From Callorhinchus milii (lineage: Eukaryota), in NCBI RefSeq assembly GCF_018977255.1, contig NW_024704953.1, forward strand, positions 1 to 64,000: 64,000 nt of DNA, read 5' to 3'. The notes below the pieces were generated by a model that was not told where the DNA came from, searched no databases, and worked only from the letters and a program-made list of their open reading frames with translations. The translations under genes and the position numbers were made by a program. Every line of letters starts with the position of its first letter. Position 1 is the first letter of the stretch. Of this stretch, positions 1-64,000 are shown piece by piece.

Positions 1-476
1 CCTCAGAGACGATGGCGTCTGCTTCACTGTGAGACTGAAAACATCTGAAAATATTTAAAAATATTAAATCAGTTTCAATCACCTTCTATGTTGACCACTT
101 CGATTAAAATCACATCCCGAGGCTTGGCTTAGTTTATGATTGATATCAATTGATAACCATGACATACAATATCATTACAATATCGATTTATATAAACAAT
201 TAAAATATATAACATAATTAGAGTAAAACAATTGATCTCAATTGCCTGCCGTGTTTCGCCGACAAAAAGCGCGGACAATTCTTTTTACATTATACTCTGT
301 GAAGCGCTTTGAGACGCCTCATCGAAGTGACAGGCGCTATATCAATGCAAGTATTATTATTATTTTATCGCACACTGTAATGATGACATTCTCTGGTGCT
401 GTGTGGTGCTTTTTAATGGAAACAAACACTTACATTGTAAGAAGAGGAAGGAGATGGAGACACAGAGGACAGACAT
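1..476 (-). CDS. NAR-TCR V gene, cassette 0 (leader plus 5' end of V exon; truncated by left window edge)
   Basis: Leader exon 476-434 encodes MSVLCVSISFLFLQ+T, then GTAAGT. Acceptor ttttcag precedes the V exon at 44, which reads (Y)VFSLTVKQTPSSLR. Paralogous to the complete NAR-type Vs at 15.2, 36.3 and 46.25 kb. Confidence 0.85.
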
Positions 477-1109
477 CCTCTCACCGCTGAGCGATAGCGT
501 CAGCCTCGGACATCTCAGAGTTACTGTGAGTAACACAGGGCTGTGCTGTAAGAGCGTTTGAGATGAGGTTCATTTGTGATGAACAGCGTCACATCATGGC
601 TGGTGTCGGCGGCTTTGAGGAGTGGGCGGGGTTTGATTTGGTTGGGGGTTGACTCTCCCTGAGTTAAGGGACTAAAACTAACTGAAACTAAACGGACCAA
701 ACAAACTTTGCCCCAGAGCAGGTTGTAGATGTGTGTGATTTGAGGGTAACTCAATTGAAATCAACTGGACAGTTAACGAAATCCCAATTTCAGGAAGTAT
801 AAACGGACTCTGCGACTGGGAGAAGATTGTGTGGTGAAGAGAGTGGCTTTACTGAGAGTCGGGAATGAAAAATAAAGAAGCGACTAGTCTGGGTGGGGAC
901 GCCGTGCAAGGCAGCGAGGAGGGAAAATTTAGGGTGGAGTGCATATGTTAGGGCAGTAGTTGGAGTCTTTGAGTTTAGAGAGTGTGATACAGGGATTGGG
1001 AGCTGCAGGGTGACATAGAGCAGGAATAGGAGGGAGCCAGCATGGTGCACACTTTACATGATATCCTTTTATGCGTTTTAACGCTCCTCAATGGCCAGAA
1101 CATGCGCAG

Positions 1110-1168
1110 TATTACATCCAAGCAGCATTATTTGTTTGTGTCTAAGCCTGTCTTTTTATCCATCTCTT

Positions 1169-1201
<33 letters not shown>

Positions 1202-1560
1202 CTGTTTCTGTGTGTAAGTCTGTCTGTTTCTGTTTCTGTGTGTAAGTCTGCCTTCTATCTATCTATGTTTCTGTGTGTAAGTTTTTCTGTCTATCGATCT
1301 CTGTTTCTGTGTGTATGTCTGTCTATCTAACTCACTGTTTTTGTGGCTCTCTCTATGTCTGTGTCTCTGTCTGTCTGAGTCTGTCTGTGGTTGAAACCTT
1401 AGGCAAGTTTATTTACACACCCATCGCCACTCCCATCAATATTCCCATCACGCGCAGATACACACATACGCACACAGACAGACACACATACACAGACAGA
1501 CACACACACACACACACAGATGCACACCCACAGACCGACAAAGACACAAACACTCACACC
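1110..1560. repeat. Compound (TCTG)n/(TG)n/(CA)n microsatellite region
   Basis: Low-complexity repeats read directly; they explain the spurious S/V/C/L- and H/T-rich ORFs. Confidence 0.9.
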
Positions 1561-4500
1561 TCTGTTTACCTAACAGTAGATAGGACTCCGCGTTTTTATC
1601 GATTGGCTGATCGCTTTCCAGAGACAAGAAGCCCTTCAAAATAATAATAATAATTTGCTCACTATATCCACGATTGTTTGTGGATTGTGAATTTGAGACT
1701 ATCTGCCAACTATCGCCAAAAAACGCACTGTCACTGCACTTGACAGTATATCGCGCGCAGCGCTTTGAGACGTCTCCATGATGTAACGAGGTGCGATATC
1801 AAATGTAAGAGTCATTATTATGTTGTTGTCTGTTTTGAAATGAAACAATCTTCTTTACAATCGGCAATTGTGTTGAGGATCGAAATGATTGAGGAAGTGT
1901 TAGGTTGAACTGATCATTCGTGCATAACAGAATTTTGTGATTATCTAAAATATTACCAGTTTGTTTCCTCCCTTGAGACGTCGTAACGACATCATAAGGT
2001 CTTATATCAGATGCAAGGATTATCTTATATATTTTTGACTGTTAATAAAAATAATATTCCTTGTATTTAGTATAAAGTTTCCACATGTTCTGAATATTTC
2101 TAAGCGATTCACAGGATATACCGTGGAGTGTAGTAACTGTTTGGTTGTGGGCGAAAAGCGGCAGCGAATTGCGCCAAGCGGTGTCCGCACAAACAGTCGT
2201 GGAGTGAAGAAACCAATTTATTATTGTGTTTTATTTCTTGAGGGATCATTATCATCCATACCTGTGTATGTGCGTGTGTGTGTCTGGCGGGGGGTTGTGT
2301 TCATCGTGAAAGTCTATGCAATTTGGGTCTGTGTGTGAGGGTGAGGTGACAATATGAAGATGCTGGAGCCAGGGTTATGCAGATAATCATAATAATATTT
2401 ACATTTCACATGGACACTTATCACGCCCCAAAGCGCTTCACAAAATACGTTGTAAAGTGGGTTGTCTATATATTGTGAGCAAAATTGGAAGCAACAGTTT
2501 CCCACAAACGGAGGTGAATAATTTGACCGAATTACTATCTTACTCATATTTGTATGTATTCATGTATTTCGTTATTTACTTACAAATTGATGTACTTGCT
2601 TGTCAATTTACATTTGGTGTCCATAGTTTACTGCAGTGCCTTGGGACGTCCTCCCGACGTGAAAGACGCTCAATATAATGGAATCTTGTTGTTGTTGTTG
2701 TTGTTGTTGCAGAAAGCCATCCGAGAATGGATGGTCAATCGGGTTCCGACTCACTGCTTACTAAAGAAAGGCGTACGGTGTAGGAAATTGTCTAAGTTTT
2801 ATTCGCTCCATGGGCCAAACCCAGGTCATTTCGCTTGCAGCACCAGTACTCTGAACTCTAAACTACAGGACAACACATTACTACCATGCTAAGCCCTGGT
2901 GAGGGGTTCTCTGGATGCGGAAGCTGCTTTGCAACAGCCACTTTTATTGTTTTGCTATATGGCGGCATCTAACGGTGTTTCACGAGAATGACAGTGTATG
3001 TGTGGTCTCGGGATGAGTTGATTTATGAATCATGCAAGTTGGTTAAGATTTTCCCGTGTATACAGTGCAGGCAGTACAAGTCGTATAACATTAATATTCC
3101 TCTCGGATAAAGAACCTCCATCTCAAGACATTCCTCTTGAACAAGCCTTTCCCAACACATAATATCTTCTTTCACTCAGTTCCGCCCCCCAAGAGCTCAA
3201 CACCGCAGCGTCCAATCCCACTTCCCATCCCCCCACACCAAACTCCCACCCCAACCATCTCTAAACACTGGCTTCAATACCCCCCAACCACACATCCTCC
3301 AAATCTCGGATACAAAGCTCGACTATCCAAAGCATTGGGACATTTTCCCGAAGTAAAAATTGCTATACCAATATAACATAGTCTTTGCTTTGAAGTGTAA
3401 GCGGCAACGTTGGTAAGTTTGCAAGGCGGTTCTGCTTGAAGCTAAAATGGCCCGAATGTGACACATTTTGCAATAGGAATATTTGGATCGAGCAAACCTC
3501 TTTAATGGTTTCTAGTCCGGTTCATGAGCCAGAGGGGTCCATAGTATTCCAGGCACTCATTGCTCATGGCAGCACAGCCCAGCCTGGTCCAACTGCAAGA
3601 AATGGAATGGCCGACCAGTCACTAGGGGTAGGGAAATCTCCCACTCATCTCCTGTTAACCCTGCAGCCAAAAAACGAACAGCTCGGCCCTTGCTGGAGAA
3701 ACTGTGAGAAAGCTTGCCAGATAGCAATATCAAGGCCAAGCTGTGACGTTTTAGCTGCTTAGTCTCCAGCCGATACTCAAGCAGCACAATCTGGATTTGA
3801 TCAAGTCTCGGCTCTCGAGAAACTGCGCCTAATATTTTCTGGAATTTGGAATTCAGGGAGAGTGTGGGCCTTCTATTCCAACAAACTGTCTCTGCAATTT
3901 CCACGTGTAGGTGGGATCATTGGATATCTCAGCTTGCTTAGGAACAATTAGTCATGCCCATGGGCTGCACTGTGTTATAGAAAACAGGATGACCCCAAAC
4001 GACGGTGAAGTAAGTGACTGTGCAAACGATTGTGAGAATGTTTTACAATATACGGTGCACATGTTTGCAGAAACAGACATCAAGGTAAAAGATTTATTTA
4101 GTCTCATGGACAGCTGGTGAGGAACATGCAGACATTTTGCAGTGTATAATATTAACCGCTTTGAGGATTTTCGATGACGTAAAAACGCGCTTCATCAAAT
4201 GTGCAGTTTAATATTATTTCTTCCACGATTTACAAATATTTTTTTCACTGTGATACCACTGAATCTTTTATTCTGGTTGGAAACTAATCAGTGTTTCCTT
4301 TGAGAGACACAGCAACAATTTCACAATTTGTCAAATAGGTCAACTGCCAGGATCAACATGTGTGCTGATCTGAATCCCTTTATCTTCCCTTTGGGGGTTG
4401 ACGTTCAGAGATGTAGTCGCATTGAAGCATTGGTATGTTTCCATATGAAACGCAAGAATTATTATTATGTCTGAAATGTCTCAAAAGACTTGACAGGGTA

Positions 4501-4779
4501 ACTGTTATAAATATATAATAATCCTTGCATTGGATGTGGCGCCTTAAAACGTCTTCTAGATGACTAACGCCTTCACCGAATACACTGCAACGCGAATTTT
4601 CTGTAGATTTTGTCGGAAAATGTGGAAATTGCAGTTTGTATCTATTCTCCTTTCTTCCTTAGAGTCAAACAGGCACTGTTACAAAATGTTTTGTATCGCT
4701 GTATTTGCATAATACAGCAAATCAATGGAAATGATGAAATCATAGAATTATACGGAACACAAGGTGGCCATTCGGCCCA

Positions 4780-5450
4780 TCGTTTCTGTTCCGGTTCTTT
4801 GAAAAGAGCTACTCAATTCAAACACCTCCCCGCACTTTCGCCATTAAACTGAAAACTGGTCATCTCCAAATAGTTGTCTACCTCTCTTTTAAACGTTGTT
4901 ATTAAATCAGTGGCCATCACCCTTTAAGGCAATGCATCTCAAATCCAAACAAATCGCTTTGGAAAAAAACATTTCCACTCGCCTAACCTCTATTCCTTTT
5001 GCAACTATTTTAAGTCGGTGCCCTCGTATTACCGAACAACCCGCTTTTGGAAACAGTTTCTGCTTGTTAAACCTAATGAAGTCCTTTATTATTTTGAAAT
5101 AATCTATCATATCTACTCGTATCCGCCCTTCTCCAAGGAGAGTAATGCTAGATTTTCAAGCCTCTCCTGACAACTGAAGTCCCTCATTCCTGGTACCGTC
5201 CTGGTAAATCTACTTTGCACCATCTCCAGTGCATTGACATCCGTCTTAAGTGTGGGGCCCAGTCTGAGCACAGTCTACAGCTGAGGCTTAAATAGTGTTT
5301 TATAAACGTTCGTCATAAATTTCTGATTTTGTATTCTATTCCCGTATGTATAAAGCCTAATATCTCCCGTATGATTTTTTAGAGAGCTGTATCTGCATGT
5401 CCTGCCATCTTCAATGATTCACTTATATTACGTGGACTGTTGCAGCTAAC
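4780..5450 (-). mobile_element. CR1 LINE 3' fragment (decayed RT C-terminus)
   Basis: Minus-strand translation around 5.1-5.3 kb gives DVNALEMVQSRFTRTVPGMRDFSCQERLENLALLSLEK, matching the CR1 ORF2 C-terminal motif; stops elsewhere. Confidence 0.75.
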
Positions 5451-5662
5451 AGAATGTTCATTTTACATTCTGAAGTTACGGAGAAAAATAATTACGAGGA
5501 TCTTCAGCAGACAGATTCACTTGTGGTGAATGTGGTTTTCCCTCAAACACGTTGCACACAAAGCCTAACTCTGAATATACAGAAAGAGGTCAGATGGATA
5601 GACCAAGCTCACACAGCCAGGGTAGTTATTGTACGAGGCGGTGGCTGGTTCCGGTCACTGTG

Positions 5663-6544
5663 AGTACATCAGGTGTGAGAGCACAGAGATACACAGCGCT
5701 GTCAGACACCAGCAGCTCAAAGATGGATAATCTGGTGGCAGATTGGGAAGTGAGAAGCCGAGAAGAGAATCGAATTCCAATTCCTTCTCCTTTTCTTTCC
5801 TGATTGTCATATGAATCCCTTCATAGTATGAACTCTGGCTGTTTGCCTGTGTGGTGTCGGTACCAGAACAGGTAGTAATATCTCTCAGTCGTGGAATAGC
5901 TACATTCAAACGTCACCGTTTCTCTTTCTGTCTTCAGCATCAGTGCATCCTTCTGACTGACAGAGTCCCCACCACAGAGATCTGTAATAGACATGAAAGA
6001 TCACGACAATACATTATTCACTATTTGCCTGAATTATTTTACACCACCTTGTGACATCATCCTGCTGAAGCGATAGGCGCTATACGTTTTGTTACTTATC
6101 AAATAATAATCATCCATACAATTTATGTAACACATTGTCACGTCTACGAGTCTTCTTACGTTAATTGCTGTGTATTTTCAAGGGCGAAACGCATCCGTCA
6201 ATTGCACAAAACAGTGTTTCTCAAACAGTCGTCCATTGAATGAACACATTATTATTTATGGGATTATTACCGACGGGTTCAACCCTGGTTACATGGCGAC
6301 CGGGTTCCAGCTGACTACTGGGCAAAAAGTCGCGTTCGTGTGAAGTAAGGACACGTGCCCAAAGTTTTTCCAATCTGGGAATCGAACCTCTCACTTATGA
6401 TGCTAATGCTCTATCCAAAAGATACAGGACTCCATTAACTGTTGTTGAAATAGATCTGACAATCAGCAGCACCACTGAATCAGCTCAACACGACCTCACC
6501 TGACATAAGTTTCCCAGCACCAGACAGAGAGCAAACAGCTTCAT
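5663..6544 (-). pseudogene. TCR alpha/delta V pseudogene (family 1)
   Basis: V exon 5981-5663 (DLCGGDSVSQKD...ECSYSTTERYYYLFWYRH...PEFIL*RDS...DSAVYLCALT) has an in-frame TGA. Leader 6544-6500 is 1 nt shorter than its paralogs (phase 0 instead of 1). 23-RSS is intact: CACAGTG 5662-5656, 23 nt, ACAATAACT. Confidence 0.85.
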
Positions 6545-6997
6545 TGCTGCTCTTCAGTCAGTGTGGTTGTGTCTGTGACATCAATTTGCTGATAACAGCC
6601 AATTGAGCACAGCAGTATCCCACATATAGTCGTGGATTTATTGACCTTTTTTTTAAAATTAAATGTAAAGGTGTGACGAACACGTGGAAGTATTGTAAAA
6701 AATAATAAATTACATTTGCAAAGCGAAATAAATCGACAGTAAGTGGAGCTGTAATGCATAACTCGTTTGCCAAATGCTGTCTGCATTTATTGTGACAGAT
6801 AACAATGTGAGCGTTGAGCTGACAAGTCGATGTGAGGTTAATGTGGTTTCCTCTGAGTCTGGTTACACATACGTCTGCTTCCCGCGGGGCCTCAAGGCCT
6901 GAACAAGGTTCCGCACACACTTCAACAGAGAGATCATCCCTATGTACAAAGTGAAGTCACTTTTTGTACGAGACTTGCAGTGCAGTCTATCATTGTG

Positions 6998-7970
6998 GTG
7001 ACTCTCAAGGCACAGTAATACACAGCGCTGTCAGACACCACCAGTTCAGAGATGGATAAACTGGTGAATGAGTTTGATTTCTGGAGCTCAGCAGAGAAAC
7101 GGTTTTCAAATCCTTTTCCTTTGTCGGGATTATCACTGTGACTGTATCTGCTAATTATAAACTCCGGCAGCTTTTCCTTGTAATGTCGGTACCAGAACAG
7201 ATAGAAATAGCTTTGAGTCGTGGAATAGCTGCATTCAAAAGTCACCGACTCTCCTTCTGTCCTAACCATTGGGGCAGCTTTCTGACTGACAGAGTCCCCA
7301 CCACAGAGATCTGTAACAAATAGGGAACAGAACGAAAATTTTGCATTCACTCTTTGGCAGAGTTAGTTCTCCATCGCCTTGGAGTTTCTTCCAGAAGCGA
7401 AACGCGCTATACACATGAAATTGTTTAATCATGAAATAATATTCATGAATGTATTTTATATAGCACATTCTCACGTCGTTCAGACGTTTGCAGGAACCAC
7501 ACAGAGCAGATGGTACAGTGAATTGCTGTGTATCTTTGTCGGCGAAATTGGCACAGCAGTGTTTCACAACCAGTCGTGGAATCGGTATCCGAATTATCAT
7601 TTAATCTTTTTAATGCACTGCAGCCTCTGGAAAAGAGCTTCGCCGTTCCAACAAAAACGTTTGAATTCAGAAACTATTATTATTTGGACAGGTGTTTAGC
7701 CCCACTTTCTAAAACAACGGAGATCGCATTAATGCAGATAAACAGAGCCGGACGTTTTGAGTAAGGAAACTTGCACAAGGTTTCACCCTGTCCGGGAATC
7801 GAACCCAGGTCCTCTAGCTTGCGAGGCGAGTGCTCTCTCCACCGAGATACAGGACTCCACCAAGTGTTGCTGAAATGGACTCGACAATCAGCAGCGACGC
7901 TGAATCAGCTCAACACGGCCTCACCTGACATAAAGGTTCCCAGCACCAGACAGACAGCAAACAGACTCAT
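6998..7970 (-). CDS. TCR alpha/delta V gene (family 1), apparently functional
   Basis: Leader 7970-7925 MSLFAVCLVLGTFMS+G/GTGAGG. V exon 7310-6998 is open with Cys, WYR and YYC (…DSAVYYCALRVT). RSS CACAATG-23-ACAAAAAGT (6997-6959). Confidence 0.92.
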
Positions 7971-8599
7971 TGCTACTCTTTCGTCTGTGTGGTTGTGTCT
8001 GTGCCATCAGTTTGCTGATAACCCGCAGTGATTGTCGGCATTGGCGGAGCCACAGTCTCACGTCACCTCATTGGCATCTCAGCCGCGTTTCAATACAACC
8101 ACCGATTGCTTTTATAAAACGGGTTTCACCAGTCACTGGGGGCAGGGAATCCTCCCACTCAGCTCTTGTTAATCCTGCAAGATAAAGTTCTAACGAGAAA
8201 GATGGTGACAGCTGGACGAACAGCGGAGAAGCTTGCTATTCAGCGATGTCAATTGCAAGCTGCGTGTTTTAATTAGTAGGACTCCATCGGATACACTTCG
8301 CAAACTCAGAGGTCACCAAGCATTGGTTCCTGCCAGCCAGCAGCTAATAATCTCCGGAATTGGTAAAGCAGGACCTGTCTCTCCAGGCAGAGAGTTTGCA
8401 TTCCTTTCCGACAACCAATCTCTGGCATTTCCAAGTATAGGTGGGATACATGAGAATCTCACCTTGGTTTGGAGACTCTTAAGAATGGTACAGGCATCTG
8501 TGTACCACCCCAAAATAAAACACTTGAAAAATGTGTAATGTCTCCATTTTCGTTAACAAAATCATTCAGCATCATGACTTGGTAAGTAATAGTAACTCG

Positions 8600-8613
8600 C
8601 CGCCCTCTAGAGG
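8600..8613 (-). promoter_or_regulatory. Candidate CTCF-binding motif
   Basis: Minus strand CCTCTAGAGGGCGG matches the CTCF core CCASYAGRKGGCRS at 13/14 positions; motif match only. Confidence 0.45.
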
Positions 8614-8699
8614 CCACTGGGCCATAGCTCAACCTTGCCTTCATATTTGATGCCAAACTTGAACTGAAGCAATGATTGTAGTAATAATGTGTTGAGGTT

Positions 8700-9160
8700 C
8701 CCAGTGGCTTATATCACCTGAGGCTCTGAGTACAGTAACACACCCCGCAGTCAGTCACTGTGACGGTACAAATAATGAAGCCCCAAATCCCACAGACTAA
8801 ATCCTCGCCTCACAATTATGTTGAGCTGTTCTGTGCCCCAAAGGGCAATTTGTCAGTGTAATAGTTCACATTGCAATACTGAATATTGCCACTGGCAATA
8901 ATAGCTCAATTCACTTTTTCCTTCGTGGGCTGGCAATCAGGATCCTTCGTGCTGTCCAATATTTTGCTCTGGCAGGAATCGAACCCGGGTCTCTCGCTCG
9001 CAAAGCGAAGGCTTTGAACTCTGAGTTGCATTACTCCACTGATAAAACCTATGGAATCAATGCTGATATCTGACTGAAACGTTGCCTATTTGCCGTAAAT
9101 GAATACCTCTCAGGAAAGCAAGAAATGAGCGATAACCCAGAACATAAAGTGCCCCATCAT
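8700..9160 (-). pseudogene. V relic (3' YYC-like fragment at ~8.70-8.77 kb plus stop-containing leader-like exon at 9160-9107)
   Basis: Minus strand reads VTVTDCGVCYCTQSL followed by a degenerate RSS-like sequence. Upstream MMGHFMFWVIAHFLLS* lies in a flank homologous to the leaders at 58.77 and 60.54 kb. Confidence 0.5.
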
Positions 9161-10485
9161 CTGAGCTCTATCTGCAGATGCCCAATGATCACCTGTAAGA
9201 TATTTGAGGTGATTGGCACCAGTCCACAGAGTTATGACGTGTGCTTTCATTTACACCGTCCAATAGGTTAAGTGTAAAACATCCACCAGATCAGAAACAA
9301 AGTCCAATAAATTATTTTTATTTGATTAGAAACATACAACCATAGGTTCCTGGAATATAACATAACAGATGGAGGCCATTCTGCCCATCGAAACAGTGCT
9401 ATGCCATGAAAGATTTAATAATTCCTTGCATAAAGGTGAAAATGAAAATTGCAAACTTAGTCTGTGACTGTTTGTTGAACACCGCTTTGCGAAATTGCCT
9501 GCCGCACTTCCACAATATACAGACAATTCACTTTATAGTGTATTCCGTGAAGCATTTTAAGACGCCGTGATTGATAAAGCGCTATATCAAGTGCAAGCAT
9601 TATTTAATTATTAAATATATTGATATTCAATTTCTATTTTAGACTTGCCTTTCAGGTTTGACCCGTGAAGTTGATGTGAAAGAGCTAAGCAATCGTACCT
9701 ACTCCCCTATTATTTCCCAATAGCTCTGTATTTTTTTTCCTATGTAAGTACCTGTCCAATTCCGCTTTGAAAGCTGTTATCGAATGTGGTTCCATCAAAC
9801 ATTCAGACATTACATTCTGAAGACTAACACGTCTCCGAGTTCATCAATGTCGCCTCATCTCTCCTCCAGATATTTTGCAAATTATCTTCAATCTGCAAAA
9901 TAAAGTCAGGAGCTGTACACGTTTTATATGTAAACGAAGTGTGACATGCGCTATCCGTTAAGAGGTTGGACTGAAAGTCAATACTCGTTTAAATCATGTT
10001 CCAATCATAAAATATTAATGTCAAAAAACATGTCCCTGAAGTTGGTGCAGTTAAACCTCACTGACACCAAAGATCTGAAACTATGTGGTCAAAAGTGCAA
10101 AAATACTGAGAAAGTGGGAAATCTCAGATTGTTGCGTATGATATAATGTGAAAAATCGTGACTGTAGCTTTAAGTAAACTTACAATCAATTAACGTCAGA
10201 GGGTATCCTGTAATAGCGCTTTGAGAAGCCTGGAACACCTGATCAGAGGCTATATTAAATGTAAGGATAATTATTATTTATTTCACTCTTTCCCGACATG
10301 AAACACTCCATCACATTTTGCTTTTGGTTGGCAGTTATCATATGTTTCCTATGAGAGACACAGCGGCAAAGTTACAAACTGTTAAATAGGTCAACAGTCA
10401 GGAATAACATCTGTATTGAGATGAAACCCTTTCTCTCCTCTTTGAAGGGTTTTGTACAGTGGTGTAGTCTGACAGCAACACTGTG

Positions 10486-10770
10486 TGTGTTATGGCAGAT
10501 TAATGGTTGGTGTTAGATAGAGCCATTGGGAAAATGGACACATTGGATCTCTTCGTCCTCGTGTCCAGATTTGGCGCTAAATGTTGTGTTGCAAACTCAG
10601 CCCAGAAAGTGTCTCCATCATCAAAATGTCTCCGCGTTTACAGATGATGCTCCCCTGGATATTGACTCTATCAGAACATTAAAACATTGTTGAGATCAGC
10701 AGATTAGGTGCAGCTCAGGGTTACAGTCTGACCTTCAGTAACAGACACTTCCATTGTGATTTGAAATAAA
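10486..10770 (-). pseudogene. TCR V pseudogene with intact 23-RSS, ~1 kb downstream of supporting V A
   Basis: Frameshifted, stop-containing V remnant (…FSAK…SNVSIFPMALSNTNH*SAIT) ending at CACAGTG (10485-10479), 23 nt, ACAAAACCC. Paralogs at 40.8, 50.7 and 61.7 kb. Confidence 0.7.
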
Positions 10771-10989
10771 TGATTATGCAGAATTCATCTGCTGTAAGCT
10801 ACATAATAATAATCATTGCATTTGATGGAGTCAATGTGTGTTTCCTGCAGGAGCGCACAGCAGTGTCCCACGAACAGTCGTGTATTGAGGGACCAAACTA
10901 TTTCTATTTAACCTATAAGGGAAAACCTCTCTGATAAAGGCAAGGATTAATCAGTAACAATACCAACTTATTTAATGCATGAGTTACTG

Positions 10990-11165
10990 TCTCGGAGAAT
11001 GATCAGATAGTCGACTAACAAAGGGTTCGTACTCACAGCTAATAAAGCAGAAGTGTTTGTGGATTGAGGACATTTGCCCAACATTTCTCCCAGCCTGGGA
11101 TTCGAACCCAGGTCCTCTCGCTTGCGAATCGAGTTATCTAACCACTGAGGCACTGGACTCCACTG
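10990..11165 (-). mobile_element. tRNA-derived SINE (one of many copies)
   Basis: Minus strand gtggagtccagtgcctcagtggttagataactcgattcgcaagcgagaggacctgggttcgaatccc: tRNA-like A/B-box head followed by the shared family body. Confidence 0.75.
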
Positions 11166-11705
11166 ACAGTAAAATATCACATCACGGATTCTCATTGTAT
11201 ATATATTTTTTATTATTGACACTTGGTGCATATTATTATTTTACTGACCATAATCCTACAGAATTTTGAATCACCTCTCTCACTCTGAAAAAGAAACTGT
11301 TGGTTGCGACGATTTTACTACGAAATAAAATGAAATTTACATCGTAATCTCTGAAGCGCTTTTTGACGTCTCAACGAAGTGATACGCCACGACATCAAAC
11401 ACAAGGACGATAACATTTTATTAGGTTTTTATTACCGTAATTATGAACATCTGTAACTCACTAATTATCCGAATTCCGACAATGGTTCATCACAGTGTAA
11501 TATGTGTTGGTGAAAAAAAAATATTCAGCGAGTAAAATATCACATATTTTAAATGAATTAATATGAGCTCAATCAGTTAAAAGCCATGGTGGCAGTTTGG
11601 AAAAGGTTTGTTACACTGTCTGTCACTGACTGTACTGTATTGTTTTCCAGCTTTGGTTGTGATGAGGGTTATTGTACGAGGCTTCCTATGATGTGTATCA
11701 CTGTG

Positions 11706-12007
11706 GTGCAGACTGAGTGCACAGTGGTACATAGCGGAGTCTGTCAGCCGCAGGCCGGCGATGGTTAAAACGCAGATTTTCTTGGCAGTGTCAAGAGAAG
11801 CAGAAATGTGATCTCTAGTGGGGTTCCCTCCCTCTCCTGAGGGTTTTCTGTGGAGCAGGTATTTGAGTTCCTCGCCAGGGGTCTGACGGTACCAGGAGAC
11901 GTTGAAATCCTTTCCACAGAATCCTGAATATTGGCAATGTAAATGTATCCTCTCACCAGAAAAAGCACTTTGCTCAGGCGGTGACTGGGAAACTGTATAT
12001 CTGGATC
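11706..12007 (-). CDS. TRDV: Leaderless NAR-TCR-supporting TCR-delta V, cassette A (open)
   Basis: Acceptor cccgcag, then phase-1 exon GSRYTVSQSPPEQSAFSGERIHLHCQYSGFCGKDFNVSWYRQ…KKICVLTIAGLRLTDSAMYHCALSLH. CDR1 Cys is present and no leader was found between it and J A. RSS CACAGTG 11705-11699, 23 nt, ACAATAACC. Confidence 0.9.
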
Positions 12008-12033
12008 CTGCGGGACGCAAATTACAGGTTACT

Positions 12034-12510
12034 TAGAATTATGGCATCATGGAACCTAACCCAAACACAACCCTTTCAGGCAGTGCATTGCAGACTGTAA
12101 CAACTTTCTTTGCAAAAAAAAATCCTCATTATCTCACCTCTGGACCTTTTACCACTTAACATAAATTTGGGTTCACTGGTTACTGAAACGCTGACCAATG
12201 AGAATATTTTATATTGATCCAATCTATCACACGACCTCACAAATATGAACACTTCAATCAAATCTGCACTCAACTTTCGGTCTCTAAGCAGAACATTACC
12301 AGAGACCCGAGTATCTTCATTTGAATGAAGCCTCTCGCCCTGGGCATCATTCAATAAAATCTCCTTCGAACCCTGTCCAAGGCCATAGCACTTTCCCCAA
12401 CGTGTCCGTGAAAATCTTTATACTAAATGTAAGAATCACTGTTCAATGAACGGTAGAAAGAGCCGAGGAATGGATAAAATTTGAGTGCTGCTCTGCACCA
12501 TCCAACGTGT
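12034..12510 (-). mobile_element. CR1 LINE 3' end abutting the supporting V A acceptor
   Basis: Decayed ALDRVRRRF-type motif and a CR1-like 3' tail ending 26 nt before the exon. The same element is present in all four supporting-V introns. Confidence 0.75.
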
Positions 12511-12799
12511 GGCTATTGCTGTGACACCATTGTTATGATCGCTCAACAATGCAACGTTTAATTAAGCTTTTTTTATCTTCTACTTAGCCTATGATCAGGG
12601 GAATGTTTAGCAGAGAATCAGGTGTCAGATTGTGCCGTTAAATCAGTGGATTTACAGATGAGGCAAATGGAAAGTTTCCCTTCTGTAAATGCCGATACGT
12701 TAACATCGCTGTTGGAGGAGGTTCAGTCTCTGATTTGTTGCCAATATCAGTTTCCCTCTCAGTCTGTGAGCTGCTCATTGAAGCAAAGTACTCTCTCTC

Positions 12800-12911
12800 T
12801 CTCTATCTATCTATCTATCGCTCTCTCTCTCTCTGTTTTTTTTTGTTTGTTTCTCTCTTTCTTTCTTACTTTCTGTCATTCTTTCTTTCTGTTATTCTTT
12901 CTTTCTGTCAT

Positions 12912-12946
<35 letters not shown>

Positions 12947-13020
12947 CTCCTTCTTTACGTATCCTCTTCTTTATCTCTTTCACCCTTTCCTTCTCTCTAA
13001 ATCGCTTTTCTTTCTTTCTT
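12800..13020. repeat. (TCTT)n/(TC)n microsatellite
   Basis: Read directly; the paralogous positions in cassettes B (N gap 37989-38296) and C (48.1-48.3 kb) are also purine/pyrimidine tracts. Confidence 0.9.
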
Positions 13021-13159
13021 CAACTTTCATATCTTACATAAACAGAAATCGATGCGTAGCAGCAAGCTTGATATTAACTTTTATACGTTTATTAAACACT
13101 CAGCATGTATAAAGTGGGTTAACTTTTCACATTAAATCGGAACTGGGGGACAAAGAAAC

Positions 13160-13670
13160 AACAACAACGATATTGCACTTATTGAGCGCCTTTCACGTCG
13201 GGAGGACGTCCCAAGGCGCTGGACCAAGTTGGGTAAGGACCCGAGCAAGGAGGAGAAATGGTCAGTGTGAGGGGAGGGAATGGATGGAGCGAGGAGGTGG
13301 AAATGGTCAGGGTGAGGGGAGGGAATGGAGGCAGCGAGGAGGGGTTAGAGAGTCGAGAGGGGAGCTGACGGCAATGTGAAAGAGAAAGGTCTTCAGACCG
13401 GCCTTGAAGGAGGAAAGGGAGGAAGCGCCGAAGGCACTGGGGATGGAGTTCCAGAGCCTCGGGGCTGAGAGGCTGAAGGCCCGACCACCGATGGTAGGGC
13501 GGTTGGGGCGGGGGATGTGGAGCAGACCTGAGCCAGAAGAACGGAGGGTACGGGCAGGTATGTCGAGGGACAGTAGGTCGGAGAGGTAGGAGGGAGCGAG
13601 GCCGTGAATGGCCTTGTAGGCGAGGATGAGGATCTTGAATTCGATCCTCTGGGGCACGGGAGAAGTTTGT
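13160..13670 (-). mobile_element. L2-clade LINE 3' fragment in the J-to-supporting-V intron of cassette A
   Basis: ORF 13307-13849 contains RIEFKILILAYKAIHGLAPSYLSDLL…RTLRSS…GGRAFSLSAPRLWNSIP…FKAGLKTFLF, the L2 RT C-terminus. The 3' tail has (TTG)n. Confidence 0.85.
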
Positions 13671-14088
13671 ATAATATTACACATTGGAGCCAGTTCAGTT
13701 CGAAAGAAACCCCACTTCTTGGGAGAATTGAGGAGGATAGGGATTTTTATCATTTCCTTTGACCCAAGATATCTTGCTTCAAGTAAACACCGGAATTTAC
13801 AGTCAACATTTCCTCCGGGTATATCTCTTTGGAACCAATATCCAGACAAAGTTAGTGACTTTACAAAACATAAAATAAAAGCTGATCATTTCAGAAACAC
13901 GCTTCATATTTGGAGCTCAGTAATCCTTTTTGCAACACAGAATGCATTTTTCTTCATAATTGCTAATATCGGTTGTAGGAAAGGCTCAGTTGTAAATAAT
14001 TGGGAGCTGTCGTTCAGAATAATACACTTTACAAATTGACTTGAATAAAGTTTCATTTTAGTACGAAAGAAGTTTTTTTCTCACTTAC

Positions 14089-14144
14089 TTTCAGTTACAG
14101 TTAAATTGGTTCCTGATCCATCTTCTGTGTATTCATCGCAATAC
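14089..14144 (-). other. NAR-TCR J segment, cassette A
   Basis: 5' RSS AGGTTTTGC-23-GACTGTG. Coding YCDEYTEDGSGTNLTVTE+A, then GTAAGT; phase 1 is compatible with the supporting V exon. Confidence 0.88.
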
Positions 14145-14521
14145 CACAGTCACACAACTCTCATCCTACACAGTGCAAAACCTGTTGTATCAGATCATGG
14201 TTTAATACTGTCACAAATAAAACAGATGTTGACAAATGGGTCAATAATTTCGATTTGATCAACACTTTCCGAACTTCAGACTTTTTATTTGTCCATATCA
14301 TGTTTCTATTCATTGTTTCCACCCAAATACTGACGAAAATGACGGCCCAGAGAACAGTTTTGGGCAAAATTTATACAAAATGTCAGTTTGAAATAAATAA
14401 TATTGAAAGCAAGCTTTCGACATATTAAGCAGCATAAAATAGGCACAATTTTCAGTGATCACGTCTCATGTATTTTCATGAAAATAGCTGTGCGGTATTT
14501 GTGCCGTTGTTTTGCACTGTG

Positions 14522-14537
14522 ACTCTCCCAAACACAG
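14522..14537 (-). other. NAR-TCR D segment, cassette A (12-D-12)
   Basis: GGTTTTTAT-12-TACTGTG [CTGTGTTTGGGAGAGT] CACAGTG-12-ACAAATACC. Confidence 0.9.
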
Positions 14538-14879
14538 CACAGTATTTAATGTCAACATAAAAACCAATGGTTTGATCAACAATTGATATGTGTTCTGCAA
14601 TTTAAAATCAACCAATCAATGACATAACGTGTAAAATTCTTTTGAATATTGTCCCAGTAGGACTTTGTATGCCTCAGCAATAAATTGTTATTGATACGAA
14701 ATCAAGCAGAATTCTTCGACAGATTCGTAATCATTTTTCCTAAGTATTCACAATAATGGTCGTCTCTTAAAGGAAGTGATATTAAACATCACCGCATGTC
14801 TCACACCAATGAGGAATGCGCATTGAACTCATTGACAAGTTCACATTCTCTGTGTTTTAACGGCGAGTTGGTGAATGGG

Positions 14880-17800
14880 CTTTTTGTATTGTTGGAAGCC
14901 CAGATACAGCATTGTGAACCTTCACCAAAGCTTAAAGCGTGCCAGCAATATCGAGCCTTACAGTAATAGTCAGCGCTGTCTTCAACTTGCAAATCATTAA
15001 TTTCCATAGAAGATGACCACGATTCCATGTCTGTCTTTACAACAAACCGTCCTTCACGAGGGATGGGCTTCCAATCTCTTTCATTTGGAAACCGCCTATA
15101 AAACTCCATAATTTTGAATACGCTTTGATAACTTGCTGAGAAGACACAGTTGATGGTTAAAGACTCGCATTCTTGTCTTCTAACAGGAGACGGTGTCTGC
15201 GTTACTTTAGCGCTGAAAACATCTGAAAATTATTCACAATATTACATCAGTTTAACAGATCTTCAAATTTGACCACTTCTATTGCAAATCCATTGCAAGC
15301 ATTGGCTTGTTTTCCCTTGATATCAGCAAATATAATATAATCATAATTATGTAATATAATTATAATATTAATTAGTCATATCATTGTAATGTATAACGAA
15401 ATTAAAGCAAAATAATTGACTGCCGCGTTTCGCCCACAAAATACAAAGTTATTTCAGTACACAAACCAATGTTTGAAGCGACCTGAGACGTCCCATCCAC
15501 ATCTTAACGCTATACATCAATTACACGGATTATTTATATTGTGCAAATATAGTATTGATGACATTCACTGCTGCAGTGTAGTGCTGTGTTATGGAAACAA
15601 CCACTTACATTGTAAGAAGAGGAAGGAGATGGAGACACAGAGGAGAGACATTCTCTCACCGCTGGGAGTTACCGTCAGCCCCGGACACCTCAGAGTGACT
15701 GTGAGTAACACAGGGCTGTTCTGTAAGAGCGTTGGAGACTTGGTTTATTTGTGATGAACAGCGTCACATCATGGCTGGTGTCAGCGGCTTTGAAGGGTGG
15801 GCGGGGGCTGGTTTGGGTGTGGAGGGGAAGAATATACATGAGGAAAGGGACTGACTCACTGTGCCCGAGAGCAGTGGGCAGAGAGGGCGATTTGGGAATA
15901 ACTATTCGAGTCTCATTTAGGTTTAAATAGACAATTGACGGGGAAGCCAACGAGATGGAGTATAATCTGACACTGTGAGAGGGACAAAGGCTGTTTGGTG
16001 TAGAGAGGGCTTTACTGGGAATTGGGAAAGGTACATAAAGAAACTACTTACACACCTTTGACTTGAAGAGAGTCCTGTTACAGTGACCAGCAGCAGGATG
16101 GGGAAGCCGGTCAAGGCAGCAGAGAGTTAGTGAGATATGGGTGATGATGGATGGGAAGGTGTAGGGAGAAATTGGAGTAAAGGAGTATGGCATGCGGTGG
16201 TTTTATAATTCATGGGAATAGAGGGGGTGACAAAGGGATGATGGAGGAGGAAGAGAAGGCAGCGAACATGATGGTCACTTTTCAGCGTATCATGGGAAGG
16301 AGTTTTTCACGACTTAACGATATGGTAATGCACTGTATTATTATACAAGCAATACTATTAATTCCTGACTGTCTGTCTCTATTTCCGTGTGTCTGTGTAT
16401 CTGTATGTGTGAGTGTGTGTGTGTGTGTCTGTCTGTCTGTCTCTGGCTGTGAGACTGTGTGTGTTTCCCTCTCACTCTCCCTCTCTTTCTCTCTCTCTCA
16501 ATCTCTCTAGCTGTGTTTCTTTGAATCGTTAGTAAAGCTTCCTTGCTGCACACACATACGCCTCTGTTTAATGTTAAGTGCAACCCGCTTGTTTTTCGAA
16601 TGTTTAACCTCTTTCCAGCGGTAAAACATCTCTGCCATATAATAATAATAATTGAATTAGTAATCCATCACTAAATATGGGACGCCGCCTCTTTTAGGCG
16701 AAACGTGCCAATGGTTTCGCCTAAAAAACAGTCTCGACGCTTTACAGTATATTTGTGAAGTGTTTGGTGGCGTCTCGTTGACGTGATGGGGCGCTGTATA
16801 AAATGCAAAGATTGTTAGTTTTGTTTATTCTTTTCAGAAATATCATTGGTCTTGAGCATTGTGGTGATTTAGCGGTGTGAGGAGAGCTGATCACTTTGGA
16901 ATAAGAAGTTTGGGATTATTTTTTGACTTGAACGATGGACTGGGAGAGCAAAGCAGTTTTGGGATGTGTGTGAGGGAGAGGCGGTAGGTTGATCATGTTG
17001 GAGTCCACTGTCATCTTATAAGCCTTATAATCCTTGCATTGTATATGGATCCTTGTCACGACGCGAAGAGATTCAAAAAATATACTGAAGAGTTGATTGA
17101 TATTATATTTTCTTGGAAAAATAAATCATCCAATTGTGCACAGCAGTATCCCAAAAACAATCGCAGATTGAGCGATCGAATTAATATTTTACTCATTTAT
17201 TTATTTTCTTGCTTAAAAAAATCAATGCATGTGTTTTCTTTTTTAATTAAACATAGTTTTAATTATCTACGAATCGAGTAACAAGTGGGCTCCTACTTAT
17301 TTTTAGGTAAACAAAGAGACGTGTGAATTAAGGTCAATTGCCTAAATTCCAACCAGGAATCGAACCAGCTCCTCTCACTACTGATATATTGCTCTAACCA
17401 CTAAGTAAAGACAACACGTTGCGTGCAGTGCTCAGCACTAATAAGGTTTCCTACTGATGCGAAAACTGCTGCATAAAAATGAGATTTTTGTATTGTTAAA
17501 CATCGACATCTATTGGCATTTCAGGAGAATGTCAGGAGTTGAAGTATCAAACCTAAAATCTTGGTTAGAATTACCAGAGTGTGCATTGTGGACTGTACAC
17601 CATTAATATGAATATTCAGATTAAAACCCTCCACTTCAACAGCGCCTTCATCAACCTCTACTTAAGATATCTTTCCTCCACGAATTCCCCCCACCATAAC
17701 AGGACTTGTTTAAATAGATCACCTGTCAGACGAACATCTGTGCTGAGATCAAACCTTCTCTCTCCTCTTGAGTGATTTAGTTACAGTGGTGTAGTCTGTC

Positions 17801-18200
17801 AATAACACGGAGAAATAATAATAATATTCCTTGCATTTGATACAGCGACTGATCACATTTGCCAGAAGTCTCAAAGCGCTTCAAAGGATACGCTGCAAAA
17901 TCGAGTGACTGTATATGTTGTGGATGAAACGCAGCAGCCAACGGCACTCATCGAAGTCCCTCAAACTGTCGTGGATTGAGATGAACAATTTATTATTATT
18001 ATTTTTTAAAAGTATCATTACCCCAGAAAAAGCGATCCGCCAATCGACAACCAACCGCTTTCCTACTAACTGTGTTTTGCCCGATTGGGAATCAAACATA
18101 AATCCAGTCGATTGCGAGGCGAGTGCTCTAACATCTAAGCTACAGGACTTGAATGGATTGAAATTGTCTTTGCAAGAACTTTTCGTTTATATGTAAAACA
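14880..18200 (-). repeat. Left arm of a near-identical inverted segmental duplication (partner ~33370-36660)
   Basis: Long exact matches in reverse complement, e.g. the duplicated ORFs MACGGFIIHGNR… (16187 + / 34866 -) and MDPCHDAKRF… (17039 + / 34222 -). Confidence 0.9.
14917..15651 (-). CDS. NAR-TCR V gene, cassette A (IgNAR-like V, open)
   Basis: Leader 15651-15609 MSLLCVSISFLFLQ. V exon 15222-14917 reads YVFSAKVTQTPSPVRRQECESLTINCVFSASYQSVFKIMEFYRRFPNERDWKPIPREGRFVVKTDMESWSSSMEINDLQVEDSADYYCKARYCWHALSFGEG. It has VNAR hallmarks (SLTINCV, CDR2 deletion, INDLxVEDS). RSS CACAATG-22-ACAAAAAGC. Confidence 0.92.
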
Positions 18201-18286
18201 ACGAAAGCAGAGTTCTTTGGGGTAACATTGTGCCTGAAGGTTAGTTGGGTTTGTGTACAGGGAAGTCATTGCCTTGCAGCACTGTG

Positions 18287-19194
18287 CATCTGATCTTAAG
18301 CCACAATAGTACGTGGCAGAGTCAGTGACAATGACACTGAGAATGATTAATGTGGTTTGTTCCTGATTCTTGTCCAGATGTGAAGTGAAACGGCCTTTGG
18401 CGTAATCTGCAGTGTTGTCTACCCCATTGGTATGTCTGTAGAGAATGTATTGTGGAGCGAGGCCTGGGTGATGTCTGTACCAGTACAGAGCAGCATAGTT
18501 CGAGCTGGTGGTATATGAGCAGCTCAGACTCACTGTGCCTCCCTCTTGTTTGCTCAGCCCCGTTGTTTGCTGTCTGACTGGATCTCCCAGCACCACATCT
18601 GCAACGAGAGGAAAGGATCAACTTGAAACATGGCTCCATATTACTCCTGTAGTCCAGTGGACAGTGCACTCGCCTCGAAGGGAATGCGACTCGGGTTTTA
18701 TTCCCTGGAAGGACAGGGATAAACTTTGGGAAGTTTCCTATCTATACATACGCCTTTGTTTACCGAGCAGTAAGTAGAAACCCAGTTGTTAATCGATTGG
18801 CTAAATAAAGTGTGGTCACTCAATCCACGACTGTCTGTGGGGAAAATGCTGAGCGAATTAAGATGCCACTTTTCGAACACGAAATACGGAATCACTATGC
18901 TGTCAAGTATATGCTTTCAAGTGGCTCGAAATACCTCCAAAAGGGGAAAAGTCGCTATATCGAATGCAAGGGCTATTAATATTATTATTATTATTAATAT
19001 TACGCTTCCGCAACTAATAATTTGACTACTAACCCACTTTGGGAGACAAAACCAAGAATGCTAAACACCTTGAGACTTCCTCCAGATGAGACAGTCTCCA
19101 TATAAATATTAATCTGTATTATATGCTACACAGCCTCACCTGACATAAAGCTCAACAGGAGAAGGTAATCCATGAACAGTCGCATTGTCGCCAT
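18287..19194 (-). CDS. TCR alpha/delta V gene, apparently functional
   Basis: Leader 19194-19140 MATMRLFMDYLLLLSFMS+G/GTGAGG. V exon 18598-18287 DVVLGDPVRQQTT…SLSCSY…WYRHHPG…DSATYYCGLRSD. RSS CACAGTG-23-ACACAAACC. Confidence 0.9.
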
Positions 19195-20299
19195 TCAGCA
19201 AGAAGCCTTTCCCACCAGAGTTTGACGATGGAAAGTGTTTACCAAAGGTGACGAGTTTCAGCATCACATCCGTGATCCCACAGCAGTGTTTCCTTGACAA
19301 GTTTACTTGACTTGTTGTCAGGCTAATAACTATGGGCGTTGGACTACACTCAATTACATGTTCAGTGACTTTATCTCCACCAAGTTGAAGACAATATTGC
19401 TGTGAATAAAGTTTTGGTGAGAAAGAATCAAACTAATCCTTGCATTATTTAGAGCTTCATTGAGGCAACAATTACAACAACAAATTACATTACGCCGCGA
19501 TTTTCACAAATCGCTTTACAATGAAGGCTTTTGCGCTGCATCTGCAGTTTAGGATGAGAGAGGGGCGGAGAGCATGGAGAGGGGAAGAGTGGTGATCACT
19601 TAAGACACGGATGAAACCGGTGGTCTTGAAATGGAGGCGAGAGGACCGAGAAATTTTATTAGATGCTTTAGATCCTCTTCCACCATTAAATTCTACCAAT
19701 GTCACTACCGCCCACCCTCATCGAATGGTACAAATATTACCCACCCGGACACTGACTTCGCTCTGTCAGGATATCGCTGTTGTTTCGAGTCGTTCCGTGG
19801 GATCTTTATTATCCAACTGAACATTCAAGGTTTGAGTGATCAACATTAATTTGAAGGGATTATTACCTCTTGGAAAAGCGACCCGTTGATCGATTTACAA
19901 TCGGGTCCTTAGTCACTCCGGTAAACAAAAGCCTGTTTGAGGATCGATGAAACTTGCCTAAGGTCTCACCAGGCTCGAGATCGAACCCGGGTCCTCTAGT
20001 TTGGGAGTCGAGAATTATTTCCACTCCGCCACAGGGTTCCGTTTCAGTAATAAAACAAAAGAAACATGATTTCTTTTATTACAATCCAAATGAAAGTAAA
20101 TCAATAGCAGCTGGAGGTCTAATACCTAACTCAAGCATGCATTGTGTTCTGCATTTATTGTAACATATAATGGGTGAAACTTTAGCTGACAATTTGGTGT
20201 GAGGTTATGTGGTTTCCTCTGAGTCTGGCTGCAGGAGATCATCCCTGTGTAAACAGTGAAGGCAGTTTTGTACGAGTCTGCGTGCAGTCTATCACTGTG

Positions 20300-21279
20300 G
20301 TGAGACTTAAGGCACAGTAATACACAGCGCTGTCAGACACCACCAGCTCTGAGATGGATAAACTGGTGGATGAATTGGATGTCTGTAGCTGAGCAGAGAA
20401 ACGAATTCCAAATCCTGTTCCTTTACTTGATGTCATTCCCAGAATATCTCCAAATTATAAACTCCGGCTGTTTGTCTGGGTAATGTCGGTACCAATAGAG
20501 AATGTAATACTTTCAGTCGTGGAATAAGTACATTGCAAAATCGCAATTTCTCCTTCTTTCTTAACCATCTGGCAGCTTTCTGACTGACGGAATCACCACA
20601 CAGAGTTCTGTAATAAACATGGAAGAGCAGAACATATTATTCACTCGGTGCCTGAGTTATTTTTTGAGCGCATTTGAACGTCCTCCCGACGAGAAATGGC
20701 TATACATAAGTCCATGTTAACAATGAATTATACCATTCAATGTATTTTATATAAAGCATTATCACATTGTTGGGAGGTCTTGATACGCTTCACAGAATTT
20801 GCTGTCGAGTTAAGTGCTGTGTATTTTGGGGGGAGAAACCCGATAGCCAATTTCGCACAGCAGTGCCTAAAATAAAACAGTGCTGGAATGTATTACCAAA
20901 TAGTTATTTTTTAAAAAAGATTATTTTCCTTGGAATATAGATCAGACAAACCACTAAACACGTTTTTGAATTGAGTTATTATTTGAAAAGTTATTACCTC
21001 CGAGTTACAAATCAGGGGGGATTCTACTTACTGCTGTTTAAACAGAGGCATGTGTGTGCTTGAGCAGAGAGAAAACAAGCTTATGTATTCATCCTGCCCG
21101 GGAAACGAATCCCTGTCATCTCGCTTGCGAGGCGAGAACTCTAACCACTGAACTAAAGGTTTCCCTCCACCAGTTGTTGTTGAAATGCAGTTGACAGTCA
21201 GCATCGACATGAATTAGCTCAACGCTGCCTCACCTGACATGAAGGTTCCCAGCACAAGACAGACAGCAAACAGCCTCAT
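20300..21279 (-). pseudogene. TCR V (family 1) with multiple 1-nt deletions; pseudogene or assembly error
   Basis: Leader 21279-21234 is intact. V exon 20607-20300 has several single-base deletions relative to its paralogs at 7.0 and 42.9 kb. The RSS spacer is 21 nt with a shortened nonamer. Confidence 0.75.
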
Positions 21280-21965
21280 TGCTGCTCTTCAGTCTGTGTG
21301 GTTGTGTCTGTGCCACCAGTTTGCTGATAACCCGCAGTGATTGTCGGCTTTGGCGGAGCCACAGTCTCACGTCACGTCAATGGCATCTTAGCCGCGTTTC
21401 AACACAACAAACAATTGCTTTTATACAGTGGCTTTCACCAGGCACTGGGGGCAAGGAACCACTCAGCTCCTGGTAACTCTGCAAGCAAAAGCTTCGATGT
21501 AGGGACACACCAAATTTTCCAGGTATCTCAAAGCGCTTCACAGCATCTGTGATCAGGTGCAGTGACTCTATATTTTGTGAGCGAGATGCGGCAGATTATT
21601 TTATTGAAGGTATTATTATCGGCGGAAAAGCAATTCCCAAATCAGGTTCCTACCTACTGATAAGTAAACATTGGCGTGTACAGTTAGGAGGCTTGCCCAA
21701 CATTTCTCCCTGCCGAGAGTCGAACCCACCTCTCGATTGCGATGCATGTATTTTCACCACGGTTATGGCAAGAATATGTCATCGTGGGATCAATTAATTG
21801 TTTGTGTTACAATCAGAATTGCTGTTAATGTTATGTTCTCTTTGTGTCTTTTTCTCGTCTCCTTTCCCACAGGAAATCGCTGCTGCGGCCAAGAAAGACA
21901 GAAGCACAAACCCACTAAAGGCTGTTAGTTTTTGAACGAGTCTCTGACTGGTACCCATCACTGTG

Positions 21966-22819
21966 TGTTGGAGAGCACAGTAATACACAGCGCTGTCAGA
22001 CAGCTCCAACAGGGAGATGGTTAAACTGCTAAATTTTTTCGAGATTTGGAGCTCAATAGAGAACCGCTTTTTAGCAAAATCTGCTTTATATGTACTACAA
22101 CCGGAATGCTGTTGAAGCACATACTGTGGTTGTGTTTCTTCTTGTTCTCGATACCAGTTTAAATAGTAGTTGCTCAGAGACGTATCATAATGGCATTCCA
22201 TGGTCACACTTCCTCCTTCTTTCCCAGTCACTGTAGCCACCTTCTGTGTCAAAGAGTCTCCCTGGGTCAGGCCTGGAAGACAAGAGCGTGGAGTTCTGTA
22301 GCTCAGTGGTTAGAGCGGTTGCCTCGTAAGAGATACAACCCGGGTTCGATTCTCGGAGAGGACAGGGCACAATGTTAAGCAAGTTTCCTTAACGCACACT
22401 CCTCTGGTTAACCAACGCTAAGTAGAAATCTGTTGGTTAAACAATTAGCTGATCCCTATCCGGGAAGAATATTCCGTTCAAAAAGAAAATAAAAGACATT
22501 TTTGAAATGTAGTCAGTGAATCGTTGATTATTTGGGGGACACTACTGTGCGCAATTGGCTACCGAGTCTCCCCCGCGAAACAGAAAGTCTCTGCAGTTGA
22601 CAGTATATTACTTGAAGCGCCTTGAGACTGCTCGAAAACATATTGAAGCGCCATATAAAACGCGATTGCAATGATTATTATGTTTAATAATATGAGCAGA
22701 AAAGGAAACCGATTCAGTTACAAGATATAATTTTTTTTTAAGATTTATAATTGTTATAATAAATTACCTATTAAAATGGCAGCGAGAACCAGACACAAAC
22801 TGGTTCCCTCCAACCCCAT
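21966..22819 (-). CDS. TCR alpha/delta V gene, apparently functional
   Basis: Leader 22819-22768 MGLEGTSLCLVLAAILI+G/GTAATT. V exon 22272-21966 GLTQGDSLTQKVATVTGKEGGSVTMECHY…WYREQ…HSGC…DSAVYYCALQ. RSS CACAGTG-23-TCAAAAACT. Confidence 0.9.
22290..22460 (+). mobile_element. tRNA-derived SINE in the leader intron of the 22 kb V
   Basis: ggagttctgtagctcagtggttagagc…ggttcgattc head followed by the family body. Confidence 0.75.
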
Positions 22820-22930
22820 CACTTACTCCGCAACTGAGCTCTTGAGTGGATAAGTTATTGGTGTTGATTGGACGCTTTTGGCTTTGAATCAGGTGACACT
22901 TGATCGCGATGACCTCACTTCCTATTCAAT

Positions 22931-22938
22931 TGACGTCA
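22931..22938. promoter_or_regulatory. Palindromic CRE (TGACGTCA) ~110 nt upstream of a V leader ATG
   Basis: Exact CRE palindrome; CRE-like motifs are typical of TCR V promoters. Function is inferred. Confidence 0.5.
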
Positions 22939-24544
22939 GCATCCGCTGCTCAACGTTGGAGGGAAGTTAACGTTTCACGGTTTATTTTATGGGGGTAGGG
23001 GCGAGCGAATTTCCTGCGAGCCAATTCGATTTGGTGACCGGCTTGACACTGAAATGAAGACCAAATGTGTTCGTTTCCATGATATCGCAGAGGCAGGATT
23101 GGAGATAACCATATAGGATTTAAAAGTGAGTGTGAGGATCTTGAATTCGGTCTCAGGCGGTTGAATTCGCTCTGGAATGGGAGCAAGTAGAGTGGGATTA
23201 GTTCAGATCAAAAAATTGCGTAATCATGTGTGAAAATAACAGATCATACAGATTTTTGGATAGTCTGCAATTTGTGAATGGAAGGGGCAGGTTGTAGAGT
23301 GAGCAGACACTTGGTGTAATCCAGCCTGGACATGATCAACGCAAGGATTTAGATGTAGAGCGATGAAACCATGCAGCTTATCCTGAATGAATACATGATT
23401 ACTTTCTATCATTAAGTCTGAGATGACATCCTCTCTCTGTTACCTTTGCATTCTCTGATCTCGCAGAATGTTTTTGGTTCGATAATTTGCCGTCACCCAT
23501 TTTATGAATACTTGTGGGGAAATTTATATGCGCAATTGCCTATTGTATCATGTATTTCACAGTAACTGACAATATCCTGTTTTCTCCCACCTCAAGCATG
23601 AAAGGCCTACATTAAAGACAAGAAATATTATTATTATTGCGGTGAAGTCCTGCATGGAATTGCCACAAAAGCTCGGGAAAAAATACCTAAGATAATTATT
23701 CAATTCGTAAATTGAATTAAACAGGCAGTTTCAATTTCCTACCCAAAATAACCAAGACAAACGACAATGCTGTCCTTAGCAAAGTCTAGCCGGTTGATTA
23801 CCGCAGTGAGGTCCACTTAAAGGCGGCTGCTTATTTGAGAGAGCGACAATAAAATAGAAAAGGTGCAACAGAAACTGATTCTTGAGCAACCTAAACCTCG
23901 TGTTAATCATGCTATAGAGAAACCTTTCTACGTTTCAGCTGCAGCAGCAATAGTTTGTATGAGGGAAGCAATGTCAACTGTAACAGGAAGCACCAGTTAT
24001 TGCTGCCAAGGAAGTTAGTTACAGAGATGAACCTGACACGTTTTGTAAGTTGCAACTCATGTTATATTTGTGTTTAGTTCGCCATCTGCTGTTGGCTTGT
24101 GGCTGCAGCAAGCGTGCAATTGCAGACACTTGACAGCAAATTGTTTAATAATATAAGTTGTTATATATGTTTTCCAACTGATTAAAAAAAAAGTTAAAAA
24201 GAGCATGGGCAGATCTGCTCATATTTAACAATAATCCTCGCATTTGATCTAGTGACAAATCACAACTTCGTGACGCCTCTAAGCGCTTCAGATAAAGTAC
24301 AGCGATGGAATTATCTGCATATTGTGTGGGCGAAACGCAGCAGCCAATTGCACGCATCAGTATCCCGTTGGATTAAGAGACCAATATACTATTAATAGTA
24401 CTATCTTAAAGGAATTACTAAACCGGAACGGGATCCGCTAAGCGACTAACAACAGCGTTCCTATTTTTACGGCCAGGAATCAAACACAGGTACGCTCTCT
24501 CTTGCGAGGCGAGTGCTATAATTACTGAGCTACACGAATCTACA

Positions 24545-24922
24545 CCGTATTCTGCATGTTTATTGATCTTGCTGTTGATAGATGTGCGCAGGATATATTC
24601 TGGAGCTTTGTTGGGATAGTGAGGGTATCAGCACGACCGGGATCGCTGGAGCTTTTAGTTGTATAATTACACTGCAGATAAACATCCTCCACATCATTCA
24701 CTGTTACAGCAGATATGAAATGTGTCACTGTGTCTCCTGCACAATGTCCTGCAAACCAGACGCAAAATAGCTTTCAACACAGTAACAATGATAATGATGA
24801 TAACGCTTACAATTTATATGGAGACTGGTCATATCTTGGAGATGTCCATGAGCTGCATCTAATACGCATTACATAATTATCTGGGCAAAGCACAGCAGGC
24901 AAAGTGCCCAGAAGTAACCCAT
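24545..24922 (-). pseudogene. Truncated TCR V pseudogene (related to the 29.6 kb V)
   Basis: Exon from 24748 reads GHCAGDTVTH…VYLQCNYTT, then a frameshift to PHYPNKAPEYILRTSINSKINKHAEY, cut by a SINE at ~24540. The leader-like MGYFWALCLLCFAQ lacks a GT donor. Confidence 0.75.
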
Positions 24923-25802
24923 AAAACTCCTGGTTAACGTGTCCATATTACACAGATTATACATATGTTTAGGGATTATCACCAAAATAAAAGTAATCTG
25001 CCAATCAGCCTATATTCCAAATCGACTGGAAGTGAGTCCAAGAAAATGCGAAACTGAAACATTTTCCACTTGTTTTTCAATCAGTGATAGCTGGTCAAAT
25101 TATTCTTGCACCAGAGACACCCAGTAGTCAGAAACCGCAATACATTCTTTACGCTGCACCCAAAATAATAATATTAATAATACTGTTAATGTTTGAATTT
25201 GATACAGCGCGTTATCATGATATGGAGACGTGTACAAGCGCGTCGCAGTCTACATTGTACAGTGTAGTGACTGTATTTTGGGGGGGCATAATATGATAGT
25301 CTGTTGCACACAAATATTCATGCTTTAATTGACCAAGTTGTTGTTGTGATTATGTTTTGAAGGTTTAAAACTCCAGGCAAGCGATCACTCAATCGAGAAA
25401 CAACCGTATTCCTACTTTTGCTAGGTATAAGAAGGCATATATGTGGAGCAAAGAAATTTGCCCAACATGGCGACCCGCCCGTGAATCAAAACAAGTTCTT
25501 CTCAATTGCGAAGCGAATGCACTTATCAATATACTGCAGGACTTTCGGTATGTTTCACCTTAAGTTAAATCAATGATCATGCTTTAAGCGCCGGTTGCAT
25601 TACAGACAATCAATCAATATTGCCCTAGGTGTCTCCAAACTGCTTGACAGTATTTCTCCATACTTAAACAAGTGCTGTTTNNNNNNNNNNNNNNNNNNNN
25701 NNNNNTATTTTTGTTTGATGTAATGACTCCCCTTCGCGGTTTAGCAGCAAATCAACCAGTTGGAGTTTGTGTACGGAGCCGCCATAGCTCGGCAGCAGTG
25801 TG

Positions 25803-26578
25803 GGCCTCTTGGCGCAGTAATACACGGCACTGTCCCTGACCAGGACGGTGACAATACTCAGTTCGAAATCTTCAATCGTTTCATTGACTTTGGCGGAGAA
25901 TCGATCTGGGAAGTCAGGGCTCCTGTAATCAATCCTTCCAACAGAGTAAAGTACGCAGACAGGAGCGTTCCTGGAAGCTTGTCGATACCAAAAGAGACTG
26001 TACGCGTCACTTATTTTCTTTAAGGTGCAGGATAATTTCACATCTTTACCCTCTTCAACTGATATTTCAGCAATCGGTTGATTCCCAATGTCTTGCAGGC
26101 TGTTTCCTGTCATTTAAAACAACATATTGTTGAGCAGCAAGTTTGTCTAATATGGAGACTGCAGTGTATTGGTGAGAGCATTCGCCTCAGAAGCAAGAGT
26201 TATGTGTCTTTCATATCAGGAAAAGGGAAAGCTGAGGACATTTTCCCTACTCCATACGCCTTTGTTTAAGAAGCAGTAAATAGGAACACGTTTACCAGTC
26301 GTTTGGCGCCTCTCTTTTCCAGGGGTAATTAGCCCTTCAATAATGGATCAATAATGAAACAGATAATAATTTGGTCATTCAATCCATGATTATTTGAAGA
26401 AAACTGCTGAGCACAATCGGCTCCAATGAAGGATAAGGCACTATATCAAATGCAATGATTATTAATATTATAATGCGGCAAAAGGTATAACAAGATATTA
26501 GAAAAAGAAGGTATACAAAAGATACTAACGGCAAAGTAAGCTGAGAGTGATTGAGAGCACAGCACATGTCTCCCACAT
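25803..26578 (-). CDS. TCR alpha/delta V gene, apparently functional (divergent family)
   Basis: V exon 26106-25803 GNSLQDIGNQPIAEISVEEGKDVKLSC…WYRQ…DSAVYYCAKR. RSS CACACTG-23-ACACAAACT. Probable leader 26578-26530 MWETCAVLSITLSLLC+C/GTTAGT is less certain. Confidence 0.82.
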
Positions 26579-26644
26579 GAGCATCCTGATCCCGTGTCTG
26601 ACATTAACTCCCCAATGTGGATTGTGGGGCTTTTTGGCTCAGTA

Positions 26645-26885
26645 GCCACACAGTCACAGCCCCGCCCACACAGAGCCCCGCCCACACAGCCACTGCCACG
26701 CCCACAGAGCTACGTCACTCAGTCGCTGCCCCGCCCGCAATGAGCCCCGCCCACACAGCCACTGACACGCCCACAGAGCTACGTCACTCAGTCATTGCGC
26801 CGCCCACACATATCCCCGCCCACACTGCCACTGCCTCGCCCACAGTGCTACGTCACGCAGTCGCTGCCCCGCCCGCACTCAGCCT
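26645..26885. repeat. GC-rich tandem repeat, 69-bp period, about 3 copies
   Basis: CTACGTCAC recurs at 26710, 26779 and 26848; each unit carries CCCCGCCC/CACGCCC boxes. Confidence 0.85.
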
Positions 26886-28239
26886 CATCGACCAATCACT
26901 GCCGTTACTTTACAGCGCTCCGCCCACACAGCGCGCCGCCCCCTCCACTCCCCGCACACAAACACACACAGTGCCACACAATCAGGTCACTCAACCCACA
27001 ACATTGTGTGGGCCACTGTTTTGCACATTTGACTACCACGTTTGACCCGCACAATACAATCTAACGCCCCACACACCTCCCACCACTTCACCTCCTCCAA
27101 TCCACACCCGAACACTATCCCCCACCCACAGTGCCAAAAAATAAGGCATCTCAAACCACAATGTTTTGTGGGACACTGTTGTACACAATTGGCCTCAAAC
27201 AATATAGTGACTCCACTTTTCTGCGTCTTCTGTGAAGAGCTTTGACAAGTCTCAATGACGTAATTTGGCAGTGTATAAAATGCAACCTTTGATTTTATTA
27301 CCGTTAATGTTAAAATGTTGAATAAGACATGCCCCTACAATCGCTTTCATTATTCGTGTTTGAGAAATGCTTTTATCAAATGCAGACTTGTCATTTCATC
27401 GATTCGCCTCAAACCTCCTCTCAGGTTTTAACGTCGAGTACAGAGTTTGTCAACTTTGCCTCCAATTTGTATATAACAGTGTCCCACAAACAGCTATGAA
27501 GGAAAGATGATTTCTACTGATGGAAAGTCTGTCCAGACACCGGTAGAAACCTTGTTCTTTCTCGAGAAGTGCAATGGCATCAGCATAGTCCCTTCATGTA
27601 AGCCGCCTGGACATGGGTTTAAGATCTCCTCGGTAGGATAAGCTACTCCGACAATACAGAAATCCAGGACTGCTCTGGAGTGTCAGCCCAGAACATCAGA
27701 AAATAATCCAGAAAATGTTACAGAGTGAGCACTTCGGTCGCTTTTGAATGTTTCAGTTTCGTGATGAAATATCTAAGATGTTTTTCATTATGTAGTAATA
27801 AATTTGTTAAATAGCTTATTATTCACGTTCATTGTATTTGCCTGCACAAACAGTGAGGCGGTGAGATATATTTTTTTCACACTGTGAGTTGTTCTGATCT
27901 TGAATGCATTGCCTGAAAGGGTGACAGAAGCCGTTACTGCAACAACTTTCTTGAGAGAATTGCTACACCGCAGAGAAAACAATTTAAGAGCGGCTACTCT
28001 TTGGTAAAAGGTAATAATATAGAATATGTGAAACATAAATTGTTTCTTGATCAACCTAAGCCTTGGGTTAATACTTTAGTCAGTATTTGTAAATTTCGGT
28101 TGAAGCAGCAATAGTGTATCTGTATGAACTATGTCAACTGCAACAGGAAGCACCTGTTACTGCTGCAAAGGAAGTTCGTTACAGAAAAAACGTGAGAAGT
28201 TATATGAGTTGCAGCCCGTGTTTTCTATGTTTATTTAGT

Positions 28240-28253
28240 GCGCCATCTGCTGG
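28240..28253 (-). promoter_or_regulatory. Candidate CTCF-binding motif (perfect core)
   Basis: Minus strand CCAGCAGATGGCGC is a 14/14 match to CCASYAGRKGGCRS. A paralogous weaker copy lies at 24079-24092. Confidence 0.55.
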
Positions 28254-29640
28254 TGGCTTATAGTTGCATCAGGTTGAGAAATGGTAACGTTTCACCGCAT
28301 TATTGTTTGAGACCATCTTGCCTTTCCTTGGTGCTATCTTCTCCACCGGAATTTTATACATTAGTCTCATTTCCCAGCTCGTTCGTCATATTTTTTGTTC
28401 TTCTGTGGAACATGCGAGTATTCGATGTTATTCACATTCTCTTACTTTGACGTGTCTCTTTGCTAGCACTTGCTGCCCCACTTGCTCCACCACTTTAATT
28501 CAATTCCTTGCCTTTTTAGTTCATCGATTATATTGTTTGACTGAACACTTAGCTGAGTTAGAGCAATTTACACCAGAGTAACAATAGAACATTTTACATC
28601 ATATTAACAGCAGATTGGCATTTATGTTATTCCGTTCACGTCAAACGGACGTCTCAAGGCAAATGTGTTCACTGGACTTAAAAAGAAAATTAATGTTCAT
28701 TCTGCTTTGTCGTAAATACACTAAATTGTTTTCTTTCTTTAGTGACTCGCCAATACGCTCCTCTAGACTGAGACTGTTCCAACGTTATATTATATAATGG
28801 CTGATCTCTTCATTCATATTCCAGCATTTTCTCGGTATCACTTGACATTCTGAGCTAAAATAAATGTATCCAACACAGTCTGGAAAATATGAATGGAAAC
28901 AACATTGCCAGCTCCTTTGTGGAAGTTTTCAATATTTCCTTAAATTTTCGATTATTTTTCTCTCCCAATTTCTCTGCGACCTGGCTTTTTTCTGATGCAC
29001 CCTTGTTCTGCATTCCCGCACCCAACAGAAGAAGCAGATGTTTCTATAAATAGGGGAAATATTTGTTGTCTAAACAATTTAAATTGAACTTGTTTGTTTT
29101 GATGTTCTCTTACATAATAAAGCAGCGTGGAAATAAACGTGCATGCGATAGCGTTCCCCAGAGGTAAGACATTTTTACTTATTACTTGGATGATAACATG
29201 ACTACAGTTAATATCAATAATAGCAATAAAAGTTGCATTTGGTATAACGACATATCACATCTTCCAGATGCCACACAATGCTTCATAGAATATACCGTAA
29301 ATGAATTGATTGCATATTGTGAGTGCGAAGCGCGGAAGTAATTTGTACACATCGGTATACCATTGGATAATGTTACCAATTTATTATCAACACGAAATAA
29401 TTATTATCTCTGGAAAATCGATCCGCCAATCCATTAACAACCTGCTTCCTACATTCTGGTGGTAAACAGAGACGTGTGTGTGGTAAACACTGTGTGGAAT
29501 AAGAAAAGTTTCTCAATGGTTCTTTCTCCTGGCAGTTGAACCAACGTCTCTCACTTGTGAGGCGAGTTCTGTAAACACTGAGCTACATGACTCCACATGG
29601 CAGTTTTTGTAGGGCGGAACTGCTGATCTGTGCCTCTGTG

Positions 29641-30420
29641 GGGCTCAGTGCACAGTAATACTCCGCGGAGTCTGTAACTCTCACTTGGAATATATTTAAT
29701 GGGACGGTTCGCTCCGCTTTAGACACATTCGTTGAGAAACGTTCTTTTGCAAAGTCGGCCTCGTCTTTGATCCTGTTGTTAGTGTCTGTGCTAAGGATAT
29801 ATTCTGGAGCTATGATGGAATAGTGTCGGTACCAGAACAGATAGTCACTGATGCCGCCTGTAGCTGTATAATTACACTGCAGAGAAACATCCTCCCCTTC
29901 AGTCACTGTCACAATCGATTGGAGCTGTGTTACACTTTCTCCACCACATCGTCCTGGGAAACAGAAATACAACAACAACAATAATTATAATGTTGTTTGG
30001 TACAGCGCCTTATAGCCTCGTTGCTATGTCACCAAACACTTCACAGAAGATAACGTGACTGTGCATTTTGTCGGCGAGACGTGTGATCGCATTGCTAGCA
30101 GTCGTAGTACTTTTAAATAATTATTAGCCCCTAAATGAGATCCATCAATCCAGGAACTAAATGGCAGCTGTGTAAACGGATAATGTGCAGAGTAAGGCAA
30201 CTTGTCAAAGGTTTCAATCGAACAGAGTTGCTATCGCTTGCGAGGCCAATTCGCTCTCCAATGAGCTACAAGAATCTGCGAGTCATATTACATATTGGAT
30301 ATTTAATGCAGTAAAAATTAAGCGTTGGATAATACGGTCAGGAACCAGTCTGACAGAACCAGTTCATCGCTTACCTGACAAGGTAATGATCACTGCAGCC
30401 ACATAGATAAACATTGCCAT
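29641..30420 (-). CDS. TCR alpha/delta V gene, apparently functional
   Basis: Leader 30420-30375 MAMFIYVAAVIITLS+G/GTAAGC. V exon 29953-29641 GRCGGESVTQLQ…SLQCNY…WYRHY…DSAEYYCALSP. RSS CACAGAG-23-ACAAAAACT. Confidence 0.9.
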
Positions 30421-31947
30421 ATGTACTTAGTGGCAGGTGGCGATGATAGAGCGTTGATGGTGCAGTTGTAGTATGTTGACTGGGAGGCTGTGAAATGCCG
30501 TGAGGAGGGCTGAACAGGAAACAACATGCAGAAGTTAACATATACTGTAAGGGAACAGGTCTGTGGGATATGTACAAACTGTGTTTCTGTCATTGTGCGT
30601 CATCTTCTCTGCTCTGACATCTCGCTCCTCCATTGGTTCTCCTCCATCACTGACATGTCTTCGTTCAGCCGAATAGGTGTCTGATATCTACAGCAAGTTA
30701 CACCCTTATTTCAGTTCATCAAAAACAATTGCGTGAGTTGCATATCTGTTTGCCATCTGTGCATGTCAATGTGCCTGTGTAAATGAACTTGCTTTCTTCT
30801 TCGAAGGACACATCTTGATTAATTATCTTCGCAGATCTCCAGGAAAAGACCGTCACGAGTTTTGGACAAGTTTCCTTTTTCCAAACGCTTAACAGTAATC
30901 CATCCAAAACAATAATAAATAGGTCAGATTCATTCCAAGACTCTTTGTGGTACTATGCTGTGCGCAATTGACTGCAGCGTTTCGCCCACAAATATACGGT
31001 CAATTCACTTTACAGTATAATCTGTGAAGCGCTTTGAGACGTCTAGAAGACGTGAACGGCGCTATATCAAATGCAACAGGTATTTATTATTGTTATAAGT
31101 GACAAGACTACGGGTGGCAAATCTATGTGAGGCTAAATTCTGATTACGTACTTTCAATTTTTTTATTAATCAAAGGGATTGATACGCCATCTGTCTACTT
31201 ACAGGTTTACCATAATTTTCTCTTCATAAGCTGTGGAATATAAACATCTCTGTATCTATAATAATATTTGTTGCCTTCGATAGAGCGCCTAATCATGGAT
31301 TCGAGATATGTCGATGCGATTCACAGCATATAATAGCAGTAACCACTATGATTATCATTGCGATTTATATATGACCTGGTCACATCATCGAGGCGACTGA
31401 AATGGCCTCCCACGATATCATGCAATATGAATTGATTATGCATTAGTTTGGAGCAGTGTAGCTGACAACTTCCCACAGCTTCGTTCCGAAAACTCCCTTG
31501 GCAAATTCTTCCCTTGTGAAAGGCCCCAACGGAATGTAATATTTCTAAGTATATTATCACATTCAATTGACTCAAAAACTATCCCATAGATTTCTGTCAT
31601 GTTTTAAAATTATAAATTTTTAAGGGATTATTACCCTGGTAAAGCATACCCAAATCACAAAGAACCGGGTTCTTACTCATTGAAGAGTGGAGTGCATGTG
31701 GAGTAATGAAACTGGCCTCAGGTTTCTCCTCCTCTCGCCTGGAAATTGAACCCAGGTCCTCTCGCTCTACAGATGTAGGTCATTACAGTCCTTCAGACAT
31801 GCCAGGAACACCCCGCTATTAACAAGGAAATTGAGGGAAACTAAGGGGCAGTGAGTGCTGAGCAGTTACTGTGATGAACAAGAGGGGAAATGCCGGCAGA
31901 TCACTGGAGGTTTGTGTACGGCCTCTCCATGTGTTTGTCTCACTGTG

Positions 31948-32371
31948 TCTCCACTGCACACAAGTAGGTAGCGGCGTCTGTCACTTCTGTGCGTGTGATG
32001 CTCAGATTACTGCCCTTCTCTCTATAGTTCATTGTAGCTGTGATCCTCTCCTTCTGCTGCTCTCCTGTCTTTCCTGATACCAAGTGTTTGAGAGGCTGGT
32101 TCGGATACTGTCTGTACCATTGTAAGATGCGATTCTGTTCTGTTGTAGAACAGTTGATAATTATTTGTTCCTTCTCCACAACTGTCACAGTGAGTGGCGA
32201 TTGGGAGACTGTATCCTGACCACTCACTCCTGGTAAATAAAAAACATTGTTTTCGTGAAACTCACCCATTAATTTAAGTAGAACTACATACAATTTCTGT
32301 AAAGCACACTCACCCCAGAGGGTCACGGCTGCTTTCAGGAGCAGGAACACTAAAGTGTAATCGCACTTCAT
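31948..32371 (-). CDS. TCR V gene, TRAV-like (short loops, ends CAVET)
   Basis: Leader 32371-32314 MKCDYTLVFLLLKAAVTLW+G/GTGAGT, 84-nt intron, V exon 32229-31948 GVSGQDTVSQSP…IINCSTT…WYRQYP…DAATYLCAVET. RSS CACAGTG-23-ACACAAACC. Confidence 0.9.
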
Positions 32372-33369
32372 AACGAATCTTTCAGCGCTTTGATGAACAA
32401 ATGCAAGTTTCCTTTGAAAGCTTAATCAACTTTCCTCACTCCACACGCCTCTGTTTACAGAACACGAAGGAGGAATCCGATAGTCAATTGACGAATCGCT
32501 TTCAAGGTGCGATTTTCCCTCAAAAAAAAATTCGGACTCGACCCGCGACTGTTTGATTATCTCTGTTTTGTCCAATTGTTTCTCTAGTTTAGACCATACA
32601 ATACGCAGTCACTACACTTTACAGTTTATCATGCGAAGCGCTTCCACGTGCCTCAGAGATGATTTAAGGCGCCGAATAAAACATCAAGTATTTTTATGAT
32701 CGTCACAAGTAGGCAGGACGAGGTATTCAGTGGAAGACCCTGAGTGTGTGCAGACGGCTATACTATGTGTTGGCATCAAGTCCCCGGGGGCAGGTGTCAA
32801 GTTGACATTAAGTTGAAACGAGCCATTGCGAGGGGTCAAAGCGAAAGAGGAGGTATCACGTAATATCAGCAGTTTCTCAGACGTCTCTGCCCCAATTAGT
32901 TGAAAGTTTCCTTCCGGTCCATTTCCGCTCTATGCATCTGAGTTTCAGAAGTTTGGGCGCAAAACACAATCATTTATGGCTTAATTCATTGCTTCAAGTC
33001 ATTTTACTGGGCTTTTTATTTCGCTGAATTACGCTTCATATATTGATATTGATTTTTGTTACGCTGGTTTCTAACATACGTGGAAACCCCTTCACCATGT
33101 TTATGATTATCCAAGTCAAACTGAGAGATATATTAACGTACCATGCTTTTGATATCGCGACGGATCACGTCTACGAGACGCCTAAAAGCGCTACACAGGT
33201 TATTGTGTCAAGTGCAGTGACAGCGTGTTATATGGGGGATACGTAGCAACGAATGGCATACATCAATGTCACACAAAACTGTGGCCGTTAGAGCGATAAT
33301 ATTTTTTAAAAAATCGATTTTTTATGTTTTTTTATTATTCATTTCCTTGCGTCCAAAGTACACCTGGAA

Positions 33370-36300
33370 TTATTTTACATATAAACGAAAAGTTCTTGCA
33401 AAGACAATTTCAATCCATTTAAGTTCTGTAGCTTAGATGTTAGAGCACTCGCCTCGCAACCAACTGGATTTATCTTTGATTCCCAATCTGGCAAAACACA
33501 GTTAGTAGGAAAGCGGTTGGTTGTCGATTGGCGGATCGCTTTTTCTGGGGTATTGATACTTTTAAAAAATAATATTTTTTTCTCTCAATCCACGACAGTT
33601 TGATGTACTTCGATGAGTGCCGTTGGCTGCTGCGTTTCATCCACAACATATACAGTCACTCGATTTTGCAGCGTATCCTTGGAAGCGCTTTGAGACTTCT
33701 GGCAAATGTGGTCAGTCGCTGTATGAAATGCAAGGAATATTATTATTATTTCTCCGTGTTATTGACAGACTACACCACTGGAACTAAATCACTAAAAAGG
33801 AGAGAGAAGGTTTGATCTCAGCACAGATGTTCGTAGACAGTTGACCTATTTAACAAGTCCTGTTATGGTGGGGGAATTCGTGGAGCAAAGATATCTTAAG
33901 TAGAGTTTGATGAAGGCGCTGTTGAAGTGGAGGGTATTAATCTGAATATTCATATTAATGGTGTACAGTCCACAATGCACACTCTGGTAATTCTAACCAA
34001 GATTTTAGGTTTGATACTTCATCTACTGACATTCTCGTGAAATGCCAATAGATGTCGCTGTATAACAATACAAACATCTCATTTTTATGCAGCAGTTTTC
34101 GCATCAGTAGGAAACCTTATTAGTGCTGAGCACTGCACATAACGTGGAAAAAAAATGATAGGCAATTATCCTTACTTCACACGTCTCTTTGTTTATCTAA
34201 AAATAAGTAGGAGCCCACTTGTTACTCGATTCGTAGATAATTAAATCTATGTTTAATTGAAAAAGAAAACACATGCATTGACTTTTTTAAGCAAGAAAAT
34301 AAATAAATGAGTAAAATATTAATTCGATCGCTCAATCTGCGATTGTTTTTGGGATACTGCTGTGCACAATTGGATGATTTATTTTTCCAAGAAAATATAA
34401 TATCTATCAACTCTTCAGTATATTGTTTGAATCTCTTCGCGTCGTGACAAGGATCCATATACGATGCAAGGATTATAAGGCTGATAAGATGACAGTGGAC
34501 TCCAACATGATCAACCTACCGCCTCTCCCTCACACACATCCCCAAACTGCTTTGCTCTCCCAGTCCATCGTTCAAGTCAAAAAATAATCCCAAAAGTGAT
34601 TATCTTCTTATTCCAAAAGTCATTATTTTCTTATTCCAAAAGTGATCAGCTGCTCCTCATCAAACCGCTAAATCACCACAATGCTCAAGACCAATGATAT
34701 TTCTGAAAGGAATAAACAAAACTAACAATCTTTGCATTTTATACAGCGCCCCATCACGTCAACGAGACGCCACCAAACACTTCACAAATATACTGTAAAG
34801 CGTCGAGACTGTTTTTTAGGCGAAACCATTGGCACGTTTCGCCTAAAAGAGGCGGCGTCCCATATTTAGTGATGGATTACTAATTCAATTATTATTATTA
34901 TATGGCAGAGAATTTTTTCCGCTGGAAAGAGGTGAAACGTTCGAAAAACAAGCGGGTTGCACCTAACATTAAACAGAGGCGTGTGTGTGCAGCAAGGAAG
35001 CTTTACTAACGANNNNNNNNNNNNNNNNNNNNNNNNNNNNNNNNNNNNNNNNNNNNNNNNNNNNNNNNNNNNNNNNNNNNNNNNNNNNNNNNNNNNNNNN
35101 NNNNNNNNNNNNNNNNNNNNNNNNNNNNNNNNNNNNNNNNNNNNNNNNNNNNNNNNCGGAAATAGAGACAGACAGTCAGGAATTAATAGTATTGCTTGTA
35201 TAATAATACAGTGCATTTCCATATCGTTAAATCGTGAAAAACTTCTTCCCATGATACGCTGAAAAGTGACCTTCATGTTCGCTGCCTTCTCTTCCTCCTC
35301 CATTATACCTTTGTCACCCATTCTATTCCCATGAATTATAAAACCACCGCATGCCATACTCCTTTACTCCAATTTCTCCCTTCACCTTTCCATCCATCAT
35401 CACCCATATCTCACTAACTCTCTGCTGCCTTGACCGGCTTCCCCATCCTGCTGCTGGTCACTGTAACAGGACTCACTTCAAGTCAAAGGCGTGTGAGTAG
35501 TTTCTTTATGTATCTTTCCCAATTCCCAGTAAAGCCCTCTCTACACCAAACAGCCTTTGTCCCTCTCACAGTGTCAGATTATACTCCATCTCGTTGGCTT
35601 CCCCGTTAATTGTCTATTTAAACCTAAATGAGACTCGAATAGTTATTCCCAAATCGCCCTCTCTGCCCACTGCTCTCGGGCACAGTGAGTCAGTCCCTTT
35701 CCTCATGTATATTGTTACCCTCCACACCCCAAACCACCCCCCGCCCACCCCTCAAAGCCGCTGACACCAGCCATGATGTGACTTTGTTCATCACAAATAA
35801 ACCAAGTCTCTCTCCAACACTCTTACAGAACAGCCCTGTGTTACTCACAGTCACTCTGAGGTGTCCGAGGCTGACGGTATCTCCCAGCGGTGAGAGGATG
35901 TCTCTCCTCTGTGTCTCCATCTCCTTCCTCTTCTTACAATGTAAGTGGTTGTTTCCACAACACAGCACTACACTGCAGCAGTGAATGTGATCAATACTAT
36001 ATTTGCACAATATAAATAATCCGTGTAATTGATGTATAGCGTTAAGATGTGGATGGGACGTCTCAGTCGCTTCAAACATTGGTTTGTGTACTGAAATAAC
36101 TTTGTATTTTGTGGGCGAAACGCGGCAGTCAATTATTTTGCTTTAATTTCGTTATACATTACAATGATATGAACTAATTTATATTATAATTATATTACAT
36201 AATCATGATTAAATTATATTTGCTGATATCAAGGGAAAACAAGCCAATGCTTGCAATGGATTTGCAATAGAAGTGGTCAAATTTGAAGATCTGTTAAACT

Positions 36301-36660
36301 GATGTAATATTGTGAATAATTTTCAGATGTTTTCAGCGCTAAAGTAACGCAAACACCGTCTCCTGTTTGGAGAGAAGAATGCGACTCTTTAACCATCAAC
36401 TGTGTCTTCTCAGCAAGTTATCAAAGCGAATTCAAAAGTATGGAGTTTTATAGGCGGTTTCCAAATGAAAGAGATTGGAAACCCATCCTCGTGAAGGACG
36501 GTTTGTTGTGAAGACAGACAAGGGATCGTGGTCCTCTTCTCTGGAAATTAATGACTTGCAAGTTGAAGACAGCGCTGATTATTACTGTAGAGCTCGATAT
36601 TACTGGGATACCACAATGCCGTATCTGGGCTTCCAACAATACAAAAAGCCCCGTCACCAA
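33370..36660 (+). repeat. Right arm of the inverted segmental duplication (partner ~14880-18200)
   Basis: Reverse-complement match starts at ~33373 (ttttacatataaacgaaaagttcttgcaaagac = rc of 18165-18197). Weaker homology continues to ~41.5 kb versus ~10.0 kb. Confidence 0.9.
35898..36611 (+). pseudogene. NAR-TCR V gene, cassette B (1-nt frameshift)
   Basis: Leader 35898-35940; V exon 36327-36611. CCCATCCTCGT versus CCCATCCCTCGT in cassettes A and C shifts the frame to a stop. RSS CACAATG-22-ACAAAAAGC is intact. Confidence 0.82.
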
Positions 36661-37002
36661 CTCACAGGAAAAACACAGAGAATGTGAACTTGCCGATTAG
36701 TTCAGTGCATGTTCCTCATTCGTGTGTGATGTGCAGCTATGTTTAAGAATACTTCCTTTAAGCAGCGACAATCAGTTAGGAATACTTAGGAAAAGTGAGT
36801 GTGTATCAATCTGAAGTTACTACGTTGTTTGGATTCATATACCTTATAAATTATTGCAAGGGACAGACGGCATGCAAATTTACTGAGAAAATATTCAAAA
36901 GAATTTTACACGTTATGTGATTAATTGATCATTTATAAATAGCCGAAATCATTTGAATTGTTTTGCAAAACCTGTGTTTTTGTGTTCTTATTAAACACTG
37001 TG

Positions 37003-37017
37003 CTTGACTGGGGAAGC
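37003..37017 (+). other. NAR-TCR D segment, cassette B (12-D-12)
   Basis: TGTTTTTGT-12-CACTGTG [CTTGACTGGGGAAGC] CACATTG-12-ACAATTACC. Confidence 0.9.
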
Positions 37018-37400
37018 CACATTGGAAAACATCAGCACAATTACCGCAATGCTAATTTTCACGGAAATACATGAGACGTGATCATTGCTAACATTGTCCT
37101 GTTTTGTGCTCCAGAAAGTATCGAAAGTTAGCTTTCAATATTAATTATTTCCACATATTTTGTAGAATTATTTGCAGAAAGATGTTCTTCGGTCTTTGCG
37201 CTTTGACTGTGTTTATGTGGAAAACTTACTGAAAATAAGCATGATTTGGACAAAGGAATACTATACAAATGGGACTGTGTGGTATAAGTATAGGAATTTA
37301 TTAACAATTTGTCTGCATTTGCTTGTTTTGGTGCCAGGATTAAACCATGACTCGATGGAACAGTTTTTGCACCTTGTAGAGTCAGAGCTGTGTTACTGTG

Positions 37401-37456
37401 TTATTATAAGGAATATACAGAAGATGGATCAGGAACCAAAGTAACTGTAACGAAAA
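37401..37456 (+). other. NAR-TCR J segment, cassette B
   Basis: AGTTTTTGC-23-TACTGTG; YYKEYTEDGSGTKVTVTK+A, then GTAAGT. Confidence 0.9.
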
Positions 37457-38699
37457 GTAAGTGCGAAACATTTCTAACGAATTAACATAAAAGTTTATTC
37501 ACGTGAGTTTGTCAAAAAACATTATTCTAACCGAATACTACATCAAGGTTTGTTTCTCAAATGACCAACTTTTATTTCCATGTTTTGAAAGTCACTGATT
37601 TGGATTGCATAGTAGTTCCAAAGGAACATGACCAGAGTAAATTGATATTAATTGGGTAATGAATTTGTACTTGAGCTGGGTAAAATGATGTATTATCATC
37701 AATAACCTCCTCTGTTCTCCCGAAAAGTGGGGTCTAAATTTCTGAATCAAGTTCATCCACCTGAAACGTTAACACACTTTCCTCTCTCCATATTCGCTGA
37801 GAGATCCCAGGTAACTCTGCTTTATTCTACACCAACAAGCAAGTCAATATGCAAGCCTGCAAAAACACTGCATGTTGCGAAAATGTAAGCCATGACATTT
37901 GAAGAAAGAATGAAAAAAGAATTAGACAGAAAGAGGGACAGAAAGAAAGAAAGAGGGACAGAACGAAAGAAAGAAAGTCCTAAAGAAANNNNNNNNNNNN
38001 NNNNNNNNNNNNNNNNNNNNNNNNNNNNNNNNNNNNNNNNNNNNNNNNNNNNNNNNNNNNNNNNNNNNNNNNNNNNNNNNNNNNNNNNNNNNNNNNNNNN
38101 NNNNNNNNNNNNNNNNNNNNNNNNNNNNNNNNNNNNNNNNNNNNNNNNNNNNNNNNNNNNNNNNNNNNNNNNNNNNNNNNNNNNNNNNNNNNNNNNNNNN
38201 NNNNNNNNNNNNNNNNNNNNNNNNNNNNNNNNNNNNNNNNNNNNNNNNNNNNNNNNNNNNNNNNNNNNNNNNNNNNNNNNNNNNNNNNNNNNNNNNACAA
38301 AAAGCAAGAAAGGAAGCAACACATAAAGTGAGAGAGAGAGAGAAAGCACTTTGCTTCTGGCACAAGTGAAACTGCAATGAGCAGCCCACAGACTGAGAGG
38401 GAAACTGATATTGGCAACAAACCAGAGAATAAATCTCCTCAGCAGCGATGTTAAAGTAACGATATTTACAGCAGAGAAGCTTTCCATTTGCTTCAACTGT
38501 AAACGCGCTGAAGTTAACGGTACAACCTGACACCTGATTCTCTGCTAAACATTCCCTGATCGGAGACACTCAAAGCCTCAATGTCGACAAACCGCAACAG
38601 CAAACAAATATAAGATTAGAGAAACAAACCTTAATTAAACGGTTCATTTATGAGAGATCATATCAATGGTATACAGTCATAGAAATAAGGTTTGCGTCT

Positions 38700-39320
38700 G
38701 CAATAAAACATGGCTCAGCGACAAGAAATGCCTATTTTAATACATCCCATTGCTCCTTCCACTGTTGATGTAACATTAATCCCTACATTTATCTTTGTAC
38801 CTTTCACGGACACATGCGTGAAGGCCTTGGACAGGGTGCAAAGGCCATTTAGCAAAATGATACCAAGACAGAGGGAATTAGTTTGTATGAAGAATCTGGC
38901 AATCTTCTCCTGAGAGCATCGAAGGTTTAGCGGAGATTTAGATGAAGTGTTCAGAGCTGTGAGTGTTTTTGATAGAGCAGAGAAGGATAACATGCTTCCA
39001 CTGGCAAGTGGTTCTGTCACCAATGAACCCAAATGTATGATAAGTGGTAAAAGAACAAGAGGGGAGAGCAGAAGGATTTATTTTCACAGAAAATTCCTAT
39101 TGAATGCAATGTGCTGCCTCAACGGGTGGTGGAAACAGATTCGAAAGATAATTTCAGTATGGAATTGGCTGGATGCATCAACAGGAATTATAAAGTTCTA
39201 TGTGTTCATTGCGAGAGAGTGGGATTATATTGGTTGGCTCTTTTCAAAGCTCTTTTCACAGACACGATGGGCTGAATGGCCTCTTTTTGTGCTGAAAGAT
39301 TCAATGATTCCATGACTCTA
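38700..39320 (+). mobile_element. CR1 LINE 3' end abutting the supporting V B acceptor
   Basis: KALDRVQRPFSKMIPRQRELVCMKNLAIFS*EHRRFSGDLDEVFRAV (CR1 ORF2 end). The 3' tail gattcaatgattccatgactcta ends 26 nt before exon start 39347. Confidence 0.85.
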
Positions 39321-39346
39321 AGTAAACTGTAATTTGCGTCCCGCAG

Positions 39347-39648
39347 GATCCAGTTATACAGTTTCCCAGTCACCGCCTGAACAAACTGCTTTTGCTGGTG
39401 AGAGGATAAATTTACATTGCCAATATTCAGGATACTGTGGACAGGATTTCAGCGTCTCCTGGTACCTTCAGTCCCCTGGCGAGGGAATGAAATACCTGCT
39501 CCACAGAAAACCCTCAGGATAGGGAGGAAACCTCACTGGAGATCATATTTCTGTATCTCTTGACACTGCCAAGAAAATCAGCTTTTTATCCATCGCCGAC
39601 TTGCGGCTGACAGACTCCGCTATGTATAACTGTGCACTCAGTCTGCAC
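39347..39648 (+). pseudogene. TRDV: Leaderless supporting TCR-delta V, cassette B (nonsense codon)
   Basis: GSSYTVSQSPPEQ…HCQYSGYCGQDFSVSWYLQ…HRKPSG*; TAG at 39520-39522 where paralogs have GAG (A, C) or GTG (D). RSS CACAGTG-23-ACAATAACC is intact. Confidence 0.88.
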
Positions 39649-40376
39649 CACAGTGATACACATCATAGGAAACCTCGTACAATAACCCTCATCACAACCA
39701 AAGCTGGAAAACAACACAGTACAGTTAGTGACAGACAGCGTTACAAACCCTCTCCCAACTGCCAACTGTCATGACTCAACTGTGCAGCGCCTTGGGACGT
39801 CCGCCTGACGTGAAAGGCGCTTTATAAATGGAATCTTGTTGTTGTTGTTGTTGTAGCTTAAACCTCATTGAGCTCATATGAATTCATTTAAAATATGTTA
39901 TAATTTTTTTAATGTATATTTGATATATCTTTCATCAAGAGATACCAGATCCAGATGAATGTTTTTGGAAGTTAGGCACTGTAGCTTAGAACGTATTGAT
40001 TATTTACTTACTGTACATTTGGATTGTCTATCGCTCACAGATAGCAAATTGTGATAAATATTTGTTGGCAGTAAGACATATTGTGAATCATAATAAAACA
40101 TAATACAGATTTAATAATTTGCGTTCGTGCCTTAACACGTCATTGAGACGTCTCATGGCGCTTAAGAGAAGATACTGTTAACTTAATTGATCGTATATTT
40201 TGCAGTAATATCGCCGCAGCCAAATTCGGAGTTTGTTAGAGTGAAAGAGGAGTTACGGAATTCTGTAGAATTACGGTCGGTAAAATAATAATATAATCCA
40301 AATGTCAACAATTAAAAAANCATATGACAATAATTTTCACACAGAGTTTTTGTGAAGTGATATTTTTCTGTCAGTG

Positions 40377-40600
40377 GAGCCCTGTGCCTCAGTGGTTGGG
40401 TAACTGGCCTCGCAAGCGAGAGGACCTGGGTTCGAAACCCAGGCTGGAAGAAATGTTGGGCAAGTTTCCTTAATCCACACATACATCTGTTTTCTTGGCA
40501 GTGAGTAGGAACCTGTTTGTTAATCGATTGGTGGATCAGTTTTGCGAGACAGTAACCCCTGCATTAAACTGTCTGGTAATATTACTAATTATTCCTTGCA
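40377..40600 (+). mobile_element. tRNA-derived SINE
   Basis: ggagccctgtgcctcagtggttggg…gggttcgaaaccc head; positional paralog of the SINE at 11.0-11.16 kb. Confidence 0.7.
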
Positions 40601-40769
40601 TTTAATATAGAGGTTTTCACTGATAGGTTAAATAATAATTGCTTGGTCACTCAATACACGACTCTCCGTGGGACACTGCTGTGCGTTCCTGTAGAAACCC
40701 ATCGCTCCATCAAATGCAATGATTATTATTATGTAGCTTACAGCAGATGAATTCTCGATAATCCTTTAT

Positions 40770-41049
40770 TCCAATTCACAATGGAAATGTCTGTTACTGA
40801 ATGCCAGACTGTAACCCTGAGCTGAACATAATCTGCTAATTTCAACAATGTTTTAATGTCCTGATGGAGTCAGTATCCAAGGGAGCCTCATCTGTACACG
40901 CGGAGACATGATGATGATGGGGACACTTTCTGTGCTGAGTATGCAACACAACATTTAACGCCAAACCTGGACACGAGTAGCAAGAGATCCATTGTGTTTA
41001 AGCTCCCCGTGGCTCTATCTAACACCAAGCATTACCCTTTCATAACACA
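40770..41049 (+). pseudogene. TCR V pseudogene with 23-RSS downstream of supporting V B
   Basis: MEMSVTECQTVTLS* remnant; ends at CACAGTG (41050-41056), 23 nt, CCAAAACCT. Confidence 0.7.
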
Positions 41050-42602
41050 CACAGTGTTACTGTTAGGCTACACCACTGTCCAAAAACCTCCAAAGAGGAA
41101 AGAGGGTTGCATCTCAGCACAGATCTTATTCCTGTCACTTAGCCTGTTTGAGAGTTTGTGACTTTGCTGCTGTATCTCTAAACAGGATACACGTGAGTAA
41201 TTGCCAACCGCAAGCAAAATGTGATAGTATGGCTCATGCAGTGAAAGAGTGAAAGAAATAATAATTATCCTTACATATAATATAGCGTCTTATCAGGTGT
41301 TTCAGGCTTCTCAAAGCGCTATACAGGACACCCTCTGACGTGAATTAATTGTGAGTTGACTTAGAGTTACAGTCACGACTCTTCAAATTATATCATGCGC
41401 AACAATCTGAGATTTCCCACTTTCTCAATATCTTTGTACCTTTGGCCACATAGTTTCAGGTCGTTGGAGTCAGTGAAGGTTAAATATTAAAAATAATAAT
41501 AACAATCCTTGCATTTGATATAGCGCTTTTCACGTCGGGAGGACGACCCAACGCTCTTCACAGAACAAACTGTAAAGTGAATTGACTGTATATTTGTGGG
41601 CGAAAGCGGCAGCCAATTGCGTACAGCAATGTTCCACAAACAGTCGTAGTTTGAAAATGACCGATTTATTATTATTCTGTTTTTTTGGATGGATTAATAT
41701 TAGGCGTGTGGAGTAAAGAAACTTGTCCAAGGTTTCGCCCTGACCTGCCTGGAGTTGATCTCAGGTCTACCAGTTCAGCTAAACGTAAAATATATCATGG
41801 ATATTCGAAAAGTTAATTTTAATTATTCGTTTCCTTTTCGAGTAGAAACAACAACAATGGCTGCCATGAACAAGGTTCTGAAGAATTATCGGTGCATCGC
41901 TGGATAAGTTTATATCAATACTTCTTGCGAAACAACTTGCCAATTCATCACCTTTACGTAATGGTGATCCTTCCAATACTGCTCGTTCAATTGCTCTTTG
42001 ATTTATGGGTGTCTCAGCAAATGTGTAAACCACTCACCCTTCTTAAGAGTATCCAAACGAAGCTGAGTTTTCCATAATCCCATCTATGCATCGAAATCCC
42101 AGAGTTATTTTATTGGAATGTACTGCAAAATCTCTCCCTGGAGGAACACATCCAACGTACCTAATTCTGTAGATTATTAGCCACAGTTGGAAAGAGCGGA
42201 ATATTTGGGGCAATCCGAGTTCGGTTCGGTTATCCGCTTGAGTCTAATCAGCTAAAACCATTAAGCTTCCATTGATACTGTTGCCTGGAAAGCTTTCCCG
42301 CTGTTTGTCCAGCTGGGACCGCTCTTCGCGTTCGGGTTTGACTTTCAGGGTTATCAATTGCTGAGGAAGAGGATTCCCGTTACTGTAATGGCTTCAAGGA
42401 TTAAAATACGCTGAGTGAGAGAATTCGCTGCCCCCAGTGGTTGGTGAAAATCGCTGTATAAAAGCAATTGGCTGTTGTATTGAAACGCGGCTGAGATGCC
42501 AATGAGGTGACGTGAGACTGTGGCTCTGCCAATGCCGACAATAACTGCGAGTTATCAGGAAACTGATGCCACAGACACAGCCACACAGACTGAAGAAGAG
42601 TA

Positions 42603-43217
42603 ATGAGGCTGTTTGATGTCTATCTAGTGCTGGGAAACTTTATGTCAGGTGAGGCCGTGTTGAGCTAATTCAGTTTTGGTGATGATGGTCAGCACTTTTT
42701 CAGCAACAATTGGTGGACGGTAACTTGCAGTTCAGTGGTTAACTGTAGCAGTGTATCTGCTGTGTAAAATATATTGACTATTTTATAGACAAATGAAATA
42801 TGTGTAGCGCCTTTCTCATCGGGATGACGGCCCAAGTCGTTCAAAATAATAATTGAGAAAAATAGTGGGTAACAAATTTCCGTTTTCTTCCATGTTTATT
42901 ACAGAACGCTGTGATGGGGACACTGTCAGTCAGAAACTTCCCCAGATAGTAAGGAATGAAAGAGAAACTGCGACTTTTGAATGTACCTTTTCCACAACTG
43001 GAAGCCACTACCATCTATTATGGTACCGATATAATCGAGAAAAGCATCCAGAGTTTATAGTTGTAAGATATTCTTGGAAAAACAATCAAGACAGAGGAAA
43101 GGGATTTGGTGATCGTTTCTCTGCACAGCTGTACAAATCTAGTTCCTTCACCAGTTTATCCATCTCTGAGCTGGTGGTGTCTGACAGCGCTGTGTATTAC
43201 TGTGCCTTTAATCCCAC
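42603..43217 (+). CDS. TCR alpha/delta V gene (family 1), apparently functional, inverted orientation
   Basis: Leader 42603-42648 MRLFDVYLVLGNFMS+G/GTGAGG. V exon 42905-43217 ERCDGDTVSQKLP…FECTFS…WYRYN…DSAVYYCAFNP. RSS CACAGTG-23-ACAAAAACT. Confidence 0.9.
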
Positions 43218-43698
43218 CACAGTGATAGACTGCAATGGAAATCTCGTACAAAAACTGCCTTCACTTTGTACATAGGAATGATCTGTCTGCTGAAGTGTGT
43301 GTGGAAGCTTGGTCAGGCCTTGAGGCCCTGCGGGGAGCAAACACGGCTGTAGTCAGACTCAAAGGAAACCACATTCACCTCACATCAACTTGTCAGCTAA
43401 ACGTTTATATCATTATCTGGCACAATAAATGCAGACAACAATTAATGACCGAGTTGGCGTTCCAGGACCAGTTGCTCTTGGTTTACTTCAGTTTGCAAAT
43501 AAAATGAAAGTCAAACCTGTTTTTGTTTTGTTTTTTGTTAATTTGCACGGAGCCGTGTGGCGGAGTCGGAACAACACTCGTCCTACAAACGAGAGGACCC
43601 TGGTTCAATTCCGGGCCGTGTGAAACCTTAGGCAAGTTTCCTTACTCCACACACAGACCGCTGTTTACCTAGCAGCGATAAACGACCCGGGTGTAGAT

Positions 43699-43737
43699 GA
43701 CAGTGATAGACTGCACTGCTTGTCTCGTAAAAAAACT
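43699..43737 (+). other. Orphan, probably dead family-1 23-RSS with no V coding sequence
   Basis: GACAGTG-23-AAAAAAACT plus a downstream flank homologous to 43218-43450; the upstream sequence is SINE rather than V. Confidence 0.65.
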
Positions 43738-44334
43738 GCCTTCACTTTTCTAGAGAGGCAAACTCCGTCATTTTAACTGTGTGCAGAACCTTGGTCAGGC
43801 CTTCAAGCTATACGTCGAGCAGATACGTCTGTAGCCAGACTCAGAGGAAAACACATTCACCTCACGTCAGCTTGTCAGGTAAACGTTCAGATCATTACCT
43901 GTCGCAATAAACGCAGACAACAATTAATGAATGCGTTCGGCATTAGTCCAGTTTCTCTTGAATTGTTTCAGTTTGCAACGTGGAGTATTGTGTCTGAGGG
44001 TTAAAGCATTCGCCTTGCAATCGAGACACATGGATTCAATTCCCGGCAAGCCGTAACCTTGGGCAAGTTTCCTTGCTGCACACGAATGATAAAAATCCCA
44101 CCTAAACAATAACAACACTAAATAGGAAATTTTCAATCCACGACTGTTTGTGGGACACTGCTGTTCGCAATTGGCTGCCGAATTTCGTCCACAAATGTAT
44201 GATCAATTCACTTTAGAGCATATTCTGGAAGCGCTTTGAGACGTCTTGAAGACGTGAAAAGCGCTATATGAAATGCAAGGCTTATTATTATTATTATTAC
44301 TTAGTGCGTGGGAGGCGGAGCATCAATACCTCTG

Positions 44335-44420
44335 CCGTCTCAGTGACTGACAGCGGGGTATGTTACTCTACTCCGAGCCTCAGGTGATATAAGCCACTGG
44401 ATACCACAACACATTGTAAA
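44335..44420 (+). pseudogene. V 3'-end relic (paralog of the 8.7 kb relic)
   Basis: gtctcagtgactgacagcggggtatgttactctactccgagcctcaggtgatataagccactgg aligns with the reverse complement of 8700-8765. Confidence 0.5.
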
Positions 44421-44486
44421 TTTCGTCATGGCTTTATGTCAAATTCTGCTTAAAACATGAAGCATATCTGTACTGTTACATGTTGG

Positions 44487-44500
44487 CCAATAGAGGGCGA
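44487..44500 (+). promoter_or_regulatory. Candidate CTCF-binding motif (paralog of 8600-8613)
   Basis: CCAATAGAGGGCGA, 12/14 match to the core, in a flank homologous to the 8.6 kb site. Confidence 0.35.
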
Positions 44501-45815
44501 CAAGCTACTGTTATTTTCCAACTCATCAAGACGCTAAAATTTCAGGCCATCTGAATCAGCGGCTTTATCAATTGAATCTTTAATTAAAATGGCGGTGCAG
44601 AGTCATTTATATTTGAATTCGAGAGAATTTGGAAGAGAAAAGTACGTTCGTCCTTCGGATGAGATTGGTCGCCTTTCCGAGCGTAGTATATCATTAAATA
44701 AAACAATGTAGTCAACTAATGCACAACTGTTTGTGAAACTACTCTGGTCAATTGGCAGCCGGGTTTCTGCCACAATATATAGAGACAATTCACTTCGAAG
44801 CGTATTCCATGAAGAGCTTGGAGATGTCTCGATTTCTCAACGGAACACTGTCACAAATGCAAGGATTATTAATATCGTTACTATTAGACTGAGGTCTGGT
44901 CTGCCTGTTCAGCTCAACGTTAAAGATTGGCCTGCACTCAGGCAGACAGGCAGACAGACAGAGAGAGAGAGAGACAGAGAGAAAGAAAGACAGACAGACT
45001 GACTGACAGATAGAGAGAAAGACAGAGAGACAGACAGTCGGACAGACAGACAGACAGACAGACGGACAGAGAAGCTGAATGCCAGAGACAAAGATCAATA
45101 ATAATAATTCTGATGAATGCTGCACCTTATGTCTTTGTGACGTCTTAAAGCACTTCACAGGAAATAGTGTATACTAAGCATCCTTATGACTTCATCTTCT
45201 TCCCCGCTATGCGCCATACAGCCCCTCCATTCCTGTATCACCCTCTCTAATACCCAGGGCTCTTACAAATGCCCCAAACCTATAATCGTTTACCGCAATA
45301 ACTCCCTCTTACCCCCAAACACTCACATGACACAAACTCCCCGCTGCTTTGACCGGCATCCACAAACCAGCTGCTGGTCACTGTAATAAAACTCACTCCA
45401 AGTCAATGGTGTGTTAGTTGCTTCTTTATGTGTCTTTCCCAACTCTCAGTAAAGCCCCTCTCAACATCACACAGCCTTTGTCCCAATCCGAGCGTCTGCT
45501 TATAATTCCTCCCATTGGCTCCTCGCTATTTGTCCATTTAATCCTAATTGAGTGGTGAAAAGTCACCCCCAAAAGCCACCCCTCTTCTGCTCCCAGTTCT
45601 CGTGCACAGTCAGTCAGTAGCTTTCCTAATGTATGCTCTTCCACTCCACCTCCAAACCAACCACCGCCAATCCCTCAAAGCTGCTGACACCAGCCACGAT
45701 GTGACGCTGTTGAACACAAATAAACCGAGTCTCCAACGCTCTTACCCTCAGCCCTGTGTTACTCACAGTCACTCTCAGTTGTTCGGGGCTGACGCTATCT
45801 CCCATCGGTGAGAGA

Positions 45816-46538
45816 ATGTCTCTCATCTGTGTATCCATCTCCTTCCTCTTCTTACAATGTAAGTGTTTACATTACACAGCACCAGTGGATGTCATCATTA
45901 CAATATGCGATAAATTCTTAATAATAATAATCCTTGAATTTGATATATCGCATATCGACGTCGAAGAGCCGCCACAACGCGCTTCAAGTTATATATTGTA
46001 AAATGAATTAAGTATATTTTTTGTGGTCGAAACTTGGCAGCCGTTTGGTGTAAAATGTATTATGATAGCCTGATTTAATCATTTATAAAATTATTTTTGT
46101 GAATTGATATTATGCCTATATTATACGTCATGGTTAGATTATATCAATTGATATCAACTAAGACAAGCTAAGGAAGGGATGCAATTTTATGAGAACTGGT
46201 CAGTGTTGAAGATCTTTTTAACTAATGTCATGTTATGTATAATTTTCAGATGTTTACAGTGCATCAGTAAAGCAGACGCCATCGTCTGTTAGGAAACAAG
46301 AATGCGAGTCTTCAACCATCACATGTGTCTACAAAGCGGGATATGATGACCGTTTCAACAGCATGGACTATTTTAGGCATTTTCGAAACGAGGAACATTG
46401 GAAGCCCATCCCTCGTGGTGGTCGGTTTCTTGTAAAGACAGACAAGCAATCGAAGACGTCTTCTCTAGAAATTAATGAATTGCAGGTTGAAGACAGCGCT
46501 GATTATTATTGTAGAGCTCGATACGAGTATTGGTATTC
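45816..46538 (+). CDS. NAR-TCR V gene, cassette C (IgNAR-like V, open)
   Basis: Leader 45816-45858. V exon 46250-46538 YVYSASVKQTPSSVRKQECESSTITCVYKAGYDDRFNSMDYFRHFRNEEHWKPIPRGGRFLVKTDKQSKTSSLEINELQVEDSADYYCRARYEYWY. RSS CACAATG-22-ACAGAAACC. Confidence 0.92.
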
Positions 46539-46927
46539 CACAATGCTGTATCTGGGCTTCCGACAAGACAGAAACCCTCTCACCAACTCACAGGAAAAAA
46601 ACAGGGAATGTGAATTTTTCATTTGACTTAAAGCACCTTCCTGATTCATGTGTGATGAGCTATGATGTTCAATAACACTTCGGTCGAGAAGCAATCATTA
46701 TTTATTAATAGTTAGCAAAAGATAGTGTGTATGATTTGACATTGGTAGTTCGCTTCGTTTATAAATAGATAACTATTTAATCATAACAGACTGGTGGATT
46801 GCCAAGTTCCACTTGGAAAATATTCATAAAATGTTACACTGTACGTGTATGATTGATCTTTTGAAAGGAAGAAATAATTTAAATTGTTTCGCAAACCAGG
46901 TATTTTGCATTGACATTAGATACCGTG

Positions 46928-46944
46928 GCGGTATATTCGGAAGC
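46928..46944 (+). other. NAR-TCR D segment, cassette C (12-D-12)
   Basis: GTATTTTGC-12-TACCGTG [GCGGTATATTCGGAAGC] CACGTTG-12-ACAAATACA. Heptamers are non-consensus but retain the critical CAC/GTG. Confidence 0.8.
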
Positions 46945-47315
46945 CACGTTGGTATACATAAGTACAAATACAGTTTCACTATTTTCATCGTAAAACATTG
47001 GATGTGAATACTGATTAGTGCTTCCTGTTTCCATTTTGTTCAATTTGTCGAATTTTGGATCCCAAGTTAATTATTTCAACCAGAAATTTCGGGAGTTATT
47101 TAAAGAAAGAGTTTCTCTTTGCCAGGCACTTTTATTGTGTTTCTGTGGAAATATTATTGAAAGTAAACATGACTTGGCAAAAGAAGAGTACGGAGAAGTG
47201 ACAGCGGAGGAGACATACGAATTAATGATCAATTTGTCAGCATTTAGTTGTTTTTATGCCTGTGTTAAAGTTATGATGTTTTTGGACATTGTGGAGTGAG
47301 AGCTGAATGACTGTG

Positions 47316-47373
47316 GTACAATGGAGAACTGAAACGAAAGATGGATCAGGAACCAAAGTAACAGTAACTGAAC
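47316..47373 (+). other. NAR-TCR J segment, cassette C
   Basis: TGTTTTTGG-23-GACTGTG; VQWRTETKDGSGTKVTVTE+C, then GTGAGT. Confidence 0.88.
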
Positions 47374-48639
47374 GTGAGTGAGAATAACTTCTATTGATTT
47401 AAAACAAAACTTTATTTAGATGAATTACTAAAACGCATTATTCGAACTAGTTGCTCCCAATTATCTGCAACTTTGCTATTTACAACTGTTCTATTGAAGC
47501 AATCCACTTGACCAATCGTGAAAAAGCTATATGTTTTTGATGTGGAAAAAAATAATCAGATTCCACTACGAAGCTTTTGTTCCCAATTGACTTGCTTTTC
47601 TTTTTGTTTTACGCAAAGTCGCTGATATTCTCTGGACAGTAGTTGCAAAGGACAATGCCCAGATGACCAATTTCGTTTAAATTCGGGTAATCAATTTATG
47701 GAGCCTGTGTCGGATATAAATCTTGTCCCTATTCTCCTCTGTTCTCCAGAGCGAAAGGAGATGGCGCAATCCTCGGAGATGAATTCGCTCCAATGTTACA
47801 TGAGTTGGGCTGGCAGACCAGTCACTGGGGGCAGTGTCCCAAACCAATCAGCTTCCATACTCCTGCAAGGAAATGTGCAACATAAGGTCGGACATTCCAA
47901 GCCGGACAAGCAGCGGGTTAGATTGCCAGACAAAGTTTTCCATAGCAAGTTTGGCAGAATGCGTCCCTAGTCGGAAGATTGTGTGATTTTTTTGAAGCAG
48001 ACACATTGTCAGGTTGGCACAGAATTCAGGCCCTGCAGTTGAAGATGGAGCAAACAGTGTGGCGTGGGTGGGGTGGTTGTGCGGGAGCAAGAAAGTCAGA
48101 AAGCAACAAGGAAATAAAGAAACAGAAAGACAGAGAAAGACAGACTGCACCTTACTTCACACAACAGTGCAATGAGACTGCTCCTGAAAGAAAGCAATTC
48201 ATTGAAAGAACGACAGAATGATGAAAAGATTAAAATATAAAACGGTGAGAAAGAAATAGAGAGAGAAAGAGAGGGAGAGACAAAAACCACTTTGCTTCTG
48301 GCACTTGTGAAACTGAATTGAGATGTTCACAGACTCAGAGCAACTGATATTGACAACAAGCCAGAGACTAAAGCTTCTCCAGCGGCGATGTTAAAGTAAC
48401 GACATTTACAGCAGTGAAAATTTCCATTTGTCTCAACTTTAAACCCTCTGATTTAACGCTACAAACTGCCAACTGATTCTCTGCCAAACATTCCCATGAT
48501 CAAAGACACCCAAAGCCTCAATGTGGACAATCCTCTACAGCAAACAAACATAAGATAAGAAAAACAAAGCTTAGTTAAACGGCTGATTTATTATATTTTA
48601 TCTATTCTGCCATAAAAATAGCTACACGGTTTGTGTCTG

Positions 48640-49216
48640 CACTAAAGTTTGCCTCGCTTGGAAGTGCTCTGTACTTTATGGCATTCAACTGCGCTCTCCC
48701 ATTGTTATTACAAGAATCCTTACATTTGGCATAAAACCTTTCGCGGGCACAAAAGGATGGATCTCCAGGCCTTGGGCAGGGAGGAAGAAAGATTTACCAA
48801 AGTGCTACCAGGGAAGAAGGGATTCATGTACATGAAGAAACCAATTCTGAAAATATTCTCCTAAGAGCAGCGAACATTTAGTGGTGATTTATTGAAAGCA
48901 TTCAAAATTGTGAGAGTACTTTTTTGTAGCAGATCAGAAGAAGCTGTTTGCCCAGTCCAGTTGGTCATAACCACGAAACAGTAATTTAAGAATTAGTAAA
49001 AGAACCAGCGGTGAGATGAATTAATTTCCACCGAAATGTGTTATTGCATGCAATGCAATGTCTGAATGGGTGGTGGAAACAGTTTCGATAATAAACTTCA
49101 GCGGGGGAGTGGGATTCAATTGGATCGCTCCTTACAAAGGAGGTTCATTGAGCATAGGCACAATGGGGCGAATGGCCTCCTTCTGTTTTGCAAGATTCAG
49201 TTGTACCATGATTCTA
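48640..49216 (+). mobile_element. CR1 LINE 3' end abutting the supporting V C acceptor
   Basis: MDLQALGREEERFTKVLPGKKGF… motif; the tail ends gattcta 25 nt before exon start 49242. Confidence 0.75.
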
Positions 49217-49241
49217 GTTAACTATAATTTTCATACCGCAG

Positions 49242-49543
49242 GTTCGAGTCATACAGTTTCTCAGTCACCGCCGGAACAAGCGGCTTTCACTGGTGAGAGG
49301 ATAAATTTACATTGCCAATATTCAGGATTCTGTGGACAGGATTTCAGCGTCTCCTGGTACCGTCAGTCCCCTGGCGAGGAACTGAAATACCTGCTCCACA
49401 GAAAACCCTCAGGAGAGGGAGGAAACCCCACTGGAGGTCATATTTCTGCTTCTCTTGACACTGCCAAGAAAATCAGCGTTTTAACCATCGCCGGCCTGCG
49501 GCTGACAGACTCCGCTATGTATCACTGTGCACTCAGTCTGCAC
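49242..49543 (+). CDS. TRDV: Leaderless supporting TCR-delta V, cassette C (open)
   Basis: Acceptor ccgcag, then GSSHTVSQSPPEQAAFTGERINLHCQYSGFCGQDFSVSWYRQSPGEELKYLLHRKPSG…DSAMYHCALSLH. RSS CACAGTG-23-ACAATAACC. Confidence 0.92.
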
Positions 49544-50652
49544 CACAGTGATACACATCATAGGAAGCCTCGTACAATAACCCTCATCACAGCCAAAGCT
49601 GGGAAACAACACAATAGTGTTAGCGACAGAGAGTGTAACAAACCTTCTGCCAAATGCCACCGTAGCTCACATCTTGTTGAGATTTGTCAAGTCAGCTAAA
49701 ATATGAGATACTTTTCTAACTGTATAGTTGAGATGTTCTTCACCAACAGAGAGAAGATTGTGATAAATGTTTTCGGAAGTTTCGCATGTTAATAATAACA
49801 GCAATAAAAAGAAAATAACAAATAAAATAATCTTTCCATTTGACTTTTTGTCGCAGCGCGTCATTGAGACTTCTCAAAGCGCTTCTCAGATTATTCTTTA
49901 AATTGAATTGACTGTATATTTTGCAGTAAAAATGCCTAATCCAATTTTGTGTTTGTTGCAGCGGGCACTTAAAATGCTGTAACATAAGTTTTCACACTGA
50001 GTTGTTTTAAATTGATATTACAATGTCAGTGGAGAACTGTTCCTTAATCATTAGTGAGAGGACATGGGTTCGAATCCCAGGCAGTGCGAAAGGTTGGTCA
50101 AGTTTCCTTACTCCATACTCGCGCCTGTGTTTTTCTTGCAGTACGTGGGAACGCGTTTGTTGGTCGACTGTCAATTATTTTCTGGGGTAATGACCGGTGC
50201 AAAAATAATTGGCAAATAATAATTTTGTTGTGCGCTAAAGATGAAAATGTACAATCACTCCATCAAATGCAATCATTGCTATTATGTTACTTGCAGTAGA
50301 TGAAGTCAAGATAATCAATGGGTATTATTTGACCTACGTTGGAGCACAAGGCTGAATTTTTGACAACCCAGCATAGAAAATAAATCCTGGAGATGAAGGA
50401 ACATCAGTCCTTATATGTTTGTCGGTATAGAGTATAACTTAAAGCTCTTCACATATTTTGATTGCCAATTTGAGTTGCTATGTGCTTTGTGGGATAACAG
50501 TGCAGCACATTTGCGCTGTTAATTCCTTTGCGATGTTACATTCACTTTTATTCTGCATGATGTTAAGTCTTTCTCCCTAACCCTTAAAACAATAAGTGGA
50601 TTTAGCTCCGGGCTTTGTATGACACTGATAAACATGTTTTCTCTGGCTATAG

Positions 50653-50868
50653 GGACAGGAGATTGAGTCAGTGTTGAACCATCAGAGGTGGAAATGTCTG
50701 TTACTGAAGTACAGACTGTAACCCTGAGCTGCACCTTCTCTGCTGATTGCACCAATGTTTTAATATTCTGGTACCGTCAGTATCCAAGCGAACCTCCTCT
50801 GTACACAAGGAGACATGATTCTGAGNNNNNNNNNNNNNNNNNNNNNNNNNAACGCTCATCACACAGTG
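50653..50868 (+). pseudogene. TCR V pseudogene downstream of supporting V C (interrupted by N gap)
   Basis: GTGD*VSVEPSEVEMSVTEVQTVTLSCTFSADCTNVLIFWYRQYPSEPPLY; in-frame TGA near the start; gap at 50826-50850. Confidence 0.7.
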
Positions 50869-52834
50869 ATCCCTCTCTGAGAAGTAAAGAGTGACTATGG
50901 CAACTGATATCCGATAACATCTCATCCGGCTGAGTGTTTCCTGCTTGAAATCAACTGTGTTTGCATGTGAGTGTGAGAGAGAAAGAGACCGGGGTGGGGG
51001 GTGGGGGTATTTATCCATATCCATTTTTATTAATACTAACGTTATGAGGAGAACATAAATTTCCCTTGCGTTGTGTGCTATAACTGCAGGCATCGCAAAC
51101 ACTGGAGATCAAATCATTGTGAAATTTAAACCTCAGAGGCCCAATTTCCCTGACATCTGAGTTGTGTCCACAGCCGACATATCTGTCCGCCAGAACCACC
51201 TCATGTTAGCAAATGTTACAATCATTTGATCATACATATTCCAAATGACTTTATTCTGAGCTACAAATTACAAAAGTTCTGTGGTGCCTTTTTTGCTTTG
51301 AAAGAGTTACCATTGGAACTGCTGTCAGATTACATCTGAGCTGCTGCTTGTTTTCTGCTTGAGACAAGTGTGTGTGTTTGTGTGTGTGTGCGAGAGAGAC
51401 ATACAGAGAAAAAAAAGTGGGACTGACTGCAAAAGCTAAAGCGACAGATTATCAAGAGAGTTAACATAAATTTATGTTGTTTGGCACAGGCTGCGCCCTG
51501 CAGTTTTTGGTGCTTTGCTGAAGGTTCTGGATGTGGAGCTTGAAATAAATTCCGTCCTTAATAATGTATAATAATAATAATAATAATAATGCTTGTGTGT
51601 GAGAGAGAGAAAGAGACGGGCGATGGCGGGTTGGGGGGATATCATTTTTGGTGGATGGGCGTGAAGGAGTAGGAGTTTGCGGGACGAGGACCGCTGGAGC
51701 GGAAGCTGCAGAGGCAGATCATACAAAGAGATAAAAATTATTTTTATCGACACGGGCTACACCATAGAATTTCTGGTGCTTTGCAGCTGGACCTGGATGC
51801 GTGGTTGAAGTAAACAGCGGCCAAATTAACACGATATATCGAGTTATCTAAATCCACTATTATTACAACTTGAAAGATGTCAAATAACGCAAATAATGTA
51901 GCAGCAAAGAACAAAATACGTAGCGCAAATAGAACATATACGAGAGTTGCTGTGCTGTAATTACAGGCCTCTGAAACACAGTAGGTCAAAGCTCTGTGAG
52001 ATTTAAAATTCAGGCGACAATGTGCTCACATGTGTTTCGGGTTCACACCCCACATGTCTATCCACCAGAGCTAACTCATCGTAACAAATAATTGATCACA
52101 CATATTAGGCCTTTTCTACCGGTCAGTGACGAATTAACACAAATTCAAATGGTTATAATATTTACTTAATTTGGTTTAACATTGTTCTCACATGGCCCTC
52201 GATACTTGTTACAGTTAAATTGACTTTTTTATTTGTAATTTTCACTCCTTATTCTGGGATGCATTAATATTTAACAGGAACTGCACGAAAAACATATTGT
52301 AAGCAGTGATGCTCACCCCCATATCATTGTACACATCACCCTGATCGTTGTTAAAGGATTTACACTATTCGCCAAAATATGTCTTGCCTTCATTTGTCCG
52401 TACAGACAATAAGTTGAATTCGTACTCCAAGTGAAGGTCAATGGTCTCTGAATAGCAATCAACATCTCTGTTAAATAGGATTTGTCCAGTATTATCTTAA
52501 TATTCCTTGGATTTGATACAGTGCATTATCAAATCCTAGGGACTTCACAATGTGCTTCACAGAATATATAGTAAAATAATGTAGAATATACTGTAACTAT
52601 TTAGAAAATTTTGGTAAATAAAGCAACATGTTTCTATTGTTGTGCTTTACCTCTCCAGAACTTTCTGTTGGTTCGAGTAATAAAGGGTTAACTTAAGAGA
52701 TCCCCAGGCCTGATTTCTTGTCGGCTTTTGACAACATTACAATCAGATAAGAAAGCCATTCTCCACTCTGCAGTCCCTCGGGTGGCCACAGGGGAGCAGA
52801 TATTTCCGCACTTCAATATGACAGATCAGCTGGT

Positions 52835-53155
52835 AATAATAATAATAATCCTTGCATTTGATATAGCGCTTTTCACGTCGGGAGGACGTCCCAAAGCGCT
52901 TCACAGAACACACTGCAAAGTGAATTGACTGTATATTTGTGGGCGAACGCGGCAGCCAATTACGCACAGCAATGTTCCACAAACAGTCGTGGATTGAAAA
53001 TGACCAATTTATTATTGTTTTTGGTTTTGGAGGGATTATTATTAGGCTCAGTGTGGAGTAAGGAAACTTGCCCAAGGTTTCGCCCTCTGCCTGGAATTGA
53101 ACTCAGGTCTCTCGCTCGCAAAGCGAGTGCTCTAACCACTGAGCTGCACTGCTAA
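52835..53155 (-). mobile_element. Full-length tRNA-derived SINE
   Basis: tRNA-like head, family body, and a 3' tail gcgctttgggacgtcctcccgacgtgaaaagcgctatatcaaatgcaagg(att)n. Confidence 0.85.
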
Positions 53156-53159
53156 ACTG

Positions 53160-53250
53160 CAAGGAAGGAAACTGGCAGATAATTTACGTGCAAATTAATT
53201 TAACCGATGTGAAATCTAAAGTAATTTTCGCTTCGTCTAGGTGAACCAGT
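53160..53250 (-). pseudogene. Fragment paralogous to the 3' part of the 58 kb V pseudogene
   Basis: Aligns with 57990-58070; the flank at 52.6-52.8 kb aligns with 57.77-57.96 kb. Confidence 0.4.
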
Positions 53251-54968
53251 CCAGATTATTAAATCAGAAATTTTGAGGAACAGCGCTTAAGTTTGTAGAT
53301 TTAATAGTTTTAACAAAATAAGATATTTTTACTTTTGTCAGAAAGGTATTACAAACTTTGACGGAACCAATCCACTATCTTAAAACAATTCAAGTCAAAA
53401 CACTAAAATCCAAAACAAAAACAAATAACATTATACAGAGATGTGAGTTATGACGTTATATGCCCAAAATGAAACCATGGCTGAGACAAATTCTTCTTTC
53501 CTGATCCGAGAGCAATCCGTAAATATCTGGAACAGGAACATAAAAAGACTGCGGCGGAAATGGTTGGAGAATGGGATGAAACCGATTGCAACCATTATTG
53601 AAGAAAGTCTTTCATCCAAGCACGGTGGTCCATAACTCAAATGGGTTGATCATAGCCACCGGGTGATCAAAGCCTCCATCATATACCAGGCGATCATTGC
53701 CACCATTTAGTGGATGATCATAGCCCCCTCCATGCATTGAAATGCCTCTGCGGTTTTAGCCCAGACCGACCTGCCCAAACTCCTTACACCCTATGAACTG
53801 ATCCGATTCTTCCCTTCGCCTTCTCAATGTCCCCGGCCCTGCACTGCCCATCACGCCATTGGGCCTTCAGACTATCTGCCCCCACTCTCTGGTATCACAT
53901 CCCAGAGACCATTTGCCTCCCCACTCTGCAAGTGACCTTTGTAAAATGATTTACACTCATCGACAAAAATAGTTTGCCTTCATTTGTTCATATCAGCAAT
54001 AAGTTCCATTCAAATTTAAAGTGAATATCTGTATTAATTGATACGTTCATCCCGGCTCTGTAATTGACGCTCTTTTACGCCTCTGATTTAAAATATTTTG
54101 GGTTGAAGTGCAAACACAATGTTGGAAATGGTCAAATGCCATAATGTCCGAATGGCTTATCATGGTGTATATGTACGACTGGAAACTGTTATTCCCTCGA
54201 CGGTCACCCAGCTGCAGAGATGGGGAAGAGCTGCTTTGTCAGAATTTCTGAGTTCCGAACATATGCTTATCTGAGATGCCCTCTGAGCATATGTTGTGTG
54301 ATGTTAATAATAATAGTAATCCTGGCATTTGATATAGCGTCTTTCACATCTTCTAGACATCTGAAAGCGCTTCACGGAATACACTGTGAGTTGACTGCAT
54401 ATTTCTGGATGAAACGTGTATCGTTATTCTAAGGTACGGTTCCAAAGTTAAGGGAGTTTAACCTTCCTTTTTCCAATACCCCACCATATATATTACTCTC
54501 TCCACTGCTGTGTGTGGTACATTGCTGCACAAAACATGATTGGAAAAAGAACACTTTACATTATATCCCGTCCAGCACTCCGAGACACTCTGTGCTGATA
54601 TTGTGACCATCTTAAATGATGAAAAAGGCTATTCAATGCAGAAAGAAATACAATCCCCAGCACTGCTGCCTTGACGGCTTTTGAGAACATAACAATCAGA
54701 TAAGGAAGCTATTCTGCAACCTGCAATATCTCGGTTGACCAAAGAAGGGTTCAATTCCAGGCTTCTGTATAAAAGGCCTGACCTCTTACAGAAGCTCTAT
54801 CTCTATCACTATTTTGTTTCAGGTTCCAGCATCTGCAGGTATTGTGTTTGGTTCTCGTCTCTGTATAACTTGCCTGGTGCATGTGTAAAAGGCCTAGTCT
54901 CTGATAGTAGGCCTGGTCTCTGTATAATAATCCTGGTTGCTGTAAAAAAGGTCTGTTCTCTGCATAGT

Positions 54969-55287
54969 GGAGTCCTGTAGCTCAGTGGTTAGAGCACTCG
55001 CTTTGCAAGCGAGAGACCTGAGTTCAATTCCAGGCAGATGGCGAAACCTTGGGCAAGTTTCCTTACTCCACACAGAGCCTAATAACAATCCCTCCAAAAC
55101 CCAAAACAATAATAAATTGGTCATTTTCCATCGACGACTGTTTGTGTGACATTGCTGTGCGCAATTGGCTGCCGCATTCGCCCACAAATATGCAGTCAAT
55201 TCACTTTACAGTGTGTTGTGTGAAGCGCTTTGGGACGGCCTCCCAATGTGAAAAGCACTGTATCAAATGCAGTGATTATTATTATTG
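54969..55287 (+). mobile_element. Full-length tRNA-derived SINE
   Basis: ggagtcctgtagctcagtggttagagc…gagttcaattcc head, family body and (TAT)n tail. Confidence 0.85.
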
Positions 55288-55669
55288 TTAGAAGCAGCAG
55301 CTCTCTGCTCCACTTTCAAGATTCTGTCCTATCCTAGTTTAAATCTTACTTATTCTAGCATTACTTTTTAGGCATTTGAAATGGCTCCTTCTGCTGTTTC
55401 CAAACATACATGAGTGTAGCTCTTCAGAAATTCATCCGAGGCCCTTTCCTCTTCACTATCTAAAATTTCCCACAGATCAATATATTTCACAGACATGAGG
55501 TGCACCTCCACAATACTAATGACAAACAACTGCCTTCGTCAGCTCCACCGTTGAACTCCAACTGCTGTTCTGACTGAATGATTGTCAGCAATTAACCATA
55601 TCTGACAGTTTGTTCACATGAATATTTACCAAAAAGAGATTGCTATTGTACAATTGGTTTTGGTTATGC

Positions 55670-56700
55670 CTGAAATAGGTCTGGTGTCCGTGTACAAAAT
55701 CAGAGAGACCTCTCTGTATATCAGGTCTGTGCTCATTATAACATATCCGGTATCTGTATAACAGGCCTGATCTCTTACAGAGCTCTCTCTGTTTCTGTTT
55801 CAGGTTCCGGCATCTGCAATTATTGTGTTTGGTTCTGTTCTCTGTATAACTTGCCTGGTGCATGTGTAAAAGGCCTAGTCTCTGATAGTAGGCCTGGTCA
55901 CTGTATAATAAGCCTGGTTGCTGTAAAAAAAACTCTGTTCGCTGCATAACAAACCTGGTCAGTTTTTTAAAGGCCAGGTCACTTTTTAGAAGGCCTGGTA
56001 TCTGTGTAACAGACCTCGTTTCTGATAACAGGCCTGGTCACTGTTTAGCAGGCCTCGTCTCTGTATAAGAGGCATGTTTCAGTATAATAGGCCTGGCTTC
56101 TGTATAACAGGCTTGTTCTCTGCATTACAGGCCTGGTCACTCTATAACAGTCCGATTATCTACACAACAGGCCTGACCTCAGCATAACGAATCTGGTCTT
56201 TGTATCAATTTTCCCGTCCCTGTAAAACAGGCCTCTTCCATATATAACTTGCCTAGACTCTGCATCACATGTCGACTCAATGACTAACAGGCCTGCTTTC
56301 TGCATACCAGGCATGGTTAATCTATAACAGGCCTGGTCATCTATATAACATGCCTAGTCTCTGCATCACAGGTCTGGTCTATGTATAACAGGCCTGGTCT
56401 CTGCAAAGCATCTCTGGACTCTGTATAACAGACTTGGTCTCTGTATAACAGGCCTAGTCTCTGTATAATATGTCTGGTCTCTGCAGAGCAGGTTATCTGT
56501 AAATCAAGCTTGGTTTGTGTTTATCGGACCTGTTTGTGTGTAGAAGGCCGGGTCTCTTATAAGAGGCAATCTCTCTGTATTACAGGGCCTGGTTCTGTAG
56601 AACAGGCCTGGTCTCTGTATCATAGGCGTTGTCTATATATAACAGGCCTGATCTATATACAACAAGCTTGGTCTCTTTATAACAGGCCTGCTCTAGCTAT
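55670..56700. repeat. Degenerate 20-bp minisatellite (consensus ~CTCTGTATAACAGGCCTGGT); partial duplicate at ~54760-54960
   Basis: Consecutive 20-mers read directly, e.g. 56419-56478. Confidence 0.9.
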
Positions 56701-57979
56701 TCTAATAATAATTATTGCGTTTGATTCAGTGCATTATCACGTTTTAGGGGACATCTCATAGTGCTTCACAGAATATACTTTAAAATGAATTGATTGCATA
56801 TTGTTTTGGGTAAATGTGGCAACAAATTTCAGAGAGCATCGTCCCACAAACATTTGCTGATTGAGTGACCACATTATTAATTTTTACAAGAACATTTCTT
56901 GAAGGTATAAATAGCCCTAAACATGAGAAAAACTCAGAAACGTTTTCACAAACACATGTATAAATTTGATACTCATGTAGAGTTAATCAGTCATAAAAAT
57001 GGATTATCGGGTTCCTGTTTGTATACAGAATCATAGACTTACTGAAATTAATGCAGATCAATAGTCTTACAAATTACCAACAACCAAAACATTCAATAGT
57101 TTCATGCTTCCAGTAGATACACTGACACAGTCATTCGCAAATCCAACTGACTTTGTGTATTATTAACTGATGGGATCTGTGTAAAGGAAATCATGAATCC
57201 AAGAAAAATCCTGGACGTGATGGATAACAGACATTTCCAAAGGGCAGGGTGTCCCAGTCTTACTCAGTGGAATCAATCTAACCTCTGGGTCAGCAGTTTG
57301 TTCGTTCAAGCCCATATTGGGACATGGAATCACATTGCCTTAACTAGATTTCTAATGCAGTGATGGGGCTGTGTTACATCATTGGAGGTGCGGACCTTTG
57401 CATGAAACGTTCAACTCAGATCTGGCTGACTGTTCAGATGGAAGTTAAATGTCCCATGGCACTTAACTATTCCCAATGTGAAGCATCATCCCAGAAATTT
57501 CTGAATCAAAAACGAGAGTGCTACTGAGCTCCTGAGACAGACTGACACACAATCACTTTATTCCCTTTCAGTACTACTCTTGCGTCAATCAGTAAGCAAT
57601 TTTTTCAAAGCTGATAATAGATATTCCATTGTTTATCCATAGTTATGTACTCAACAGGAATATCTGAAGTATATTTCTTGTCAATGGGACTATTCTGATT
57701 AATTATGCATCGAGAAATCATTGTTGAATGAAATGCATATTTGAAAAAATGTGCAAAATAAAGCGAAATGTTCCACTATTGTGCCTTATCTGTCCAGAAC
57801 TTTGTGTTGCTTTGAGTAATAAAAAGTTAACATTTGAGTTTCCCAGCCCTGCTGTCATGTCGGGTTTAGAGAACATTACGATCAGATAAGGAAGCCATTC
57901 TCCATAAGGAAGTCTGCAATATCTCTGTTGTCCACAGGTGGAGCAGATCTTTTTGTCTTTGAAAGTGAAAGATCAGCTG

Positions 57980-58770
57980 TTGAGATGCAAGAGAGGAAAT
58001 TGTCAGATGCTGTTTGTGCAAATGAATTTAATTGATGTGAAATCGGAAATTTTCAATTCGTTCATTCGAATCAAACGAGATTGACCGAAATCGGCTTCAG
58101 GGTTGGAGTAACCTCTACAGCTTTGCTCAGTCGGTACCAGAAGAATCAACAGCCACACAGCGATGTTAATTAGGTACTGTACAAAGCCACTTGTCCCCCT
58201 TCTGACTTGGTCACTGAAGGCACCGTATGGGTAATACAATCTCCACTGGTCAGGCCGGAAAAAAAAGTTTTAAATAAAAAACCGATTTAATCAATAATTA
58301 ATACTGACATTTTATACATCGCCTTACGAAGTCTTCCAGACATCCCATAGAGCTTCACAGAATACACTGTAAAGTGAGTTGAATACATTTTGCATTCGAA
58401 ACGCTGCAGCCAATTGCGCAAACCAGTGGCTCACAAACAAGTCATGGATTAAGTGATCAGTTTATCATGAATTGTTTTTGAAGGCATTTTTGCACCCGAA
58501 ATGCGATCCGCCTTTTTATTCGATAGACTAACAATCAGATTCCTGTATGTTGTGGGTTGATTGAGGAAACTTGCCCAATATTTTGGCCTACAGGTAGTCA
58601 ACTTGGGTCTCTCGCTTGCGGGGTGTGCGCTCTGAACACTGAGCTACATGACTCCACTGATAAAAGCTATGCAATCAATGTTGAACATTGACCGAAACTT
58701 TGGCGATTGGCCTTATTTGATTAACTATCATTAAATTAGCGAGGGCCAACAGGATCTTAATTCCTCCCAT
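57980..58770 (-). pseudogene. TCR V pseudogene (family of the 22 kb and 59.7 kb Vs)
   Basis: Exon from ~58255 GLTSGDCITHTVPSVTKSEGGQVAL…*…FFWYR, with stops and a lost AG acceptor. The leader-like MGGIKILLALANLMI (58770-58725) lacks a good donor. Confidence 0.7.
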
Positions 58771-59720
58771 CGTCTCAGTTCTATCTGCAGATGCCCATGG
58801 ATTACCTGTGAGGTATTTGAGGTGATTAGCTCCAGCCCAGGCAGTGGTAACGTGTGCTTTCATTTATGTCGTTCAAAAGGTAAAGTGCGAAACGTGGATG
58901 TGTTGAGAAACACATTCCAATTTCCAATGAATTATTTGTGTTTGACTGGAAAAAGAGAACCACAGGATCGTGAATTATAACAGAAGAGAAGGAGGCCATT
59001 CGTCCCATCGTTTCTGATCTATGCCATCAAAGATTTTGTTGCTTAACAATTCCTTCAAATAAAAATAAAAATAATAATTGGTCACTTAATCTGTGCTTTT
59101 TTGTGGGACCATGCTGTGCGTATTTGGCTGTCGAAATTCGCCCGGAAAATATCCAGTCGATTCGCTTAACTGTGTATTCTGTGAAGCACTTTGAGACACC
59201 TCGAATTCGTGATCAGGTTCTATATGAAATGCAAGAATTACGTAACTATTAAATTTATTGAATCCTCTTACTATTTTAGACTTGTCGTTTAGATCTGACC
59301 CGTGAAGATAAGTTGAAAGAGCTAAGCAATCATTCCCACTGCTCCACTCTTTCTCAATAGCCCTGTATTTAGTTGTTTTTTTCCTGAGTGAGTACCCGTC
59401 CATTTCCCTTTGAAAAGCTGTTATGGAATCTGGTTCCACCAACTTTTCAGAGGGAGAATTCAAAATCGTAAAATATCTCTGGTTTAAAGATTGTCTCCTT
59501 GTGTACCATCTGGTCCTGTGGCCAATTACCTTCAATCTGCACAGCAAGTGCTGTACTTGTAGCGACAGACAATTATGTGAACCTTCAGTAGACAGATTGA
59601 CTTGTTTTGAACGTGGTTCCTGTGAGACAGACTTCCTGGAAACAGATTGCTCGCCTCAGCACCACCTCACAAATCCAGGAGAGTTTTTGTACGAGGCTGT
59701 GACTGGTTCCCATCCCTGTG

Positions 59721-60537
59721 GGGCTGAACACACAGTAATACACAGCGGCGTCAGACAGCTGTAACTGGGAGATGGTTAATTTGCTGGATTTTCTCGAGGT
59801 CTGCAGCTCATCCGAGAAACGAGATTTAGCAAAATTTTCTTTATGTTCAGAAGTATTTGTACACCTCTGTAGGATATACTCGGGTTGTGCCACTGAGAGA
59901 TGTCGGTACCAGTATAAGCAATAGACGCTCAGTGATGTATGATAAATGCTGTCCAAAGTCACTTGTCCTCCTTCTGCCACAGTCACTGAAGATTGCGACT
60001 GAGCAACAGAATCTCCCCGAATCAGAGCTGAAACACAAGCGAAATATAAAAATAAAAAGGAACGGATTTTTAAACAAATCCTTGCATTTGGTATAGCGCC
60101 TTCTTATGTCTTATCGACGTTTCACAACACTTCGCAGAATATACTGTGAATTGAGTTGAAGCTATATATTGTTAAAAAAGCCTGACAGCCAATTGCGCAA
60201 AGTAATGTCCCACAAACAGCATAGATTAAATGACTAATTTATTATTTTTTTCTTGGAAGAATTATTCCACCTGATCAAACGATCCACCAATTGGCTGACA
60301 AACGGTTCGTATAATTTCCGAGTGGGGTAATTCAAGAAGCCCAAGGTTTCGTCCTGAGGGGAACCGAACTCTGTTCTCTCGCTTGCGAGGTGAGCGCTCT
60401 ATATGCTGAGGTACAATACTCCACCAATAAAAGCCATGCAATCAATTTTGAACATTGGCTTAAAGTTTAAGTATTTGCCTTAATTGATCACCTGGTAGAA
60501 AAACAGCCAGAATCACCCACATCACAATTCCCCCCAT
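59721..60537 (-). CDS. TCR V, open frame but first canonical Cys replaced by Ser
   Basis: Leader 60537-60492 MGGIVMWVILAVFLP+G/GTGATC. V exon 60027-59721 ALIRGDSVAQSQSSVTVAEGGQVTLDSIYHTSLSVYCLYWYRH…QRCT…DAAVYYCVFSP. RSS CACAGGG-23-ACAAAAACT. Confidence 0.8.
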
Positions 60538-61583
60538 CGTCTGAACTCTATCTGCAGATGCCCATTGATTACTTGTAGGATATTTGAGACGATTGGCTCC
60601 AGCCCCAGCAGTCACTACGTGTGCTGTCGCCCAATTGGTAAAGTGGAGAAGGTCCTCGTGATCAGCAACAATTTGCAACCAATTATTCTTTTATGACTCA
60701 AACCATGGAAAAATAAGATCGTGGATCATAGCTGAACAGAAGGACGATATTCGCTGCATTGTGACTGTTTCTCCTCTACTAAAGATATGAACACTCAGTT
60801 CCACGCCCCAAACTTTCCCCCTCGTCTTGCAATTTTATTTTGAGTTGTAAGTTGCAGTCCAATTCCCTTTTGACAGCTACTATCGAATCTGTTGCCACCA
60901 CAATATCAGGATGTACATTCTAAACTGTAACAAGTCTACTGATTAAATAAATGGCTGTCAGTCTCCCCTCAGGTTCTTTTGCCAATTAATTTCAATCTGC
61001 GAAATCAACTCAGAAGCTGTAAAAGTTGCATATTGAAAAGAAATGTGATTTATGATATTTATAAAGAAATAGGAATGAAATTCAATAAACGATTAAATTA
61101 CGTTTCACACNAAAAAAATTGCCACAACAACATATATCACTGATGTGTGCACAGCTAACCTTCACTGAGAAAAATGGGCCGAAATCTGTTGCCAAAGAGG
61201 CAAAGACATTATGAAAGAGGGATGTCTCAAAGCATTAGACGTGGTATGACGTGAAATTTAGTGACTATATCTATTAGTCAATTGCCAGGCAATTCACTTT
61301 ATAGTTTGTTCTGTGAAGCGCTTTGGGACGTCTCGGAGACGTGATAAAGCGTTGCATTAAGTGTAAGGATTAATAATATTTGTTTTACTCTTTCAATACA
61401 TGAACCACTCTATCACGTTTTGCTTGTGGTTGTTCACGCGTTTCCTCTGAGAAACACAGCAGCAAAGTCACAACTTGTTAAATAGGTCAAATGTCAGGAA
61501 TAATATCTTTGCTGAGATTTAACCCTTTCTCTCATCTTTGGAGGTTTAGGTACTGTGGTGTAATATGACAGTAATACTCTGTG

Positions 61584-61872
61584 TGTGATGGCACATAATG
61601 TTTGGTGTCAGATAGAGCTGCGGGGCACACAGTTACAGTGGATCTCTTCCTTCTCATGTACAGATTTGGCGTTAAACCTTGTGTTGTAAATTCAGTACGG
61701 AAAGTGCCCCATCTTAATTATGTCTCGCTGCGTGCAGAGGAAGGTCCCCTGGATACCGACTCTACTAGAACATTAAAAATATTCATGAAATCAGCAGAGT
61801 ATGTGCAGCTCTGGCCTTCAGTTGCAGACACTTCCATCAGTGATGGTTCAACCCTGCCTCCATTCGCTGACC
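61584..61872 (-). pseudogene. TCR V pseudogene downstream of supporting V D
   Basis: GSANGGRVEPSLMEVSATEGQSCTYS… with deletion and frameshifts; degenerate RSS. Paralog of the 10.6, 40.9 and 50.7 kb copies. Confidence 0.7.
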
Positions 61873-63045
61873 CTATAGCAAGAGAGAATATGTTATTCGC
61901 TGTCACGCAGAGGCCTGAGGTAAATCCCCAAATTGTTTTCGGGGTGAGAGAGATATATATATACACATCAGGCCCAATAATAGTGAATTTAATAGGCAAA
62001 GGATTTAACAGCGCAAATGTGCTGCCGTGTTATCCTTCAAAGCACATAGCAACTCAACTTTACCGTCAAACTATGTGAAGAGCTTTAAGTTACACTACAA
62101 ACCGAAATATATATAAGGACTATTGTTCCTTCATCTCCAAGATTTATTTTCTATGCTGGATTGTCAAAAAATCAACCTTGTGTTCTAACGTAGGTCAAGT
62201 AACACACAATTCTGCCTCAAACACCATATATTTCTAAATTCCAGTTGTCCATTCAATGGCATTTCAAATCAGTGATTGTAATCATTGCATTTGATGGAGT
62301 GTTGTATATTTTCAACTATAATGCACAGCAGTGTGCTACAAATAATCGTAGATTGAGTAGCAAAACTTATGTTTGCCAATTATTTTCGCAGGGGTTATTA
62401 CCTCAGAAAATAATACGACAGTCGACCAACAACCGCGTTCCTGCTTACTGCAAGCAAAAGAGAGACGCGAGTTTTGAGTAAAGAAACTTGTCCAACTTTT
62501 CGCACTGCCTGGGATTCGAACCCAAGTCCTCTCACTTAAAACTGAGGTTCAAATCTCCACTGACATCAAAATATCACTTTAAAAAACTTTGTGAAAATGT
62601 ATGTCGCATCATTTTAAGAGCTCAATCTTACCAACAAAAACATTGACTGCTATATTTTTACTACAAAGTGAACAGTCAATTCAGTTTGCAGGATATTCTA
62701 TGAAGCGCTTTGAGAATTCTCAATGACGTGCTGAAACGGAAAATCAAACGCAACAATAATTCTATTTGTTATTGAGTTGTTATAACTGTTATTTTCATCA
62801 TGTCTAATTTCCCACGAACATGTATCACAACCTACTACCTGTCGGTGAAAAGTATCTCAAACATTCAGTAAGAAGTGCATCACATATTTTATTTGACTTG
62901 ATATGAACTCAATAAGGTGAAAGGTATGGTGGCAGTTGGGAGAGAGTTTTGTTCATTGACTGTCACTAACATTACTGTGTTGTTTCTCAGCTTTGGTTGT
63001 GATGAGGGTTATTGTACGAGGCTTCCTATGATGTGTATCACTGTG

Positions 63046-63347
63046 GTGCAGACTGAGTGCACAGTGGTACATAGCGGAGTCTGTCAGCCGCAGGTCGGCG
63101 ATGGTTAAAACGCTGATTTTCTTGGCAGTGTCAAGAGAAGCAGAAATATGACCTCCAGAGGGGTTCCCTCCCACTCCTGAGGGTTTTGTGTGGAGCAGAT
63201 ATTTGAGTTCCTCGCCAGGGGACTGACGGTACCAGGAGACGTTGAAATCCTTTCCACAGATTCCTGAATATTGGCAATGTAAATTTATCCTCTCACCAGA
63301 AAAAGCACTTTGCTCAGGCGGTGACTGGGAAACTGTTTCACGCGATC
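63046..63347 (-). CDS. TRDV: Leaderless supporting TCR-delta V, cassette D (open; its NAR-TCR V/D/J would lie beyond the right edge)
   Basis: GSRETVSQSPPEQSAFSGERINLHCQYSGICGKDFNVSWYRQSPGEELKY…DSAMYHCALSLH. RSS CACAGTG 63045-63039, 23 nt, ACAATAACC. Confidence 0.9.
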
Positions 63348-63373
63348 CTGCAGGATGCAAATTACAGGTTACT

Positions 63374-63850
63374 TAGAATTATGGCATCATGGAACCTAAC
63401 CCGACCACAACCCTTTCAGGCAGTGCATTGCAGACTGTAACAACTTTTTTGCAAAAAAAAAATCCTCATTATCTCACCTCTGGACCTTTTACCACTTAAC
63501 ATCAATTTGGGTTCACTGGTTACTGAAACGCTGACCAATGAGAATATTTTATATTGATCCACTCTATCACATCACCTCACAAATATGAACACTTCAATCA
63601 GATCTCCACTCAACCTTCGGTCTCTAAGCAGAACACTACCAGAGACCCGAGTATCTTCATTTGAATGAAGCCTCTCGCCCTGGGCATCATTCAAGAAAAT
63701 CCCCTTCGAACCCTGTCCACGACCATAGCACTTTCCCCAACGTGTCCGTGAAAACCTTTATACTAAATGTAAGAATCACTGTTCAATCAACAGTAGAAAG
63801 AGACGAGGAATGGATAAATTTAGAGTGCTGCTCTGCACCGTCCAACCTGT
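63374..63850 (-). mobile_element. CR1 LINE 3' end abutting the supporting V D acceptor
   Basis: Near-identical direct repeat of 12034-12510. Confidence 0.75.
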
Positions 63851-64000
63851 GGCTATTGCTGTGACACCATTGTTATGATCGCTCATCAATGCAACGTTTA
63901 ATTAAGCTTTTTTTATCTTATGCTTAGCCTATGTTCATGGGAATGTTTAGCAGAGAATCAGGTGTCAGATTGTGCCGTTAAATCAGTGGGTTTACAGTTG

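Follow-up and report, generated by a model that had tools for sequence, protein, structure and literature searches.

The array in this window, a stretch of 64,000 nucleotides of Callorhinchus milii DNA, is with a probability of about 0.9 a set of germline NAR-TcR (NARTCR) cassettes within the V region of a TCR alpha/delta locus. The observations behind this reading are the gene anatomy, the compatibility of the recombination signal sequences (RSSs), the families of both V domains, a supporting V without a leader, the absence of a C exon and a layout that is conserved in two sharks. A first-pass annotation had described three complete cassettes, and every element was found where it had been placed (A on the minus strand, B at 35898-39687 and C at 45816-49582). 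The order is the same in A, B and C. It begins with a leader and a V whose RSS has a 22-bp spacer. Next come a D between two 12-RSSs, a 23-RSS J with a donor in phase 1, an intron, and finally a second V, which lacks a leader, follows a phase-1 acceptor and has a 23-RSS of its own. The layout is complete in all three, but cassette B is not intact because it is a pseudogene twice over. The count of three also holds, except that two further partial cassettes at the ends of the window had been missed. Around the cassettes there are 14 or more conventional V segments with a 23-RSS. The window does not include D delta, J delta or C delta.

Cassette A is on the minus strand. A conserved promoter-proximal region 5' of the leader (15652..15840) contains a half-CRE (TGACG) as well as AAATAAA, which is TATA-like. 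The leader exon (15609..15651) encodes MSLLCVSISFLFLQ plus 1 nt and ends at a phase-1 GTAAGT donor. The NAR-TcR V exon (14917..15222) is open (…ECESLTINC…MEFYRRF…DYYCKARYCWHALSFGEG) and is identified by Pfam V-set, VNAR matches in the PDB and the tree. Its RSS (14879..14916) reads CACAATG-22-ACAAAAAGC. The D (14537-14522, CTGTGTTTGGGAGAGT) sits between 12-RSSs at 14565-14538 and 14521-14494, so the whole element spans 14494..14565. The J RSS (14145..14183) is AGGTTTTGC-23-GACTGTG, with GACTGTG as the heptamer. A J RSS spacer can be read as 22 or 23 depending on which nonamer is chosen. The J segment (14089..14144) encodes YCDEYTEDGSGTNLTVTE plus an A and has a phase-1 GTAAGT donor. The intron that follows (12008..14088) contains a SINE-like insert, a (GAAA)n microsatellite and a decayed LINE tail, and it has no Ig domain. 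The supporting TCR delta V exon (11706..12007) is leaderless and open with a Cys in CDR1 (YSGFCGKD), and its RSS (11667..11705) is CACAGTG-23-ACAATAACC. The NAR-TcR V exon of cassette A has a unique 20-nt 3' extension abutting the RSS, which encodes an FGxG-like motif and one more Cys. It may be a mark left in the germline by RAG activity, or it may be a pre-built long CDR3 braced by a disulfide.

Cassette C is on the plus strand, with its leader exon at 45816..45858 and an open NAR-TcR V exon (Pfam V-set, tree) at 46250..46538. The V RSS (46539..46576) is CACAATG-22-ACAGAAACC. The D (46928-46944) and its two 12-RSSs, whose heptamers are TACCGTG and CACGTTG, occupy 46900..46972. The J element (47277..47373) comprises a 23-RSS at 47277-47315 and the J itself at 47316-47373 (VQWRTETKDGSGTKVTVTE plus a C). 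The supporting V exon (49242..49543) is leaderless and open, and its 23-RSS (49544..49582) is the same as that of A, spacer included. Cassettes A and C look functional as predicted from their sequence, with all exons open, splice sites intact and good RSSs.

Cassette B, also on the plus strand, is a pseudogene. Its leader exon (35898..35940) is followed by a V exon (36327..36611) that has lost 1 bp from a run of C near 36486, which shifts the frame and leads to a stop. The supporting V exon (39347..39648) has an in-frame TAG at 39520-39522, a codon that is GAG in A and C. The remaining elements are the V RSS with its 22-bp spacer (36612..36649), the D at 37003-37017 with two 12-RSSs (36975..37045), the J element (37362..37456, with a 23-RSS at 37362-37400 and the J at 37401-37456, YYKEYTEDGSGTKVTVTK plus an A) and the 23-RSS of the supporting V (39649..39687). 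The D RSS heptamers in B and C are off consensus (CACATTG, CACGTTG, TACCGTG). Both partial cassettes are on the minus strand and are open over their visible part. The fourth (1..476) has a leader at 476-434 (MSVLCVSISFLFLQ) and a NAR V exon that starts at 44 and is truncated by the beginning of the window. The fifth (63007..63347), at 63 kb, has an intact supporting V at 63347-63046 with a 23-RSS at 63045-63007, and its L-V-D-J part falls past base 64000.

The RSSs are far too numerous to be chance. In the window 16 sites of the 23 type score at least 14/16 when Markov-1 simulations predict 0.2, an excess of about 80-fold, and all 16 adjoin a V-like exon. There are 3 sites of the 12 type against 0.07 expected in the same kind of simulation, all beside the D of cassette A or B. 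V-22, 12-D-12 and 23-J are unjoined in the germline, with 304-325 nt separating the segments. A private D and J that need V(D)J recombination are present 5' of a TCR delta V, and two sharks have the same arrangement. The spacer of the V RSS is conserved at 22 bp between chimaera and sharks, and its sequence is partly conserved too. The argument in the first-pass annotation that D is obligatory is correct, since under the 12/23 rule V(22) cannot join J(23) and D cannot be skipped. The J-to-V splice is also in frame in A, B and C as had been proposed (A/GA, A/GA and C/GT, all Arg). This is weak evidence because all the J donors and all the V-exon acceptors are phase 1, which is generic to Ig and TCR exons. 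The supporting V has a YAG acceptor in phase 1, and the intron before it is 1.9-2.1 kb in the three cassettes. Since both strands carry cassettes, part of the array has to rearrange by inversion, or else the scaffold is misoriented.

The residues that define this class are all present. According to PMC1845163, a NAR-TcR V has a leader and a Cys in the a-b loop and lacks the Trp of WYRK, while its delta V is leaderless with a Cys in CDR1. The a-b loop Cys, which is putatively part of an interdomain disulfide, is found as QECES in A and C. Its column is invariant in a six-sequence alignment of holocephalan and elasmobranch sequences, and it is kept in at least 90% of 50 sequences. The WYRK Trp is absent (MEFYRRF in A and B, MDYFRHF in C, F-F-[KR]-Q in the elasmobranch models). 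The CDR1 Cys is in all four copies of the supporting V (YSGFCG, YSGYCG, YSGICG) and is likewise invariant in the alignment. These residues do not vary across the window, the holocephalan model and the elasmobranch models, and they match the published description.

Both V domains match Pfam V-set and group with the families expected of them. Among single-domain PDB entries the N-terminal V matches shark VNARs best, at an E of about 1e-12 and with one gap in the alignment. A maximum likelihood tree places this V together with IgNAR V and the NAR-TcR V of elasmobranchs in one clade (support 92/87). The supporting V forms a clade with elasmobranch supporting V (98/97) among V domains that are TCR alpha/delta in type. 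The comparison with shark NAR-TCR and IgNAR V that had been suggested thus relates the N-terminal V to IgNAR V, by both PDB and tree, and not to TCR or VH V. With the residues, the families and the RSS layout of the basking shark and horn shark loci all in agreement, the NAR-TCR design that had been proposed is supported.

We argue that each cassette would be transcribed as a single unit from the NAR V promoter and leader. During T cell development, RAG would join the NAR V (22-RSS) to the cassette's D (12 on each side), and that D would then join the cassette's J (23-RSS). Separately, the leaderless V (23-RSS) would join the shared D delta and J delta. Splicing would connect the leader to the NAR VDJ, the phase-1 donor of J to the phase-1 acceptor of the supporting V, and J delta to C delta. 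The product would be a delta chain of three domains. The outer V would be a single domain without a partner, as IgNAR suggests by analogy, and the supporting V beneath it would pair with TCR gamma. We infer both rearrangements, the J-to-supporting-V splice and this mode of action from the literature and the elasmobranch homologues, and the use of these particular cassettes is likewise probable rather than observed.

One can imagine a scenario where the NAR V also or mainly joins D delta directly, which would skip its own D, J and supporting V and give a two-domain NAR V-C delta chain. The 12/23 rule permits a V with a 22/23-RSS to join the 12-RSS side of D delta, and in sharks IgH V has been documented to trans-rearrange to TCR delta D. 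However, there is no sign of such joining in the window, and all the database homologues with a C region have both V domains. Conservation of the private D and J, together with a dedicated supporting V, points to the two-step route as the one under selection, so we consider direct joining improbable.

It is worth considering whether the whole array is a non-functional relic, made of duplicated pseudogenes that gene conversion keeps alike. Cassette B has two inactivating lesions, and dN/dS is near 1 for some supporting V pairs (1.0 for A-E, 0.89 for A-B). The V adjoining A, B and the 63 kb cassette is riddled with stops. Against this, cassettes A and C have the open exons, intact splice sites and good RSSs described above, and the defining Cys residues are kept. 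The 190 nt or so 5' of the leader are 80-90% identical among four cassettes while the introns are at 55-65%. Between A and C the introns are again at 55-65%, but identity is 86% in the promoter, 95% in the leader, 89% in the V RSS, 92% in the supporting V and 100% in its RSS. These are the two most divergent intact cassettes, with a dN/dS of 0.47 in the NAR V and of 0.37 in the supporting V. A wholly dead array is therefore unlikely. With B dead and some dN/dS values near 1, part of the array may be decaying or may be homogenised by gene conversion.

The leaders speak to another alternative. In all four copies of the NAR V, a 14-aa leader that is hydrophobic and has a GTAAGT donor in phase 1 lies 386-391 nt upstream. 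Our scan recovered a leader for 4/4 NAR V and 7/8 conventional V, so 11/12 control V segments were positive, compared with 0/4 copies of the supporting V within 900 nt upstream. The supporting V could still be used alone as an ordinary delta or alpha V if translation began at a cryptic ATG that lies in frame within the intron, the start that public Callorhinchus milii models assume. Cassette C does have an ATG frame (MASFCFARFSCTMILVNYNFHTAG…) that is open from the intron into the exon, and a UniProt model for this species uses the equivalent frame. However, the same frame is stopped just 5' of the acceptor in A, B and the 63 kb cassette. The public models also read through the RSS, which makes them artefacts of germline read-through. 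With no spliced leader candidate within 900 nt either, this use of the supporting V is very improbable.

No constant-domain exon was found in the J-to-V introns, where intron ORFs were searched for Ig domains, or elsewhere in the window, and nothing in the window matches C delta. An IgNAR gene cluster has a J followed by Ig constant exons, and that arrangement is not seen here. Two observations had been named as speaking against NAR-TCR, a J that splices onto an Ig constant exon and a supporting V with its own leader. Neither is seen at the level of sequence, given the 0/4 leaders and the lack of a constant-domain exon in the window. It hardly seems credible, then, that the L-V-D-J units are Ig-type (IgNAR-like) minigene clusters and that the downstream V is a conventional TCR V that simply comes next. 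The N-terminal V does resemble an antibody V and has a VNAR as its closest solved relative, cartilaginous fish Ig genes are V-D-J-C clusters (PMC1845163) and a gap of 308 N (37989-38296) lies in the cassette B intron between J and supporting V, but there is no C-type Ig domain in the introns or the window, the downstream V is leaderless in 4/4 copies while 7/8 conventional V have a leader, it falls in a dedicated clade with elasmobranch supporting V, this species is reported to lack IgNAR and IgW, and the elasmobranch homologues are V-V-C delta chains.

Returning to NAR-TcR cassettes, the class was rightly described as already known, since reports of NAR-TCR in cartilaginous fish extend to the elephant shark. 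Callorhinchus milii itself provides the closest database matches, and in this species NAR-TcR was reported in 2007 (PMC1845163) and 2014 (PMC3964593) by Venkatesh et al., so both the class and its occurrence in the species are known. One such model is 96.5% identical in amino acids to the supporting V of cassette C, and the match extends through the non-coding flanks. The window cassettes share the diagnostic residues of the gene family of Venkatesh et al. and are almost certainly that family. The main text of those papers gives peptide alignments and presence or absence, and it does not give the germline anatomy, RSS spacers, orientation or pseudogene status of each cassette. Only locus-level detail can be new here. 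There is a small chance that the window records details of a holocephalan array that are absent from the literature found, namely the conserved 22-bp V-RSS spacer, cassettes on both strands, a duplicated module made of a cassette plus the decayed V beside it and the extension in cassette A. It must be noted that the three cassettes are paralogues and so are not independent replicates. Independent support for the layout comes from the loci of basking shark and horn shark, which are identical in this respect.

Elasmobranch NAR-TcR was described in nurse shark by Criscitiello, Saltis and Flajnik in 2006 (cited via PMC1845163, PMC3457774 and PMC12227049). That receptor is a TCR delta chain that rearranges twice and has an IgNAR-like V at its N terminus, carried on a supporting delta V without a leader, and it shares the a-b loop Cys, the missing WYRK Trp and the CDR1 Cys of the supporting V. 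Complete or rearranged V-V-C delta chains are found among elasmobranch database proteins (P0030, P0031, P0039, P0047, P0085). Our germline comparison with nurse shark comes from secondary sources and from two other shark loci, Cetorhinus (basking shark, L001) and Heterodontus (horn shark, L002), which both have V-22 / 12-D-12 / 23-J / intron / leaderless V-23. The chimaera sequences are only 38-46% identical in amino acids to the elasmobranch models. The leader quoted for cassette A is lineage-specific, and so is the J-to-V junction (TVTE/K-RS… in the chimaera, TVTA-DS… in elasmobranchs). The J-to-supporting-V intron is 2.9 kb in basking shark, longer than in the chimaera cassettes.

IgNAR V (VNAR) has the same short V fold without C'' and is sister to the NAR-TcR V clade. 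It belongs to V-D-D-D-J-C Ig clusters and retains the Trp of WYRK, and it is either secreted or bound to B cells. The window V differs in having one D and no C exon, and it sits in a field of TCR V segments. TCR mu of marsupials and monotremes is also V-V-C, with an unpaired antibody-like N-terminal V on a supporting V of low diversity (PMC3457774). The plan of a three-domain chain is common to TCR mu and NAR-TcR, but the likeness is convergent and not homologous. The tandem clusters of TCR mu contain a V derived from VH and a C mu of their own, and the marsupial supporting V is joined in the germline.

The first-pass annotation read three stretches of the window as NAR-TCR cassettes: A (15651-11667, minus strand), B (35898-39687, plus) and C (45816-49582, plus). 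This observation is confirmed, and its interpretation is supported by features seen directly: the anatomy, the compatibility of the recombination signals (RSSs), the family placement, the leaderless supporting V and the absence of a C exon. Its outer coordinates, its lengths for the spacers and its splice codons (A+GA, A+GA and C+GT, Arg in all three) are exact. The regions were read and each element located by script, and the element order is identical across the three cassettes. A 43-nt leader exon, encoding MSL[LI]CVSISFLFLQ plus one base, ends at a GTAAGT donor and is followed by an intron of 386-391 nt. The NAR V exon, which is the N-terminal IgNAR-like V, is 285-306 nt long and has the RSS CACAATG-22-ACA[AG]AAA[GC]C. 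About 320 nt past this RSS is a D of 15-17 nt with two 12-spacer RSSs around it, and about 310 nt past the D is a J of 56-58 nt (…DGSGT[KN][VL]TVT[EK]) with a 23-spacer RSS. The J donor is GT[AG]AGT in phase 1. An intron of 1.9-2.1 kb leads to a phase-1 YAG acceptor and the 302-nt exon of the supporting V, the downstream TCR delta-type V, whose 3' end is CACAGTG-23-ACAATAACC.

The J-to-V splice had been noted as in frame in A, B and C. It is in frame in all three, but the match would hold for any J/V pair. It is established that every Ig and TCR J donor is phase 1 and so is every V exon acceptor, and the conventional V leaders found in our leader scan are likewise phase 1. Agreement in phase is thus required but generic. 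We counted a site as RSS-like if its CAC was intact and 14 or more of 16 consensus positions matched, with the expectation taken from Markov-1 simulations. The window has 16 sites of the 23 type against 0.2 expected, every one adjoining a V-like exon, and 3 of the 12 type against 0.07 expected, each flanking the D in A or B. The agreement among A, B and C is not independent evidence because the cassettes are paralogues. The independent evidence for the layout lies in other species. The basking shark (Cetorhinus) locus L001 and the horn shark (Heterodontus francisci) locus L002, which encode two database homologues, both have the layout of the window: V-22, 12-D-12 and J-23, then, after a phase-1 donor and an intron, a V that lacks a leader and carries a 23-RSS. 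Their RSS spacers are partly alike in sequence to those of the window.

The count of three complete cassettes has to be amended. Cassettes A and C are fully open, but B is a pseudogene at two places, and two partial cassettes had been missed. The NAR V of B has lost 1 bp from a run of C near 36486, and the frameshift leads to a stop; in its supporting V, codon 39520-39522 is TAG instead of the GAG of A and C. The J-to-V intron of B also holds an N run at 37989-38296, which corresponds in position to a microsatellite in cassette A. The first partial cassette lies at the window start on the minus strand; its leader is at 476-434, and its NAR V exon, starting at 44, continues past the window edge. 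The second is at about 63 kb, also on the minus strand, with an intact supporting V (63347-63046) and its RSS (63045-63007); its upstream half is beyond base 64000.

Some details of the cassettes deserve mention. At its 3' end (14917-14938, minus) the NAR V exon of cassette A exceeds that of B or C by about 20 nt. The extension encodes CKARYCWHALSFGEG, with an additional Cys and an FGxG-like motif abutting the 22-RSS; a search for its source found no other copy within the window. The J of cassette A has a Cys too (YCDEYTEDGSGT), so a germline-encoded CDR3 braced by a disulfide is conceivable in this cassette. All the J-to-supporting-V introns have a decayed LINE 3' tail immediately 5' of the supporting V (12079-12420, 38707-39312 and 48646-49240) and a (GAAA)n microsatellite. 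Cassette A has a SINE-like insert in addition, and the further repeats of its intron lie at 12838-12956 and about 13200-13700 ((GAAA)n, SINE-like insert).

Both kinds of V exon encode a Pfam V-set domain. The NAR V had been called VNAR-like, that is, similar to the V domain of the elasmobranch heavy-chain-only antibody IgNAR, and this holds: its best single-domain PDB matches are shark VNARs with E about 1e-12. Their printed alignment has one gap of a single residue, which makes the NAR V a VNAR-type short domain. A PDB sequence search with the supporting V is dominated by the scores of multi-domain scFvs, which do not separate TCR from Ig. A profile search recovers C. milii fragments and, from sharks, skates, rays and sawfish, about 70 gene models with two V domains. 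Five of the database proteins (P0030, P0031, P0039, P0047 and P0085) are complete or rearranged V-V-C delta chains. In a six-sequence alignment the a-b loop Cys and both canonical Cys of the NAR V are invariant, as are the GS-T--TVT motif of J and the CDR1 Cys and WYRQ of the supporting V; the NAR V has F or Y in place of the WYRK Trp. A disulfide between the two domains, from the a-b loop Cys to the CDR1 Cys, has been proposed. The same features are listed for the nurse shark and elephant shark NAR-TcRV and associated delta V by Venkatesh et al. 2007 (PMC1845163). In two horn shark supporting V models at L002 (P0007 and P0008) a Tyr replaces the first canonical Cys (LRYEYSGFC and LSYEYSGFC). 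A maximum likelihood tree joins the window NAR V with elasmobranch NAR-TcR V and a VNAR (support 92/87). The window supporting V clades with elasmobranch supporting V (98/97), and this clade is nested within the TCR alpha/delta-type V, the window's conventional segments included.

Two observations would have favored another reading: a leader of its own on the supporting V, or an Ig constant exon for J. We scanned 900 nt for leaders, requiring an ATG, a length of 11-25 codons, a hydrophobic core and a donor in phase 1. All 4 NAR V and 7 of the 8 conventional V have one, and none of the 4 supporting V does; the latter are thus leaderless as proposed. In cassette C an ATG-started frame does run from the intron into the supporting V exon, as in a public C. 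milii model that takes the equivalent frame; in A, B and the 63 kb cassette stops close it. There is no TCR C-delta similarity anywhere in the window and no Ig domain in the ten longest sense-strand open frames of the three J-to-V introns. At the sequence level, neither of the two observations is made.

The window as a whole is a field of TCR alpha/delta V. It has at least 14 conventional V segments with 23-RSSs, several open and several decayed, and mostly with their own leaders. Within 5674-7293 the one at 7293 is open and the one at 5964 broken. Those at 18294-18593, 21965-22255, 25805-26083, 29643-29936, 31952-32212, 42922-43212 and 59732-60010 are open, and that at 20302-20553 is broken. 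A V of one family sits 1.0-1.4 kb downstream of each of A, B, C and the 63 kb cassette. The copies after A (10479-10736, minus), B (40799-41056, plus) and the 63 kb cassette (61559-61810, minus) have several stops each; the copy after C (50706-50819, plus) is open as far as an N gap at 50826. This recurrence implies that the duplicated module is larger than the cassette and includes the neighboring V. Weak tRNA-like Rfam matches of 29-44 bits (7784-7855 and 53088-53147, minus; 22293-22364 and 54975-55037, plus) are probably the heads of tRNA-derived SINEs.

An inverted duplication (14010-18201 versus 37534-33370, 87-95% identity) carries A and B with their upstream flanks, which accounts for cassettes on both strands. 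The mixed orientation may be real, or it may be a scaffolding error. The plus-strand block is not a misoriented contig between N gaps that was flipped simply at the one at 35013-35156, since the inverted duplication continues across that gap. With a correct scaffold, inversion is needed for some of the cassettes to rearrange, as happens with some mammalian V segments.

We infer that a cassette would undergo two rearrangements, after which J would be spliced to the supporting V, and that the NAR V would bind as an unpaired single domain. A model of the basking shark homologue has two V domains (pLDDT 86.5, pTM 0.73). In a fold search its domain 1 superposes on VNAR with TM 0.85 (normalised to VNAR), and tandem or scFv V pairs match at the domain level only, with an rmsd of about 20 Å. 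The two domains are predicted to be arranged unlike a VH-VL pair. There is no TCR mu entry among the fold-search matches.

Selection was examined by comparing A and C, the two most divergent intact cassettes, as nucleotide identity per segment. Samples of the J-to-supporting-V intron are 55-64% identical, and the leader-to-V intron and the V-D and D-J spacers 64-65%. The 200 nt 5' of the leader are 86% identical, the leader 95%, the NAR V 74%, its RSS 89% and J 72%. The supporting V is 92% identical, and its RSS, spacer included, 100%. The dN/dS of the NAR V is 0.47 and that of the supporting V 0.37, with values near 1 for some supporting V pairs. Read from sequence comparison, this pattern fits a diversified antigen-binding V upon a conserved structural V. 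Part of the similarity may be due to gene conversion.

Few cases are as clear as NAR-TCR in showing a single-domain V of antibody type on a T-cell receptor, and it is relevant to whether such V domains originated TCR-first or Ig-first. The chimaera germline map makes the full cassette logic older than the holocephalan-elasmobranch split, including the RSS spacers and the supporting V as a dedicated lineage without leader. It supplies primers and references for repertoire work, and shows that automatic annotation copes badly with these genes. The C. milii proteins P0002-P0014 and the elasmobranch proteins P0015-P0082 include entries named 'uncharacterized', 'immunoglobulin gamma-1 heavy chain-like', 'DSCAM-like', 'T cell receptor alpha chain MC.7.G5-like' and 'lachesin-like'. 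In C. milii the models run from intron through supporting V into RSS, and some of them fuse two V segments into one. These models are the closest proteins to the window; one is 96.5% identical over 143 residues, a match that takes in translated intron sequence and sequence past the RSS at cassette C.

For the C. milii genome, PMC1845163 and PMC3964593 report NAR-TCR as present and IgNAR and IgW as absent, and a 2025 study (PMC12227049) maps NARTCR V in four elasmobranch genomes. Both the type of system and its occurrence in this lineage are already known, and the known picture is unchanged. What the window adds is locus-level detail, namely the status of each cassette, two extra partial cassettes and the mixed orientation, together with the larger duplicated module and an RSS layout conserved between chimaera and sharks.
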